Notes: generated by a model not told the origin, from the sequence alone. Positions 1-64,000 are shown, numbered from the stretch's first letter. The stretch: 64,000 bases of DNA from Pseudomonadota bacterium (GCA_043825875.1 JBDRRF010000035.1:17751-81750), one strand, 5' to 3'. Made by a program: numbers and translations.

Positions 1-371
1 GCTCTGATATTTTCAGACTTGCTTACATCCATGCAAATTCTTTTTTCTACTCCGGTAACCATAAGCTCATCATTTGATGCGTCAAAAATTAGGTGCTTTA
101 ATTTAACGGTTTTCTCATTAACTTCTTCAAGTTGTGTAATAATTCTTACAGTCTGATGATATCTGCCGGGCTTTGAATAAATGCAGGAAGTTTCGGTAAG
201 CCCAAAGCCTAATTGCCTTTGTTTTGAAAGTATACTCAGATCCAAACCTATAGATTCAAAAAATAGATGGCTGCTGGCATCCATCCATTCGTAATAGCGC
301 GGATAAAAAACAATTCCCAAGGGATCAAGGTCACCCCACATGATTTTGCGTTCAACAATATTTGTTTTCAT
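1..371 (-). CDS. acyl-CoA thioesterase, 4-hydroxybenzoyl-CoA thioesterase/YbgC hot-dog family (3' end outside window)
   Basis: Manual translation from ATG at 371: MKTNIVERKIMWGDLDPLGIVFYPRYYEWMD...; the WGDxDxxGxVFYxRY motif is typical of 4HBT thioesterases; open to the window edge. Confidence 0.85.
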   Translation of the reverse strand, partial: MKTNIVERKIMWGDLDPLGIVFYPRYYEWMDASSHLFFESIGLDLSILSKQRQLGFGLTETSCIYSKPGRYHQTVRIITQLEEVNEKTVKLKHLIFDASNDELMVTGVEKRICMDVSKSENIR

Positions 372-561
372 AAAGATTATATTTTCTTATGCTAGTAACA
401 ATTACGGTTTTTTGCCATATGCAAAATCGTAAATTTATGCATCATACCAAATATTAAATAATTTGTTGCAAAATTTCTGTCAACATTTTAGTTATTGTTA
501 ATAGTAAGTTAAATATATAAAAATAATATATTTTCATGCACTCATATAAAAAGTTTATATT

Positions 562-1347
562 ATGAAAAAACATGTACCCCTTATTTTAATTTTGAGTTTT
601 GGTTTTTTATTTGTCGGGCATCTTTATAGCGGCGACATTTCCCAGCGCGATATACTTACTCAATATTCCACTATCAATGCATTGCTTGGAGGTGTTTATG
701 ATGGGGAAATGACTATTAAGGATCTGAAACGGCATGGAGACTTCGGTTTGGGTACTTTTAACGCGTTGGATGGAGAAATGTTTGTAGTTGACGGACATTA
801 CTACCAGATAACTTCGGATGGCAAGGCAAGAGAAGCTGATGAAAAAACACGCACACCATTTGCCGCGGTTACTTTTTTTGAGTCGGACAAGAAAGCCGAT
901 CTTCATTCAGATATGGATTTTGATTCTTTTACCAGGAAAATAGATGAAACAATTATTACTCCGAACATTTTTTATGCTATAAAAATTAAAGGCAAATTCA
1001 AAGCCATTAAGACAAGAAGTGTTCCTAAGCAAGTCAAGCCTTACAAGCCTTTAAAAGAAATTGTCGACACCCAGCCGATATTTTATTTTAGTAAAACAAG
1101 AGGCACTATAGTAGGCTTTCGTTGCCCTTCATATGTTAAAAATATAAACGTTCCCGGCTATCACCTGCATTTTATAACTGAAGATTGCAAAGCAGGAGGG
1201 CATGTCCTTGATTTTGTCGTTGATAAAGCTGTCCTTGAAATTGATGAAACGTCAGGATTTTCATTGCTTCTCCCGCAAAACAAGGCGTTTTACAACTCTG
1301 ACTTGTCTTTGGACAAACAGTCTGACTTAGAGAAGGTAGAAAAATAG
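562..1347 (+). CDS. budA: alpha-acetolactate decarboxylase family protein with N-terminal signal peptide
   Basis: QYSTINALLGGVYDG, HGDFGLGTFNALDGE, GYHLHF and GGHVLD motifs; hydrophobic N-terminus. Confidence 0.9.
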   Translation: MKKHVPLILILSFGFLFVGHLYSGDISQRDILTQYSTINALLGGVYDGEMTIKDLKRHGDFGLGTFNALDGEMFVVDGHYYQITSDGKAREADEKTRTPFAAVTFFESDKKADLHSDMDFDSFTRKIDETIITPNIFYAIKIKGKFKAIKTRSVPKQVKPYKPLKEIVDTQPIFYFSKTRGTIVGFRCPSYVKNINVPGYHLHFITEDCKAGGHVLDFVVDKAVLEIDETSGFSLLLPQNKAFYNSDLSLDKQSDLEKVEK

Positions 1348-1418
1348 CTCTTTGCTGGAAAGAACCTTATGTTTCTGTATTAAGGTTATTGTTATATAAA
1401 TGAGCAGGAAATATTTTT

Positions 1419-2807
1419 ATGATACGAAAGGCAACAGAAAAGATAAATAAGAAATCATTAAACTGCGATTCACAAAACATTGGGCTTGCTCTTTTTACCG
1501 ATCTTTACGAACTTACTATGATGCAAGCCTATTTTGAAGAGAACATGACCAAAGATGCGGTCTTCAGCCTTTTTGTTCGTAGGTTGCCTGAAAAACGAAA
1601 TTTTTTGATTTCCTGTGGGCTTGATACAGTTCTTGATTTTTTAGAAAATATTCGCTTTTATGATGATGATATCAAGTATCTGGCTTCGCTTGGTAAGTTT
1701 TCTAACAGTTTTCTTTCCATGCTGCATGATTTTCGCTTTACCGGCGATGTTTATGCCATGCAGGAGGGCACGCCTGTATTTGCCAATGAACCTATGATAG
1801 AGATTGTTGCACCTATATCGCAGGCACAGATCGTAGAAACCTTTATCATGAATCAGATTCATCTACAGACTTTGCTTGCATCAAAAGCCTATCGCGTTGT
1901 TAACGCAGCAAAAGGACGCACAGTGGTTGACTTTGGAACCCGCCGGATACACGGTATCGATGCCGCCCTTAAAGCAGCCCGCGCTTTCTATATCAGCGGA
2001 GTAGCGGCAACCTCCAATGTTCTTGCAGGAAAGAAATACGGGATACCAGTTGCAGGAACTATGGCACACAGTTATATTCAGGCGCATGAAGATGAAGCCG
2101 GTGCTTTTCAGGCTTTTGTTAAACACTACCCGGACACGGTACTACTTGTAGATACTTACGATACCATTGCAGGTACGCAAAAGGTAATAGATCTTGCAAA
2201 AATGCTTGGCAAAAATTTTAAAGTCAGAGCCCTGCGGCTTGATTCAGGTAATCTGCACAAACTTTCTTGCGATGTCAGGCAAATGCTCAACAATGCAGCT
2301 TTAAATAATGTAGAGATCTTTGCAAGCGGTGGTTTAGATGAATATTCAATAGCAAAACTTGTATCGTCAAAAGCACCGATTGACGGCTTTGGTGTGGGCA
2401 CTAGTATGGGCGTTTCAAGTGATGTGCCTGATCTTGATATTGTTTATAAACTCTGTCTTTATGCCGGTAAAGGACGGCTTAAGTTATCAACCGGCAAGCC
2501 GGTTCTTCCCGGTCGAAAACAGGTTTTCCGTATTTCGGAAGGCAAAGAAGATATACGCGATGTGATAACCCGCGCCGATGAAAATTTCGAAGGCAGACCA
2601 CTTCTCATACCGGTAATGAAAAAAGGCAGGCGCCTGCCTGAAACTACTTTTGATCTTAATTGCATACGAAACTATACAAAAAAACAGGTCGCCCGTTTAC
2701 CTGCAAAGATAAGAGCAATAGCTAAGGTTGATTTTCCCTACCCTGTTGATGTCAGTAAAAAGCTTTCCGATTATCAAAAGAAGGTTGAGCAAGATATTGC
2801 CAACTGA
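1419..2807 (+). CDS. pncB: nicotinate phosphoribosyltransferase
   Basis: LFTDLYELTM, DFGTRR, GTMAHS, LVDTYD, RLDSG motifs. Confidence 0.95.
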   Translation: MIRKATEKINKKSLNCDSQNIGLALFTDLYELTMMQAYFEENMTKDAVFSLFVRRLPEKRNFLISCGLDTVLDFLENIRFYDDDIKYLASLGKFSNSFLSMLHDFRFTGDVYAMQEGTPVFANEPMIEIVAPISQAQIVETFIMNQIHLQTLLASKAYRVVNAAKGRTVVDFGTRRIHGIDAALKAARAFYISGVAATSNVLAGKKYGIPVAGTMAHSYIQAHEDEAGAFQAFVKHYPDTVLLVDTYDTIAGTQKVIDLAKMLGKNFKVRALRLDSGNLHKLSCDVRQMLNNAALNNVEIFASGGLDEYSIAKLVSSKAPIDGFGVGTSMGVSSDVPDLDIVYKLCLYAGKGRLKLSTGKPVLPGRKQVFRISEGKEDIRDVITRADENFEGRPLLIPVMKKGRRLPETTFDLNCIRNYTKKQVARLPAKIRAIAKVDFPYPVDVSKKLSDYQKKVEQDIAN

Positions 2808-2823
2808 CAGGGTAGTAAATATA

Positions 2824-2878
2824 AAAATTTGAGCCCAACGCAGAGATCGGCCAAAATGGGGCGTTTTGAAACTGACTC
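2824..2878 (-). repeat. partial (one-end) copy of the MITE at 12143-12284
   Basis: 55 bp equal the reverse complement of 12143-12197 with 2 mismatches. Confidence 0.9.
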
Positions 2879-2939
2879 TTGTATAAAAGCCGATTTGCAA
2901 ACAAGAGCGTATGCAAAGATTGTTTAGAGGAGCAAAGTT

Positions 2940-3506
2940 ATGACCAACATAAGACATGCCATGGAACCGGGTGATGCTTTGATAATAGTTGATGTTCAAA
3001 ATGATTTCTGCCCCGGCGGTTTGCTTCCGATTAAAGATGGCCATATGATTGTTCCTGTAATTAACCAATGGATCGAAGCAGCCGTTGAAAATAACATACC
3101 CGTATATGTCTCACGAGACTGGCATCCTGTTGGGCACTTAAGCTTTAAAGACAGTGGAGGGCTTTGGCCGCCCCACTGTATCCAGGATAGCGATGGCGCA
3201 AGATTTCATCCGAATCTTAAGTTACCTGACTCTGCAATAATGATTACTAAAGGTGTGCGCTTTGATCAGGACCAGAATTCGGTTTTTGACCAGACAGGGT
3301 TTGCCTTTAAGCTTAAAAAAGACGGCATCAAGCGGCTGTTGGTTTCCGGTCTTGCCGAAGATGTCTGTGTTCTGGCGACAGTTACAGATGCTTGCAAAGA
3401 AGGCTTTGAAACAATACTTATCGCAAATGCTACAAAGCCGGTTACCCAAAAAGGCGGTAAAGAAGCGCGTCAGAAAATGCAGGATGCCGGAGTGAATTTT
3501 GTATAA
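2940..3506 (+). CDS. pncA: nicotinamidase/pyrazinamidase (isochorismatase family)
   Basis: VDVQNDFCPGG, SRDWHP, WPPHC, GLAEDVCV motifs; adjacent to pncB. Confidence 0.92.
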   Translation: MTNIRHAMEPGDALIIVDVQNDFCPGGLLPIKDGHMIVPVINQWIEAAVENNIPVYVSRDWHPVGHLSFKDSGGLWPPHCIQDSDGARFHPNLKLPDSAIMITKGVRFDQDQNSVFDQTGFAFKLKKDGIKRLLVSGLAEDVCVLATVTDACKEGFETILIANATKPVTQKGGKEARQKMQDAGVNFV

Positions 3507-3684
3507 TAAAAATGGATAGTTTTTTCTTAACCGAATACAATAGTTGCAATATAATATAAATAATACTTCTCAAAATAATAATTAAATTGATTTTAGCGGC
3601 AAAAAAGCGTTAATATAATAGTGATTAAAAAGATAACATGATTAAATAGTTATAAAGTACAATCAGTCCGTTCGGGAGGAAACA

Positions 3685-4107
3685 ATGACATTTAAAAATA
3701 TTCTTGTCCCTTGTGATCTTACCAAAAGCAGCCAAAAAGCACTTGATATAGCAATCTCTATGATTTTAAAAGATATGGGAGAAATTACGCTAATCCATGT
3801 GATTGAAAAGATAGAGGGCATTGAGGATGAAGATCTTATAAGCTTTTACCAAAAACTGAAAACCCGCGCTCAGAAGAAAATGGATGAAATAGCACTTGAA
3901 TATAAAAATCATGGCATTCCCGTTAAAACGGAAATTACAATTGGTAAACGAGTGCCGGATATTCTAAGGGCTGTTCAGGAACATAAAATTGATCTTATAA
4001 TTTTAAAATCACATAAGATAGAAGAAGTTCGCACAGGCGAAGGTTGGGCCACTATAAGTTACAAGATTGCGATATTAGCTCCATGCCCTGTGATGATGGT
4101 TAAATAA
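3685..4107 (+). CDS. universal stress protein (UspA family)
   Basis: FKNILVPCD N-terminus, IDLIIL...APCPVMMVK C-terminus; GGGAGG RBS. Confidence 0.9.
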   Translation: MTFKNILVPCDLTKSSQKALDIAISMILKDMGEITLIHVIEKIEGIEDEDLISFYQKLKTRAQKKMDEIALEYKNHGIPVKTEITIGKRVPDILRAVQEHKIDLIILKSHKIEEVRTGEGWATISYKIAILAPCPVMMVK

Positions 4108-4139
4108 AAGTTTATAGCTTGTTATGAGGGATTTGGTTT

Positions 4140-6992
4140 ATGCCCAAAAAATTCGTAATCGGAACACTTGCTTTTATTGTTGTTTATACCGTTTTCGGAT
4201 TTTTTATTCTTCCTTCCATTCTAAAGTCCATACTAACCAAAAACCTTACTGAAAGACTCCACCGCACAGTCTCAATTGAGGATATAAAAACCAATCCTTA
4301 CATAATATCTGCTAAGGTAAAAGGCCTGGTCATTAAAGATCAGCAGAATCAGGATATATTTGCATCAATAGCCGAACTCTATATAAATGCTCAGATTGAA
4401 TCCTTGCTAAAAAGAGCTTTAGTTATTAAAGAAATAAGTGTATCCAAACCCTATATAAACATAATACATAATGCTTCACAGCAATATAATTTTTCAGACC
4501 TTATTCAGGAAAACGGCGCAAAAGAGGATACAAAAAAAGAGTCTTTCAGATTTTTTTTAGGAAATATCCAGGTGTCGGGCGGGCAAATTAATTTTCTTGA
4601 TTTACCTAAGAACAAGCAGCATAAAGTTTCAGATATTTCTTTTGCTCTTCCGTTTTTATCCAATATGAAAAAAAGTGCCGATATATTTGTGCAACCGTAT
4701 TTCAGAGCAAACATAAATGGCACTCCCCTTGTAATCGAAGGCAAATCAAAACCATTTGCCGGAAGTCTTGAAACTGTTTTTAATATCAATCTAAAAGGGA
4801 TCCAGATCCCAAACTATATGGATTATCTGCCGAAGGAAATAGAGGTTAAGATACCATCGGGAACTCTTGATGTTCAGGCAAACATTGCATATATCCAGCC
4901 CCAGGACAAAACTCCTGCTTTTCATGTTTCCGGCGCATTAGGACTAAACAACCTAAAAATTTATGATACAAAAGATCTCCCGCTTATCTTTCTTTCCGGT
5001 CTTTCGATCAAAATTGCCGACATTGCGTTTCCTGAAAGAAATGCACATCTGTCCGGCATTGATATTACATCTCCTGAATTATATATCAGGCGTGATAAAT
5101 CAGGTAAGATAAATTTAAATGCTATTATACGGAAAATAAACACTCAGGAAACTGAAGCAAAAACTGAAAGCCAACCGTTTCCAATTCAAATAGACCAGGT
5201 TAAGCTTAAATCCGGTAGCTTCTACTTTTCAGATGAGTCAACTTCAGACCCCGTTAATCTTGTAGCCGATAATCTGGACATAAGTGCCCACAACATAGAT
5301 ACAGCAAAGGGCGGTATGGCAGAGCTTTCCTGCAGGTTGAACAAGAAGGGTATGATTTCAACAAAGGCAACATTTGCAATAGACCCATTAAAATGTGATG
5401 CCGAGGTAAGTATAGAAGGAATGGAACCGGCATGGGTGCAGTCCTATTTCACTGATCAGATACGCATAATTGTGACAAAAGGGCGTGTATCAACCAAAGG
5501 CACTTTTACAATGAAACAGGACAATATGAAAAATCCGCAAATTTCATATAAAGGAAGTGCCGCACTTTCTGATTTTGCTTCTGTAGATAAAGAGAATAAT
5601 GATGACTTTTTCAAAATAAATGCGCTTAACTTTAATGCTCTTGATGCAGGTTTTAACCCAACCTATGTTGATATTAAAGAAATATCTCTGAAAGATTTTT
5701 TTGCCGGCATTGTCGTAAATGCTGATGGGAAGCTCAACTTAAGCAATGTGGTTAAACAGGATCAGAATAGTACTATACCCAAGAAAGAGGAGAACAATAA
5801 AAGCATTGAAAAAATACGGATCGGCAAAGTTTCGCTCAAGAACGGTAACATCAGGTTTGTTGACAGGAGCATCAACCCAAACTTTTCAACGGAACTTGTA
5901 AATATCAAAGGATCAATTACAGGACTGACGTCGCGGGAAACGGAAGTTGCAAAGGTTGAATTGTCAGGTAAGCTTGAAAACACTTCTCCTTTGTCGATCA
6001 CCGGCAGCATAAACCCGCTAAAAGATGATCTTTTTGTGGATTTGCATACAAGTTTTAAAGACATAGATTTAAGCTCAGAATCGCCTTATTCCGGGAAATA
6101 TATAGGATATACAATAAACAAGGGTAAACTTTCTCTTAACCTGAAATACCTCATTAATAAAAAGAAGCTCGATTCGCAAAATGATGTTTTTATCGATCAG
6201 TTTACTTTCGGCAATTCTGTTGACAGCCCGGATGCTACCAGTTTGCCTGTTAGCCTTGCAGTTTCCCTGCTAAAGGATTATCAAGGCAAAATAAATCTCA
6301 ACTTGCCTGTTTCAGGAAGAACTGATGACCCGGAATTCAGCGTATGGAAAGTTATTGTTAAAATACTTGTCAATCTTGTTGGAAAGGCTGCAACTTCTCC
6401 TTTTTCACTTCTTACTTCATTATATCCCGGCGCAGATCAGCTAAGCAATGTGAACTTTGATTTTGGAACGGCTGCTCTTTCCCCACAGAGTGAAGGCAAG
6501 CTTCAACTTCTTAAAAAGATATTAACGGACAAACCGTCAGTGTCCCTTGAGGTAAAAGGATATGCCGACAAGGATAAAGACCGGCAGGCCATTATTCAAT
6601 ATTTATTTGAAAAGAAATTAAAGGCCCAGAAACTCATAAAAATGATCAAATCAGGTCAGCCTGCGATTGAAGTGGATAAAATTACCATTTCACCTGATGA
6701 ATATGAATTATATCTGAAAGAAGCATATCGGGCGGAAACATTACCAAAGCCGAAAACTACCAAAGACAATCCTGCTGTACCGGAGATGAAAAAGTTAATC
6801 ATTGATCATATACAGGTAACAGAGAGTGATCTGAAATTTCTTGCAAAACAACGCGCCAAGCAGGTGAAAAATTTTCTGCAAAAATCACAGCAGATCAACC
6901 CTGAAAGAATATTTTTAGTTGAAGCTGAGTTAATCTCTAAAGAAAAATCCGAAGGTGCTGGAGCTGCGTATGTAGGACTTAATCTTAAATAG
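4140..6992 (+). CDS. DUF748 (AsmA-like) membrane-anchored protein with C-terminal OmpA-like segment
   Basis: N-terminal TM anchor, repeated beta-rich units, SLPVSLAVSLLKD...INLNLPVSG..DDPEFS motif, LAKQRAKQVKNFL tail. Confidence 0.8.
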   Translation: MPKKFVIGTLAFIVVYTVFGFFILPSILKSILTKNLTERLHRTVSIEDIKTNPYIISAKVKGLVIKDQQNQDIFASIAELYINAQIESLLKRALVIKEISVSKPYINIIHNASQQYNFSDLIQENGAKEDTKKESFRFFLGNIQVSGGQINFLDLPKNKQHKVSDISFALPFLSNMKKSADIFVQPYFRANINGTPLVIEGKSKPFAGSLETVFNINLKGIQIPNYMDYLPKEIEVKIPSGTLDVQANIAYIQPQDKTPAFHVSGALGLNNLKIYDTKDLPLIFLSGLSIKIADIAFPERNAHLSGIDITSPELYIRRDKSGKINLNAIIRKINTQETEAKTESQPFPIQIDQVKLKSGSFYFSDESTSDPVNLVADNLDISAHNIDTAKGGMAELSCRLNKKGMISTKATFAIDPLKCDAEVSIEGMEPAWVQSYFTDQIRIIVTKGRVSTKGTFTMKQDNMKNPQISYKGSAALSDFASVDKENNDDFFKINALNFNALDAGFNPTYVDIKEISLKDFFAGIVVNADGKLNLSNVVKQDQNSTIPKKEENNKSIEKIRIGKVSLKNGNIRFVDRSINPNFSTELVNIKGSITGLTSRETEVAKVELSGKLENTSPLSITGSINPLKDDLFVDLHTSFKDIDLSSESPYSGKYIGYTINKGKLSLNLKYLINKKKLDSQNDVFIDQFTFGNSVDSPDATSLPVSLAVSLLKDYQGKINLNLPVSGRTDDPEFSVWKVIVKILVNLVGKAATSPFSLLTSLYPGADQLSNVNFDFGTAALSPQSEGKLQLLKKILTDKPSVSLEVKGYADKDKDRQAIIQYLFEKKLKAQKLIKMIKSGQPAIEVDKITISPDEYELYLKEAYRAETLPKPKTTKDNPAVPEMKKLIIDHIQVTESDLKFLAKQRAKQVKNFLQKSQQINPERIFLVEAELISKEKSEGAGAAYVGLNLK

Positions 6993-7035
6993 AAGAGCCA
7001 ACTAAATAAATACGATATATATAAGGAAATGATTC

Positions 7036-8373
7036 ATGAAAGGTCTGTTGAAAAAGGCTGCTGGAATTATTGATTTTATAAGAGAAGATGTATGGAGAAT
7101 ACGTATAAAGGATCTTAATATTATAAAGCGTTTTATTCTCAAAGGATTAAGAATCATCATTATCGCAGCAAAAGAATTTGTTTATGACAAATGTCCGCTT
7201 CGAGCCTCCGCCCTTACTTATTACTCGCTTCTTTCCGTAGTTCCGGTTGCGGCAATGGCATTTGCTATTGCCAAGGGATTCAGATTACAAAAACTTCTTG
7301 AAGAACAGCTTATGGAAAAGTTTTCCGGTCAGGAAGTAATGGTAATGCAGATATTGGAATTCTCCAATAATATGCTTAAAAATACCAAGGGTGGAGTTAT
7401 CGCTGGTGTGGGTGTGGTAGTACTTCTATGGGCTGTTATAAATGTTTTAAGTCAGATAGAAGACACCTTTAATGATATCTCAGGAGTTAAAAAGTCTCGT
7501 TCTTTTGGAAGAAAATTCAGTGATTATCTTTCTTTATTTATGTTTGGTCCTCTTCTTTTAATCATGTCAAGCAGTGCAATGGTATTGATTTCTACAAATC
7601 TTCCACAGATAACACAAAAAATAGCTATACTGGGTATATTCACTCCGCTTGTTGCAATTACTATAAAAATGCTTCCATATTGTTTTATATGGGTACTTTT
7701 TACTTTTATTTATATCTTCATGCCTAATCAAAAGGTGCCTTTTGTTTCCGGTCTTATTGCAGGAATTGTTGCAGGAACAATTTTTGTTGTTGTCCAAAAG
7801 TTTTATATATTTTTCCAGGTTGGAGTATCAAAATACAATACCATTTACGGCAGTTTTGCGGCGCTTCCCTTGTTCTTGCTATGGTTGCAGCTAAGCTGGT
7901 TTATAATGCTTTTCGGTGCTGAAATATCTTTTGCACACCAAAATGTAGATGCCTATGAGTTTGAGCCGGACAGAAAAAATATCAGTCCTTTATTTAGAAA
8001 ACTATTAAGCCTGCAGATCAGCCATATGCTTGTCATGAATTTCATTCAGGGTGAAAAGCCCGTAACAGTTAACCAAATATGTAATACTCTCGATATCCCG
8101 ATCCGGCTTGTTCAGGAAATTTTAAATGATCTTATTGCTTGCGGTCTGATATCTGATACTACATCCGAAGGCAATTGCGGAACCGCTTATCAGCCTGCCC
8201 GCGATATAAACGACTTTTCCGTTTCTTTTATTATTAATGCTCTCGAAAATAACGGCATCGATACAATTCCAACTGCACGTACGGATTCCTTTAATTCTCT
8301 ATCCAAAAGATTGAAAGCTTTCGCTGAAACCATAGAAAAATCGCCATCAAACACTTTGCTGAAAAATATTTGA
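7036..8373 (+). CDS. YihY/virulence factor BrkB family membrane protein with C-terminal winged-helix domain
   Basis: RASALTYYSLLSVVP and YNTIYGSFAALPLFLLWLQLSW motifs; multiple TM helices. Confidence 0.88.
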   Translation: MKGLLKKAAGIIDFIREDVWRIRIKDLNIIKRFILKGLRIIIIAAKEFVYDKCPLRASALTYYSLLSVVPVAAMAFAIAKGFRLQKLLEEQLMEKFSGQEVMVMQILEFSNNMLKNTKGGVIAGVGVVVLLWAVINVLSQIEDTFNDISGVKKSRSFGRKFSDYLSLFMFGPLLLIMSSSAMVLISTNLPQITQKIAILGIFTPLVAITIKMLPYCFIWVLFTFIYIFMPNQKVPFVSGLIAGIVAGTIFVVVQKFYIFFQVGVSKYNTIYGSFAALPLFLLWLQLSWFIMLFGAEISFAHQNVDAYEFEPDRKNISPLFRKLLSLQISHMLVMNFIQGEKPVTVNQICNTLDIPIRLVQEILNDLIACGLISDTTSEGNCGTAYQPARDINDFSVSFIINALENNGIDTIPTARTDSFNSLSKRLKAFAETIEKSPSNTLLKNI

Positions 8374-8590
8374 TTCGTGTAACCTTTTGTTCCTTTTAAT
8401 TCCGGCATGGTTTGACTCGATTCTCGAAAAATGAGCCGTTTTACCAAAACAATGCGCAGGCTATAAAAAAACAATTTACGGGCTTATTTGTAAAGCTGTC
8501 AATTTTGTTTACTTGTGCTAAACGGACAGGTATGTTATCAGGCCGTTGTCTGACAGGAAAATTTATTTTTATTGGAGACTAATATAAAAA

Positions 8591-9997
8591 ATGGATACCG
8601 TTATTACCCGCTTTCCGCCAAGTCCTACAGGTTATTTGCATGTAGGCGGCGCCAGAACCGCTTTGTTTAACTGGCTTTATGCGCGTCATATGAAAGGGCG
8701 CTTTGTGTTAAGAATTGAAGACACAGATACCCAGCGCTCAACTCAGGCTTCTGTTGATGCAATATTTGAAGCAATGGAATGGCTTGGCATCGACTGGGAT
8801 GAAGGCCCCTACTTTCAATCTAAACGATTTGATATTTATCTGGAATATATACAAAAGCTGATTGACTCAAAGAATGCATACTATTGCACATGCTCGCCTG
8901 AAAAACTGGATGAAATGCGAGCGGCCGCTATGGCAAGCGGTAAAAAGCCTAAGTATGACGGCACATGCAGGGATAAAGGCTTGGGGAAAACTGATAATGC
9001 CGTTGTCCGCATAAAGGCTCCTCTTGATGGGACAACTGTTGTGCGCGATGTCATAAAAAACAATATTGTTTTTCAGAACACTGAACTTGATGATTTTATA
9101 ATCTGTAGAAGTGATGGAACTCCTACATACAATCTTGCTGTAGTTGTAGATGATATAACTATGTCCATTAATACTATCATCAGGGGCGATGACCATGTCA
9201 ACAATACGCCAAAGCAGATCATTATATACAATGCTCTCGGGCATCCTTTGCCAACTTTCGGCCATGTTCCAATGGTGCTGGGAAGCGATAGAACCCGTTT
9301 GAGCAAAAGGCATGGTGCCATGTCTGTAACCGAATACAAAGATATGGGATATTTGCCTGATGCTTTCATCAATTATATTGCAAGACTTGGCTGGTCACAC
9401 GGTGATCAGGAGTTTTTTACCAGAGATGAGCTGATAGAAAAATTTTCGCTTGAAAATATAGGAAGATCAGCAGGGATTTTTGATATAAATAAGCTTCTTG
9501 CTTTAAATGCTGAGCATATAAAATTGACTGATCCCAAAAAAATCACAAGTCGTCTTGCTCCGTTTCTAAATAATCTTGGGTTTGAAATCAAAGAAGGACC
9601 TTTTATAGAAGGTGTAATAAAAACGCTTAATGCCCGAAGCAAAACTTTAAAAGAAATGGCTGAAAGCGCAGAGTTTTATTTTAAGGATACGATTTCATAT
9701 CAGCAGGATGCTGCTTCAAAATTTCTAACATCTGATTTTCTTGAAATTCTTAATACCCTTGTTTCTTTGCTTGAGACTCTTGAATCTTTTGATGAAAAAA
9801 GGCTTGAAAGTGTTTTTCTTAAAGTTATGGAACAAACCGGGCTCAAACTTGGAAAAATTGCACAGCCGGTTCGAGTAGCTTTAACCGGAAAGACAATCAG
9901 CCCAGGAATTTTTGAAATATTAAACATTCTTGGAAAAGAAAAATCACTTGAAAGGTTAAGGCAGGCGGTCTCATTTATCGAGGACAAAAAAAACTGA
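8591..9997 (+). CDS. gltX: glutamate--tRNA ligase
   Basis: RFPPSPTGYLHVGG (HIGH-like), LRIEDTD, RGDDH, RLSKR (KMSKS-like). Confidence 0.98.
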   Translation: MDTVITRFPPSPTGYLHVGGARTALFNWLYARHMKGRFVLRIEDTDTQRSTQASVDAIFEAMEWLGIDWDEGPYFQSKRFDIYLEYIQKLIDSKNAYYCTCSPEKLDEMRAAAMASGKKPKYDGTCRDKGLGKTDNAVVRIKAPLDGTTVVRDVIKNNIVFQNTELDDFIICRSDGTPTYNLAVVVDDITMSINTIIRGDDHVNNTPKQIIIYNALGHPLPTFGHVPMVLGSDRTRLSKRHGAMSVTEYKDMGYLPDAFINYIARLGWSHGDQEFFTRDELIEKFSLENIGRSAGIFDINKLLALNAEHIKLTDPKKITSRLAPFLNNLGFEIKEGPFIEGVIKTLNARSKTLKEMAESAEFYFKDTISYQQDAASKFLTSDFLEILNTLVSLLETLESFDEKRLESVFLKVMEQTGLKLGKIAQPVRVALTGKTISPGIFEILNILGKEKSLERLRQAVSFIEDKKN

Positions 9998-10025
9998 TTT
10001 TGCAACAATCTCCGGGAAAATTATC

Positions 10026-10054
10026 TTGACTATCATTTTCTCATTCAATAGTAT
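10026..10054 (+). promoter_or_regulatory. sigma70-type promoter of tRNA-Gln
   Basis: TTGACT-N17-TAGTAT about 55 nt upstream of the tRNA. Confidence 0.6.
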
Positions 10055-10108
10055 TGGCACGCTTGTTACGCATTGAAACAGGCTTAAGATTAAAGACATA
10101 AAACTAAA

Positions 10109-10182
10109 TGGGGGATGGTCTAGCGGCAGGACGACGGGTTCTGGCCCCGTTAACCCAGGTTCGAATCCTGGTCCCCCAGCCA
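10109..10182 (+). tRNA. tRNA-Gln (anticodon CTG)
   Basis: Acceptor TGGGGGA/TCCCCCA, anticodon arm ACGGG-TTCTGGC-CCCGT, T-arm CCAGG-TTCGAAT-CCTGG, encoded CCA. Confidence 0.97.
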
Positions 10183-10218
10183 TTTTTATTTTCTTCGTAA
10201 AAATTCCGTAGAACACCT

Positions 10219-10830
10219 TTATTTTTCAGCAATTTGTTTTAAATATGAGTCTATAATTTTCCCCGAACCTGTTCCGCAGGTAAGTATGGTTCTCATAGCT
10301 TCTTCTACTGAAATATCAACGTGATAAACGAATTCACTTTTAAGATGATATATATAACCGGATGTAGGGTTTGGAGATGTCGGAATAAAGACTGTATAAA
10401 TTCCATCCTTATGCGTATCGGTTATAAAACCTGTTAATAGAGAGCTGTTTTCATAGATTCTCACAAGAACAACCTCAGAGAAAGGAAACTTTTTTCCTAC
10501 TAACTGCATGACGGTTTCCTTGATAACAGAATAACCTGGTGCAACCTTGAGCATACGTTTTTCAAGACGTGTGTGTATGTATTGCCCTGCTTTAGTTTTA
10601 ACAATAACTCCAATAATGAAACAACCTATTATAATAAGGGCAATAATAAGCGCGTCGGCAATAAACTGGCTGAGATGAGATTGCGTAACAACAAGACTTG
10701 TGATGGGGCGTATAATATCTGTAACCCATCCGAACAGCCATTTTGTTACCATTACGAAAATGAACATGGGAAGAATAACCGTAATTCCACCGATAAGAGA
10801 TGTTTTAAAAAAGGATTTAAATCTTTCCAT
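10219..10830 (-). CDS. DUF502 domain membrane protein
   Basis: Two N-terminal TM helices; VFIPTSPNPTSG and DISVEEAM motifs. Confidence 0.88.
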   Translation of the reverse strand: MERFKSFFKTSLIGGITVILPMFIFVMVTKWLFGWVTDIIRPITSLVVTQSHLSQFIADALIIALIIIGCFIIGVIVKTKAGQYIHTRLEKRMLKVAPGYSVIKETVMQLVGKKFPFSEVVLVRIYENSSLLTGFITDTHKDGIYTVFIPTSPNPTSGYIYHLKSEFVYHVDISVEEAMRTILTCGTGSGKIIDSYLKQIAEK

Positions 10831-10888
10831 ATTTATCTTTCTTTCTTTAACCAGAAGTTATTTGCATCAATAATCCCTTTGGAATGTA

Positions 10889-11599
10889 TCATATCTGTTG
10901 TTTTTTGTGTGTTTTTAAATTCAGCATTTCAACAAATACGGAAAACCCCATAGCAAAATATATGTATCCTTTGGGAATATGCATATCGAGACCTTCGCCA
11001 ACAAGGGCCATGCCAATTAAAAGAAGAAAACTTAATGCCAGAATTTTAATGGTGGGGTGATTATCTACAAACGAACTTAAAGGAGCCGAAAAAATCATCA
11101 TAAATATTACTGCAAGAACAATAGCAATAACCATTATCTCGATCCTGTTTGCAAGACCTATGGCTGTTATAACAGAATCAAGGGAAAAAATAATATCAAG
11201 AAACATTATCTGAATTACTACACTTAAAAAAGTTGTTTTGCCGGTCTTTGTTGGATTATGTTCTGATCCCTCAAGTTTTTCATGGATTTCAAGAGTGCTT
11301 TTTCCAAGCAGAAACAGCCCTCCGATAATAAGAATTATATCTCTTCCCGAAATATCATTGTTTATAACCGTAAAAATCGGTTTTGTAAGACGCATTATGA
11401 GGGTCAAGGAAAAAAGGAGGGCTATGCGCGTAATCATTGCAAGGGCAAGGCCTGTAATACGTGCCTTGCCCTGTTGATCTGCGGGAAGTTTGCCTGCAAG
11501 TATCGCAATAAAAATTATATTATCGACACCAAGAACAATTTCAAGCAGTGTAAGAGTTACCAGTGCAAGCCAGATACCCGGCTCAAAAAGCCATGACAT
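10889..11599 (-). CDS. TerC family membrane protein
   Basis: LEIVLGVDNIIFI, DIIFSLDSVITAIG, KGYIYFAMGFS motifs. Confidence 0.93.
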   Translation of the reverse strand: MSWLFEPGIWLALVTLTLLEIVLGVDNIIFIAILAGKLPADQQGKARITGLALAMITRIALLFSLTLIMRLTKPIFTVINNDISGRDIILIIGGLFLLGKSTLEIHEKLEGSEHNPTKTGKTTFLSVVIQIMFLDIIFSLDSVITAIGLANRIEIMVIAIVLAVIFMMIFSAPLSSFVDNHPTIKILALSFLLLIGMALVGEGLDMHIPKGYIYFAMGFSVFVEMLNLKTHKKQQI

Positions 11600-11623
11600 A
11601 AATTGTCTCTTGTTAGATTATTT

Positions 11624-11944
11624 CTAAGATAATGGCAGATCCTCACCTAAAGATCTTTTAAAAGTATAATCGATATTTTGACCTAAAAGAGCATCATAAG
11701 CTTTATCTGTACTGTCATCAATCAGTGTAAACGGATAGGCAACAGCAAAAATTACCGCTCCTACAGGAACAAGCACAATGCCGATAGGTCTTGCGATCAA
11801 AAGATCCAATGTATATTCAAGGGCATTAGGCCCTTTTTCTCCTGTAGCCGATCCATTTTCCAATGTTGCAAAAGAAGCTGACGGTATAATAATCAGACAG
11901 AAAATTAACAATGAGATGGTTAATTTTTTGAAATTGTTAAACAT
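11624..11944 (-). CDS. hypothetical exported/membrane protein
   Basis: Signal-peptide-like N-terminus, DLLIARPIG...YTFKRSLG pattern, GGAGG RBS. Confidence 0.7.
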   Translation of the reverse strand: MFNNFKKLTISLLIFCLIIIPSASFATLENGSATGEKGPNALEYTLDLLIARPIGIVLVPVGAVIFAVAYPFTLIDDSTDKAYDALLGQNIDYTFKRSLGEDLPLS

Positions 11945-12142
11945 GCTATCCTCCGTATTTTCTAATATTTTTTCACCTTACCGCTTTAATTTTTTACAAA
12001 TCGAGAATGTAGCTATACCCGTTACCAATATTAGTTATTAATCTGTTGCTAAAAACTGCTTGTGGTAATATTTAAAACCGCCTGTCAAAAAAGTCAATAT
12101 TTTGGGAAACGCTATAAAGATAAAAAGCATATTTAAATTATG

Positions 12143-12284
12143 GAGCCAGTTTCAAAACGTCCCATTTTGGCCGATCTCTGCGTTGGGCTCAAATTTTAAT
12201 CCTCGAAATACTCCATGTATTCCTGCGGGTAAAATTTTCGCCCGCCTTGAGCTTGACCAAACTGAAACGTTTTGAAAGTGGCTC
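12143..12284. mobile_element. MITE (142 bp) with 18-bp terminal inverted repeats and 4-bp target duplication
   Basis: GAGCCAGTTTCAAAACGT ... ACGTTTTGAAAGTGGCTC (1 mismatch), TATG on both flanks (12139-12142, 12285-12288); second partial copy at 2824-2878. Confidence 0.85.
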
Positions 12285-12771
12285 TATGGAATTGTGAATT
12301 AAGTCCGCAATAAAAAAACAGGAATTTTCTAACTTTTTTACCAATATAGCAGCAATGATTTTTTATTTGGTGGGAAAAGAGATTAACATCTTCCGTGCTT
12401 TAAAATCAAACAAATATCTTCTTCATTAATTTTGAATATTGCCATCATAATTCTTTATAATATCATTGTTTTTTTTCAGTCTTCTTTAGTTTTGGTTTTT
12501 TCTTTTTAAGACATATTCTGTCTTTTCTAACAAAAGCACATAGCTTGGGATTGTAATATTCTTTACAATTTAACGGATTATATAGTGGGCATTCAGGATG
12601 TTTTACCGACATAGCCTGTTTTTCCTTCTGAAAATATTATTGTCTTGAAAAAATAGTTTTTGTAAATAATAATTTTATCTTGCCTTGGAACTAATTTATA
12701 GTTTAAAGTTTAATACCATAAAATATTAAACTTTACAAGCTATTACCTAAAATTAAATCGGAGGGTGTAAA

Positions 12772-13497
12772 ATGGCCGGACTTGCTGTAAATGTAGATCA
12801 TGTAGCCACACTCAGAAAAGCTAGAGAAAATATAAGTTACCCTGCCCCGGTTTACGCAGCGGTGCTGGCCGAGCTTGCCGGTGCTGATGGAATTGTAATT
12901 CATCTCAGAGAAGACCGGCGTCATATACAGGATAATGACTTAAAAATATTAAGAAATATAGTTCAGACAAAACTTATACTGGAAATGGCCGCTACTTCTG
13001 AAATGATAGAAATAGCTCTTAGCGTAAAACCTGATGTAGTTACATTTGTTCCGGAAAAACGAAGCGAATTAACAACAGAAGGAGGGCTTAATCTTTTAAT
13101 TCACGCCAATGCAATTTCAGAATGTGTCGCAACTCTTCAAAATTCCGGAATCCCTGTCAGTATTTTTATCGACCCGGAACCCGAACAGGTTAAACTGGCA
13201 CATAAAATCCATGCTGCTATGGTTGAACTTCATACCGGCACTTTTGTTGAGGCCAAAACAAAGACAAAAAAAGAAAAAGTGCTTTCCGATATACGCAATT
13301 GCGCTATACTGGCAAACAAGCTGAAAATGAAAGTAAATGCAGGACATGGTTTATGTTATCAAAGTATAAAAGCCTTTAAGGGCATTACTGAAATCAGCGA
13401 ATTCAGCATCGGCCACAGCATTATAGCAAGAGCCGTTATGGTTGGCATGGAAAGAGCTGTGAAAGATATGATAGCTCTTATTAAAGATTTAAGATGA
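12772..13497 (+). CDS. pdxJ: pyridoxine 5'-phosphate synthase
   Basis: VNVDHVATLR, HLREDRRHI, VPEKRSELTTEGGL, ELHTG, NAGHGL, IGHSII. Confidence 0.97.
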   Translation: MAGLAVNVDHVATLRKARENISYPAPVYAAVLAELAGADGIVIHLREDRRHIQDNDLKILRNIVQTKLILEMAATSEMIEIALSVKPDVVTFVPEKRSELTTEGGLNLLIHANAISECVATLQNSGIPVSIFIDPEPEQVKLAHKIHAAMVELHTGTFVEAKTKTKKEKVLSDIRNCAILANKLKMKVNAGHGLCYQSIKAFKGITEISEFSIGHSIIARAVMVGMERAVKDMIALIKDLR

Positions 13498-13522
13498 CAA
13501 ATTGTAAACATTACAAAAAATT

Positions 13523-14236
13523 ATGAAAGAATATACAATACATCCGTGTGCGGTGGGTATAAATGAAACAGACCAGGGAATTATGACCTACCTGCGTGAC
13601 TATGGGAAAAGAATACTTCTTCCCGTTTATATGTTTTATATTAAAGGTGGAGATAAAAATATCATAGTCGATACTGGCCTGGAACAGTTTGTCGTTTCAG
13701 AAGAAACCGAAAAAAAATGCGGATTCAAAGTACTAGAGTTTGAATCCGCTCTTGATTCTTTTAATCTTACACCTGAAGAGATTGATATAATAATTCATAC
13801 CCATCTTCATAATGATCATTGTGAAAATGATTATAAATGTAAAAATGCCGTTGTATATGTGCAAAAAGCCGAACTGGACTTTTTCAAAAACCCTCATCCG
13901 ATAGATCACAGATATTATCCTGATGTTCTCGATGATGTTAATGTCGTTGAAATAGAAGGCGATGTTAAAATAGAAGACGGAATAGAAGTAATTTTTTCAC
14001 CGGGTCATACGGTCGGAGGTCAGTCCGTTTCAATAAACACTTCAAAAGGCAAAGCCGTTATCACTGGTTTTTGCTGCAATGAAAAAAATTTTCCTGAAAT
14101 AGGGCCTGCAATATGTCCCGGTGTTCACATTGATGTTATTAAAGCCTACGAGTCTGCGCAGAAAATAAAAAATCTGGCTGATATTTTAATACCGCTTCAT
14201 GATATTTCTATAGGAAGACAAAAACAGATTCCTTGA
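13523..14236 (+). CDS. metallo-beta-lactamase-fold lactonase (N-acyl homoserine lactonase family)
   Basis: VDTG, HTHLHNDH, PGHTVGGQSV, IPLHD motifs. Confidence 0.85.
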   Translation: MKEYTIHPCAVGINETDQGIMTYLRDYGKRILLPVYMFYIKGGDKNIIVDTGLEQFVVSEETEKKCGFKVLEFESALDSFNLTPEEIDIIIHTHLHNDHCENDYKCKNAVVYVQKAELDFFKNPHPIDHRYYPDVLDDVNVVEIEGDVKIEDGIEVIFSPGHTVGGQSVSINTSKGKAVITGFCCNEKNFPEIGPAICPGVHIDVIKAYESAQKIKNLADILIPLHDISIGRQKQIP

Positions 14237-14412
14237 AAATATATATGAAAGATATTTATCCAACTCTTAAATTTTGCTATATATTTTACACCTTGTAAAA
14301 AATATCGACAAAGACCGGCGTTTTTTTATTACTACATATTAATCGCTTGGTATATCATATTGATTAAATTGCATTTCAAGTTGTTATATTCTGCTAATCA
14401 TGTCTTTTCCAG

Positions 14413-14428
14413 TGGCATATCATTTGCT
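14413..14428 (+). promoter_or_regulatory. sigma54 (-24/-12) promoter
   Basis: TGGCATATCATTTGCT, with GG and GC at exact -24/-12 spacing, 48 nt before the USP start. Confidence 0.75.
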
Positions 14429-14476
14429 TAAACATAATTATAGCGCGTAATTTATTAATAGTAAGGAGGGTTAGAT

Positions 14477-14941
14477 ATGGAATTTAAAAAAATTTTATTC
14501 CCCATTGATTTTTCAGAAGCATCTCCAAAAATTGTTCCTTATGTAACAGAAATGGCAGATAAATTTAATTCGGAAATTCACGTTTTGTTTGTTGCACGTG
14601 CTTTTCAATATTTTACCACCATATATGTGCCACATCCTTCCGTTGATCTTTTTGAAAGTGCTATTGTTGACGGAGGCAGAAAAAGTATTGAGGAATTTAC
14701 AGAAAAATATTTCAAAGAGCCTGAAAAAATTATAATTTCTATTGTAAATGGTGATGCAGCGGAAGAAATCATTAATTACATAAATGAAAAAGATATAGAC
14801 CTTCTCATAATGGGCACTCATGGAAGAAAGGGTATCGATAAGTTAATTTTTGGGTCTGTTGCCGAAAAAGTGACGAAAGCCACACCCATTCCGATGATGT
14901 TGATAAAACCATATAAAACAAAAAAAATTATAGATGCATAA
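14477..14941 (+). CDS. universal stress protein (UspA family)
   Basis: FKKILFPIDFS, DLLIMGTHGRKG..FGSVAEKV; AGGAGG RBS. Confidence 0.93.
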   Translation: MEFKKILFPIDFSEASPKIVPYVTEMADKFNSEIHVLFVARAFQYFTTIYVPHPSVDLFESAIVDGGRKSIEEFTEKYFKEPEKIIISIVNGDAAEEIINYINEKDIDLLIMGTHGRKGIDKLIFGSVAEKVTKATPIPMMLIKPYKTKKIIDA

Positions 14942-14959
14942 AACAGGGAGTTAATCTTT

Positions 14960-17653
14960 ATGGGTGTTGATAATCTGGATAAGATATTTCAACCAAAATC
15001 AATAGCAGTAATAGGTGCAAGTGAAAATAAAGAAAGTGTAGGTTTTGCCATCATGCGAAATTTGATTAACGGGAAATTCTCCGGAAACATATATCCCGTT
15101 AATCCTTTAAACAAAACACTTTGGAATCTTAAAGCCTATGCATCTGTAACCGAAATTGATTCTATGGTAGATCTTGCGATTATTGCCATTCCAATTGCAT
15201 CTGCTCCAAAAATAGTAAATGAGTGCGCAAAATCCGGTATAGGCGGTGCTATAATTATTTCGGCGGGAGGCAAAGAAACCGGCCAAAAGGGAAAAGAGAT
15301 CGAAATTGCCATAAAAAAAGAATCTGAAGCTTCAGGTATTCGCGTAATAGGCCCTAATTGTCTTGGGGTAGTATGTACAAAATCAAATCTGAATGCCAGT
15401 TTTGCTGGTCAGATGCCTATAATGGGAAAAATGGCATTCATATCCCAAAGCGGGGCAATATGTTCGGCTATTATGGATCTATCAATAAAGGAGCAAATCG
15501 GTTTTAGTTATTTTGTCAGCGTTGGTTCGATGCTCGATGTCGATTTCGGAGATATGATAGATTTTATCGGCCAGGACCCTAATGTGGGCAGCATAGTTAT
15601 GTATGTGGAAAATCTGACAAATATCAGATATTTCATGAGTGCTGCAAGGGCTGTTTCAAGGATTAAGCCAATTATTGCTTTAAAGTCGGGACGGACAAGA
15701 GCAGGAGCTGCTGCTGCTGCTTCTCATACCGGAGCACTTGCCGGAGAAGATGATATTTATGATGCTGCATTCAAACGCGCAGGAATAGTGCGTGTTAAAA
15801 CTTTTGAAGAACTGTTTGACTGTGCGGAGCTTCTTGCAAAAAAGCCACATTCATCAGGCCCTGGACTTGCAATAATTACCAATGCCGGAGGGCTGGGAGT
15901 TATGGCAGTTGATGCCCTTTCCGATTATAATATAGAACCCGTATCTCTGTCAGCGAAAACCATACAAAAACTCGATGAAGTACTTCCGGATTACTGGAGC
16001 CATTCAAATCCGATTGATTTAATCGGAGATGCCGACCATGAGCGATACTTAGAAGCCGTTAAAATCTGTATTGAGGCTCCCGAAATAAACGGCCTGTTGG
16101 TAATTCTCGTTCCGCAGGGTTTGAATGACCCCGAAAATATTGCAAAAATTCTTGCGGATTATCTTAAGGATAATCAATTTCCGGTTTTTACCTCATGGCT
16201 TGGCGGTTCGGGTGTTGAAAAAGGCCGGCAGATTTTAAATGATGCCCGTATCCCAACTTTTGATACTCCTGAACGTGCGGTAAGGGCTTTCATGGATCTT
16301 TACAAGCATTCTAAAAATATAGAACTGCTTCAGGAAACCCCCGCAAGACTACCCGGAAAGCTTAAGTTCGACCGTGAAAGTGCGTCCTTGATTATAGAAA
16401 ACGGGATTGAAAACGGACATTTTCTTCTTAACGAGGTTGAAGCAAAATCTTTGCTTCTTTCTTACGGCATTCCAATTAATCAAACCGAATTAGTCTGCTC
16501 TGCCAAAGAAGCTGCACAAAAAGCCAAAGAAATAGGCTTCCCGGTTGCCATGAAGATTTGTTCAAGAGATGTCGTGCATAAAACCTCCGTAGATGGAATC
16601 CGGCTTGGTTTAAACAGCATTTCAGATGTCGAAAAAGCCTACGAAAGTATATTAGCCTCTTGTCTTTCATGTAAGCCTGAAGCAAAAATAGACGGGGTTA
16701 CAATTCAGCCTATGCTCAAACGGCCGGATTTTGAGATTATACTTGGAATAAAAAAAGACAGAGATTTCGGTCCGGTAATTCTTTTTGGAATGGGTGGAGT
16801 AATGACTGAAGTATTAAAAGACAGGGCTATAGCGTTCCCGCCTCTTACCCGTCTTCTTGCAAGAAGACTTATGGAAGAGACCAAGATCTACAGGATTTTA
16901 AAAGGTCAAGCACGTAATGCTACGACAGACTTATATCTTATTGAAGAGATCCTTATACGCCTTGCCCAGCTTGCGGCAGATTTTCCGGAAATAGAAGAAC
17001 TGGATTTAAATCCACTTATTTTCACAGAAAACTCAGTATGTGCCATTGATGCGCGGGTACTTATAAAACGGTCTGAAACTAAAGCACCTTTGCATCTTAT
17101 CATAAGTCCATATCCCAATCAGCATGAAAGTCATATTTCTGTCGGTGACAATATCAATTTATTTGTAAGACCTATCAGACCGGAAGATGCTTCTCTTATA
17201 GAAGATCTTTTCAAAACTCTTTCTCCGCAAACTATCTACTTCAGGTTTTTTGCGCCCATGAAATATATCTCTCCCACTATGCTGGCACGATTTACTCAGA
17301 TCGACTACGACAGGGAAATTGCTCTGGTTGCCATTCTTGAATCAGAAACCGATGAAAAAATTGTTGGTGTTGCGCGTGTCATTAGTCAACGAAACCCCAA
17401 ACATGCTGAATTTGCAGTTCTTGTAGCCGATAATTGGCACGGAAAAGGGATCGGGGCCACTCTTTTAAGGCGCTGTCTTAATATTGCAAAAGATCATGGC
17501 ATTGAAAAGGTATGGGGAACCGTTCTTGCTGAAAATACGCAGATGCTGGCTATGGGAAAAAAAATGGGCTTTAAGGTTGAGAGAGTTCCTGATGAAAATG
17601 AATATCAATTGATAATTGATCTTACAAAGCCATATGATGGTATGAATAAATAA
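14960..17653 (+). CDS. NDP-forming acyl-CoA synthetase-like protein fused to a C-terminal GNAT domain (Pat/PatZ-type protein lysine acetyltransferase architecture)
   Basis: SIAVIGAS, GPNCLG, SQSGA, ASHTGALAG, TNAGG, NPIDL, ATP-grasp region, DLNPL; C-terminal RPIRPED...WHGKGIG GNAT. Confidence 0.92.
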   Translation: MGVDNLDKIFQPKSIAVIGASENKESVGFAIMRNLINGKFSGNIYPVNPLNKTLWNLKAYASVTEIDSMVDLAIIAIPIASAPKIVNECAKSGIGGAIIISAGGKETGQKGKEIEIAIKKESEASGIRVIGPNCLGVVCTKSNLNASFAGQMPIMGKMAFISQSGAICSAIMDLSIKEQIGFSYFVSVGSMLDVDFGDMIDFIGQDPNVGSIVMYVENLTNIRYFMSAARAVSRIKPIIALKSGRTRAGAAAAASHTGALAGEDDIYDAAFKRAGIVRVKTFEELFDCAELLAKKPHSSGPGLAIITNAGGLGVMAVDALSDYNIEPVSLSAKTIQKLDEVLPDYWSHSNPIDLIGDADHERYLEAVKICIEAPEINGLLVILVPQGLNDPENIAKILADYLKDNQFPVFTSWLGGSGVEKGRQILNDARIPTFDTPERAVRAFMDLYKHSKNIELLQETPARLPGKLKFDRESASLIIENGIENGHFLLNEVEAKSLLLSYGIPINQTELVCSAKEAAQKAKEIGFPVAMKICSRDVVHKTSVDGIRLGLNSISDVEKAYESILASCLSCKPEAKIDGVTIQPMLKRPDFEIILGIKKDRDFGPVILFGMGGVMTEVLKDRAIAFPPLTRLLARRLMEETKIYRILKGQARNATTDLYLIEEILIRLAQLAADFPEIEELDLNPLIFTENSVCAIDARVLIKRSETKAPLHLIISPYPNQHESHISVGDNINLFVRPIRPEDASLIEDLFKTLSPQTIYFRFFAPMKYISPTMLARFTQIDYDREIALVAILESETDEKIVGVARVISQRNPKHAEFAVLVADNWHGKGIGATLLRRCLNIAKDHGIEKVWGTVLAENTQMLAMGKKMGFKVERVPDENEYQLIIDLTKPYDGMNK

Positions 17654-17676
17654 TTAAATAGGGGAGGGGAGATACT

Positions 17677-18618
17677 ATGAAAAATATAATCAAAGTACTT
17701 ATTCCTGTTGATGGTTCCAAACAATCTCTTGCTGCAGTACGCTATGTTGGAAGTATTCTTAAACCCAAAAATATAAAAGTGGTTTTTTTTTATGTTGATT
17801 CGGAATTACCTGAATCTTTCTGGGATTTGGGAAAAAATCCTGATTTCCGTTCAAAATTAGCGCCTGTAAAAGCATGGGCAGCACAGCGGAAACAACTCGT
17901 CAATGATGCAATGAATAAAGCCGTTAAAATTCTTATAAATGCCGGATTCCCAGCTGAAGCTTTATCAACAAAGATCCAGGGAAGAAAGATCGGAATAGCC
18001 AGAGACATCTTGCAGGAGGCTAACAGCAAAGACTATAAAGCAATTATAGTCGGGCGTACCGGAATGAGCAATGCTAAGGAAATTGTATTGGGAAGTGTGA
18101 CAAACAAACTGATCGGGAATCTGGTTAATATGCCGCTTGTGGTTATTGGAGGCAAACCCAATACAAAAAAATTTCTTATAGCATTTGACGGATCAAAAGG
18201 CTCTATGAAATGTGTTGCAACTGTGGGCGCAATGCTCAATAACACTGATTCCGAGATAATGATATGCCATGTAATAAGATCTCTTGGCATTGAACAGCAA
18301 GGTTTAAGTGAAATTCCCATGGCAAAGATAGAAAAAGACTGGAATGAAGCAAACATAAATAAAATTAAACCGGCTATGGAAGAAGCCAAGAAAAAGCTTA
18401 TTTCCGCAGGTATTGATCCATCAAGAATATCGAAAAAAATTCTTACAGATAAAGCAAGCAGGGCCGTAAGTATTATAGCAGAAGCAAAAGAGGGAGGTTA
18501 TGGAACTATCGTGCTTGGAAGGCGCGGGCTTTCTGCAACTCAAGAGTATTTTATTGGAAGAGTAAGCAGAAAGATTTTACATATGGCGAAAAAGTATGCT
18601 GTCTGGGTGGTAAATTAG
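17677..18618 (+). CDS. tandem-domain universal stress protein
   Basis: Two USP domains (VLIPVDGS...GRTG..GSVT; FLIAFDGS...GRRG..GRVS). Confidence 0.9.
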   Translation: MKNIIKVLIPVDGSKQSLAAVRYVGSILKPKNIKVVFFYVDSELPESFWDLGKNPDFRSKLAPVKAWAAQRKQLVNDAMNKAVKILINAGFPAEALSTKIQGRKIGIARDILQEANSKDYKAIIVGRTGMSNAKEIVLGSVTNKLIGNLVNMPLVVIGGKPNTKKFLIAFDGSKGSMKCVATVGAMLNNTDSEIMICHVIRSLGIEQQGLSEIPMAKIEKDWNEANINKIKPAMEEAKKKLISAGIDPSRISKKILTDKASRAVSIIAEAKEGGYGTIVLGRRGLSATQEYFIGRVSRKILHMAKKYAVWVVN

Positions 18619-18691
18619 AGTATAATACTTATATATCATTTATTTAATACAGTTTCTTGACAAAAAATGCATCAGGATATAAAAATGTAAT

Positions 18692-19159
18692 ATGAATTTT
18701 AAAGAAAAGATGGTCTTATTCCTTGCAACCGGTTTTTATGTTGGGAATATTCCAAAAGCTCCCGGTACATTCGGCACTATCGAGGGGCTTTTATTTTGCT
18801 TTTTTTTATCCAAAATGGCATTGTTTTATGTCATAATCTTTGTAGCCTTTTTCATTTTATTTTCAATCCGGATTTCAGATAGAGCCGAAAGGATATTGCA
18901 GGAAAAGGATTCCGGTAGTATTGTAATTGACGAAATAGCAGGAATTATGGTAACCCTTATCGGAATACCATTTAATTTCATTACTGTAATTTCAGGTTTT
19001 TTTGTTTTTAGGTTGTTAGATATCATAAAACCGTTTCCAATTTGCTCAGTTGAAAAAAGGCTTTCAGGGGGGTTTGGAATAGTAATGGATGATGTTGTAG
19101 CCGGGATAATTGGCAACTGTATTTTACGGGTAATATTTTATTCAACCGGTTTGATTTAA
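18692..19159 (+). CDS. pgpA: phosphatidylglycerophosphatase A
   Basis: APGTFGT, DSGSIVIDEIAG, FRLLDIIKPFP, GFGIVMDDVVAG. Confidence 0.95.
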   Translation: MNFKEKMVLFLATGFYVGNIPKAPGTFGTIEGLLFCFFLSKMALFYVIIFVAFFILFSIRISDRAERILQEKDSGSIVIDEIAGIMVTLIGIPFNFITVISGFFVFRLLDIIKPFPICSVEKRLSGGFGIVMDDVVAGIIGNCILRVIFYSTGLI

Positions 19160-19200
19160 CCTAAAAGAACTTAACAAACAGAAAAGGTGTCTAATATAAA

Positions 19201-19863
19201 TTGAAATCAAAGAATATTAAGACTGTAAGCAAAGACGAAGCTATAAAGAAAGAGACAAAAAAAAAGGGCGCTCTTAGGGAAAATATAGAGGCGATTATTA
19301 TAGCCATAGTTCTTGCCATGTTTATAAGGACATTTGTTGTACAGGCTTTTAAGATTCCTTCGGGATCTATGAAAGAAACGCTTCAGATAGGAGACCATAT
19401 TCTCGTAAATAAATTCATATTCGGAGTTAAAATTCCTTTTTTAAGAACGACTCTGATAGATGTAAAAAAGCCTAAAAGATTTGATATTGTTGTCTTCAAG
19501 TTTCCCGAAGATCCCAGTAAAGATTTTATTAAAAGAGTTATTGGACTTGAGGGGGATATCGTGGAGATACGCAATAAAAAGGTCTATATAAATAATGAGC
19601 CTATCAAAGATACTTATGGTCAGTTTACCGATCCTTCTTTTTTCCCTACAGGTGATAAGCCGAAAGACAATTTCGGGCCTGTTAAAGTGCCTCCTCATTC
19701 AATATTTGTCATGGGAGACAACAGGGATCACAGTTATGACAGCAGATGGTGGGGTTTTGTTGACCTGAAGGCTTTAGAGGGCAAGGCGATGATTATATAC
19801 TGGTCTTGGGATGGGGACAATTTCGGAGTCAGGTGGAACAGGCTTGGAAAAATATTAAGATAA
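19201..19863 (+). CDS. lepB: signal peptidase I
   Basis: IPSGSM, GDHILVNK, FIKRVIG, MGDNRDHSYDSR; TTG start. Confidence 0.96.
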   Translation: MKSKNIKTVSKDEAIKKETKKKGALRENIEAIIIAIVLAMFIRTFVVQAFKIPSGSMKETLQIGDHILVNKFIFGVKIPFLRTTLIDVKKPKRFDIVVFKFPEDPSKDFIKRVIGLEGDIVEIRNKKVYINNEPIKDTYGQFTDPSFFPTGDKPKDNFGPVKVPPHSIFVMGDNRDHSYDSRWWGFVDLKALEGKAMIIYWSWDGDNFGVRWNRLGKILR

Positions 19864-19875
19864 GGCAGGTGCAAT

Positions 19876-20814
19876 ATGCAGTTTGAAAGGAAACACATTC
19901 TTGATATGGAATCCCTTTCAGCAGAAGAAATTACTTTTATTATTGACACCGCTGACCGGCTAAAAGAAATTTCAAGAAGACCGGTAAAAAAAGTACCGAC
20001 ATTAAGAGGCAAAACTGTGGTACTTTTTTTTTATGAAGCAAGCACCCGTACCCGTTCTTCTTTCGAACTGGCTGCGAAACGTTTGAGCGCTGACAGTATT
20101 TCCATATCAAAATCTTCCAGCAGTATTGTTAAAGGAGAAACTTTAATAGATACTGCTAAAAATCTTGAAGCTATGAACCCGGATGTAATTATTATCAGGC
20201 ACTCTTCGGCAGGAGCACCACATATGCTTGCAAAAGTGCTAAAAACATCAATAATCAATGCCGGTGATGGAATGCATGCTCATCCCAGCCAGGCGCTTTT
20301 GGATATAATGACGGTAAGAGAAAAGAAAGGCTTTATAAAGGGCCTGCAAATTGCAATAATTGGAGATATATCTCACAGCAGAGTTGCTAGATCAGACATT
20401 ACAGGCTTTACTAAAATGGGGGCCAATGTAGTTGTTGCCGGCCCTTTAACAATGATTCCAAAAGGTATAGAAAGTCTTGGCGCTCATGTTGCAGAAAGTT
20501 CAGATGTTGCCGTAAAAAACGCAGATGTAATAATTATGTTAAGGATACAGAAAGAAAGGCAGAACAGTTTTTTATATCCTTCCGATCGTGAATATTCCAA
20601 AGTTTTTGGCCTTAACCGGCAAAGGATCAAAAAAGCAAAAAAAGACGTTCTGATTATGCATCCCGGCCCTATAAACAGAGGGGTTGAAATCTCATCCGAA
20701 TTGGCAGACGGACCTTATTCAATTATTCTTGATCAGGTGACAAATGGTGTTTCATTACGTATGGCTCTTTTGTATCTAACCACCGGAGGTATTCGAAATG
20801 TTGACTCTGATTAA
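19876..20814 (+). CDS. pyrB: aspartate carbamoyltransferase catalytic subunit
   Basis: [45 protein letters not shown]. Confidence 0.97.
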
Positions 20815-22105
20815 GGGTGGAAGGGTTATAGACCCAGGGAACATCGACGGGGTTATGGATATCCTTATAAAAAACGACAGGATAATCGATATAACGCCTT
20901 TGGAGAAATCTGAAAGCAATACTTCTGAATTATTAAAAAAATATACTGCTATCAGAATAATTGATGCTTCCGGCAAAATAGTTGTTCCGGGATTAATTGA
21001 CATGCATGTTCATTTAAGGGAACCCGGGCAGGAATATAAAGAAACAATTGAATCAGGGACACTTGCAGCTGCTTCAGGTGGTTTTACAAGCGTTTGCGCA
21101 ATGCCAAATACCATTCCTGTAAATGATAACAGTCAAGTTACCAGATATATTTTAAACAGGGCCAAAGATGTCGGAAAAGTAAATGTATATCCTGTTGCAG
21201 CAATAAGTGTTGGCCTTAATGGAAACAGGCTTTGTGAATATGGCGATTTAAAAGAAGCCGGAGCTGTAGCAATTTCTGATGACGGACATCCGGTATCAAA
21301 CAGCCGCCTAATGAGAAGAGCAATGGAATATGCTAAGGGGTTCGGGTTACCAGTGATTTCGCATTGCGAAGTAAGTGAACTTTCATCGGGCGGATCAATG
21401 AATGAGGGTTTTGTCGCCACTAGAATGGGTTTGGCAGGAATACCGAATGAAGCTGAAAGCATAATGGTTGCAAGAGATATTGCTTTATGCGAACTTACAG
21501 GCGCACATCTTCACATAGCGCATGTAAGTACTTTCCAATCCCTTAGGGCTATAAGAGATGCCAAAAAAAGAGGCCTTCCGGTTACCGCTGAAACTGCCCC
21601 GCATTATTTTACCCTAACAGAAGAAGCCGTTTATGGATATAATACCAATGCAAAGATGAACCCGCCTCTGCGATCCGAAACTGACAGAAATGCAATCAGA
21701 GAAGGGCTTGCTGATGGAACAATTGATGTTATCGCAACCGACCATGCCCCGCATTCCAGCCTTGAAAAAGATGTTGAATTTGATTTGGCTGCAAACGGAA
21801 TTGTAGGTCTTGAAACATCTGTTTCGCTCGGCTTAAAGCTTGTTGAGGAAGGCATTATCAGTCTTTCCGTACTGATAGAAAAAATGTCTTCTAATCCGGC
21901 ACGCATCTTAGGTTTTGACAAGAGTCTAAAAAAAGGAAACATTGCAGACATTACAGTTATTGATACTAATATGCCATACACTGTTGATTCGGATTTATTT
22001 TGTTCTCTTGGCCGTAATACCCCGTTTAATGGATGGGAAATCAAAGGAAGAACAAATCTTACAATGGTAGCCGGAAAAATTGTATATGAAAATATAATTT
22101 CTTGA
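20798..22105 (+). CDS. pyrC: dihydroorotase
   Basis: [32 protein letters not shown]; overlaps pyrB. Confidence 0.96.
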
Positions 22106-22112
22106 ACTTACT

Positions 22113-23525
22113 ATGCTTATGAATAAAAAAAACTTTAATATACTTGTTGTTGATGATGAAGAAAGCATGAGAGAATTGCTGGATGTAATTTTGTCAAGGG
22201 AGGGATACAATATTACATCAGCAGGAAGTGGGGGCAAGGCAATCTCCTGGCTTGGAAAAAAAGATTTTGATCTTCTCCTTTGCGATATCAGGCTGGGGGA
22301 TATGACAGGAATTGATGTCCTCAAGGCAGCAAAGATGAAAGATCCTAATTCTGTTGTTATCATGATTTCTGCCTATGCTTCTGCTGAAACAGCGATTGAA
22401 GCCATGAACAGCGGGGCATATGACTATGTTCCTAAACCTTTCAACAATGAGGAGCTTAAACTTACCATTGCTAACGCTCTTGAATTAAAGACCATAGAGC
22501 AGGAAAAGAAATATATTGATAATGAACTTAAAAAACAGCTTCATTTCGGGAAAATAATAGGAAACAGTCCCGCCATGATGCATGTTTACAATCTTATAAA
22601 GCAGGTTGGAAAAACTAAAACCAGCGTACTTATCACAGGCGAAAGCGGAACCGGCAAGGAACTTATAGCAAAGGCCATCCGTGATGAAAGCAATCGCCGT
22701 GACAAGCCTTTTGTTGTGATAAACTGTGCCGGTATTCCTGAAACATTAATGGAGAGCGAGCTTTTCGGGCATAAGAAAGGGGCTTTCACGGGAGCGGCAT
22801 ATGATAAGAAAGGGCTTTTTGAGCTTGCCGATAAAGGGACCGTTTTTTTAGATGAGATAGGTGAGCTTAGCATACATCTCCAGGTAAAACTTCTAAGGGT
22901 TGTCCAGGAAAGAGTATTTAAACCTGTTGGAGGTATTGAAGATGTTGCAGTTGATATAAGGATAATATCTGCAACGAATAAAGATCTTACAAGCGAAGTA
23001 ATAGAAGAGCGTTTCAGGGAAGATCTTTTCTACAGATTAAATGTTATAGAGATAAAATTGCCTCCTTTAAGAGAGAGAAAAAGCGATATTCGTGCTCTTG
23101 CCCAGCATTTTCTTGAAAAGTATTCCAATGAAATGGGAAAGGAGGTTACGAAATTATCTTCTTATGCTATAGATCTTTTAAATAAATATGAATTTCCCGG
23201 AAATATCCGGGAGCTTGAGAATTTAATGGAAAGAAGTGTAGCCATTAGTGATACAAATATTCTTCTTCCTGAAAGTCTTTCTATTTCTATGCATAAGAGA
23301 AGACGCTTTGTTGAAGGAGTTAAAGGGCGAAGATTTGATTTAAACGATGTTGAAAACGGTGTTGCTCTTGATGTAATACTTGAAGATCTTGAAAAAGCTT
23401 ATGTAAAGAAGGCATTGGAATGTTCAGGCGGTGATAAGATAAAATCTGCTGAATTACTAGGGATAAACATAAGATCAATGAGATATCGTCTTGAAAAACA
23501 CCACCTAGACAGTAAAGGTGAATAA
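22113..23525 (+). CDS. sigma54-dependent response regulator (NtrC/PilR-like: REC-AAA+-Fis HTH)
   Basis: LVVDDE receiver, GESGTGKE, ESELFGH..GAFTGA, FLDEIGE, FREDLFYRL, PGNIRELEN. Confidence 0.93.
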   Translation: MLMNKKNFNILVVDDEESMRELLDVILSREGYNITSAGSGGKAISWLGKKDFDLLLCDIRLGDMTGIDVLKAAKMKDPNSVVIMISAYASAETAIEAMNSGAYDYVPKPFNNEELKLTIANALELKTIEQEKKYIDNELKKQLHFGKIIGNSPAMMHVYNLIKQVGKTKTSVLITGESGTGKELIAKAIRDESNRRDKPFVVINCAGIPETLMESELFGHKKGAFTGAAYDKKGLFELADKGTVFLDEIGELSIHLQVKLLRVVQERVFKPVGGIEDVAVDIRIISATNKDLTSEVIEERFREDLFYRLNVIEIKLPPLRERKSDIRALAQHFLEKYSNEMGKEVTKLSSYAIDLLNKYEFPGNIRELENLMERSVAISDTNILLPESLSISMHKRRRFVEGVKGRRFDLNDVENGVALDVILEDLEKAYVKKALECSGGDKIKSAELLGINIRSMRYRLEKHHLDSKGE

Positions 23526-23774
23526 GGTCTTTTGATATGGCTGATGCCGGTTAAGCATGTATTTTTCGTTAATTGATTTACAGGCAGACATCAGAATAAC
23601 TGTAATTGAGGCTAATCTAATAATAAATAGAATGTTAAGCTTTGTCATAATTCCACGTATAGAATCTGATTCTGATCCAAAATGTTGACACCTATCTTCC
23701 TATCCTCAATAAAAAACAATATCAGCAATCTAATCCCGGTTACCATTGCTTCTCGATAATCATAGACGTGGCAA

Positions 23775-24053
23775 TCATTTCTTCGACCGATTTTCCATAA
23801 AAACCGAAATCATCAAAACACCGATTGCAAGATTCAATATCAGCAAACCGATTAAAGTATCTGAAAACTGCTGAGGCCATCCATCCCATGCAAACCAGCC
23901 ACAAAACATTATGGTGCTGTATAAAAATGGCAGCATCACATACTTTCCCATTTTCTCGCGATTTGCCGTATAGGCTATTGTAAAAATTAAACCACTGAGG
24001 AAAACTATTATTGCAATCGCATCAACAACATTTATATCTGCATACTTACTTAT
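23775..24053 (-). pseudogene. small 3-TM membrane protein ORF lacking a canonical start (ATA after GGGAG); pseudogene or non-canonical start
   Basis: 92-codon open frame (I)SKYADINVVDAIAIIVFLSGLIFTIAY...LLILNLAIGVLMISVFMENRSKK*; SD-like GGGAG 9 nt upstream of ATA; absent from ORF track. Confidence 0.45.
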
Positions 24054-24253
24054 GGCCTGATACTCCCTATTTTTCCAACAATATGCTAATTACCTTTATA
24101 ACGTTGTGCTTTTTCCGGATGATCAATCAAGCTTCTACAATCAGAGGCTTGGGTTCCATTGATAATCGGAGTTCTACCTGGTCTCTTATTAACAATAATA
24201 CCATCCAGTTTACAAATACTTTATTTGGGCATTTTTCGATTCAGAAAAAAAGA

Positions 24254-24303
24254 TTGACACTCACACGTGTCTATCATATGACATTCATGTCATATGATAG
24301 ACA
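24254..24303 (+). promoter_or_regulatory. putative promoter overlapped by a perfect 17-bp inverted-repeat operator
   Basis: TTGACA (24254) then TGTCTATCATATGACAT-TC-ATGTCATATGATAGACA (24268-24303). Confidence 0.65.
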
Positions 24304-24460
24304 GTTTGTAATATCCCTAATACTATAGATACTTACACAAAAGTTGATCCAACAGCTTAAAATCCTTTGAAAAAATTAATGATTTAATAAACGGAGTGTA
24401 TATATCATATTATCATATCCTATAAAACATACGCGGGCTTTTGAAACTACTAACACAAAG

Positions 24461-26065
24461 TTGGAAAATTCCGAGATTGATATGCTATCAGAGGATTGGT
24501 CGGATGATAGGATGGAAAGTATTATCCGACTCTGGGAAGTTTTGCGAACTATCGGAACATTAGATAAAAAGTTTAAATTTATAACCGATGCCGTTAATGA
24601 TGTTATTAAAACCGAATTTACAACACTTTGGATTGTCAAAGAAGGGGACAGATGTAATTCAGGTTGTACTTTTTCAGAAAAGTTATCTGGGAACATAACT
24701 TGCGAAGGCAATATTGAATGTCTTCACCTTACAGCAAGTTCCGGTGGCTATAGTAACTTTAATACAGATCTAAACAGGATACCATTAAGCCATTTTAAAG
24801 CAGGAAATTTTTTAATAACTAATAGTCACGATTCTTTAATAAATAGGATTATTAAAGATTTATTTATACATAATGAAAACTGTGCAAACGGACTTGGCAT
24901 AAAATCTGTTGCCGGATTCAAACTTTTTTCGGAATCTGACAATGTAATAGGTGTACTTGCCGTGTTCAGCAAACAAATTATAAGTAATGCTGATATTGTT
25001 CATATCGAATGCTTCTCCAATTTGGCAGCTCAGGTTATAAAAAATTCTCAACTGGAAGATTCACTGATAAAATATCGTGAACACCTCGAGGGACTCATAA
25101 AAGTACGTACCGATGATCTGATGGAAACCAACCGGAAATTACAAAAGATTGTCAAGGAAAAAGCCCATATTGAAAAATCTCTTATAGAAAGCGAAAAAAG
25201 GTTTCGCAGCTTTCTCGATAATTCATATGATGTTATTTACTTTATGAATTTTAAAACATCAAAATTCGAATATCTAAGCCCGTCTTCCAAAAAAATAACC
25301 GGTTATACTCCCGAAGAAATCATATATTTGCAGGAAAGCGGAAATTTTGACTTCCTTCATCCTGAAGAGGAAGATAATGTCCATGAATTCTTTAAACAGC
25401 TGAACATTCGTCCGGATGAGGATGATATTAACAGAACCATAACCTTCAGAATGAAACACAAAACAAATGGCCACCGCTGGGTCAGCACCACGCGTTCCGT
25501 TATTTTTGATGAAAATGGAGAACCGGCAGCTATTGTTGGTAATCTTAGAGATATTACCGATATAAAAAATGCTGAAGAACAAGAAAAGAAAATGAAAGAT
25601 AATCTTGAAAACATGGTTCAGGAGCGCACAGTTGAACTTGAGAAGAACAACACAGCCTTAGAAGTACTTTTAAAAAAGCGGGAAATGGATAAAACTAAGC
25701 TTGAAGAAAAACTGATTTTTAATATTAAGCAATTAATTGTTCCGTATCTTGAAAGATTAAATAATACTACATTAGATAATTATCAGGAGAATTTGATACA
25801 TATTATTGAAGCGAACTTAAATGACATTCTTACTCCGCTTATTCCGTTTGTTTCTCCTTCTCAGATTGACCTGACACCTTCGGAAATTCAGGTTGCAAGC
25901 CTTATAAAGCTGGGAAAAACCACCAAGGAGATAGCAAACACTTTACACCTGGCTATGAGCACAATCCATTTCCACAGAGATAATATAAGAAATAAAATCG
26001 GAATTAAAAACAAAAAGGTTAATCTTAGAAGCTATCTTTTATCTTCGGAACAAAACATATGGTGA
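24461..26065 (+). CDS. GAF-PAS-LuxR transcriptional regulator
   Basis: Cys-rich GAF-like N-terminus, [11 protein letters not shown] (ITGY, LHPEE, RDIT), C-terminal [34 protein letters not shown]; start codon uncertain (TTG). Confidence 0.9.
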
Positions 26066-26092
26066 GTTTTCATAATTTTTTTATCTGTTGCC

Positions 26093-27478
26093 CTATCTGT
26101 TGTCGACGATTCTTCTTTTCTGCTGCCTGCCCCCTCTTCTTAAAATACCCGCTTCTACAAACTGAATTTCGGGATTTCCCATAAGACCTTTTTCCATATT
26201 TTTCTTAATAGACGGTACGGAATTTATGCAGCCGATGATCCTGGCTGTTAAATCATCCTGATTTTTCAGTACCTCAACACAGCATTTAATATGATCCAGG
26301 CCGTCTTTTCTGGTGATAAATATTCTGTAATCTATGAGCTCAGAAATGGCGTATAATCTGTCATCAAAAAGAGATGTATATATTTTATCGTCTTCTCCGA
26401 TATTGACAATCAGTGCTTTTCTTCTTGGGATTTCACCGATTCTAAGCAAAGTACAAGCACCACATTCACAGGGACTTCGGATAAGCCGGGCAAGATCTCC
26501 TGTACGATAGCGAATCAAAGGCATGCCAATACGATTTAAAGTAGTAAAAACCAGCTCTCCTTCCTCTTCTTCATTATTTATCGGCTCACCTGTTTTAAAA
26601 TCTACTATTTCAAAATAAAGATCACATTCATTAAAATGGTATCCCTTGTGTGCTGTGCATTCTATACCGATAGCAAAGCCAGGTTCTGTCATTCCGTAAT
26701 GATGGTATACTTTTGCATTCCAAGCTTTTTCTAAAGCCTTCCGCATGGCAGGGGAAAGATATTCGGAGGTGATAAAAACGAATTTTACGCCAATATCGGC
26801 CAGATCAAAAACAGACTCGGATTCTTTTGTCATGCGCCATATGCGAAAGGCTGATCCCATGATCATATCCGGTTTAAATGCTTTTATGCTTTCAATCTGA
26901 GATGGGGTAGGGCTGTCGCACTGACCGATTAACGGAATTCCGTTAAGATTTTTTACTCCTTTTGCAATCATTCCGGCCATGCTAAGCGGAGGAGAATTAT
27001 CGGGCAAAAATATCTGAACTTTGCATCCGTCAAAACAATATTGATCGTTTCCGTCCGAAACAACAGTGTGCATTATTGCTGCCATGGATTCTATGATTGC
27101 ATCTGCATCCTGCTGTGTGAAAAATATTTTTTTGGGTTTTCCGGTAGTACCTGTTGTAAAATGACTGTATATCCTGTCAATTTTTCCCAATGAAACACAA
27201 AGGAGCTTATAAGGGCTGTTTCTTAAATCATCGGGTTCGGTAAAAGGAAGATGTCTGATACTTTCAAGAGAATCAATTTTGGCGATTTTATCTTTAAGAG
27301 ATTTATAAAATACACTGTTATCGGCAGCATAGCAAAGTGTCTTTATAAGCCTGTCAAGCTGATACTGCTCAATATCCTTGCGGGTAATGCAGTCTGGGTT
27401 TTGACCGAATTGTTTTCGTGAGCAGTTTTTATTAAAAAACTCTTTAATTTTGTTATGAATCCATTTTTCCAGGATCAT
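26093..27478 (-). CDS. AMP-dependent CoA ligase, phenylacetate-CoA ligase-like (DVU_1553-type)
   Basis: TTGTTGKPKKIFFT P-loop, HYGMTE, MPLIRYRTGD, CECG. Confidence 0.88.
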   Translation of the reverse strand: MILEKWIHNKIKEFFNKNCSRKQFGQNPDCITRKDIEQYQLDRLIKTLCYAADNSVFYKSLKDKIAKIDSLESIRHLPFTEPDDLRNSPYKLLCVSLGKIDRIYSHFTTGTTGKPKKIFFTQQDADAIIESMAAIMHTVVSDGNDQYCFDGCKVQIFLPDNSPPLSMAGMIAKGVKNLNGIPLIGQCDSPTPSQIESIKAFKPDMIMGSAFRIWRMTKESESVFDLADIGVKFVFITSEYLSPAMRKALEKAWNAKVYHHYGMTEPGFAIGIECTAHKGYHFNECDLYFEIVDFKTGEPINNEEEEGELVFTTLNRIGMPLIRYRTGDLARLIRSPCECGACTLLRIGEIPRRKALIVNIGEDDKIYTSLFDDRLYAISELIDYRIFITRKDGLDHIKCCVEVLKNQDDLTARIIGCINSVPSIKKNMEKGLMGNPEIQFVEAGILRRGGRQQKRRIVDNR

Positions 27479-27496
27479 TTTGCTTTTTTATCTCTT

Positions 27497-28642
27497 TTAA
27501 TTATTTATTCTTTTACCTATCGGCCCAAGCTTGTCATTTCGTGATGGCAGTATAATAGTCGATTTTGCAGGCATAACATCGTCACCTCTTTGATTAATAG
27601 CTTTTGATACTATATCAACACAGCATTCTTTCTTATCATCTATATATTTATCTGTAACATAGCCGGAAATTCTGATGGCATCCGAAAGATAAACCAGCCT
27701 CTTAAATCTTGCATGGCTGCTTTTTATCCAGCCATTATCACCCATCCAGTTTGTCAGAAAATGGATAAGCCAGCAATGCCTTTGAACAGCCGTATCATAA
27801 GGATAAGGCAAACCGCATTCATTGGCTGCATCAATATTATAATGTACACTAAAAACCGGTTCCATAGCTGATGTTTTGCTGTCTCTAAATGCCCAGGCCG
27901 GATGTTTGCGATAAGTTTTAAGAGCTAATCCATGAGCCTGTAATGGAACCGGCGAAGCGCCAATGCAAAAGGATATAATATCAGTTATCCCCAAAGGGCC
28001 TTTTATGATTTCGGGTAATACTTTGCCTTTGTCAACATCTTCATAATAAAGCGGCTTTTTACCCCGGTATTTTTCTGCAAGCACATGATCTTCAATTTCT
28101 TCCAGTTCCTGTAATGTCCATGGATGAGGCAATTTAATTTTTTTGCCGGAAACATCTTGTTCATCCGGGCTTCGTTCAACCCTGAATGCAGAAGAGTTGA
28201 CGCTGGCAACCAAATGGTCATTCTGATTTATAAATTTTACTTCCTGCTGTTCATAAACGGATTTGCCGTAAAATTGGCTGTTGACCTTTTTGCATCCTGT
28301 CAAAAAACATTGAGGGCTGATCCGGTCATTTACTAGTACGGGTTTGTAGTATTGCCAGTCTACACTTGTTTGTAAAGCATGCACTCCCGGCAAACCCTGC
28401 AATACCCATGTAGGAAGAACGCTGTTAAGCCATGATGGCGGAGCCGGAAGTGTTTTATAAGAAGTTGAATCGGCATAATTTATATCTCTCCACAAAATAT
28501 TGGGATCGCCTATGCCGTCGGCAAACTTTTTAATCGCATCTTCTGTGGCGACACTGTTAAATTGATAGTTAACACGAAGTTGTTTTCCTACCCGGATTCT
28601 CATTTCTTCAAACGCTGCATCCGTAATCTTACTCTTTTCCAT
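27497..28642 (-). CDS. double hot-dog MaoC-family acyl-CoA dehydratase
   Basis: AIKKFADGIGDPNILW, APPSW, YYEDV..G..LP, VHY...LTNWMGD.GW. Confidence 0.82.
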   Translation of the reverse strand: MEKSKITDAAFEEMRIRVGKQLRVNYQFNSVATEDAIKKFADGIGDPNILWRDINYADSTSYKTLPAPPSWLNSVLPTWVLQGLPGVHALQTSVDWQYYKPVLVNDRISPQCFLTGCKKVNSQFYGKSVYEQQEVKFINQNDHLVASVNSSAFRVERSPDEQDVSGKKIKLPHPWTLQELEEIEDHVLAEKYRGKKPLYYEDVDKGKVLPEIIKGPLGITDIISFCIGASPVPLQAHGLALKTYRKHPAWAFRDSKTSAMEPVFSVHYNIDAANECGLPYPYDTAVQRHCWLIHFLTNWMGDNGWIKSSHARFKRLVYLSDAIRISGYVTDKYIDDKKECCVDIVSKAINQRGDDVMPAKSTIILPSRNDKLGPIGKRINN

Positions 28643-28656
28643 ACACTCATTTATCC

Positions 28657-30051
28657 TTAATAATTGCTAAGTCTATGCTGTATTTTGTTGTGCAGACTGT
28701 CACCATGCGAGCCGGTCAAATAGTAACTGCAAAAAGGAATCAGCCGCTTATCTGTTGTTATTACGTGGATGCAGCAACCCTTAAGTCTTTTAAGATCAAT
28801 TGTCCAGGCATCCATAAAAGGCATCCCCGATATGGATAAATAGTGTGTTTGAATCCGTTCGTGAAAATTATTGAAAGGTCCGTTTGGGGTTTTGCATGAA
28901 CATTGTTTTGTTGCAGGTTCTATAAATCTGGCTTTTTCAGTGATAAAACGACGCACATGAGCAGTCGGGCTTTCTTTCTTTTGGGCTTGCATACGGTTTG
29001 TTTTGTTTTCAATTAGAGTGGAATTGTCAGGATGAAAACGGGTAGTCGTCTGTAGTTTGCCCTTATCATTTAAGATATAAAATCCTGAAAAGCCGCAATG
29101 AGAATCCATTTTTCTGCGTGGCTGGAAATCATTAACCTTGATTTCGCCATGGGTTTGGATTTCAAGCAATCGTAATATTTCAGGAGTAGTAATTCTACTC
29201 TCATTTGACGGGCTGAAGTTATAGCGACCGGAATAGGTAACAGGCTGGAAATGAATTCCTTTAATAACCGGCATATATTTTTTTGCAAAAAAAAGGATAT
29301 CGCCCAGTTGAGAGTCGTTTATCTTCGGAATTACAGTAGGAACCAGTTGAACTCCAAGCCTGATTTCAGAACAGTTTTCAACCGCTTTAATCTTTATATC
29401 AAAAAGGTTTGTTCCTCTTATTTTTTGGTAAATATCATCTGTCACTCCATCAAATTGAAGATAAATCAAATCAGCCCCGGCATCTTTTAAAGCCTTTAAA
29501 TAAACTTTATCTTCAGCAATCCTTATGCCGTTAGTATTAATCTGGATGTGGCCCAATCCAACGTCTTTTGCCATATGGACAATTTCAGGAAGATCATCTC
29601 TTACAGTCGGTTCTCCGCCACTTAACTGGATAGGACAGTTTCCGGCAGCAGCCACAACTGCTTCACACATTTCTTTAAGCTGTTTAATTTCGGGAGTATT
29701 TGATGATGATTGCCTGTCTCCGGCAAAACATACGGGGCAGGAAAGGTTACACTTATCTGTTACTTCCATTAAAACAGTACAGGTATCCGACTGGTGCTCC
29801 GGGCATATCCCGCAATCTTTCGGGCATCCCGATACTGTTTTTGTCTGTGTCTTTTGAGAAGGTTGAGATAATTCTCCGTAGCCCCATTCTTCATATGTTG
29901 GATCACCTCTCCAGATTACGGTTTTAAATTCGCCATGATCGGGGCAGGTTTTTTTTAGAAAGATATCTTCACCTTCTAAAATCTTTAAAGCAGGTATAAC
30001 AGCAAGGCAAAGGGGACAAACACTTGTTGTCTCGCCTATATTTTTAGGCAT
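28657..30051 (-). CDS. trsS: radical SAM protein, TrsS-type (Cys form)
   Basis: N-terminal CPLC/CPDHG and CPxDCGICPxH clusters, CNLSCPVC radical SAM motif, QLSGGEPT, C-terminal LKGCCIHV...IPFC. Confidence 0.85.
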   Translation of the reverse strand: MPKNIGETTSVCPLCLAVIPALKILEGEDIFLKKTCPDHGEFKTVIWRGDPTYEEWGYGELSQPSQKTQTKTVSGCPKDCGICPEHQSDTCTVLMEVTDKCNLSCPVCFAGDRQSSSNTPEIKQLKEMCEAVVAAAGNCPIQLSGGEPTVRDDLPEIVHMAKDVGLGHIQINTNGIRIAEDKVYLKALKDAGADLIYLQFDGVTDDIYQKIRGTNLFDIKIKAVENCSEIRLGVQLVPTVIPKINDSQLGDILFFAKKYMPVIKGIHFQPVTYSGRYNFSPSNESRITTPEILRLLEIQTHGEIKVNDFQPRRKMDSHCGFSGFYILNDKGKLQTTTRFHPDNSTLIENKTNRMQAQKKESPTAHVRRFITEKARFIEPATKQCSCKTPNGPFNNFHERIQTHYLSISGMPFMDAWTIDLKRLKGCCIHVITTDKRLIPFCSYYLTGSHGDSLHNKIQHRLSNY

Positions 30052-30060
30052 TTTACTATC

Positions 30061-30840
30061 CTATAATGGTTTACGGAAAGAAAATACAGCATATCCCGGT
30101 TTGCATTCTGTAAAAAATCTTTTCCACTCAATTTGAGTATCAGTACTGTTTTTGCCGGTTGAACAGCAGGAAATACTTCTGCCTGCAAAATGCTTCCAGA
30201 AATCATCCAATGAACCATAGCCTGAGATTAATCTGTAAGCGATTTTTTTTAATTCAATAGAATGATCTTCAAACAGTTCATTTTCAAATCCCTCTTTACA
30301 AAATACTTCGATGTATCCGGCTTTTGTCAATGCCCCGGTAAAGCAACAATTAAAAAGAACCTCATCTTTTAAATCGGAGCTTAATGGATGATTTAAGATA
30401 ACATCCGACATCGAGAATCTTCCGCCCGGTTTAAGAATCCGAAAAATCTCTTTTGCAACACGCATTTTATCAGTAAACAGAGAAAAAGCACATTCCATAA
30501 TAACCGCATCAAAAACCGAGTTGGAAAACGGCAATGATTCGGCATCGGCTAAACAAAATTCTGCTTTATTAGAAAGCGACAACTTTTGGGCTTTTTGCCT
30601 GGCAAGAGATGATGATTCAAGCGATAAATCTGTGCCTATAACCTGGCAATCAAAAAGTTCGGATAAAAAGCAAGCGCTTGATCCTCTGCCGGATGCGATA
30701 TCTAATACCAGATCTCCATTTTGAATACCGGCTGATTCGGCGGTTTTCTTTGTGAGTTCCAATCCGCCGGGATGTAATATTTCATCCAAGACCTGATTAA
30801 ACTCTTTTGCTTCATAGGCTTTAACAATAGAAGATTTCAT
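30061..30840 (-). CDS. class I SAM-dependent methyltransferase (DVU_1556/TrsM-type)
   Basis: LHPGGLELT, VLDIASGRG, DAESLPF, ECAFS, LKPGG, CCFTGA, KPGY. Confidence 0.85.
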   Translation of the reverse strand: MKSSIVKAYEAKEFNQVLDEILHPGGLELTKKTAESAGIQNGDLVLDIASGRGSSACFLSELFDCQVIGTDLSLESSSLARQKAQKLSLSNKAEFCLADAESLPFSNSVFDAVIMECAFSLFTDKMRVAKEIFRILKPGGRFSMSDVILNHPLSSDLKDEVLFNCCFTGALTKAGYIEVFCKEGFENELFEDHSIELKKIAYRLISGYGSLDDFWKHFAGRSISCCSTGKNSTDTQIEWKRFFTECKPGYAVFSFRKPL

Positions 30841-30859
30841 GTAAGCATAGCTTTAAATT

Positions 30860-31048
30860 TTATCCGAACTTTGCTTCCATTTCGGCTTCGGTTTTGTTCA
30901 TTTCCATGGCTACTTCTTCAGTTATAAATTTTATCTTACATCCGGGGCATTCCAGACCGCTTTGAAAACCAAGCATTTCATAATAAATTAAAGAAAGATC
31001 TTTTACTTCCATTGGTTTTTCACATTTACAGCATTGCCAATTTGACAT
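30860..31048 (-). CDS. small CxxC...CxxC redox/zinc-ribbon protein (DVU_1557-type)
   Basis: WQCCKC...CPGC..FITEE.A...E..MEAK; GAGGAG RBS. Confidence 0.8.
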   Translation of the reverse strand: MSNWQCCKCEKPMEVKDLSLIYYEMLGFQSGLECPGCKIKFITEEVAMEMNKTEAEMEAKFG

Positions 31049-31051
31049 TTT

Positions 31052-31330
31052 TCAGCTCTCCTCATCAAAAGCGCTTTTTACACAATACGCAGTATGAATT
31101 TTATAGATATCAGCATCTTTTGAATACCTTACAAAATAAAGCGCATTGCCGATAGTTTTTTTGCCTAAAAATTCATTATTGCCGGTATCACAAAGCTTTT
31201 CATTTGTTGTTTCGGAATCATAAATGACCATTTTAAGCTCATCATCCAAAATGCCTCTTGATTCCAGCAGTTCCGAAACTTCAGAGCTTTTATTTATATT
31301 GATTGTTTCATATCCTTCCGCATTGCTCAT
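31052..31330 (-). CDS. hypothetical protein resembling the C-terminal domain of DVU_1558-type oxidoreductases
   Basis: LLESRGILDDELKMVI...YFVRYS...IHTAY pattern; AGGAG RBS; operon position. Confidence 0.7.
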   Translation of the reverse strand: MSNAEGYETININKSSEVSELLESRGILDDELKMVIYDSETTNEKLCDTGNNEFLGKKTIGNALYFVRYSKDADIYKIHTAYCVKSAFDEES

Positions 31331-31361
31331 TAGTTACTCTCCTTTGTTTATCTGCAAGGCT

Positions 31362-33854
31362 TCATGAATAAATCTCAGTAAGCTTTGCCTTTAAATAGGA
31401 TTGGTTATCTTTTTTGATATTTGCAGGATTGGGCGGCTTTGCCTTATTCTCATCCCAGTTGGGATTAAACAACAGATCAAGAACATGAATAGTAGGTTTG
31501 TGTTGAGCCAGCGCTTCCCTGCATGTAGCACAATAGGTAAGAATATCATGCTTTGCTTCTTCTACTCTTTTTTTAGTGATTTTTTGGGCCAGATCAAAAG
31601 AAGCAAAAGCTATCATACCTCCCATACCGCAGCAAAGGCCGTTTTCTCCATGATGTTCCATTTCGATAATACTGTTTCCTGTTTGAGATACCAGTTTGCG
31701 TATATTATTATGAGTATCTTTTTTAAATCTTCCGGCGCAAGGATCATGAATTGAAAATACGCCTGTTTTATGCCCATCTGATAAAACAATTCCCTCTTCA
31801 GCCAGAACATCATATAATGATCTTATTTTAATTCCTGAGGCATCATGCTGGCTTATAGTTCTAAGACAGTTGGGACATGCCAGAATAAGCTCTTCTGCTC
31901 CCATCCGTTTAATTTCATCCGTAAGATCTTTAATCATATTTTGAAATGATGCATGATCTCCTAATGAACGGGTTGGGTTTCCGCAGCATTTTAAAATAAT
32001 GCCCGTATCTTTATCGTTTGATATAAGCCAGTCATAAGCTGAAATTACAGATTGCGGCGAATATGCCGACAGATGGCAACCCGGCATGAAAACCCGGCTG
32101 CTTTTTCTTTTGTCAGGATTTGGAATGCTTAACATGAACTCATCTGATCTTACCCAATCCTGATCTTTTATAACAAGCTTGTGCGTTGGAAGCGGGCCTT
32201 TGCCGCACTCAACCAGCTCTTGTTTTGCTTCGTTGCACATTTTTCCGATATTAAGTCCTTCGGGACATACTTTTTCACAAAGATCGCAAATATTGCAACA
32301 ATATGGAATCGCCGGTCTTTTAATAAAAGCGCCATCTTTGTATTTATTAACAAGATCTTTGGGACTGTCGCAAAAACGATTTAGAAATTCACAATCCGTC
32401 ATACAGCTTTTGCATTCACAGACAAGGCATCTTTGAGCCTCTTTAATCGCAGTTTGCTCATCAAAGCCAAGTTCCACTTCATCAAATCCCAATCGCTTGT
32501 CAATAGCTGTTTCCGGCATTTTGGATCTTGGGGTTGGTGTTGCATCTTTTTTAAAAGTTTCTTTTAAAACTTTATATGTCTTTTGTCTTCCTTCATAAAG
32601 ATCCTGACCGCTTAGATACCTGTCAATTGAAACGGCTGCTTCTTTACCGGCAGCAATAGCTTTAATAACAGTAGATGCACCTGAAACAACATCACCTCCG
32701 GCAAAAACTCCAGTGGTATTTGTCTGCATTGTAATCTCATCAACTGCCAGAGTCCCCTGCTTGTTTAGTTCAGGCATTATCGGCAGCTTTGATTTATCTA
32801 CACTTTGACCAATGGCGATTATCACATTATCTGTATCTAAAACAAACTCTGACCCTTTAATCGGTATGGGACGGGGTCTGCCGCTATCATCTACTTCTCC
32901 CGGTTTCATTTCAAGACACTCAACGCCAATACATTTTCCGTTATTTTCTATTATTTTAACAGGAGAAACGTGGAAACGGATATTAACGCCTTCAAGCTCA
33001 GCCTCCTTGATTTCAAGCGGATCGGCAGGCATTTCATCGCGGGATCGTCTGTAAATAATGCTTACATTATCCGCTCCAAGCCTTTTGGCTGCTCTGGCGC
33101 TGTCAATAGCAGCATTGCCGCCTCCGACAATTATTACCCGTTTCCCAAGATTAATTTTTTCACCATTATTAACAGCTTCCAGAAAATCAAGTGCAGAAAA
33201 CACACCGCTGCTGTTTACTCCTTGCAATCCGGCATTTACAGAAGTTTTCGCCCCAACTCCCATAAATACGGCATCATAATTTTCATTGACAAGTAAATTC
33301 TCCAGACTGAGAATCGGCTGGCTGGTTTTTATCTCAACTCCCAGTTCTCTGATGTATTCGATATCATTATCAAGGCAAGTGTCAGGCAATCTGTATGCCG
33401 GAATACCATAACGCATAAGCCCGCCTGTTTTCGGCATTGCTTCAAAAATTGTTACAAAATAACCTTTTCTTATCAAATCGTATGCACAGGAAAGACCTGC
33501 CGGTCCGGAACCTATAATTGCAACCTTTTTTTCTTTGGTGATTTTACAGGGGCTGGCCTTTTCTCTTCCGTTTTGAACTTCATAGTCAGATACAAATCTT
33601 TTAAGAGCCCGAATTGCTACAGGTTGATCAATATTATTACGCTCGCATTGACTTTCACATGGGTATGTGCAAACTCTTCCGCATACTGCGGGAAAAGGCA
33701 TGGTTTCTCTGATTACTTCCAGAGATTTATTGAATTCACCTTGTGAGATAAGGGTTATATATTTTCTTACATCAATATGTGCCGGGCACGCATCCTGACA
33801 ACGGGGATAAGCATCTCCCCTACAGTTTTCAATTATTTTATCGATCTCTTTCAT
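31362..33854 (-). CDS. multidomain Fe-S flavoprotein: GltD/NfnB-like FAD/NAD(P) module + 4Fe-4S dicluster + two CCG (HdrD-like) domains
   Basis: CQDACPAH, CGRVCTYPCESQC, GSGPAG, GGGNAA, CECKSCMTDC, CNICDLCEKVCP, PGC, CCG, HDPC, CCGMGG, YCATC. Confidence 0.9.
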   Translation of the reverse strand: MKEIDKIIENCRGDAYPRCQDACPAHIDVRKYITLISQGEFNKSLEVIRETMPFPAVCGRVCTYPCESQCERNNIDQPVAIRALKRFVSDYEVQNGREKASPCKITKEKKVAIIGSGPAGLSCAYDLIRKGYFVTIFEAMPKTGGLMRYGIPAYRLPDTCLDNDIEYIRELGVEIKTSQPILSLENLLVNENYDAVFMGVGAKTSVNAGLQGVNSSGVFSALDFLEAVNNGEKINLGKRVIIVGGGNAAIDSARAAKRLGADNVSIIYRRSRDEMPADPLEIKEAELEGVNIRFHVSPVKIIENNGKCIGVECLEMKPGEVDDSGRPRPIPIKGSEFVLDTDNVIIAIGQSVDKSKLPIMPELNKQGTLAVDEITMQTNTTGVFAGGDVVSGASTVIKAIAAGKEAAVSIDRYLSGQDLYEGRQKTYKVLKETFKKDATPTPRSKMPETAIDKRLGFDEVELGFDEQTAIKEAQRCLVCECKSCMTDCEFLNRFCDSPKDLVNKYKDGAFIKRPAIPYCCNICDLCEKVCPEGLNIGKMCNEAKQELVECGKGPLPTHKLVIKDQDWVRSDEFMLSIPNPDKRKSSRVFMPGCHLSAYSPQSVISAYDWLISNDKDTGIILKCCGNPTRSLGDHASFQNMIKDLTDEIKRMGAEELILACPNCLRTISQHDASGIKIRSLYDVLAEEGIVLSDGHKTGVFSIHDPCAGRFKKDTHNNIRKLVSQTGNSIIEMEHHGENGLCCGMGGMIAFASFDLAQKITKKRVEEAKHDILTYCATCREALAQHKPTIHVLDLLFNPNWDENKAKPPNPANIKKDNQSYLKAKLTEIYS

Positions 33855-34651
33855 GCCACTTCTTCCTGTTTCCGGTTTTTTCCAACATCTACATCAGCTA
33901 ACAATGCCGCACCCAAAGCTCCAATAATTTGCGGCACCTCAGGCAATACGACTTCTTTATCAAGCAATTCCTGAATAAATTTAACAACTCCGCTGTTTTT
34001 AGCTACACCTCCTGTAAAAACAATCTTGTCATTATAGCCCACAGATCTTCCCATTATAATAACCCGCCGTGAAACCGCTTTGTGTAATCCTGCAACCATA
34101 TCCTCACGATTGGTTCTGTCTGCTCTTAAAGATATAATTTCAGATTCTGCGAAGATAGTGCATGTGCTGGAGATATTGGACGGACTCACACTCTTAAGTG
34201 AGTCAGGCCCCATCTGATCAATTGTAAGATTCAAAACGGAAGCCATAACTTCTAAAAATCTTCCGGTTCCTGCAGCGCATTTATCATTCATGACAAAACT
34301 TTTTACTGTTCCGTTTTCTCTCATACCAATAACTTTGCTGTCCTGGCCTCCAATGTCAATGATTGTTCGGGCTTCGGGAATTAAAAAGCTGGCTCCTTTG
34401 GCATGACAAATAATTTCACTGATGCTTTTATCAGCGAATTTCACACTGTCTCTGCCATAGCCGGTCGATACAAAACGATCTACATCCTTAAATGTGTACC
34501 CGGCTTTTTTAAGTGCTTTTTCCGTTACCTCTTTCGAAGATTCTGTTACATAATCTCCTGTGGGGATAACTTCATAAGCCACAAACTCACCATCTTTTAA
34601 TATGGCTGTTTTAGCTGTAGCAGCCCCGACATCAACACCTACTATTAACAT
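33851..34651 (-). CDS. ATP-dependent CoA-substrate-specific enzyme activase (HgdC/BadG-BcrA/D family)
   Basis: GVDVGAATAK, STGYGR, EIICHAKG, DIGGQDSK, MNDKCAAGTGRFLE, CTIFAESE, TGGVA, GALGAA. Confidence 0.95.
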   Translation of the reverse strand: MLIVGVDVGAATAKTAILKDGEFVAYEVIPTGDYVTESSKEVTEKALKKAGYTFKDVDRFVSTGYGRDSVKFADKSISEIICHAKGASFLIPEARTIIDIGGQDSKVIGMRENGTVKSFVMNDKCAAGTGRFLEVMASVLNLTIDQMGPDSLKSVSPSNISSTCTIFAESEIISLRADRTNREDMVAGLHKAVSRRVIIMGRSVGYNDKIVFTGGVAKNSGVVKFIQELLDKEVVLPEVPQIIGALGAALLADVDVGKNRKQEEVA

Positions 34652-34910
34652 GGGTTCTCCTTTTGTGCTGTTTTTATTTCAAACAAATCAGACGATTTAT
34701 AACATAACGGAGGCTTCCTAAGAATCTGTATCGTATTGAATGTATTTTCTCATAAATTTTCATTAATGCAAGGTGAGAAAACTATGGGTATAATATGGTG
34801 CCTGTCCCCATATATATCCATCTTCAATGTGTTTTAATCGAAGTTTCAAAAAACCGAAATTTCCAATATTGATCATAGATCATTAACAGCTCTGTTTAAT
34901 AAAATATAAT

Positions 34911-34927
34911 GTCGGGATTATCCCGAC
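34911..34927. promoter_or_regulatory. perfect palindromic operator in the divergent promoter region
   Basis: GTCGGGAT-T-ATCCCGAC. Confidence 0.7.
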
Positions 34928-35018
34928 TTTTTAACCTCAATTTTCCAATCTTACTTTTTCCGGCAGTTTGTGTAAAAATCACACTGAAATTTTAGTCTTG
35001 GATACTCATTTTTAAAGA

Positions 35019-35100
35019 AGACGGAAAGCAATCGGCACCGTCTGAGATTGTAGAATATGTACATTCAATAATAAGCTCATCTGAGCGGATTTGCCGAAAG
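35019..35100 (+). ncRNA. candidate structured 5' leader (H-type pseudoknot)
   Basis: Stem AGACGG/CCGTCT; loop TCGGCA complementary to TGCCGA at 35092-35097; intervening hairpin; about 20 nt upstream of the AAGGAG RBS. Confidence 0.4.
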
Positions 35101-35133
35101 AACTACAACCAAACTGATAGAAGGAGATAGGAA

Positions 35134-36276
35134 ATGGGAGCGATGGAACGGCTGAAAGATCATTTGTCGGACAGAGCATCGACATTAAGGAAACTAAAGA
35201 AAGACGGTGTCAAAATTGTCGGATACACACCCGGAGGGTTCATGCCTGAAGAAATTGTCCATGCGGCAGGTGCAATTCCGATTTGTTTGTTAAAAGGCGG
35301 CGATGCTGATTCCGTAATCGAAAGTTTAAAGTACAATCCAAGGTTTTTTTGCACTTTCTGCAAGACCCAGATTGCGTATCTTATGGGCGGCGATCTGGTA
35401 TATAATCTGCCTGATATTCTCGTTGTTCCACACACAGACTGCAATCACAAGATAATTGCCGATTCCTGGAACTACTACAGCAAGACGGATGTGTTCCGAT
35501 ATGGGATTCCTCACAATAAAGGAGAATCTGCCCGAACCTATTTTAAAGGAGGGCTGGAATTGCTGAAGAAAAAGCTTGAAGATCTTACCGGAAACAAAGT
35601 TACTGAAGAAAAGCTAGTTGATGAAATACAGATAGGAAACAAAATAAGAAGTCTTTTTAAAGAAATCAGCTTTGCGCGAAAAACAAACCCGGCTGCAATC
35701 AGCAGCAGGGATTTTACAATGCTTCAGCATGCATCCACATTTGCGGACAAGGATTTTATTCTTCAAACCTTGGAAGCAGTCCGCGATGAAATAAAAGAGA
35801 AGCCTACAGCCGACAAAAACCGGAAACGGGTTATGATGATAGCATCTTCTTTGGCAAACGGCGATAATCTTGTTTTTGATATTATTGAAAATACCGATGC
35901 TGATATTGTTTATGAAGAGGTTACGGAAGGATACCGTCCATATCTGGATAATGTGGATGTTAACGGAAATGACCCAATACAAAACTTATCCGATATATAT
36001 TTTGACAAGCGTATACCTGCTCCCTGGGATCGTCCCTGGGGAGACCGCATGGAACGGCTTATTGAAAAGGCAAAGGAATTTTCCTGCGGCGGAGTTGTCT
36101 GGTATCAGATGATGTACCGTGACGGATTTGATATCCAGGCCCATTATTTTAGTAAGATGATAGAAGAGCAAGCAGGAATCCCGATGGTCAAGATTGAATC
36201 CGATTATGCTCCGGCTGAAAAAGGCCCGGCTCGTACAAGGATTGAGACCTTGGTTGAAGTAATGAGTGCCAACTAG
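35134..36276 (+). CDS. 2-hydroxyacyl-CoA dehydratase/benzoyl-CoA reductase family subunit (HgdB/BcrC-like)
   Basis: PEEIVHAAG, FCTFCK, DCNH, LEDLTGNKVT, GGVVW, IESDY..RTRIETLVE. Confidence 0.88.
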   Translation: MGAMERLKDHLSDRASTLRKLKKDGVKIVGYTPGGFMPEEIVHAAGAIPICLLKGGDADSVIESLKYNPRFFCTFCKTQIAYLMGGDLVYNLPDILVVPHTDCNHKIIADSWNYYSKTDVFRYGIPHNKGESARTYFKGGLELLKKKLEDLTGNKVTEEKLVDEIQIGNKIRSLFKEISFARKTNPAAISSRDFTMLQHASTFADKDFILQTLEAVRDEIKEKPTADKNRKRVMMIASSLANGDNLVFDIIENTDADIVYEEVTEGYRPYLDNVDVNGNDPIQNLSDIYFDKRIPAPWDRPWGDRMERLIEKAKEFSCGGVVWYQMMYRDGFDIQAHYFSKMIEEQAGIPMVKIESDYAPAEKGPARTRIETLVEVMSAN

Positions 36277-36321
36277 AGATTTTAGTTTATCAGATATCAA
36301 ATCAATATCAGGAGATTTATT

Positions 36322-37731
36322 ATGTATACAAATTTATTCAAACTATGCGGATTCAGCGATGAAGAAATCGACGAACAAAAACCAAGGATAGAAAAGACCT
36401 TACAAATTATCGGATCAGATACAAAGGAAATGATTGCAAAGGCTGAAAAAAATGTCCAGGCAAATTTTGATTGCTCTCTTGAAGGCATAAGAATGCTGCT
36501 TAAAGTCATGATGAAAGAAGTTATGGATGCTGTCTTGTCTGGTGAAGAATACGAAAAAAGAGTTTATTACAATTGGCCCGGCCTTAGCCCTTTAGCACAG
36601 GCTATGATAGTTGCCGGCAGAGGGACAAATGTATACGCATGTCTGGCAAAACAATATCTGTGGATGGGACTTGGTAATATCTTTGATACGGTAAATGATC
36701 TTCTTGACTTGGGAGAACTTATCGGACAAACCGCAGGAAGAGCACATTGCCCGGAATACCAAATTTATACAGCCTTGTATGAAAGAAAGATACTTCCTAT
36801 CCCCACTATAGTTTTGAATTGCGGCTGGTGTTGTGATCAGGGCCCTGAAGTTGAAGAACTGTGCACAAAGCTATACGGCTATGAGGCTACTTACCTTGAT
36901 GGAACCAATGACTGGGAATGGGGAAGCTGGCCCAATATGGATAAACGCGCAATTGAATACAACGCAAGCACAATTAAAGCTTCAATAGCCCGTGTTAAAG
37001 AAACAACAGGCCTTGATATTACCGATGATCACATTAAAGCAGCATTGCAGGAAATAATGCAGATTACAATGGGCTATATGACTCTTATCGGAATGGTGTC
37101 AAAGGCTGATCCGCAGCCTATAAGCCAGGCCGATATCGGATTGGTTTTTTTAATCAAGGGTGCCGGAACACGCTATCCCAAAGATGTAATCAATGGCATT
37201 AATATGCTCATTAAGGAAACAAAACAAAAAATTGATGCAGGAGTTGGAGTAGTGCCCAAAGGTGCTCCAAGGGTATATGTGCAGCTTAGAACACTTGTGG
37301 ACCAGAAGCCTATGAGAGCCATCGAAGAGCTGGGGCTTGCAATACCGATGATGATGGTGGACGGTTACCATCCATATGAAACTCAGCCTACAAATTATCC
37401 GAATGATCGATGGATGTCTTTATCCGAGCAGGCATTTCGCAAACCTCAGCTTAGTTCCGCCGAAGGAAGTCTGCGATACTGGGAATGGTGTGCAAATGAT
37501 CAGAAAGTAGATGGAGTCATAATGATGTATCCTATATCATGCAGGCCTTTTTGCAGTCCCACATTTATAGGAAAAGATTATCTGGAAAAAAGCACAGGGC
37601 TTCCAACTATTCTGGTTGAAGCGGATGGCTATGATACAAGAAACTACAGCTCAGGACAGATAAAGACACGAATTGAATCATTTGCCGAAATTTTAAAAGC
37701 CAACAAAAAGATAGCTGCCGGAACTCTTTGA
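36322..37731 (+). CDS. 2-hydroxyacyl-CoA dehydratase/benzoyl-CoA reductase family subunit (HgdA/BcrB-like)
   Basis: AHC, WCCDQGP, VDGVI...SCRP, GLPTILVEAD..D.RNYS..QIKTRIESFAE. Confidence 0.85.
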   Translation: MYTNLFKLCGFSDEEIDEQKPRIEKTLQIIGSDTKEMIAKAEKNVQANFDCSLEGIRMLLKVMMKEVMDAVLSGEEYEKRVYYNWPGLSPLAQAMIVAGRGTNVYACLAKQYLWMGLGNIFDTVNDLLDLGELIGQTAGRAHCPEYQIYTALYERKILPIPTIVLNCGWCCDQGPEVEELCTKLYGYEATYLDGTNDWEWGSWPNMDKRAIEYNASTIKASIARVKETTGLDITDDHIKAALQEIMQITMGYMTLIGMVSKADPQPISQADIGLVFLIKGAGTRYPKDVINGINMLIKETKQKIDAGVGVVPKGAPRVYVQLRTLVDQKPMRAIEELGLAIPMMMVDGYHPYETQPTNYPNDRWMSLSEQAFRKPQLSSAEGSLRYWEWCANDQKVDGVIMMYPISCRPFCSPTFIGKDYLEKSTGLPTILVEADGYDTRNYSSGQIKTRIESFAEILKANKKIAAGTL

Positions 37732-37819
37732 TATGCATAAATCCCAATAGATCCAATATGGTTGGATGGTAAATATACCTGTGCATAGAATAACCTATTG
37801 CATTACAAGTATATCCTGG

Positions 37820-38872
37820 CTATCGGCAGATCAGGCTCGTTACAACATCAAATACTTCTTCTGCCGATATATTTTTCATACATGCTGTATTATCACATTC
37901 TTTTTTAAGGCATGGGCTGCAATCCATATCGCTTCTTATTACTTTATGTCCTTTTCCGTAAGGGCCGGTTCGCAACGGTGAAGTAGGTCCGAAAAGCGCA
38001 ACAACCTTGCATCCCATTGCAGATGCGATATGCATAGGTCCGGTATCAGTACAGACAAGAACCGAACATTTCGAATAAAGGTAAGCAAGTTCTTTTAGGC
38101 TTGTACGGCCTGCAAAATTTATTGTTCTATCTTTACTGTCCATTTTATTCATAATGCCATCGATAACCGGTACATCCTGTTTACTTCCTGTAAATATTAT
38201 ACTACAGGACAAATTCTTTTGCAGCATTGAAGCAAGTTTAGAAAATTTATCTTCTTCCCATAATTTTGTTTTCCATTTGGCCATCGGATTAACGGCTATA
38301 ATATTTTTATTTTCTATTTGTGATCCAAGCAGGTTGTTGATAAGAATTTTATCCTGTTCAAAAACAGGAATTTCACCCTTAACGGTATCGGTATTGCAAC
38401 CAAGATATGATGCTACTTTGAGGTATCGGTCAATTGCATGCTGTTCGTAGCTGACAGGGACAGGAGGTTCTTTTAAGAAAAATGAAGCTCCTTCCCTTGA
38501 TCCGCTCATGCCTATTTTCCTTTTTCCCTTTGAAATTGCAGCTAAAACACCGCTTCTGAAAAGACCCTGCAAATCAATTACTACATCATATGAAGATAAT
38601 CTCACATCTTTATAAAATTTAATTATATCAGAAGATGTCTTTATGAATTTTGAAGGTTTGAAAATATCTTTTTGCCATCTTTTTCTTCCTGATACAATAA
38701 TTCGGTTAATCGACGGGTGCCCTGTTATTACCTGGGAAGCTTCTTCTTCAATCAGCCAGTCTATTTTAGAGGCAGGGTAACATTGTCTTATTGCTTCAAG
38801 AAATGGAAGAGCGTGAACAACATCACCTATGGAGCTCAATTTAATTATTAAAATATTTTTGACATCTGTCAT
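37820..38872 (-). CDS. waaC: ADP-heptose:LPS heptosyltransferase (GT9), probably heptosyltransferase I
   Basis: ILIIKLSSIGDVVH, DLQGL.RS, DTGPMHIA, LFGPT. Confidence 0.78.
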   Translation of the reverse strand: MTDVKNILIIKLSSIGDVVHALPFLEAIRQCYPASKIDWLIEEEASQVITGHPSINRIIVSGRKRWQKDIFKPSKFIKTSSDIIKFYKDVRLSSYDVVIDLQGLFRSGVLAAISKGKRKIGMSGSREGASFFLKEPPVPVSYEQHAIDRYLKVASYLGCNTDTVKGEIPVFEQDKILINNLLGSQIENKNIIAVNPMAKWKTKLWEEDKFSKLASMLQKNLSCSIIFTGSKQDVPVIDGIMNKMDSKDRTINFAGRTSLKELAYLYSKCSVLVCTDTGPMHIASAMGCKVVALFGPTSPLRTGPYGKGHKVIRSDMDCSPCLKKECDNTACMKNISAEEVFDVVTSLICR

Positions 38873-39939
38873 TCGGATATATTTTCACAAGCGGACCTGA
38901 ATTGTTCCATTTCTTGCCAGACTTGTTCAGGTGTTATGGAAAGCATGCATTTGAAATCTGTAGGGCACTCCTGCTTTAAGCATGGTGCGCAATCGATATC
39001 ATGTTTTACAATTCTTGTTTTTGGGCCTCGCGGGCCGGTAGCTATATGATCGGTAGAACCAAAAATCGCAAGAGTTGGAACACCAAGTGCTGCTGCTACA
39101 TGCATGAGGCCTGAATCATTTGATACAAAAAAATTACACCTGCTGATAATTGCTATTGCTTCTTCAAGAGAGGTTATACCGCAAAAGTCTACAGGGGTAT
39201 GTATCATCAGGTTGCTTACAACGGTACCGATATATTTTTCTTTTTTGCTCCCAACTATAATTGTTTTTGCACCCCATCTTTGGGCTGCGATATCTCCTAT
39301 TTCAGCAAAACGTTCCGGAGGCCACTTTTTAGCATTTCCGAAAATTGCTCCCGGTGCAAAACCAAGCACAAAATCATCATTATTTATACCGTTTTGCTTT
39401 AAAATATTATCTGCTCTATTAAAATTGTTTTCTGAAATATAAATAACAGGATTACGGCTTTCGGCCTTAAAGCCTAATGCCTTTATAATAGACAGATAAT
39501 ATTCAACCTGATGGACCTTAAATATTTCATTGGTTCTTTTTATCGGATGGGTCAGCAATATGCCCCGGCCATCCGAATCGAAACCAACTCTGTTTTTTAC
39601 TCCGCCAAGGTATGCAATTATGGCAGCTTCAAATGCATTTTGAAAAAGAATTGCAAGATCAAATTGTTTTTCTTTTATAGATTCAACCAGACTGCGTATT
39701 TCAGATATATCTTTTATAAAGCTTTCGTGTTTTTGAAAAACCATAACATCGCTTATAGCTGGATGATTTTCAAATAAAGGAGCAACCCATGGCCTTGCAA
39801 TAACAGTAATCTTTGCAGATGGAAAACTCTCAGATACTGCTTCAAGTGCCGGAAGAGTCATTACGGCATCGCCTACCCAGTTTGTGGCACGAATAAGTAT
39901 TGTGTTAATACTTGAGCCCTCAAGCGGTTGAAGTTGCAT
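38869..39939 (-). CDS. waaF: LPS heptosyltransferase II (GT9)
   Basis: NWVGDAVM, APGAIFGNAKKWP, NDSGLMHVAAA. Confidence 0.92.
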   Translation of the reverse strand: MQLQPLEGSSINTILIRATNWVGDAVMTLPALEAVSESFPSAKITVIARPWVAPLFENHPAISDVMVFQKHESFIKDISEIRSLVESIKEKQFDLAILFQNAFEAAIIAYLGGVKNRVGFDSDGRGILLTHPIKRTNEIFKVHQVEYYLSIIKALGFKAESRNPVIYISENNFNRADNILKQNGINNDDFVLGFAPGAIFGNAKKWPPERFAEIGDIAAQRWGAKTIIVGSKKEKYIGTVVSNLMIHTPVDFCGITSLEEAIAIISRCNFFVSNDSGLMHVAAALGVPTLAIFGSTDHIATGPRGPKTRIVKHDIDCAPCLKQECPTDFKCMLSITPEQVWQEMEQFRSACENISE

Positions 39940-39983
39940 AATTTCTCTTCCTCCCGGAATTTTGGCTATATTTTCTATCCTTT

Positions 39984-41267
39984 TTAATTAACATGTTCTT
40001 TAATATGCCTTAATGCTTCTTTTATTGCTCCATGGTGTTTACTAACAAATTTTTTGGAGTTTTCCCCTATTTTGCCACAAAAACCGGAATCTTCAAGAAG
40101 CTTTTTTATATTTTCAAAAAGTTCGGTTTCGTTATTTACCTGAATGGCGCCTTCATCTTTTAATATAAGATCGGACATAAGAACAAAATTATGCATATAT
40201 GGGCCAAAAAGCACCGGGCATCCAAAACTTGCAGGTTCAAGCGGGTTATGGCCTCCTAAAGGAACCATGCTTCCGCCGATATAAGCAATTTTGCCAATAC
40301 CGTAGATTCTGTTTAATTCTCCTATAGTATTTAAAATCATAATTTTGTAAGTTTCTTTATTGTTATGCAAATCAGTTTTAAGAATACTTTTTATGCCCAT
40401 CTCCTGAGCCATTTTAAGTATTGCGCCCGATTCTTCTATATTTCTGGGAGCAAGAATAAGGCGCAGTCCGGCAAATTGAGGTAAAAGCCTTGAAAAAACA
40501 TTAAGTATTATTTTATCTTCTTCTTTGTGAATACTTCCTGCAACCCATATAACATCTTTTGCAGATAGAGATAATTTCTTAAACCATTCATCCCGTTCCT
40601 GTGTCTGCATCGGGACCCATTGCCTGTCGAATTTAATATTTCCTGTAGTTATAATTTTATTTTTATCAATGCCTGTTTCAATAAGCCTTTTTGAGTCATG
40701 TTCCGATTGCATCATACATAATGCAAATTTATCGAAAACGGGTTTAATAAAAAAAGATAATCTCTTGTATGCCTTGAAAGTACGCGGCGAAATACGTCCG
40801 TTTACAAGAAAACAATTTATATTTCTTTTCGAAAGATTATTTAAAAGACCAGGCCAAATATCTGTTTCAATAAGCACAAAAAAATATGGATTGATATGAT
40901 TTCTTATTCTGTTAATGCTCCACCAGAAATCAAGAGGCATAGGTAAAATTTTAACTTTTTTATTCAGCTCTTTTCTTGCAATCAAAAGTCCTTTTGATGT
41001 TGTTACCGAAAAAACAATCTCTTTGCCGGGATATTCCAGTTTTATCGCATCAATAAGGGGTATAGCCGAAATAACCTCACCTACAGAAAGAGCGTGAATC
41101 CATATCCTGCTGGCTTTTGGAGATTCTTTGGGAAGTGACAGGCCCAGTCTTTCAGTAATCCTTTTATTTCCCAGGATTGAAAAAAGCATGATAAACGGTG
41201 CGCCGCAGATAATAATTATTGTATATATAATTTGGTATAATAAATGCGTTTTATATGATTTTTTCAT
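39984..41267 (-). CDS. waaA: 3-deoxy-D-manno-octulosonic acid transferase
   Basis: IWIHALSVGE, ETDIWP, NGRIS, TGNIKFD, GGHNPLEPA. Confidence 0.95.
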   Translation of the reverse strand: MKKSYKTHLLYQIIYTIIIICGAPFIMLFSILGNKRITERLGLSLPKESPKASRIWIHALSVGEVISAIPLIDAIKLEYPGKEIVFSVTTSKGLLIARKELNKKVKILPMPLDFWWSINRIRNHINPYFFVLIETDIWPGLLNNLSKRNINCFLVNGRISPRTFKAYKRLSFFIKPVFDKFALCMMQSEHDSKRLIETGIDKNKIITTGNIKFDRQWVPMQTQERDEWFKKLSLSAKDVIWVAGSIHKEEDKIILNVFSRLLPQFAGLRLILAPRNIEESGAILKMAQEMGIKSILKTDLHNNKETYKIMILNTIGELNRIYGIGKIAYIGGSMVPLGGHNPLEPASFGCPVLFGPYMHNFVLMSDLILKDEGAIQVNNETELFENIKKLLEDSGFCGKIGENSKKFVSKHHGAIKEALRHIKEHVN

Positions 41268-41494
41268 AATATATTTTCAACAATAAATTAGTATGCTACC
41301 GATTTTATGGTAATATATTTGGCGCCATTTACCAAAGCCGCCGTGTGTGTTTACTGACAGAATCAACAGATTAAAAAAATTCAATTTGATTCTATTGGGG
41401 GTTCCCAATCTTGGCAAGTAAATTTTTTAATGATAATAAAAAACTTGTCGGAAAGGTATTTGGTGGTACAATATTTTGGCAGGTAAATATCATA

Positions 41495-41626
41495 GATGGT
41501 CTCGTAAAAAGTCGGAATATACCTGTTTCGTCATGCCGGACCCGATCCGGCATCCAGCAATTTCAATAGGATCTGGATACCGGCTTTCGCCGGTATGACG
41601 GTCTGGGGACTTTTTGCGAATTCATC
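41495..41626. mobile_element. MITE/REP-like element (132 bp): imperfect terminal inverted repeats enclosing a paired-hairpin core
   Basis: GATGGTCTCGTAAAAAGTC / GACTTTTTGCGAATTCATC (15 of 19 complementary); core CGTCATGCCGGACCCGATCCGGCATCCAG...CTGGATACCGGCTTTCGCCGGTATGACG; flanks ATCATA/ATCATT. Confidence 0.75.
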
Positions 41627-41705
41627 ATCATTAAGAGTATTCACAAAAATGAAATATCAATGAGATAGTATAGGAAGGCTAACCTCAGTCAGGAGATAAT
41701 CAGAA

Positions 41706-42821
41706 ATGCATAAAAGCAGGGGCATTCACATGCGTTACATAGGTTTTGTTCTTCTCGCTTTGATTTTGGGAGCCAGCACAAAAGCTATCGCACTTGAACC
41801 CAAAGAAGTTGTGGTGATAGCAAATTTAAAGAGCAAAGCCAGTGTAGAACTTGCAAAGTACTACATGAAAGGCCGCAAAATACCTGCTGCAAATCTTATT
41901 ATCATCTCTTGCACCTTAAAGGAGCGTTGTTCAAGAAATACTTATGAGAAAGAAATTGCAGATCCTGTTCGTAAATTTTTGTTGCGTGCTGATTTTTCAG
42001 GCAGAATCAAATGCCTGGTTTTAATGACTGGTATACCTCTAAAAGTGGAACCGGAGAAGCGTTCTCAACCGGAAATTTCTGAGCTTGCCTCGGTAGATTC
42101 GGAAATTTCTTTTTTACGTATTAAAGGATTAAGACTTGAAGGTTGGCTTCCTAATCCTCATTTTACCGGTTATGATCAGGCCAATATTTTGCAATTTCGT
42201 TCCGATGTTCTAATGGTGAGTCGTCTTGACGGCCCTGATGCCAAAACAGCAAAAAGAATTATTGATGATGCGCTCCGCGTTGAAAAACATGGTCTTAAGG
42301 GAATTGCATACTTTGATGCCCGTTATCCACTTTTGGGCAAGGACCTAAACACTTACGAAAAATACGATCTTTCCATAAGAAAGGCTTCGGAGATAGTGAG
42401 AAAAAGCGGGCTAATGAAAGATGTCGTTTTGGATACCCGGTCAAATCTTTTTCAAAAGGGGCAGTGTCCCGATGCGGCACTTTATTGCGGCTGGTACAGT
42501 CTGGCCAAATATGTAGATGCTTTCAAGTGGAATGCCGGGTCTGTCGGTTTTCATATAGCAAGTTCCGAGTGTGTGAGCCTCAAGAATCCGGCAAAACCTT
42601 ATTGGTGTCCAAACATGTTAAAACATGGTGTTTGCGCTACGCTGGGGCCGGTTGCGGAGCCTTACCTTTACGCATTTCCTGACCCGGAGTTGTTTTTCAA
42701 ATACCTGGTTGAAGAAAAAAAGACCCTGGTGGAAAGTTATTTTATGAGCCAGCCCTTTGTCTCCTGGCGAATGGTACTTATCGGCGATCCATTATATGAG
42801 CCGTTTAAAAACAGGGAATAA
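41706..42821 (+). CDS. TIGR03790 family exported protein
   Basis: Signal peptide; ASVDSE, MVSRLDG, LYCGWYS, GFHIAS.E, GPVAEPYL.AFP, SW.MVLIGDPLY; start may be 41730. Confidence 0.85.
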   Translation: MHKSRGIHMRYIGFVLLALILGASTKAIALEPKEVVVIANLKSKASVELAKYYMKGRKIPAANLIIISCTLKERCSRNTYEKEIADPVRKFLLRADFSGRIKCLVLMTGIPLKVEPEKRSQPEISELASVDSEISFLRIKGLRLEGWLPNPHFTGYDQANILQFRSDVLMVSRLDGPDAKTAKRIIDDALRVEKHGLKGIAYFDARYPLLGKDLNTYEKYDLSIRKASEIVRKSGLMKDVVLDTRSNLFQKGQCPDAALYCGWYSLAKYVDAFKWNAGSVGFHIASSECVSLKNPAKPYWCPNMLKHGVCATLGPVAEPYLYAFPDPELFFKYLVEEKKTLVESYFMSQPFVSWRMVLIGDPLYEPFKNRE

Positions 42822-42823
42822 AC

Positions 42824-42946
42824 ATGCACTCCATTGTACGAATGGGGGCGGTACTGGCATCCGCAGTTTTTGATGCCACCGGCGCAAAGTTATTTCAGCT
42901 TCCTATGACCCATGAACGGGCCAAAAAGGGACTTGAAAAATCTTAA
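42824..42946 (+). pseudogene. C-terminal remnant of a xanthine dehydrogenase-family molybdopterin-binding subunit
   Basis: Translates MHSIVRMGAVLASAVFDATGAKLFQLPMTHERAKKGLEKS*, matching the family C-terminal consensus (A-I-A-N-A-I-F-D-A-T-G-x-R-x-x-x-L-P-x-T-P-E-R-V). Confidence 0.75.
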
Positions 42947-43064
42947 TTTTAAGGTAACTTCAGACCGTAGTATTATAAACGCCGACAAGAATTATTTACT
43001 TCCGGAACCTGTTGCTTTAGGTATGCTTTTTTGCTTCAGCAACCAGGTTTTATGGAATACCTTT

Positions 43065-44933
43065 ATGATAAATGCAAACGTTTTGCCAATTATAGCCGGA
43101 ATACTTACAGCCTGTATTTTATGCCAATGGATAGCATGGCGATTCAAACTGCCTGCTATCATCTTCTTGCTCTTTACAGGGATCATAGCAGGGCCGATTT
43201 TAGGTCTTTTAAATCCTGAAAATATACTAGGAGATCTCTTTTTTCCCTTTGTATCTCTTTCTGTTGCAGTCATTCTTTTCGAAGGAAGCCTGGCGCTTAG
43301 ATTCAAAGAAATACTAGGTTTGGAGGTCGTTGTTCGGAACATGGTTTCATTTGGTATGACTGTTACATGGCTTATCACTGCCCTGGCGACACATTATGCT
43401 ATCGGACTGTCTTGGGAAATATCGTTTCTATTCGGGGCCATAACGGTGGTGACTGGTCCCACGGTCATTGCACCTATGTTGCGTACCATACGACCAACAC
43501 AAGCTGTTTCAAATATACTTCGGTGGGAGGGTATCATTATCGACCCCATAGGCGCGTCCCTCGCAGTTTTGGTTTATGAGTTCATCATATCCAGCGGAGG
43601 ACAGACTGCATGGTCCCACACAATGTTGACCTTCGCGAAAATTATCTCTGTTGGAACGATAATAGGCATTTGCTGTGGTTATTTTTTTGGCCTCTCAATA
43701 AGATATCATTGGTTACCGGAGTTTCTCCATAATGTCACAGCACTAACACTCGTAATTACAACCTTTATAATATCAAACATTATTCAGATAGAATCCGGCC
43801 TTGTAACGGTTACGATTATGGGGATTTGGCTGGCAAATATGAAAGATGTAGATTTGGAAGGAATCCTTGATTTCAAAGAAAGTATCAGTATATTATTGAT
43901 TTCTCTTCTTTTTATTATGTTGGCTGCACGTCTTGATATTCAATCATTAAAAAACCTGGGTTGGGGAGTTGTATTCATATTAATCGCCATCCAGTTTCTT
44001 GCGCGCCCGCTTAATGTCATGGTGTCCACTATGCGATCGAAGTTGACATGGCCGGAGCGCCACATTCTTGCCTGGATTGCTCCTCGCGGCATCATCGCAG
44101 CCGCAATATCAGCCCTGTTTGCAGTCCAGCTTGAAAACGCCGGATTTTCCGATGCTCACCTTCTTGTTCCACTAACCTTTTCCGTTATCATCGTAACTGT
44201 TCTCCTGCAAAGCATCACAGCACGGCCTATTGCTCAGTGGCTTAAGGTAGCCGAGCCCGAGCCGGCAGGGTTTCTCATTATTGGTGCGAATCTTGTGGCC
44301 CGGGCTATTGCTAAGGTTTTAGTTCAAAATAATATGAACGTCTTGTTAGTTGATCCCGAATGGGAAAAAATATCCAAGGCTAAAAAAGAAGGATTGGCGA
44401 CATATTTCGGCAACCCAATTTCAGAGCATGCCGACCGCCATTTAGACCTTATCGGTATCGGTCGAATGTTAGCCCTTTCTCCCTCTGAGAGTATAAATAT
44501 TTCTGCGGTTATGCACTACAGGATGGAGCTTGGGCGAAACAATGTATTTATTATTCAATCTGAACCACAGGAAAGTGTGTCGGAAAGATTGAAAATGCCA
44601 ATTCAAAGATTTGGGAAAACACTTTTCGGGAAAAATTTAACCTATTCCTCCATGGTCTCAGCGTTGTCTAATGGTGGAAAAATTCGCACAACAACTCTTA
44701 CGGAACGTTTTGGGTTTAATGATTTTATTGAAAATCATGGTCAATTTGCTATCCCACTTTTCGCCATTGATCCTAAAGGGAAAGTTCATATTTATTGTGA
44801 AGGTCAACGTGTAGACCCTAAGCCAAAGTGGTTAATAGTTTATTTATATACGGTTAAGGATGATAAAAAAAAGAGTCAACAATTGACCCAAACTGACATT
44901 GAGAAAAGCGGCAATTTTGTCATGAAAAATTGA
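43065..44933 (+). CDS. NhaP-type (CPA1) cation:proton antiporter with C-terminal TrkA-N-like domain
   Basis: VILFEGSL, VTGPTVI, EGIIIDPIG, APRGIIAAA, IIGAN; start reassigned from 42912 to ATG 43065 because the upstream frame overlaps the Mo-subunit remnant. Confidence 0.9.
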   Translation: MINANVLPIIAGILTACILCQWIAWRFKLPAIIFLLFTGIIAGPILGLLNPENILGDLFFPFVSLSVAVILFEGSLALRFKEILGLEVVVRNMVSFGMTVTWLITALATHYAIGLSWEISFLFGAITVVTGPTVIAPMLRTIRPTQAVSNILRWEGIIIDPIGASLAVLVYEFIISSGGQTAWSHTMLTFAKIISVGTIIGICCGYFFGLSIRYHWLPEFLHNVTALTLVITTFIISNIIQIESGLVTVTIMGIWLANMKDVDLEGILDFKESISILLISLLFIMLAARLDIQSLKNLGWGVVFILIAIQFLARPLNVMVSTMRSKLTWPERHILAWIAPRGIIAAAISALFAVQLENAGFSDAHLLVPLTFSVIIVTVLLQSITARPIAQWLKVAEPEPAGFLIIGANLVARAIAKVLVQNNMNVLLVDPEWEKISKAKKEGLATYFGNPISEHADRHLDLIGIGRMLALSPSESINISAVMHYRMELGRNNVFIIQSEPQESVSERLKMPIQRFGKTLFGKNLTYSSMVSALSNGGKIRTTTLTERFGFNDFIENHGQFAIPLFAIDPKGKVHIYCEGQRVDPKPKWLIVYLYTVKDDKKKSQQLTQTDIEKSGNFVMKN

Positions 44934-44980
44934 TCTGAAAAAGGTAAAAGAAATACAAGCGGTTTGCAAAAGGAGAAAAT

Positions 44981-46045
44981 ATGTATCGTGTGATGATTCA
45001 CCCCGCATCTTACGAAAATTGTCGGAAAGCGGTTGATAGGGCATTTGAGCTTTTCCCCCAGGATATTGCCCAAAAAAAAGTTGTAATTAAACCCAATGTG
45101 CTCAGGGCTTCTGCTGCAGAAGAACATATTGTAACCAATCCGTCTTTATTGCGGGCGGTGGTTGAAAAAGTTGAGGAAATGTCTCCGGCTTCTATTGTGG
45201 TCGGCGATAATCCTGGTCTGTATGACTATGGTGACAACGAGAATAGCTTTAGAAAAACCGGATTAATGGATGCGTCAAAGGGTTATTACAAAAACCTCGG
45301 TGACACAACGCAAAACCTTTCCTTTAATTCAGATCTCATGCCCAATGTAGGAGTTTCCAAAGAAATCATGGATGCTGATATTTTTATCAGCCTGCCAAAA
45401 TTTAAAACCCATGGTCTTACCGTTTTAACCGGGGCCATTAAAAACAGCTATGGGATACTTCCCGGTGCACAAAAAGCAAGATTGCATCAAATTGCAGGCT
45501 CGCCGGAGCGTTTTCATGATGTTATTGTAGAAGTATTCCGCCTGCGTATTCCGGATCTTTTTATTATGGATGCAGTAGTAGGCATGGAAGGAAATGGTCC
45601 GGCTTCGCCTGAGCTAAGAGAAATCGGCCTTATTCTGGCTGCCGATAATGCTGTGGCCTTAGATGGAGTTGTTGCAAGAATGATGGGGCTTGATCCCAGC
45701 CGCCTGCGTTTTCTCCAAAAAGCAAAAGCCATGGGCCTTGGTGATTTTGATTCTAAAATGATTAAAATCGATGGAAAAATGCGAATTCTACCTGATTTCA
45801 AACTTCCACCCTTAGGCGGTGAGGCTTTAGATAATCCTGCTGTTCAAGAATTGATGCAAACAAAGTCTCAGGTTAGACCCCAGGCCGATCCGGAGTTGTG
45901 TACGGCGTGTGGCTCCTGTATAGATCATTGTCCGGTTTCGGCTCTCACAATGGAAGAAAATTTACCTGTAGTTGATGTTGATATCTGTATTACTTGTTTT
46001 TGCTGTCAGGAGATTTGCCCTGAAAAGGCGATGGCTCTTAGATAA
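44981..46045 (+). CDS. DUF362 domain protein with C-terminal 2x[4Fe-4S] ferredoxin
   Basis: IKPN, PKFKTH...TGAIKN, DAVVGMEGNGP; CTACGSCIDHCP and CITCFCCQEICP. Confidence 0.9.
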   Translation: MYRVMIHPASYENCRKAVDRAFELFPQDIAQKKVVIKPNVLRASAAEEHIVTNPSLLRAVVEKVEEMSPASIVVGDNPGLYDYGDNENSFRKTGLMDASKGYYKNLGDTTQNLSFNSDLMPNVGVSKEIMDADIFISLPKFKTHGLTVLTGAIKNSYGILPGAQKARLHQIAGSPERFHDVIVEVFRLRIPDLFIMDAVVGMEGNGPASPELREIGLILAADNAVALDGVVARMMGLDPSRLRFLQKAKAMGLGDFDSKMIKIDGKMRILPDFKLPPLGGEALDNPAVQELMQTKSQVRPQADPELCTACGSCIDHCPVSALTMEENLPVVDVDICITCFCCQEICPEKAMALR

Positions 46046-46061
46046 AAGGAGGGTACTGTCC

Positions 46062-46891
46062 ATGTTCCATTGGCTCAGAAACTATCGCCGTTCTAAAATA
46101 CGAAAGCAACCATTCCCCACTGAGTGGGAGATCTTCATGCGCGCAAACGTGGCTCATTATTGTGTGCTTGATGAAAATGAACGCACCGAGCTGCGTGCAT
46201 TGATGCAGGTATTATTGAAGGAGAAGTACTGGGAAGGATGTGGCGGCCTTGAACTTACAGATGAGATCCGTATCACCATCGCAGCCCACAGGCATGTCTG
46301 CTGCTGCTTGGAATTCCTCACAACTACTATCGCAACGTGCAGTCAATTCTCGTTTATCCATCCACTGTTGTACCTCCACAGCGGCGTCCCGGCTTTTTCG
46401 AAATAGCAAACAGTCCGGTGGATAGCCCCGTTCCTCTGATGGGTCAGGCATTTACCCAGGGTCCGGTGATCCTTGTGTGGGATGCTGTCTTACACGGAGC
46501 ACGCCACCCAGAGCAGGGTCATAATGTTGTTTACCATGAGTTTGCTCACAAGTTAGACATGCTCGATGGAGCTGCAGACGGTACCCCGCCCTTTGCTGAT
46601 CGCAAACAATTGGCTGAATGGGTGGCCGTGTGCTCCGGCGAATTCTTACGTTTGCGCCATCTCGCAGAGAAAGGCCATAAAACTTTTCTCGATTCTTATG
46701 GGGCAAAAAACGAGGCCGAGTTTTTCGCTGTGGCAACAGAAGAATTCTTCGACCGTCCTGTTGCCCTTAATGAAAATTCCCCCGATCTCTATCGGGTTCT
46801 TAGCGCTTATTACCGACAGGACCCGGCAGGGCGTGTAAATCGTAGCTGTCCTATAGAGGAGATAGCAAATCCAATGCATTACGATAGCTGA
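46062..46891 (+). pseudogene. mtfA: MtfA/peptidase M90 family zinc metallopeptidase, frameshifted
   Basis: MFHWLRNYRRSKIRK...GCGGLELTDEIRITIAA then an extra CA at 46287-46288; removing it restores IAAQACLLLLG...ILVYP...NVVYHEFAHKLD...AEFFAVATEEFF. Confidence 0.85.
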
Positions 46892-46993
46892 AAAATACAG
46901 AAGAGAAAAAGTTTCACGATACTGTTATAATAAAAACTACAAAATAAAACAAAAACAATCCCTTCTTTATTGGGCATATGATTCGAGGAAATT

Positions 46994-47110
46994 ATGAATG
47001 AAAAACCAATTGTTGGAATAAGCGCTTGTCTGCTGGGGGAAAAAGTCAGATATGACGGTGGTCATACGCTTGACCGTTATTTACACGATGTGCTTAGAAA
47101 TCATGTTTAA
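46994..47110 (+). pseudogene. N-terminal fragment of a DUF523 (YbgA/2-thiouracil desulfurase-like) protein
   Basis: MNEKPIVGISACLLGEKVRYDGGHTLDRYLHDVLRNHV*; SxCLLGxxVRYDGGH motif present but stops before the expected VCPE; GAGG RBS; overlaps the cruF 3' end. Confidence 0.8.
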
Positions 47111-47740
47111 TATCAAGAAGTAGACAAATTGCACGAAATAGTAATAAGCAGCAAGTTTTGAAATTGTATTCTTAGCAAAATATTCAGAGCATAATGCATA
47201 GACTCCAGCAGTGAGACCCCATGCAACATAATTTTGTATCGGTATCGGCATCATGCTCCATCTCCAGTAGCCGAATGAAACCGCAACAGGTTCCATTATA
47301 TAATCAAACAGAACCGCTAATGCTGCTGTAATAAACACGCGTAACAAAAAAGAAGATGAAGATTTGTGTGCTATTGAATTGGCACCTATTAAAACCATTA
47401 CCCAGTTAAAACTGATTATAATAGGCACTCCAAATAGCTTATATCCTAAAACGGACCCGTAAACATATTCACCAAAAATTGAACCGGTTGCAACCCCTAT
47501 TACTTCTATACAAAAAGTGATTAGAGCTGATAGTAAAATAAATATCAGAGACTTATTATCTTTTTTCTTTAATACTGACTCATACAATACAATAAAACCT
47601 GTAATTAAAAGCACAGGTGTCGTCAATATAAACATGAGAGGCCGTGTCTTGGCTAAGAGGTGTCCAAATATTCCAACCAGATAGATTACAGCAAGGAACC
47701 GATAGGGATTATATTTTAAGAAATTCTTCGCCCTTTCCAT
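47081..47740 (-). CDS. cruF: carotenoid 1,2-hydratase (CruF family)
   Basis: EVIGVATGSIFGEYVYG..LG.K.FGVP....NW, FDYIMEPVA....W.W....P.QNY..W; crt operon context. Confidence 0.85.
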   Translation of the reverse strand: MERAKNFLKYNPYRFLAVIYLVGIFGHLLAKTRPLMFILTTPVLLITGFIVLYESVLKKKDNKSLIFILLSALITFCIEVIGVATGSIFGEYVYGSVLGYKLFGVPIIISFNWVMVLIGANSIAHKSSSSFLLRVFITAALAVLFDYIMEPVAVSFGYWRWSMMPIPIQNYVAWGLTAGVYALCSEYFAKNTISKLAAYYYFVQFVYFLILNMISKHIV

Positions 47741-48819
47741 TTTATATTTCCTGATTTAGATTTAATAATCGATAAAAGGGCAATGTATTCAAAATAAATC
47801 ATCTGAAGCGGATGTAAAACAATAGCAAGTAATAAACTTTGTCCTGAGATTATGGAAATAATTGCTCGTTGTGCAAAGATCACAAAGACTAACAGTAAAT
47901 ATTTAACGTTTACCATAGACAAAACAAAAGGAGCCATAAAAACTATACTTATCGTAGTAATAAACAAAAAGAATGCGATCGCATTACCGGAAAACCCGGG
48001 GTAAAAATTTTTTGTAAAACCTTTAATAGCATCGTCTAATGACTGATACATTCTGCAAAACACCCCTTTTCCTCCTAAAAGAGTCATCATTTTAAACCTG
48101 TTTTGTTTGACAAGTCGGGCAAGTTCCATATCTTCAACTATTTTGGTTTTTACTGCCTCATGACCTCCGATAGTCTCATAATCATTTTTTCTGAAAAACA
48201 TGAACTGACCGTTTGCAGCAACAAATGATTTTAATGATGATATGAAAACCAGCCGCAAGGGAAGTAATGTAAGAAGAAACCAGTTCAATAAAGGAACTAC
48301 AAGCTTTTCTCCAAATGTATTGGTAATCTGAGTCGGAAAACAAGAAACAAGGGATAAATTTCTCTGGTAAATCAGGTTAACAACTGATTTTACTACCCAT
48401 GGTGCCATGATACAATCGGCATCTAAAAAAAGGAATAAATTGCCTTTTGCATTGTTTGAGAGTTGGTGGCATGCCCAGTTTTTCCCGGTCCACCCCAAAG
48501 GAAGTTTTTGGCCATCAATAACTCTTATCTGTTTATACTGGTTTGCCATTTGTTGTGCTACTTTTAGAGAATTATCTTCAGAACAGTCATTTAATACTAT
48601 TATTTCAATATTTGAGTAGTCTTGGCTTATAATCGAAGTTAGAATAATTTTTATATTTGCTTCTTCGTTTCTCATTGGAACAAGTACTGAAACAAGATCG
48701 TGTATCTTATTGCTACTATTATTACGTATAACCGGGGCTGAAACCAGATTGATTAAAGCATTTATTATAGCTATGCAAAGTAAGCAAATAAGTATGTAAA
48801 AACATATTTCAATAATCAC
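47716..48819 (-). CDS. GT2 glycosyltransferase, hydroxycarotenoid glucosyltransferase-like (CruC/CrtQ)
   Basis: VSVLVPMRNEE, GWTGKNWAC, FLDAD, AANGQF, GGH.AV...IVED..LAR, CRMY, WKGR. Confidence 0.85.
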   Translation of the reverse strand: MIIEICFYILICLLCIAIINALINLVSAPVIRNNSSNKIHDLVSVLVPMRNEEANIKIILTSIISQDYSNIEIIVLNDCSEDNSLKVAQQMANQYKQIRVIDGQKLPLGWTGKNWACHQLSNNAKGNLFLFLDADCIMAPWVVKSVVNLIYQRNLSLVSCFPTQITNTFGEKLVVPLLNWFLLTLLPLRLVFISSLKSFVAANGQFMFFRKNDYETIGGHEAVKTKIVEDMELARLVKQNRFKMMTLLGGKGVFCRMYQSLDDAIKGFTKNFYPGFSGNAIAFFLFITTISIVFMAPFVLSMVNVKYLLLVFVIFAQRAIISIISGQSLLLAIVLHPLQMIYFEYIALLSIIKSKSGNIKWKGRRIS

Positions 48820-48826
48820 TTAAATG

Positions 48827-49489
48827 TTATCCCAATTGTATAATATCTTGAACAAAAGTACGTTTTAAAGCATCTTTTTTAGCTTCGGATATTAGTGAAT
48901 TAAATTCATCTTCAAATACTGCCGATTTCTGAACGAAATCTGTGTTGATATTAAGCTTTCCTAAACGAATAATTATTTCAGGTTTTTTTTCATCGTAAGG
49001 ATTAACCAATGCTGCAATCGGCAAAATTTGAAACTGATTGCCGCTCATACCGGCAAGCGCAAAAATTCCTTCTTTTGCCTTAACATGAGGTATAAATTGA
49101 GATTGAAGGATACCCTGCGGATAAATAACAACCATGTTTTTTGAGTCATTTAAAAGCGCCCGTGCATATCGCAAAGAATTTGCCGCATCATTTATGTTGT
49201 TAGGGTTTACGGAAAATGCTCCGAGTTTTTTGAAAAACTTATAACGCCTTAGTTGCTCTTCAAGCATCATAAGATAAATTGTTTTTTTTATAAAAATCCT
49301 GTTTAGATGATCAGCAATAAACCCATCCCACCAGCTTATATGGTTGGGAACAAGAAGCAAGGCTTTACTTTCGGAAATAACCGGTATGTCGCCGCAAATA
49401 TAGATATGTGAAAATGATTTTCTTAAGATCCATTTTTCATAGGGTTCAAATATGCGCCGAACCCATATATTTTGTTCAGCTTTTATCAA
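48827..49489 (-). CDS. PlsC-family acyltransferase, carotenoid glycoside acyltransferase-like (CruD)
   Basis: NHISWWDGF, LMMLEEQL, GAFSV, IYPQG. Confidence 0.83.
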   Translation of the reverse strand: MIKAEQNIWVRRIFEPYEKWILRKSFSHIYICGDIPVISESKALLLVPNHISWWDGFIADHLNRIFIKKTIYLMMLEEQLRRYKFFKKLGAFSVNPNNINDAANSLRYARALLNDSKNMVVIYPQGILQSQFIPHVKAKEGIFALAGMSGNQFQILPIAALVNPYDEKKPEIIIRLGKLNINTDFVQKSAVFEDEFNSLISEAKKDALKRTFVQDIIQLG

Positions 49490-49659
49490 GTGTAAACCTC
49501 CGGGTCATAGCCTGTGCAGCTGACTTGCCGGATAATAGCACTAACGGAATACTTCCGCCCGGATGAACACTGCCTCCGCAAAAATAAAGCCATGGATAGT
49601 GTTTCGAAAGATTTCTCTGTCGAAGAAACGCTGCTTACGGTGTATTCTCTTTTTCCCAT
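49476..49659 (-). pseudogene. crtD: internally deleted second carotenoid desaturase (CrtD-like)
   Basis: ATG directly after the crtE stop (MGKREYTV...) joined out of frame to AAFLRQRNLSKHYPWLYFCGGSVHPGGSIPLVLLSGK...*, the typical CrtD C-terminus. Confidence 0.8.
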
Positions 49660-49660
49660 G

Positions 49661-50716
49661 CTATTTTGATCTTTTTAAAATGTAGTCAACGAGTTTAAGA
49701 AGCATTTTTTGATACTCTGTATTTATCTGAAGGTTTGTAATTTGATTTTTTGCATTCTGTTCAAGTTGTCTTAATATTCGCTCGACATATTCGCGCACTC
49801 CTGTCGTTTCTATGGTTTCCCTTATAGTATTTATCTGTTCAGAGGTAAGTAGTCTATTATTAAACATGGGCCTAATAGTGTTTAATACTTCAACTCCGGC
49901 TATATCATGCAACCTCATATAATAAAGTGTCTTTTTTTCCTCAGATATATCAGAACAGATAGGTTTCCCTATTTCTTCATTACCAAAGAGGTCAAGTTCA
50001 TCATCTTTTATTTGAAACATTATCCCCAAAGTTTGGCCCAGTATATCAAGTTTTCTCATCTCTTCTTCCTCAATTCCGGCAAGCACACCTCCCAGAATAT
50101 AAGGCAAAGCAAAAGTATAACGGGCTGTTTTATAAGTATAGAGGTTCATTATTTCTTTTTCGGTAGGAATGTAATCGCTTGATGAAAAGTAGATATCCTG
50201 CATCTCTGCAAAACCGACAGATGAAAACTCATGGCATGCGAGATTAAATATATTATATTTTGTTTCCGGTTCTGCTTCAAGCTGTGATAATAGTTCAAAG
50301 GCGATAAAAAATCCGATATCGCCCGCACAGAGGCCAAGCTTTTTCCCGAAAAGGAGCGGTTCTTTTACTTTTTCTTTTTTCCCCAGCATCTCATACTGAT
50401 GGTGAACCGAAGGTTTTCCGCGTCTAAAAGAGTCTCTGTCTATTATATCGTCATGAATCAATATTGACGAATGCATTAATTCCAATGCCGCTGCAATCCT
50501 GTAGCAATCTTCGGCAATGGTATTTTTGTAAATTAAGTGAGTAAACGGTACGAGGGCTCCGCGTATATTTTTACCTCTTTGAGAAAATTCCCTTATCCGT
50601 TCACATACATCAGCACTCCAATTATTGATACCCTGAAATGCTATTTTCTTTTTGTTCAAAAAAGCGTCAATCGTACTTTGAATAATTGTTTTTTGTTCGC
50701 TTATGAAATTAATCAT
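49661..50716 (-). CDS. crtE: polyprenyl (geranylgeranyl) diphosphate synthase
   Basis: GKNIRG, IHDDIIDRDSFRRG, YKTARYT, FQIKDDELD; ATGA overlap with the crtB stop. Confidence 0.88.
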   Translation of the reverse strand: MINFISEQKTIIQSTIDAFLNKKKIAFQGINNWSADVCERIREFSQRGKNIRGALVPFTHLIYKNTIAEDCYRIAAALELMHSSILIHDDIIDRDSFRRGKPSVHHQYEMLGKKEKVKEPLLFGKKLGLCAGDIGFFIAFELLSQLEAEPETKYNIFNLACHEFSSVGFAEMQDIYFSSSDYIPTEKEIMNLYTYKTARYTFALPYILGGVLAGIEEEEMRKLDILGQTLGIMFQIKDDELDLFGNEEIGKPICSDISEEKKTLYYMRLHDIAGVEVLNTIRPMFNNRLLTSEQINTIRETIETTGVREYVERILRQLEQNAKNQITNLQINTEYQKMLLKLVDYILKRSK

Positions 50717-51546
50717 GATAACCTCTTTGTGTGAAAACAATTACTGATAATTGACCACAGTATTCGCGGCTTTGATGGTTTCGCTTTTTGGTCAAAGACA
50801 ATCATAGGGTTCTTTTCGATTTGTAACGCCGTCCAATTGTACATGTCGGAAGCGGTTTTAATGGGTATCAAATAGCGTCGGGGAATATACTTATATCCAG
50901 CCTCTGCTTCTATTTGCCATTCTTTGTATAATAAGAGGTTGGAGTGTATAAAATTGGCAAAGGATTTCGGTTTTAAAACTGCTTCTTCTTGTGTCAGTTC
51001 TTTCAATCCGGAATTACCAAGTGGCAGATATGTTCTTCCCAGATTAAGATCTTCATCGATATCGCGGATAAAGTTAATATATTGCATGGATCTTCCTTGC
51101 ATACGGGCGTTGTAATAAGATTTTTCAGGAAGTCCAAGCAGTGCGGATATGCACAAACCTATTACTTCGGCTGATCCGTAAATATATTGCAGTGTTTCAT
51201 CGAGGTTTTCATAATTATTTTTAGTCAAATCCATCTCCATGGATACAAGAAAAGAATCTATCCATTTGGGGTCTATGGGTTTTCGTTTAAGCAGATCAAT
51301 GAAATAACTGATAACAATATCATCTGTTTTTTTTCCTTCCAGAGCCTCTTTATATTCTTTCTTAAAAGCGAAAAAACCTTTTGCATCCTGTGGAATACAA
51401 TCAACTAAATCATCAGCCTTTCGCACAAACGCATACAAAATAAAGACATCTCTTCTAACATACGCAGGAAAAAAAATGCTGCTGTTAAAATAGGTTTTAC
51501 TGCCGCCTTTAAAAATTGCATAAATCTCAGAAGGTATATCCTTCAC
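50713..51546 (-). CDS. crtB: phytoene synthase
   Basis: GSKTYF, YAFVRKADDLVD, SMEMDL, YIYGSAEVIG, QYINFIRDIDED..LGR.YLP. Confidence 0.93.
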   Translation of the reverse strand: MKDIPSEIYAIFKGGSKTYFNSSIFFPAYVRRDVFILYAFVRKADDLVDCIPQDAKGFFAFKKEYKEALEGKKTDDIVISYFIDLLKRKPIDPKWIDSFLVSMEMDLTKNNYENLDETLQYIYGSAEVIGLCISALLGLPEKSYYNARMQGRSMQYINFIRDIDEDLNLGRTYLPLGNSGLKELTQEEAVLKPKSFANFIHSNLLLYKEWQIEAEAGYKYIPRRYLIPIKTASDMYNWTALQIEKNPMIVFDQKAKPSKPRILWSIISNCFHTKRLS

Positions 51547-53009
51547 TTTATATCCTCATTAATATGATCTGTTGTAATCTGCGATGCTATTACTACCATA
51601 GGCATCCCTATGCCAGGATGGGTATAGCATCCTGTATAATAAAGGTTAGCCACTTTGCCGCTTTTATGCGAAGGCCTGAAAACCGCTGTTTGAAAAAGGG
51701 TATGCGCAAGTCCCATAGAAGTTCCCCGATACATGTTAAATTTTGAGGAAAAATCACGATGGGATATTATTTTTTTGAACATGATGTTTTCGGTTATGCT
51801 TTCTCCGATTATTTCTTCCAGTTTTTTTATTATTGTATCGGCATATGACTCTCTTTTGGAATCATCCATACCCGGTGCTGTTGGAACAAGTATGAATATA
51901 TTTTCACTGCCAGGTGGAGCTGCGGATGGGTCGGTTTTAGACGGGCATCCAATATAAAAAGAAGGATTATGCGGCCATGCGGGTTTATTAAATATATCTA
52001 TAAAGTGTTCATCCCAGCCATCCGATAAATGAAGTGTATGATGTGCAAGCTTTCCCAGTTTTTTGTTAATTCCTAGAAGAATCAAAAAAGCAGTAGGTGC
52101 GATTACTTTTTTTCTCCAGTATCGATCAGGATATGTCTGATATTCAGGCGAAAGTAATTTTGTTTCGGTATGATGATAATCTGCGGCACTTAAAACTATA
52201 TCTGCAGAAATATCTTCTTTTTCAGAAACAACCCCGATAGCTTTGCCTTTGTGAATTTCAATTGATTTGATTTCGCTGTTAAATTTGAAATTAACTCCCA
52301 ATTCACCGCAAAGCCTGTAGAATGCCCCGATGAGTGAATAAATACCCCCCATTGGGTAACCTACACCGATTGTCATATCGGCATGAGTCATTAAAGAATA
52401 GAGAGCCGGTGTCTTTGCCGGTGAACAACCAAGAAATACCGTGTTGAATTCAACTATCTTGCGCAGATCACTGGTTTTAAAAAATTTTCTGACATATTTA
52501 TCAAGACTTTTTAAAAGATGAAGCTGCATTCCTTCAAAGATTAGCTTCCTGTTAATAAAATCGAATATAGTCTGATAGGCCCTGTATATAAAATCTTTCA
52601 TAGCTGTATTATACTTATATTCAGCTTCAGAAAGATAGTCCTTGAGCCTGGTTCCTGAACCCGGCTCCCGATTTTCGAAAACCGAGCAGTTGTGGTTGAG
52701 ATCCCTTGTGATATCGATAAGATCTCCCGGCCTGAAAATTATTCTATAAGAAGGGTCAAGCGGAACAATATTAACATATTCAGTTATTTCCCGGCCAAAT
52801 AAGCGGAAAAAGCCGGAAAAAACCTCGGGCATCAGAAACCACGTTGGGCCGGTATCAAAAACAAACCCCTTTTCTCTGATCTGACCGGCTACTCCGCCCG
52901 GATGTGAGTTTCTTTCTGCTATAGTGACATCGAAACCATTTTTGGCAAGCAGAGCAGCTGATGAAAGACCGCTAAGGCCTGCACCGATAACAACAACTTT
53001 TTTATTCAT
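51543..53009 (-). CDS. crtI: phytoene desaturase
   Basis: VIGAGLSGL, FDTGPTWFLMP, YPMGG, ADYHH, GLAHTLFQTAVFRP, THPGIGMPM. Confidence 0.93.
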   Translation of the reverse strand: MNKKVVVIGAGLSGLSSAALLAKNGFDVTIAERNSHPGGVAGQIREKGFVFDTGPTWFLMPEVFSGFFRLFGREITEYVNIVPLDPSYRIIFRPGDLIDITRDLNHNCSVFENREPGSGTRLKDYLSEAEYKYNTAMKDFIYRAYQTIFDFINRKLIFEGMQLHLLKSLDKYVRKFFKTSDLRKIVEFNTVFLGCSPAKTPALYSLMTHADMTIGVGYPMGGIYSLIGAFYRLCGELGVNFKFNSEIKSIEIHKGKAIGVVSEKEDISADIVLSAADYHHTETKLLSPEYQTYPDRYWRKKVIAPTAFLILLGINKKLGKLAHHTLHLSDGWDEHFIDIFNKPAWPHNPSFYIGCPSKTDPSAAPPGSENIFILVPTAPGMDDSKRESYADTIIKKLEEIIGESITENIMFKKIISHRDFSSKFNMYRGTSMGLAHTLFQTAVFRPSHKSGKVANLYYTGCYTHPGIGMPMVVIASQITTDHINEDIK

Positions 53010-53157
53010 AAAGAATTTTTTAAGTTATTTCTTTTTAACGGTTGCTATGATAGTTTTATTTTAAGAAAGGATTGTTATTTACAGATGATTATACTTGTTT
53101 ATATAACATCATATTCTATTTATTACAAGAATATATATTTAACATCATAATAAAATC

Positions 53158-53751
53158 ATGAAAAAGATATTGCAAATTCTTTTAGTATTTATTTTTTTGT
53201 CCTTCAATCAGGCCGATGCTTTAAATGTTCAAAATATATTGGAACAGAGTCCGATTATTACCATAAAGACAGATAGTGCTGGGGCATTTGAATCAGTTAT
53301 GGCAATAGCATTTATTAATGCTCCGTTTGATCTGGTATGGGATACCATCCTTGATGTCGGCAATTATAAAAATTATATGGATAGAGTAGTAAAAGTTTCC
53401 GTAATCAGCAAAGATGAAGCAAAAGGGGAACTGGTTGCTTCTTTTGAAATTGAAGTACCTATAAATAATACTGAATATACATTGAAAAATTTGTACAATA
53501 AAGATGAAAAGGTCATTAATGTTTATCAGATCAAAGGAGATCTTGCCGGCAGTAATTGGCAATGGAGATTTGAAAGCAAGGGAAATACAACAATCGTATA
53601 CTATACCGCACAAATGATGAATTTTTCTTATCTTCTTCAAAAATTTGAAGATGAAAATAAAACAATATCCATGGGAATCAATATTTCTTCTGCTCTTGAA
53701 ACTATTAAACTCATAAAACAAAGGGCGGAATATTTATTTCAGATGAAATAA
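53158..53751 (+). CDS. exported SRPBCC/START (Coq10/cyclase-like) lipid-binding protein
   Basis: Signal peptide; INAPFDLVWDTILDVGNYKNYM, GDL...W.F pattern. Confidence 0.7.
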   Translation: MKKILQILLVFIFLSFNQADALNVQNILEQSPIITIKTDSAGAFESVMAIAFINAPFDLVWDTILDVGNYKNYMDRVVKVSVISKDEAKGELVASFEIEVPINNTEYTLKNLYNKDEKVINVYQIKGDLAGSNWQWRFESKGNTTIVYYTAQMMNFSYLLQKFEDENKTISMGINISSALETIKLIKQRAEYLFQMK

Positions 53752-53833
53752 AATACGGGTTGGAATAAATTGGGGCATAGAATATTTAAATTATCCGTTA
53801 TGCCCCTTAAATATTATTTTATATGTGCCGGTT

Positions 53834-54145
53834 TTAGCCCGGAATGGAAACAGGGCTTGCTTTGCCTATGTATTCCATTGTTTGCTCAAATTTGGACCGC
53901 ATATCTACGGTCCCTTTATCCATATCGCTCTTATAAGGACTCCATTCCGAGGGGCATTCAGTTTTAAGCTTTTCGATTTTTACTTCCATATCGGAAACAA
54001 TTATTTTAAGGTCATTTATGTTTTCAAAGACTTTACCCTTGTCAGCAGTACCCAGCTTGTCAGCTTTAATAATTGCATCGTAAATTTTTGCCTTCCATCC
54101 TATAAGCTCAATCTCCATTCCTGAACAATAATCTTGGACTCTCAT
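53834..54145 (-). CDS. conserved hypothetical helical protein
   Basis: DYC..MEIELIGWKAK.YD...L..ECPSEWSP; AGGAGG RBS. Confidence 0.75.
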   Translation of the reverse strand: MRVQDYCSGMEIELIGWKAKIYDAIIKADKLGTADKGKVFENINDLKIIVSDMEVKIEKLKTECPSEWSPYKSDMDKGTVDMRSKFEQTMEYIGKASPVSIPG

Positions 54146-54267
54146 TTTATCCTCCTTTTCATGGTTTAATGTGCCATTAAAAATAATTAGGAACGAGCCA
54201 ATAAATATTATTACTGTATTAGGCTATTTATATTATAATAGTGACTAAATTGATGTGGTCAACTAAA

Positions 54268-54418
54268 AAATTGGTCCCGGTTAATTTGCTTGAACCGCAA
54301 TAGCGAGTTCATTCCCTGTTGCTTGCAACGGGGTTGCACAAGCGAATTTAATATTGTTTCAAAATCTTCAATTGTATGATTTTAATTCATACTTATAAAA
54401 AAGGGGTCAGATTTATTT
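54268..54418. repeat. cluster of short REP-like/palindromic motifs
   Basis: AAATTGGTCCCGGTTAATTT (54268), hairpin CCCTGTTGC-TT-GCAACGGGG (54314-54333), AAAAAAGGGGTCAGATTTATTT (54397-54418). Confidence 0.45.
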
Positions 54419-54552
54419 GCAATAATAATTAATCAGGTGAACACAATTTATTGTCAAAAAGCTTTCAATAAATTATATATATAATGAACTCTCAAAATAA
54501 TTTGCTGCTGTCTGCTCAAAGCATCTATCTGAAATAACCAAAAAAAGGAATT

Positions 54553-54975
54553 ATGGAAATTACATTAACTACACCGGCATTACTATTTCCGGCAATTTCA
54601 CTTTTGCTGGTTGCATATACGAATCGTTTCAATACTATTGGTGCACGTATTCGAGCTTTACATTCTCAATATAAAGAAAACCATGATTGCATTTTGGCTG
54701 GCCAGATTGAAAGTTTGAGAACACGTTTATATCTAATCAAAAAAATGCAGGCATTTGGTGTTGCGAGCCTTTTTTTATGTGTTTTATGTATATTTATTCT
54801 GTTTGCAGGTAAATCGCTTATAGGAGAAATATTATTTTGTATCAGCTTAATCCTTATGATGATTTCATTGTTTTTCTCTTTTAAGGAAATATTACTATCA
54901 GCAAACGCATTGAATCTTGAGCTAAGTGATATGCAAAAAGATAATAATAAAGACGCATGTAAATATAATGACTAA
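54553..54975 (+). CDS. DUF2721 domain membrane protein
   Basis: LTTPALLFPAISLLLVAYTNRF N-terminus; 3 TM helices. Confidence 0.85.
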   Translation: MEITLTTPALLFPAISLLLVAYTNRFNTIGARIRALHSQYKENHDCILAGQIESLRTRLYLIKKMQAFGVASLFLCVLCIFILFAGKSLIGEILFCISLILMMISLFFSFKEILLSANALNLELSDMQKDNNKDACKYND

Positions 54976-54992
54976 AGGTATTAGATAAATAA

Positions 54993-56798
54993 ATGGTTAA
55001 AAATCATAATAAACTAAATCCCGGAAAGCTTCCGAAACAAAAATCCATGGAGATTAAAGCTCCTGCCGATGCGGTCATGCTTGGAGAATTGCCCGCAACT
55101 GCCATTTGCGGAAATGACATCAGTTCATCCTGCTTATATGTTTCTGCTTTATCAATAGTATATGCAGGAAAATATGCATGGATTTCTCTTTTGATAGTTG
55201 CAGGAGTATTGTATTTCTATCGAAAAATATATGGTGAGGTTGTAGGAGCCCTGCCTCTAAACGGTGGCGCATATAATGCACTGCTTAACACAACAAGTAA
55301 ATCGGTTGCTTCCCTTGCCGCTGCTTTGACTCTTCTTTCTTATATGGCCACAGCAGTCATTTCAGCCAGTGAAGCAATGCATTATGTGTATGCACTATGG
55401 TATGGCTTGCCGGTTATGGAAGCAACTATAGTATTACTATTATTTTTCATGATTTTAACAATAATCGGAATCGGAGAATCTTCCAGAGTTGCAGTAGTAA
55501 TATTTATCACGCATCTGACCTGTCTGACCGTTCTGGTTATCGCAGGCAGTGTATACATAAAATCGCATGGATTTGGTGTTCTTGAGTCCAATTATAGTAT
55601 CCCGGTTGAGGGCGGATTTGCTATGGCTTTATTCTTTGGATTTTCTGCCGCTATGCTGGGTATTTCCGGATTTGAAAGTTCAGCTAATTATGTGGAAGAA
55701 CAGGCTCCGGGTGTTTTTCCGAAAACACTGCGTAATATGTGGATTGTAGTCAGCATTTTTAATCCCTTAACGGCTTTTCTTGCACTTGCTATTGTGCCGA
55801 TTCCTGAAGTTGTTACAAATCAGGAAGCATTACTTGCTCATATGGGTGGTATTTCCGGCGGGTATTGGCTTTCGTGGGTCATTTCCATAGATGCAGCGCT
55901 TGTTTTAAGCGGAGCAGTACTAACGTCTTTTATAGGTGTTGGCGGATTGATGCAGCGAATGACGCTTGATAGGACTCTGCCGCAGTTTTTACTCAAACTG
56001 AATAAAAGAAATTCTCCTTATCGAATTATGATTGCGTTTTTTATTCTTTGCGTCTCAATTCTGTTGATCACAAAGGGGAAACTAAGTGCGCTTGCCGGTG
56101 TTTATACGATTTCATTTTTATCAGTAATGGCATTATTCGGTATCGGAAATATCTTACTCAAAGTAAAACGTGCCCGTTTGCCCCGCCCCGAAAAAGCAGG
56201 TGCTGTCGCTCTTTTTATAGCTATCACGGCAGTTCTTGCAGCACTAGTTGGAAATGCCATTATGAATCCACCTTATCTTGCTGTGTTTCTGGAATATTTT
56301 CTGCCAACCATGGGTATCGTTGCAATAATGCTATACCGAACAACAATTCTTAAGGGCTTGCTTTCTTTGTTTAAACACATTTCAGATAAAATTCAAAAAG
56401 CAGTTTCTCTTGGAAATGCAACTTTGCTCAAGATGATAAACGATATCAATGCCCAGGAATTTGTATTTTTTACCAAAGACGATAATGTGGCTATTCTAAA
56501 TAAGGTAATGATTTATGTCAGCCAGAATGAACAAACGCGCAAACTAAAAATAGTTACTGTTTTACCTGAAGACGGTGCTCTGACACCGGGTCTTGAAAGA
56601 GATTTGGAGGTTCTTGACCGGGCTTATCCTGATATCAAAATCGATTTTGTAAAACTGTATGGCCAATTTGGTCCTGAAATAATAAAAAACCTTTCAAAGA
56701 AATGGCATATCCCCCCCAATTTTATGTTTATCGGTTCTCCTGGCGATCATTTTCCGTATAAAATTGCAGAGCTTGGAGGGGTACGGTTAATTATTTAA
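54993..56798 (+). CDS. APC-superfamily permease with cytoplasmic C-terminal domain
   Basis: ATAICGNDISSSCLY, LPLNGGAY, LGISGFESSAN; about 12 TM helices. Confidence 0.88.
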   Translation: MVKNHNKLNPGKLPKQKSMEIKAPADAVMLGELPATAICGNDISSSCLYVSALSIVYAGKYAWISLLIVAGVLYFYRKIYGEVVGALPLNGGAYNALLNTTSKSVASLAAALTLLSYMATAVISASEAMHYVYALWYGLPVMEATIVLLLFFMILTIIGIGESSRVAVVIFITHLTCLTVLVIAGSVYIKSHGFGVLESNYSIPVEGGFAMALFFGFSAAMLGISGFESSANYVEEQAPGVFPKTLRNMWIVVSIFNPLTAFLALAIVPIPEVVTNQEALLAHMGGISGGYWLSWVISIDAALVLSGAVLTSFIGVGGLMQRMTLDRTLPQFLLKLNKRNSPYRIMIAFFILCVSILLITKGKLSALAGVYTISFLSVMALFGIGNILLKVKRARLPRPEKAGAVALFIAITAVLAALVGNAIMNPPYLAVFLEYFLPTMGIVAIMLYRTTILKGLLSLFKHISDKIQKAVSLGNATLLKMINDINAQEFVFFTKDDNVAILNKVMIYVSQNEQTRKLKIVTVLPEDGALTPGLERDLEVLDRAYPDIKIDFVKLYGQFGPEIIKNLSKKWHIPPNFMFIGSPGDHFPYKIAELGGVRLII

Positions 56799-56839
56799 CA
56801 ATAATACCCGATTATTCAAAATAATAAAGGAGAATAACG

Positions 56840-58411
56840 ATGGGGCTATTCAGGAAAAACCGGCTAAGGGGCTATAAAACAGGAACAGCAATATCGATAA
56901 TAGGTATGGTAATGTGTTTTACGGTTATTGCTTTTGCCGATGTAAACGAAGATTTGGAAAAAGCAATAGGAGGTGGTGACTTGCCTGAGGTAAAACGGCT
57001 TATCTCAAAAAAAGCCGATGTAAATGCAAAAGGCAAAGACGGTAGCACAATGCTGATGCAGGCTTCCCTGGCCGGCAACTATGAGATTGTTCAGGAACTG
57101 CTTACAAATGGTGCTAAGGTTAATACAAAGAATAAAGATGGCTGGACCGCATTGCTGCATGCTTCTTTGTGGGGCCACAGCAAGATAGTAAAGATGCTGC
57201 TGGCAAAGGGCGCGGATGTCAATGCCGTAAGCAATGACGGCAACACCTCTTTGATGTTTGCATCACAGTACGGTTTTTTTGAAGTTGTGCAGGAGTTATT
57301 GAAACAAGGTGCCAAAGTAAATGCAAAGGATAAAGTTGAAGGTACTGCATTAATGTATGCTTTAATAAATGGTTCCAGTAAGATAGTGCAAGAGTTATTA
57401 AAACAGGGTGTTGAGATAAATGCCAGGGAAAAATCCGGTAATACTGCATTGATGTACGCTTCTCATAAAGGCCAACGAAATATTGTACAGGATCTGCTGG
57501 CAAAAGATGCTGATGTAAATATCAAGAACGATGTGGGTAGTACGGCAATTTTGGTTGCCGCTTCGATGGGTCATTTTGATATTATGCAGGATCTGATTGC
57601 AAAAGGTGCTGATATCAAGGATAAGGATAAAGATGGCAAAACAGCATTGATATATGCTTCACAGAAGGGATACAATGAGATTGTGCATGAGTTGATGGCA
57701 AAGGGTGTCAATGTTAATGATAAGGACAAAGGTGGCGATACTCCATTGATATATGCTTCAGAGAAGGGGCACCTTGAAATCGTACAGGATCTTTTAACAA
57801 AGGGCGCTGATGTTAATGCTGGAAATGATAGCGGTTTGACTGCGCTTATGACTGCTTCTTTAAATGGTCATAGCAAAATTGTGAAAATTCTTCTGCTAAA
57901 AGATGCTGATGTCAATGCCAGGTTTCATAATGGCAGAACTCCATTGATATATGCTTCAGAGAAAGGACACCTTGAAATTGTACGGCAGTTGTTGACAAAA
58001 GAACCTGATATCAATGCCAGAGACGAGGAAGGATGGTCTGCTTTTATGTTTGCTTCTTCAAATGGCCATCATGGTATTGTACATGAACTGTTGCTCAAAG
58101 GTGCAAAGCTCAATGATAGGGATAAAGAAGATATTACTGCATTGATGGCAGCTTCTTTTGAGGGTCACCTTGAGATTGTGCAGGAACTGCTGGGAAAAGG
58201 CGCTGAAATTAATGCCAGGGATAAAGAAGGTCTGACCGCGCTGATGGCTGCCTCCTGGAGTGGCCATCTTAAGGTAGTCAAGGAACTGCTTGCAAAGGGT
58301 GCCGATATCTATGCTAAAGATAATAATAATATGACTGCTGTAATGATTGCCTCCAAAAATAACCACCCGGATATTAAAGAATTGCTTATTAAAGCCGGTG
58401 CAAAGCTTTAG
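56840..58411 (+). CDS. exported ankyrin-repeat protein (about 14-15 repeats)
   Basis: Signal-peptide-like N-terminus then 33-aa periodic G.TAL..AS..GH..IV..LL.KGADVN units. Confidence 0.95.
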   Translation: MGLFRKNRLRGYKTGTAISIIGMVMCFTVIAFADVNEDLEKAIGGGDLPEVKRLISKKADVNAKGKDGSTMLMQASLAGNYEIVQELLTNGAKVNTKNKDGWTALLHASLWGHSKIVKMLLAKGADVNAVSNDGNTSLMFASQYGFFEVVQELLKQGAKVNAKDKVEGTALMYALINGSSKIVQELLKQGVEINAREKSGNTALMYASHKGQRNIVQDLLAKDADVNIKNDVGSTAILVAASMGHFDIMQDLIAKGADIKDKDKDGKTALIYASQKGYNEIVHELMAKGVNVNDKDKGGDTPLIYASEKGHLEIVQDLLTKGADVNAGNDSGLTALMTASLNGHSKIVKILLLKDADVNARFHNGRTPLIYASEKGHLEIVRQLLTKEPDINARDEEGWSAFMFASSNGHHGIVHELLLKGAKLNDRDKEDITALMAASFEGHLEIVQELLGKGAEINARDKEGLTALMAASWSGHLKVVKELLAKGADIYAKDNNNMTAVMIASKNNHPDIKELLIKAGAKL

Positions 58412-58434
58412 CTGTAAAATTGGAAAATAGATAT

Positions 58435-58851
58435 ATGACCGAAACCAGCTATATGGTCGAACCTATTGGCTTTATACAATCTAACCTTACCACCCGCAAG
58501 GATGCGCCTCACCAGGCTACAGAAGGTGGACCAGATGCATGGATAGAAGTAAATTCAATGTTTGCAGAAGGACTTGAAGGCATTGCTGCCGGCAGTGAAA
58601 TTATTGTGATTACCTGGCTTCACAAAACAAATCGCAATATATTTAAACTGCACCCTCGCGGGAATAGAAGTATGCCTTTAACCGGTGTCTTTAATACACG
58701 GTCTCCGGATAGGCCAAATCCGATAGGTCTGCACAGGGTAAAAGTTCTTGAAATCTCAGGCAACAGATTAAAAGTGGGGCCAATAGAAGCAATAGACAAA
58801 ACGCCTGTAATCGATATCAAGCCGGTACTTTCCAAATCAACAGACTCATAG
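58435..58851 (+). CDS. tsaA: tRNA (N6-threonylcarbamoyladenosine(37)-N6)-methyltransferase TsaA/TrmO family
   Basis: PIGFIQS, GVFNTRSPDRPNPIGL, TPVIDIKP. Confidence 0.9.
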   Translation: MTETSYMVEPIGFIQSNLTTRKDAPHQATEGGPDAWIEVNSMFAEGLEGIAAGSEIIVITWLHKTNRNIFKLHPRGNRSMPLTGVFNTRSPDRPNPIGLHRVKVLEISGNRLKVGPIEAIDKTPVIDIKPVLSKSTDS

Positions 58852-58871
58852 CGTTTAATCCTGTAGCATAT

Positions 58872-59441
58872 TTAACGAAAAAAGGGATTCATAGTACGCT
58901 CTTTTCCTATAGTACTATGGGGCCCATGTCCCGGATAGACTCTGAGTTCGTCTCCAAGCGTAAGTATCTTTTGTTTAATCCCCTGTATAAGAAGATTATG
59001 GTCGCCGCCCTCAAAGTCGGTCCGGCCGACTCCCCTGGCAAAAAGAGCATCTCCGGTAAAAACCGCACCCGGTGCATGAAAACAAACTCCACCCGGAGAA
59101 TGCCCTGGTACATGGATTACTTTTAAATTAAAATTGCCAAGCGGTATGCTCTGACCATCGGCAACATAGCCATCCGGTTTAAAGTTTAAACCACCTGCGT
59201 CGAGTTCATGTATCAATACGGGTACTTTTATGATGTTTTTTAATTCCTGAGCAGCGTTGGTATGGTCAAAATGAAAATGTGTAAGAAGAATGTAGCGAAT
59301 ATTAAGACCTAATTTAGTAACTTCTTTTACAATCCTTAATGCTTCTTCTCCAGCATCGATAATCGCACCCAGCTTTGTTTTGTCACAACCCAATATATAG
59401 CTATTTGACATATAAGGTTTAATCACAAGTTTTCTAAGCAT
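58872..59441 (-). CDS. MBL-fold metallohydrolase (glyoxalase II/YcbL-like)
   Basis: THFHFDH, PGHSPG, FTGDALF..GVGRTD, YPGHG. Confidence 0.9.
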   Translation of the reverse strand: MLRKLVIKPYMSNSYILGCDKTKLGAIIDAGEEALRIVKEVTKLGLNIRYILLTHFHFDHTNAAQELKNIIKVPVLIHELDAGGLNFKPDGYVADGQSIPLGNFNLKVIHVPGHSPGGVCFHAPGAVFTGDALFARGVGRTDFEGGDHNLLIQGIKQKILTLGDELRVYPGHGPHSTIGKERTMNPFFR

Positions 59442-59453
59442 TGTCTTCCATCC

Positions 59454-61013
59454 TTATTTTTTTTGCCTTAATTCTTTCTTTAAAATTTTACCTGTTGCAC
59501 TCATGGGCAGTGTGTCACGAAATTCGATTTCGCGAGGATACTTATAAGCCGCCAGGTTTTCCTTGGCCCATGCCTTGATTTCTTCTTCCGTAGTTCTTGC
59601 GCCTTCTTTTTTAACGATAAAAGCTTTGATTTCTTCACCGTATTTTTTATGGGCAACGCCGATAACGGCTGCTAAAGCAACATCGGGATGGGTCAATAAT
59701 ATTTCTTCCACTTCCCTTGAATAAACATTAAACCCGCCGCGAATAATCATATCTTTAACCCGGTCTATGATATAAATATAACCATCTTCATCAAAACGTC
59801 CAATATCACCTGTATAAAACCACCCGTTTCGAAATGCTTCTTTGGTTGCCAAAGGATTCTTGTAGTACCCTTTCATTACATTATGCCCGCGAATTACTAT
59901 CTCTCCCGGTTCTCCCTGTGGTACATCATTATCTTTTTCATCCACAATACGTATTTCCACACCCCATACGGGAACACCAATTGAACCGGGCTTGTATTTG
60001 CGATAAGTCAGGCTGAAAGTAGACGAAGCAGCAGGGCTTGTTTCTGTAAGGCCGTATCCTTCGTGGATTTTTACCTTAAATCTTTTTTCGAATGCTTTCA
60101 TTGCTTCAACTGGCATGGCAGATCCGCCGCAAAGGCAATATCGTAAAGTATTTGCTATTTTTTTAAGATCGTATTTTTCTGCTTCAGGATAATTAAGCAA
60201 AGCCACATACATAGTAGGAACACCCTGAAAGAAAGTGACATTGTCGCGCTGCATAATTTCCAATACCTCATCCGGATCAAAGCGGTGAGTCAATGAAATG
60301 GTGGCACAGTTGTAAAACCCGGCGTTCATTTGCAGGCTCTGTGCAAAAGAGTGAAAAAGGGGTAATACAACAAGATGTACATCATCGACATGTGCTTTAT
60401 ACATAGTATCACTAAGCCGGGCGTTAAGCACCATATTTACATGGCTGAGTTCAGCTCCTTTGGGTCGCCCTGTTGTGCCGCTTGTATAAAGAATAACGGC
60501 CGTATCGTTTGCATCGGTTGATACCGTTTGAAATGTTGATGGCTGATTGCTTATCAGATCTCTTAATGTTTTGGCATTAGAAATAGAAGAAGGCCCATCA
60601 GGATCTCTTTGCATAAGAATAAAGTGCTCGCAAGTTTCGGTTTTCTGAAAACTATCCCAACCTGTTTCACCCATTGGCAACTGCTTTGTTCCTTCAAAAC
60701 AAAAATAAGCTTTAGCATCGGAATCCGACAAATGATAAGCAATTTCGCGCGGCTTGAGCAGTACATTCAAGGGAACTACTACCGCACCGGTTTTAAGAAT
60801 TCCGTAATAAACAATAGGGAAATAAGGCAAATTGAGGCAGCTAAGAGCAACTTTGTCACCCGGTTGAATACCCAGACCAACAATCCCGTTTGCTACTTGA
60901 TTGGCTGCCGCATTAACTGCCGCATAAGATAATTTTATCTCATTATAAATAACAGCGATATGATGAGGCCGTTCCCTTGTGCTGCTTTCCAGTAAAGTAG
61001 CTAAATTTAACAT
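59454..61013 (-). CDS. fadD: long-chain fatty acid--CoA ligase
   Basis: YTSGTTGRPKG, LPLFH, EGYGLTE, GWFYTGD, DRVKDMI.RGG, ATGKILK. Confidence 0.9.
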   Translation of the reverse strand: MLNLATLLESSTRERPHHIAVIYNEIKLSYAAVNAAANQVANGIVGLGIQPGDKVALSCLNLPYFPIVYYGILKTGAVVVPLNVLLKPREIAYHLSDSDAKAYFCFEGTKQLPMGETGWDSFQKTETCEHFILMQRDPDGPSSISNAKTLRDLISNQPSTFQTVSTDANDTAVILYTSGTTGRPKGAELSHVNMVLNARLSDTMYKAHVDDVHLVVLPLFHSFAQSLQMNAGFYNCATISLTHRFDPDEVLEIMQRDNVTFFQGVPTMYVALLNYPEAEKYDLKKIANTLRYCLCGGSAMPVEAMKAFEKRFKVKIHEGYGLTETSPAASSTFSLTYRKYKPGSIGVPVWGVEIRIVDEKDNDVPQGEPGEIVIRGHNVMKGYYKNPLATKEAFRNGWFYTGDIGRFDEDGYIYIIDRVKDMIIRGGFNVYSREVEEILLTHPDVALAAVIGVAHKKYGEEIKAFIVKKEGARTTEEEIKAWAKENLAAYKYPREIEFRDTLPMSATGKILKKELRQKK

Positions 61014-61017
61014 TTAA

Positions 61018-61181
61018 AAAAACCCTTTATATTAACATATCTGCTATAACGTGCTTTATTTAAAACAGATTAAACCAATATGTTCCATATTTAATAATTT
61101 CGCTCATTATATGACGACTCATAATTAAATCAAGCCTGATATTAAAACAGGGAAAATTGACCTGATAAACAATGGTTGGCC
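61018..61181 (+). repeat. copy 1 of 140-bp direct repeat followed by an attI-like site (TGACCTGATAA-N6-GTTGGCC)
   Basis: 61018-61157 matches 62105-62244 with 7 substitutions; shared motif and GTT at 61175. Confidence 0.85.
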
Positions 61182-61194
61182 CTAAAAATAATTA

Positions 61195-61235
61195 TTGACC
61201 TCCGGATCAAATACGGCTATACATAGGCTATACAT
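61195..61235 (+). promoter_or_regulatory. toxin-antitoxin promoter/operator
   Basis: TTGACC-N17-TATACA overlapped by tandem GGCTATACAT repeats (61215, 61226). Confidence 0.65.
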
Positions 61236-61249
61236 CAGGGGGTGTTAAA

Positions 61250-61498
61250 ATGCTTACGAAAATTCAAAAATGGGGAAATAGTCAGGGGCTCCGACTTGCA
61301 AAAAATCTGCTCGAAGATGCAAATCTTTGTGTAGGCGATGATGTGGATATTAGCGTTAAAGGAGGAGTTATGATCGTCAAACCAGCGAGAAAGATACGTG
61401 GACGCTATGCCCTCAAGGACCTCGTTGCAAATATTCCTGAAAACTATGAAATCAACGAAATTGAATGGGGCGAACCGGTCGGCAAGGAGGAATGGTAA
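61250..61498 (+). CDS. mazE: MazE/AbrB-family antitoxin
   Basis: IQKWGNSQGLRL, Y.LKDLV..I, EIEWGEPVGKE.W. Confidence 0.93.
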   Translation: MLTKIQKWGNSQGLRLAKNLLEDANLCVGDDVDISVKGGVMIVKPARKIRGRYALKDLVANIPENYEINEIEWGEPVGKEEW

Positions 61499-61834
61499 AT
61501 GCCTGCGTATACCCCTAAACAAGGGGATATCATCGCGATTAGTTTTGATCCACAATCAGGTCATGAACAGAAAGGACGGAGACCTGCCTTTGTCGTTAGT
61601 AAAGACCTCTTCAACCGAAGTACAGGATTGGCTATTGTTTGCCCAATCACAAACACCAACCGTAACTTTCCTTTTCACGTTCCTATCTCTAAGGGCAGCG
61701 ATTTGACTGGTTATGTAATGGTAGAGCAAGTTAAATCAGTCGATTTCAAAACTCGTCGTGCAAGCCGGATTGAATATGGTGGTAAGGAATTACTTGCAGA
61801 GGTGCTTTCAATACTTGATGCCTGCATTTACTAA
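61499..61834 (+). CDS. mazF: MazF/PemK-family endoribonuclease toxin
   Basis: GDII.I.FDPQSGHEQKGRRPA.VVS, VCPIT, EQVKSVD. Confidence 0.95.
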   Translation: MPAYTPKQGDIIAISFDPQSGHEQKGRRPAFVVSKDLFNRSTGLAIVCPITNTNRNFPFHVPISKGSDLTGYVMVEQVKSVDFKTRRASRIEYGGKELLAEVLSILDACIY

Positions 61835-62018
61835 AGGGCCGACATCAATCAACCTGGTCGCCGGGCAAGTAAGGTTTTAGGGAAACAAAGAAAGAAGCTA
61901 TTTGGGTCATTAAAGAGGAATTTAAATAAATAATAAAGATATTATATAACACGGAATTAAAGACTCTGTCAGTATTATGAATTCCGGAGGATATGAAGCG
62001 TTAACAGGCGTTAAACAA

Positions 62019-62101
62019 CCCCCTAACCCCCTTTTAAGGGGGAATTCACTTGGCTTCACCTCCGAGAAGATTATATGAAGTCCAAATGCGGTTACCCTGA
62101 T
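62019..62101. repeat. REP/MITE-like remnant
   Basis: CCCCCTAACCCCCTTTTAAGGGGGAA hairpin motif; ends GGTTACCCTGAT, nearly complementary to ATCAGGTAACC at 63648. Confidence 0.45.
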
Positions 62102-62104
62102 TCC

Positions 62105-62308
62105 AAAAACCCTTTATATTGACATATCTGCCATAACATGCTTTATTTAAAACAAATTAAACCAATATGTTCCATATTTAATAATTTCGCCCATTATATG
62201 ACGATTCATAATTAAATCAAGCCTGATATTAAAACAGGGGAAATAAGCACGGAAACCCCGTTGAATTTTAATATCAGGGGAATGTGACCTGATAATAAAT
62301 TGTTACAT
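62105..62308 (+). repeat. copy 2 of 140-bp direct repeat, with a 40-bp extra segment, and attI-like site (TGACCTGATAA-N6-GTTACAT)
   Basis: See copy 1; contains TTGACA and the inverted repeat CCTGATATTAAAA...TTTTAATATCAGG. Confidence 0.85.
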
Positions 62309-62336
62309 GTCAAGTAATAGGTAAAGGATACTATGC

Positions 62337-62588
62337 ATGCTTAAGCTTCTTCCATTTCTTCAGGTCACTGTATTCATATTGTTTGCAGCCCTCCTTACTT
62401 TTAAACCAAAACCAGTCATTAAAATTATTGGAATTGTTTATTGGAATATTGGCAAGTTCACAGCACTTGGGAAGTCTGAAAATACAAAGAAATATTTTAT
62501 TGGTAAGAATACTTTTTGGTTCAGAGCCTTAGGAGTTATGATGCTAATTATTGGAATTATTTCGTTATTAGCCCAAATAAGTGAGTGA
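62337..62588 (+). CDS. small 2-TM membrane protein (gene cassette ORF)
   Basis: 83-aa ORF with AAGGA RBS, between core site GTTACAT and an attC. Confidence 0.65.
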   Translation: MLKLLPFLQVTVFILFAALLTFKPKPVIKIIGIVYWNIGKFTALGKSENTKKYFIGKNTFWFRALGVMMLIIGIISLLAQISE

Positions 62589-62621
62589 TTTTCGTTTAAT
62601 AATGTGATCCAAATTGTCGCC

Positions 62622-62745
62622 ATGTATCAAAACAGTTCAGGCGACAGCCAGGGCCGGGGCGTTTTATAAATTATGTTTAAAATTCAACTTTAGCTGTTAT
62701 TTGGTAGTTCAGGAGCCCTGGCTGTTCCTGACTTCCCCGTTATAG
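62622..62745 (+). mobile_element. integron attC site (124 bp)
   Basis: R'' ATGTATC, 5-nt spacer, L'' arm AGTTCAGGCGACAGCCAGGGC pairing with GCCCTGGCTGTTCCTGACT with two unpaired bases, 5-nt spacer, R' GTTATAG. Confidence 0.8.
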
Positions 62746-62747
62746 AA

Positions 62748-62969
62748 ATGAATGATTCAAAAGTAAAATTGAAAGAGTGTGTGTCCTGCAAGAAAATATC
62801 GCCATCATCAAAAGGTCAATATTGGTACAATAATCAGTGGCCTTTAGCAGGAGGCTCAATCATAGGATTCCATTGTGAACAATGTGCAAAGAAAGGAAGA
62901 AAACTTTTTGTTATCGCATTGGTAATCATTTTCATTATAATTTCTTTAATTATTATTAATACGCTATAA
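62748..62969 (+). CDS. small CxxC...CxxC protein with C-terminal TM helix (gene cassette ORF)
   Basis: CVSC...CEQC, hydrophobic tail; ATG 2 nt after the attC core site. Confidence 0.65.
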   Translation: MNDSKVKLKECVSCKKISPSSKGQYWYNNQWPLAGGSIIGFHCEQCAKKGRKLFVIALVIIFIIISLIIINTL

Positions 62970-62977
62970 GAAATTTT

Positions 62978-63058
62978 GTATAACAACCGCTTCAAGGTAT
63001 TTTAAACAGCGGCTAAAAAGCAGCTACTGCCCAAAACCCATGAGCTCAAGCGTTTTCC
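62978..63058 (+). mobile_element. degenerate integron attC site (81 bp)
   Basis: GTATAAC-AACCG-CTTCAAG...CATGAG-CTCAAGC-GTTTTCC with imperfect internal arms CAGCGGCT/AGCTACTG. Confidence 0.62.
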
Positions 63059-63083
63059 TGACTAATAGAATGAGCAAGAATAT

Positions 63084-63626
63084 ATGCAGCATAAATAAAA
63101 AGATCTTATTCCTGAAAAGAGTATATTAAAAATCATATTAGTCATTCGTGGTCAAAAGGTAATATTGGATTCAGATCTTGCTGCATTGTATGGCGTGGAA
63201 ACAAAACGCTTAAATGAGCAAGTCCGAAGGAATATTGATAAATTTCCGGAGGATTTTATGTTTCAGTTAACCAAAGAGGAATTAGAAAACTTGAAGTCGC
63301 AAATTGCGACATCAAGTTCAGGATGGGGAGGTAGGCGGAAGCCGCCGATGGTTTTCACTGAACACGGGGCATTGCAAGCGGCGAATGTTCTGAACTCCGC
63401 CCAAGCTAATAAAATGAGTGTGTATATTATTCGTGCTTTCATTCATTTACGAGAACTCGCTCTGGCAAACGTCAAATTAGCCCGAAAAGTCGATCAGTTG
63501 GAGCAAAGAGTGAGTGACCATGATGAAATCTTGATGGAACTGATCCAGGAAATCAAGAAATTGATTGGTACTCCAGAGTTGAAAGAGAAAAAGGCAATCA
63601 GATTTTTGAAAACAACCAAGGAATAG
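63084..63626 (+). pseudogene. ORF6N (KilA-N-like) DNA-binding domain protein with in-frame stop at codon 5 (gene cassette)
   Basis: ATG CAG CAT AAA TAA then KDLIPEKSILKIILVIRGQKVILDSDLAALYGVETKRLNEQVRRN..FPEDFMFQL...GGRRKPP..FTEHG. Confidence 0.8.
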
Positions 63627-63699
63627 CCAAAAGACCTTGGAGAACATATCAGGTAACCATTAAAACAATGAATCATTATTAAAAAAGAGTCTAATCATT

Positions 63700-64000
63700 A
63701 TGGCAATCTTTAGATGCAACAAATGCGGTCATATTAGAGAAGTTGGAAGTGAATATATTGGAAAAGCAGTTAAATGCCCGAAATGTGATAATGCTACAAT
63801 TATTTACGATACTGTTGCATTTCTTCAAGTATTGATAAAAAAGCACGTTGCTCAGACACGGGAATTGTATGAATTTCGTAATGAATTTTCTGTGAATAAT
63901 GCAGTTCAAGAAACATATGAAAATCCATCGCTTAAAGACATCGATATTCATAATACAAATATTTTCACCCAAGACAATAGTTTCGTCCCAATAATACAGT
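63700..64000 (+). CDS. hypothetical protein with N-terminal zinc ribbon (3' end outside window)
   Basis: Manual translation MAIFRCNKCGHIREVGSEYIGKAVKCPKC...; open to the window end. Confidence 0.75.
   Translation, partial: MAIFRCNKCGHIREVGSEYIGKAVKCPKCDNATIIYDTVAFLQVLIKKHVAQTRELYEFRNEFSVNNAVQETYENPSLKDIDIHNTNIFTQDNSFVPIIQ

What the first reader, a model, noticed from the sequence alone, without database searches (positions are those of the whole stretch)
24461..37731. TrsS-type radical SAM module linked to an ATP-dependent dehydratase/reductase instead of a molybdoenzyme: candidate undescribed anaerobic acyl-CoA pathway
Seen: one tightly packed minus-strand operon (activase, GltD/CCG Fe-S flavoprotein, 92-aa protein, CxxC redox protein, methyltransferase, radical SAM, double hot-dog dehydratase, CoA ligase). 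It is divergent from an HgdB/HgdA-like pair and closed by a convergent GAF-PAS-LuxR regulator. Recalled: this gene order matches the Desulfovibrio DVU_1553-1558 (TrsS/TrsM) cluster, which normally sits with Mop-type aldehyde oxidoreductase, XdhC, a nucleotidyltransferase and a C-GCAxxG-C-C protein. None of those are in this locus. Inference: the module is not simply Mo-enzyme maturation machinery. Here it may activate an unknown acid to a CoA ester, then apply ATP-driven one-electron chemistry (2-hydroxyacyl-CoA dehydration or aryl-CoA reduction), hydration/dehydration and a radical SAM/methyl step.
Basis: partly seen in the sequence, partly recalled or inferred. Interest (0 to 1): 0.82.

Follow-up and report, generated by a model that had tools for sequence, protein, structure and literature searches.

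The report
Molybdenum-free radical SAM acyl-CoA pathway
Ten linked genes pair an unstudied radical SAM enzyme cassette, normally found beside a molybdenum enzyme, with an unusual ATP-driven iron-sulfur enzyme instead; the pairing recurs in distantly related anaerobic bacteria and likely builds an unknown sulfur-methylated acyl compound.

Summary
Eight minus-strand genes (gaps -4 to 31 bp) face a divergent Hgd-like pair; ligase, TrsS, methyltransferase and dicluster protein pass their NCBIfam cut-offs; no Mop, XdhC, nucleotidyltransferase or C-GCAxxG-C-C gene lies in the window. The pairing is not chance: TrsS copies without Mop form their own clade, and the TrsS + Hgd-like + activase set recurs in another Desulfobacterota family and in Chloroflexota, where both operons share a 20-base box. 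8 of 8 tested genomes of two families lack Mop-like enzymes altogether. Two qualifiers: this genome also holds the ordinary Mop-TrsS cluster and an 81-88% identical Hgd pair beside Hcr-like molybdoenzymes; and the Hgd pair is neither a benzoyl-CoA reductase nor a classic 2-hydroxyacyl-CoA dehydratase (cluster and catalytic residues differ). Best reading (0.38): a tailoring pathway in which a CoA-bound acid is reshaped, attacked at an unactivated carbon by the tetraether-synthase-like TrsS, and methylated on the inserted heteroatom. Substrate unknown. The scan saw a Dehalococcoidia version before (e1-4814651). Not found in print in the searches run; the paper defining TrsS could not be read.

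The parts
24461..26065 (+). PAS + LuxR-type regulator, convergent on the operon; its paralogue lies directly upstream of the paralogous hgdB on C41
   Evidence: PF08447, PF00196; 75% identical paralogue on C41; present in same-genus loci only
26093..27478 (-). DVU_1553-family ligase, phenylacetate-CoA ligase-like
   Evidence: NF045666 305 bits, cut-off 300; best PDB hit phenylacetate-CoA ligase 4r1l, E 1.5e-37
27497..28642 (-). Double hot-dog (MaoC-type) hydratase/dehydratase, absent from Mop-type clusters
   Evidence: PF13452; model pLDDT 78 matches MSMEG_6754 dehydratase, a Chloroflexus MaoC protein and mesaconyl-CoA hydratase at 10-15% identity
28657..30051 (-). TrsS radical SAM enzyme of the Mop-free clade; homologue of tetraether lipid synthase
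   Evidence: NF045646 553 bits; 7tol E 4e-97; tree; residue counts
30061..30840 (-). DVU_1556-family methyltransferase with two conserved cysteines that align with ArsM cysteines
   Evidence: NF045667 162 bits; Cys117 in 33 of 33, Cys166 in 30 of 33; alignment with two ArsM proteins
30860..31048 (-). 62-aa double-CxxC protein (DUF7479 / DVU_1557-like)
   Evidence: PF24292 40.5 bits, cut-off 27; NF045645 under cut-off
31052..31330 (-). 92-aa protein, split-off C-terminal domain of the canonical dicluster protein
   Evidence: NF045663 positions 673-752; 32% to the C-terminus of the C76 protein
31362..33854 (-). GltD-like flavoprotein fused to ferredoxin and CCG domains
   Evidence: PF07992, PF14691, PF02754 twice; NF045663 548 bits; other loci keep only the 360-420 aa CCG half
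33851..34651 (-). Single HgdC-type ATP-dependent activase
   Evidence: TIGR00241 288 bits, cut-off 125; under BzdQ and BcrA/D cut-offs
34883..34927 (+). Sigma-70-like promoter (11 of 12) followed at once by a perfect 17-bp palindrome, operator-like
   Evidence: conserved arms in two same-genus genomes; only exact copy in the genome; function not shown
35134..36276 (+). HgdB/beta-like subunit with a degenerate cluster site (Arg329 in place of the third cysteine)
   Evidence: PF06050; alignment to HadC and DCCP; column counts
36322..37731 (+). HgdA/alpha-like subunit of an uncharacterised HAD/BCR-fold subfamily, three invariant cysteines (143, 171, 407)
   Evidence: model pLDDT 93 matches BzdO, HadB and MbdO at TM about 0.70 and 14-20% identity; tree

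Best explanation
These genes form a conserved, molybdenum-enzyme-free version of the TrsS cassette joined to an ATP-driven iron-sulfur enzyme, and they likely act as one anaerobic tailoring pathway: the ligase is predicted to make a CoA ester of a small acid, the hot-dog enzyme and the Hgd-like pair with its activase likely dehydrate or reduce it, TrsS likely pulls a hydrogen from an unactivated carbon and traps the radical on a heteroatom (probably sulfur from its C-terminal cluster), and the two-cysteine methyltransferase would methylate that heteroatom. The CCG flavoprotein, the 92-aa domain and the CxxC protein would supply electrons or keep the thiol reduced. Shown: gene content, family membership, recurrence, co-inheritance, the shared DNA box in Chloroflexota, residue patterns. 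Inferred: every chemical step, their order and the product. In this reading Mop (aldehyde to acid) and the Hgd/hot-dog set are alternative ways of supplying the acyl substrate to a common core.
For: Recurrence: G169 and G365 (family f93) carry two alpha genes, activase, CCG half, 92-aa, CxxC, methyltransferase and TrsS together; G363 (f90) carries CCG half to TrsS, hot-dog and ligase; L030 and L031 carry the full set at 41-67% identity for the long proteins, and their alpha proteins fall in clusters whose named members are Chloroflexota. Tree: 39 TrsS rows of the Mop-free type form one clade (SH-aLRT 100, stem 0.7) holding no Mop-linked row; inside it 29 rows (96) hold all Hgd- or hot-dog-linked loci. 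The alpha tree has the same split, f93 beside a 21-row clade with the window, Chloroflexota and Dehalobacter; Mantel rho 0.58 (p 0.003, 11 pairs; p 0.03, 8 pairs). Inside family f93 the beta gene was found in the 3 genomes with this TrsS subclade and not in the 4 others. A 20-base box with 1 mismatch precedes both operons in L031 and in L030 (4-8 mismatches in 20 shuffles for L031). No Mop-like enzyme at E 1e-60 in 8 of 8 f93/f90 genomes. Hot-dog and HAD/BCR folds and a PaaK-like ligase all point to CoA esters (established knowledge). TrsS keeps the rubredoxin, N-terminal, radical SAM and Met439-type ligands of tetraether synthase, which forms a sulfur-carbon bond at a terminal carbon (PMC9433317 passages).
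Against: No substrate, product or expression data. The hot-dog family is far wider than this module: TrsS was seen in 8 of 80 metagenome loci (26 of the 80 are 8 kb or longer). The beta-alpha-activase trio often stands alone: 11 of 16 sampled genomes with the alpha family lack this TrsS subclade, so the trio does not need the cassette. 6 Mop-free TrsS genomes have neither Mop next door nor the beta gene. G365 and G315 gave no strong hot-dog hit (85% complete) and G169 keeps ligase and hot-dog on another contig. G363's Hgd trio is on another contig and more distant. Six of the 11 Mantel pairs were paired by equal contig length only, and kin are not independent. The methyltransferase scores higher against N- and O-methyltransferases than against ArsM in the PDB. 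Tetraether synthase Cys438 is Gly409 here, and the passages read did not list the C-terminal cluster cysteines.
Confidence: 0.38

Rival explanations
1. The cassette is a portable maturase that builds or modifies a cofactor for whichever low-potential enzyme sits beside it (Mop, tungsten AOR, or here the Hgd-like pair whose beta subunit has lost cluster ligands).
For: The core stays while the partner changes: Mop in 30 of 44 places, AOR-family genes beside G201 and G329, a RACo activator beside G289 and G366. Beta subunits of L030, L031 and G365 have none of the three usual cysteines.
Against: 11 of 16 genomes with the alpha family lack this TrsS subclade, so the enzyme would mature without it; a hot-dog hydratase wedged between TrsS and ligase is hard to fit into cofactor assembly; 4 f93 copies stand with no partner enzyme.
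Confidence: 0.2
2. The core alkylates and methylates a metalloid (arsenic or selenium): TrsS joins an acyl-CoA radical to As(III) or Se, and the ArsM-like enzyme methylates it, giving an organoarsenic or organoselenium acid.
For: Cys117 and Cys166 align with the ArsM SNCV and CIAGA cysteines; ArsM is the second NCBIfam hit (112.8 bits); TrsS is listed as a selenoprotein family (PMC13188914 table). That radical SAM enzymes ArsS and ArsL make carbon-arsenic bonds is recalled.
Against: ArsM cut-off 263 not met; the N-terminal ArsM cysteine is missing; no arsenic-resistance genes were recognised in the ORF lists of the loci read (by eye, no family scan).
Confidence: 0.12
3. The cassette still serves a pterin enzyme encoded elsewhere (tungsten AOR or the Hcr-like enzymes on C41).
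For: MoaC and AOR-family genes in 5 of 5 genomes tested; the 81-88% identical Hgd pair on C41 is in an operon with FAD, 2Fe-2S and two molybdenum subunits; in G011 the Mop cluster abuts hgdA tail to tail.
Against: No xanthine-oxidase-family domain in 5 of 5 and no XdhC in 4 of 5 of those genomes; no pterin enzyme recognised in the loci L030, L031, L109, L110, L111; co-regulation is with the Hgd genes.
Confidence: 0.1
4. A catabolic route with a classic aryl-CoA reductase or 2-hydroxyacyl-CoA dehydratase.
For: HAD/BCR fold with three alpha cysteines aligned to BzdO's; relatives lie beside CoA transferases, mutases, UbiD and hydantoinase-like genes.
Against: All BzdN/O, BcrB/C, HadB/C cut-offs failed; His131 absent and no conserved glutamate in columns 104-120; third beta cysteine absent in 16 of 17 rows; the genome has a true BzdN/BzdO pair elsewhere; SAM-consuming steps are costly for catabolism (inference).
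Confidence: 0.1
5. A lipid pathway: TrsS couples acyl chain ends into membrane-spanning lipids and the Hgd set reduces esters to ethers.
For: Tetraether synthase is the best solved relative and nearly all metal ligands are kept; Hgd-type modules in bacterial ether-lipid synthesis are recalled.
Against: Tes cut-off not met (367 of 450); the ligase is PaaK-like, not a long-chain ligase; the genome has other Tes-like genes on C109 and a 1469-aa double-activase protein on C5.
Confidence: 0.07
6. Chance neighbours: an orphaned TrsS cassette landed beside an unrelated Hgd pair.
For: On C41 the regulator and Hgd pair sit together without the cassette.
Against: Linkage in two Desulfobacterota families and Chloroflexota in three different arrangements, congruent trees and a shared box.
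Confidence: 0.03

Closest known systems
Mop-linked TrsS neighbourhood (NCBIfam NF045646, NF045663, NF045666, NF045667, NF045645, NF045669, NF045668; named after D. vulgaris DVU_1551-1559)
   Same: Same core genes in the same order; four proteins pass the family cut-offs; a canonical copy lies on C76 of this genome.
   Different: No Mop, XdhC, nucleotidyltransferase or C-GCAxxG-C-C gene; adds hot-dog, activase and Hgd-like pair; dicluster C-terminal domain split off. TrsS is in a separate clade: Cys314 and the cysteine pair near 344-345 are in 0 of 15 Mop-free rows against 14, 10 and 15 of 17 Mop-linked rows; His318 and Pro411 are in 15 of 15 against 0 of 17.
Tetraether lipid synthase Tes / GDGT-MAS (PDB 7tol)
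   Same: E 4e-97; rubredoxin CxxC...CxxH, N-terminal CxxxCxxC, radical SAM motif, four C-terminal cysteines and the Met439 equivalent (Met410) kept.
   Different: Under the Tes cut-off; Tyr459 is Val430 and Cys438 is Gly409 (numbering offset inferred); neighbours point to a small CoA ester, not a phytanyl lipid.
2-hydroxyisocaproyl-CoA dehydratase HadBC with activator; class I benzoyl-CoA reductase BzdNO; double-cubane protein DCCP
   Same: Fold (TM about 0.70 for alpha), three alpha cysteines, an HgdC-type ATPase.
   Different: 14-20% identity; own clade apart from the genome's BzdO-, HadB- and DCCP-like proteins; beta lacks the third ligand; BzdO His131 absent; one activase gene, not a PQ pair; an extra N-terminal helical region of about 75 residues in alpha.
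Arsenite methyltransferase ArsM
   Same: Two aligned cysteines; second-best NCBIfam hit.
   Different: 112.8 bits against cut-off 263; N-terminal cysteine missing; higher PDB scores to N/O-methyltransferases.

Membership tests
TrsS / DVU_155x neighbourhood | TrsS, ligase, methyltransferase and dicluster protein over their NCBIfam cut-offs | tested here: met
   553/490, 305/300, 162/155, 548/530
TrsS / DVU_155x neighbourhood | DVU_1557 redox protein | tested here: inconclusive
   NF045645 32.8 of 60; Pfam DUF7479 passed
TrsS / DVU_155x neighbourhood | Adjacent Mop, XdhC, nucleotidyltransferase and C-GCAxxG-C-C genes | tested here: not met
   None in the 64-kb window
TrsS / DVU_155x neighbourhood | Selenocysteine form | tested here: not met
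   All ORFs are whole under code 11; the in-frame TGA between the 92-aa and CxxC genes (3-bp gap) is out of frame in G008 and G011 (2-bp gap)
Tetraether synthase Tes | NF045702 cut-off | tested here: not met
   367 of 450
Tetraether synthase Tes | Rubredoxin, N-terminal auxiliary and radical SAM ligands, labile Met | tested here: met
   Invariant in 32 of 32 rows; ligands from PMC9433317 passages
Tetraether synthase Tes | C-terminal cluster cysteine set | tested here: inconclusive
   Cys319, 426, 427, 441 align with cysteines of 7tol, Cys438 does not; the set was not named in the passages read
Class I benzoyl-CoA reductase (BzdNO, BcrBC) | Subunit cut-offs | tested here: not met
   84/454, 78/421, 25/449, 28/487 bits
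Class I benzoyl-CoA reductase (BzdNO, BcrBC) | Three alpha cysteines (Cys95/128/380) | tested here: met
   Cys143/171/407 align, 29 of 29 rows; PMC11971306 passages
Class I benzoyl-CoA reductase (BzdNO, BcrBC) | His131 beside the cluster | tested here: not met
   Ala/Ser/Gly/Pro at position 174
Class I benzoyl-CoA reductase (BzdNO, BcrBC) | Catalytic Glu65 | tested here: inconclusive
   No glutamate among the common residues of columns 104-120, Gln111 in 16 of 29; the region was not aligned by hhalign, register inferred
Class I benzoyl-CoA reductase / DCCP | Six-cysteine double-cubane site in the partner subunit | tested here: not met
   NF040772 181 of 350; C-terminal ligand is Arg or Asp in 16 of 17 rows
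2-hydroxyacyl-CoA dehydratase (HadBC/HgdAB) | Three-cysteine cluster in the beta subunit | tested here: not met
   Cys73 9 of 17, Cys103 8 of 17, third site 1 of 17; six rows are near-identical same-genus copies
2-hydroxyacyl-CoA dehydratase (HadBC/HgdAB) | Dehydration of a 2-hydroxyacyl-CoA | not testable with these tools
   Needs enzyme assay
ArsM | NF008823 cut-off and N-terminal cysteine | tested here: not met
   112.8 of 263; PGG in place of the GCGNP region
ArsM | Two C-terminal arsenic-binding cysteines | tested here: met
   Cys117 and Cys166 align with two ArsM proteins over cut-off; their role in ArsM is recalled

The most novel reading that the evidence does not exclude
A new kind of anaerobic biosynthetic system spread over three phyla: a tetraether-synthase-like radical SAM enzyme installs a heteroatom (S, Se or As) at an unactivated carbon of an acyl-CoA that is made by a new one-cluster class of ATP-driven HAD/BCR-fold enzyme, and an ArsM-like enzyme caps it, giving an undescribed cofactor or organometalloid acid. 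It would also reassign the whole Mop-TrsS cluster of Desulfovibrio and others from enzyme maturation to small-molecule synthesis.
Probability: 0.3. Interest if true: 0.88.

Novelty: new variant of a known kind. Interest (0 to 1): 0.68.

Why it matters
The TrsS cassette occurs in about a tenth of sampled Desulfobacterota (43 of 401) and has no known function in the papers found. This version separates it from Mop and puts it beside enzymes that act on CoA esters, which narrows the substrate class and gives a direct test. It also exposes two unstudied enzymes: the closest small-molecule relative of tetraether synthase, and an HAD/BCR-fold subfamily whose partner subunit has lost its cluster ligands. 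Dehalobacter sp. DCM holds homologues of TrsS, hot-dog and alpha subunit (adjacency not checked), which may offer a cultured model.

Tried and rejected
Haft and Tolstoy 2025 (PMC12013261), cited for TrsS in PMC13188914, is not held; nothing of it was seen, so it may already mention Mop-free neighbourhoods. Paper searches gave no description of this arrangement; no supplements were read. The one genome-contig scan returned only 2 close loci. No RNA holder was listed, no evidence either way; no reads were laid. No Rfam hit in 23000-39000. Plasmid records hold only distant Tes-like proteins at 30-34%. The Chloroflexota box was not found in the window's divergent region (best 4 mismatches of 20). 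Selenocysteine read-through between the 92-aa and CxxC genes was rejected (frame not kept in relatives). A toxin-antitoxin origin of the 92-aa/CxxC pair rests on sub-threshold DUF4258 and MqsA scores only and is not claimed. The careful TrsS tree did not finish; the quick IQ-TREE result is used, and G138's split TrsS was left out. In the alpha tree the row 'L030_beta' was a mis-picked copy of the alpha protein and is ignored. The beta columns printed were off by two to three and were redone. Alignment and phylum searches scored only 4 candidates a genome, so absences there are 'not found'. No complex prediction was sent, as no binding is claimed.

Full report
Observation. The eleven ORFs are present as described. 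The eight minus-strand genes are separated by -4 to 31 bp, the Hgd-like pair starts 482 bp beyond the activase on the plus strand, and the regulator converges on the ligase. Ligase, TrsS, methyltransferase and dicluster protein pass their NCBIfam cut-offs; the 92-aa protein is the split-off end of the dicluster model; the CxxC protein passes DUF7479 but not NF045645. No Mop, XdhC, MocA-type or C-GCAxxG-C-C gene is in the window. GC content of the genes (0.34-0.43) is near the genome's 0.39.

Same genome. A canonical cluster lies on C76 (Mop 1679 bits, C-GCAxxG-C-C 175 bits); its TrsS is only 41% identical to the window's. XdhC-like, YqeC and MocA genes lie on C109. A paralogous regulator-hgdB-hgdA run (75, 88, 81% identical) on C41 continues into FAD, 2Fe-2S and two molybdenum subunits whose best family is 4-hydroxybenzoyl-CoA reductase, all under cut-off. 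No activase lies in that locus and the other activases of the genome are at most 45% identical to the window's, so the C41 pair may borrow the window's activase (inference). The genome has a true BzdN/BzdO pair and two DCCPs elsewhere.

Recurrence. In 401 Desulfobacterota genomes the TrsS model found 44 places in 43 genomes. I fetched all 44 neighbourhoods (and the window): 30 have Mop within about 10 kb and none of these showed an Hgd or hot-dog hit; 14 do not. Of the 14, three have the alpha gene adjacent (window, G169, G365), two the hot-dog (window, G363), one contig is 6 kb (G315), two have a RACo gene (G289, G366), two an AOR-family gene (G201, G329), and five showed none of these partners (G138, G200, G231, G260, G269). 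Metagenome loci L030 and L031 hold the whole set with activase, alpha and beta on the opposite strand, convergent on the ligase; named members of their alpha clusters are Chloroflexota. Five contig lengths above 10 kb are shared by the TrsS, hot-dog and alpha hit lists, among them a Dehalococcoidia contig and the Dehalobacter sp. DCM chromosome; this is co-location by length only.

Trees. In a 67-row TrsS tree (quick IQ-TREE) 39 rows form one clade (SH-aLRT 100) with no Mop-linked row; G201, G329 and G269 fall among the Mop-linked rows. A 29-row subclade (96) holds every Hgd- or hot-dog-linked locus, with f93 beside a 23-row clade (100) containing the window, G363, L030, L031, Dehalococcoidia and Dehalobacter. 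The alpha tree (FastTree) shows the same split and keeps the family apart from BzdO-, HadB- and DCCP-like references taken from this genome. All 5 sampled genomes with the 29-row TrsS have the alpha family, against 11 of the other 396. Within f93 the beta gene tracks the subclade, 3 of 3 against 0 of 4. Kin are not independent, but the window is closer to Chloroflexota than to f93 in both trees, which fits joint transfer.

Independence from Mop. None of 7 f93 genomes nor G363 has a Mop-like match at E 1e-60, including G169 (100% complete) and G363 (99%); the MoCoBD_1 domain was found in 0 of 5 and XdhC in 1 of 5. But MoaC and AOR-family genes are in 5 of 5, so service to a tungsten enzyme in trans stays open.

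Co-regulation. The window lacks this box; it has a promoter-like site followed by a perfect palindrome at 34911-34927, unique in the genome and kept in two relatives. No RNA holder was listed.

Enzymes. TrsS's best solved relative is tetraether synthase (E 4e-97). Passages of PMC9433317 give its ligands and show a sulfur-carbon intermediate at the chain end; the rubredoxin, N-terminal and radical SAM ligands and the Met439 equivalent are invariant in 32 rows. Mop-free TrsS lacks the extra cysteines of Mop-linked TrsS and has His318 and Pro411 instead. The methyltransferase keeps two cysteines that align with ArsM's, though it is not ArsM by score. The hot-dog model resembles double hot-dog hydratases such as mesaconyl-CoA hydratase at 10-15% identity; its family is broad, with TrsS in 8 of 80 loci. 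The alpha subunit has the HAD/BCR fold and three cluster cysteines but not BzdO's His131, and no conserved glutamate where Glu65 is expected. The beta subunit has Arg in place of the third ligand, and the L030, L031 and G365 copies have none of the three. The beta-alpha-activase trio also occurs alone in many genomes.

Mechanism. I commit to a tailoring pathway on a CoA-bound acid ending in heteroatom insertion and methylation (0.38). The conserved, Mop-independent, co-inherited system itself I put at about 0.9; the chemistry is inference from families. Rivals: portable maturase (0.2), metalloid alkylation (0.12), pterin enzyme in trans (0.1), classic catabolic reductase or dehydratase (0.1), lipid coupling (0.07), chance (0.03).

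Literature. PMC13188914: passages (TrsS is one table row citing Haft and Tolstoy 2025). PMC11971306 and PMC9433317: passages. Haft and Tolstoy 2025: not held, nothing seen. Searches showed listings only and none described this arrangement; supplements were not read. Roles of ArsS, ArsL, ArsM cysteines, PlsA/Ger and Mop chemistry are recalled.

Verdict. A real, multi-phylum variant of a catalogued but functionally unknown neighbourhood, carrying an unstudied HAD/BCR-fold subfamily. New variant of a known kind; interest 0.68. The scan noted a Dehalococcoidia version earlier (e1-4814651) and the Mop version's portability (e1-3151423); these are leads, not support.

Noticed in passing
L011:466-14822 (G000 C41): Paralogous regulator-hgdB-hgdA run followed by FAD, 2Fe-2S and two tandem molybdenum subunits (best family 4-hydroxybenzoyl-CoA reductase, under cut-off), a CCG protein, a flavoprotein and an MFS transporter. 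The regulator is cut to 349 aa here but is 536 aa in L026.
   Followed up: partly
L014:6493-9295 (G000 C109): Two further Tes/TrsS-like radical SAM genes (256 and 185 bits on the TrsS model) inside a cluster that by eye has acyl carrier protein, ketosynthase and ketoreductase genes (labels recalled, not scanned).
   Followed up: no
L175:1860-6269 (G000 C5): 1469-aa protein with two activase-like regions, resembling PlsA/Ger ether-lipid enzymes (label recalled).
   Followed up: no
L123, L125, L126, L176, L177, L178, L180, L181, L183, L184: The beta-alpha gene pair of this subfamily, in most cases with an activase gene beside it, recurs as a compact unit in unrelated surroundings; beta subunits lack the third cluster cysteine.
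   Followed up: partly
L157:6291-8213 and L162:5778-7745: A RACo-type activator gene (scanned in L157; L162 by likeness) lies next to the ligase of Mop-free TrsS cassettes in G289 and G366: a second ATP-driven reductive activator beside the cassette.
   Followed up: partly
L108:1766-12610: In G011 the canonical Mop-TrsS cluster ends 13 bp from the hgdA stop, so both cassette types flank the Hgd pair.
   Followed up: partly
L115, L116, L117, L121, L122: Family f93 genomes hold four or more alpha copies beside acyl-CoA mutases, CoA transferases, a glycyl radical enzyme and many solute-binding proteins.
   Followed up: no
L164:3733-5123: TrsS of G138 is split into two overlapping ORFs (393 and 126 aa), a frameshift or an assembly error.
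   Followed up: no
window 23799-23811 and 34849-34861: A 13-base stretch upstream of the regulator recurs in the divergent region (18 of 20 matches in G011); meaning unknown.
   Followed up: no
L030:5214-5588, L110:14360-14737, L031:11133-11627, L030:8561-9169: Small accessory genes inside or near other copies: DUF2061 (scanned in L030; L110 by likeness), a thioredoxin-like protein and an Fe-S assembly-type domain.
   Followed up: no
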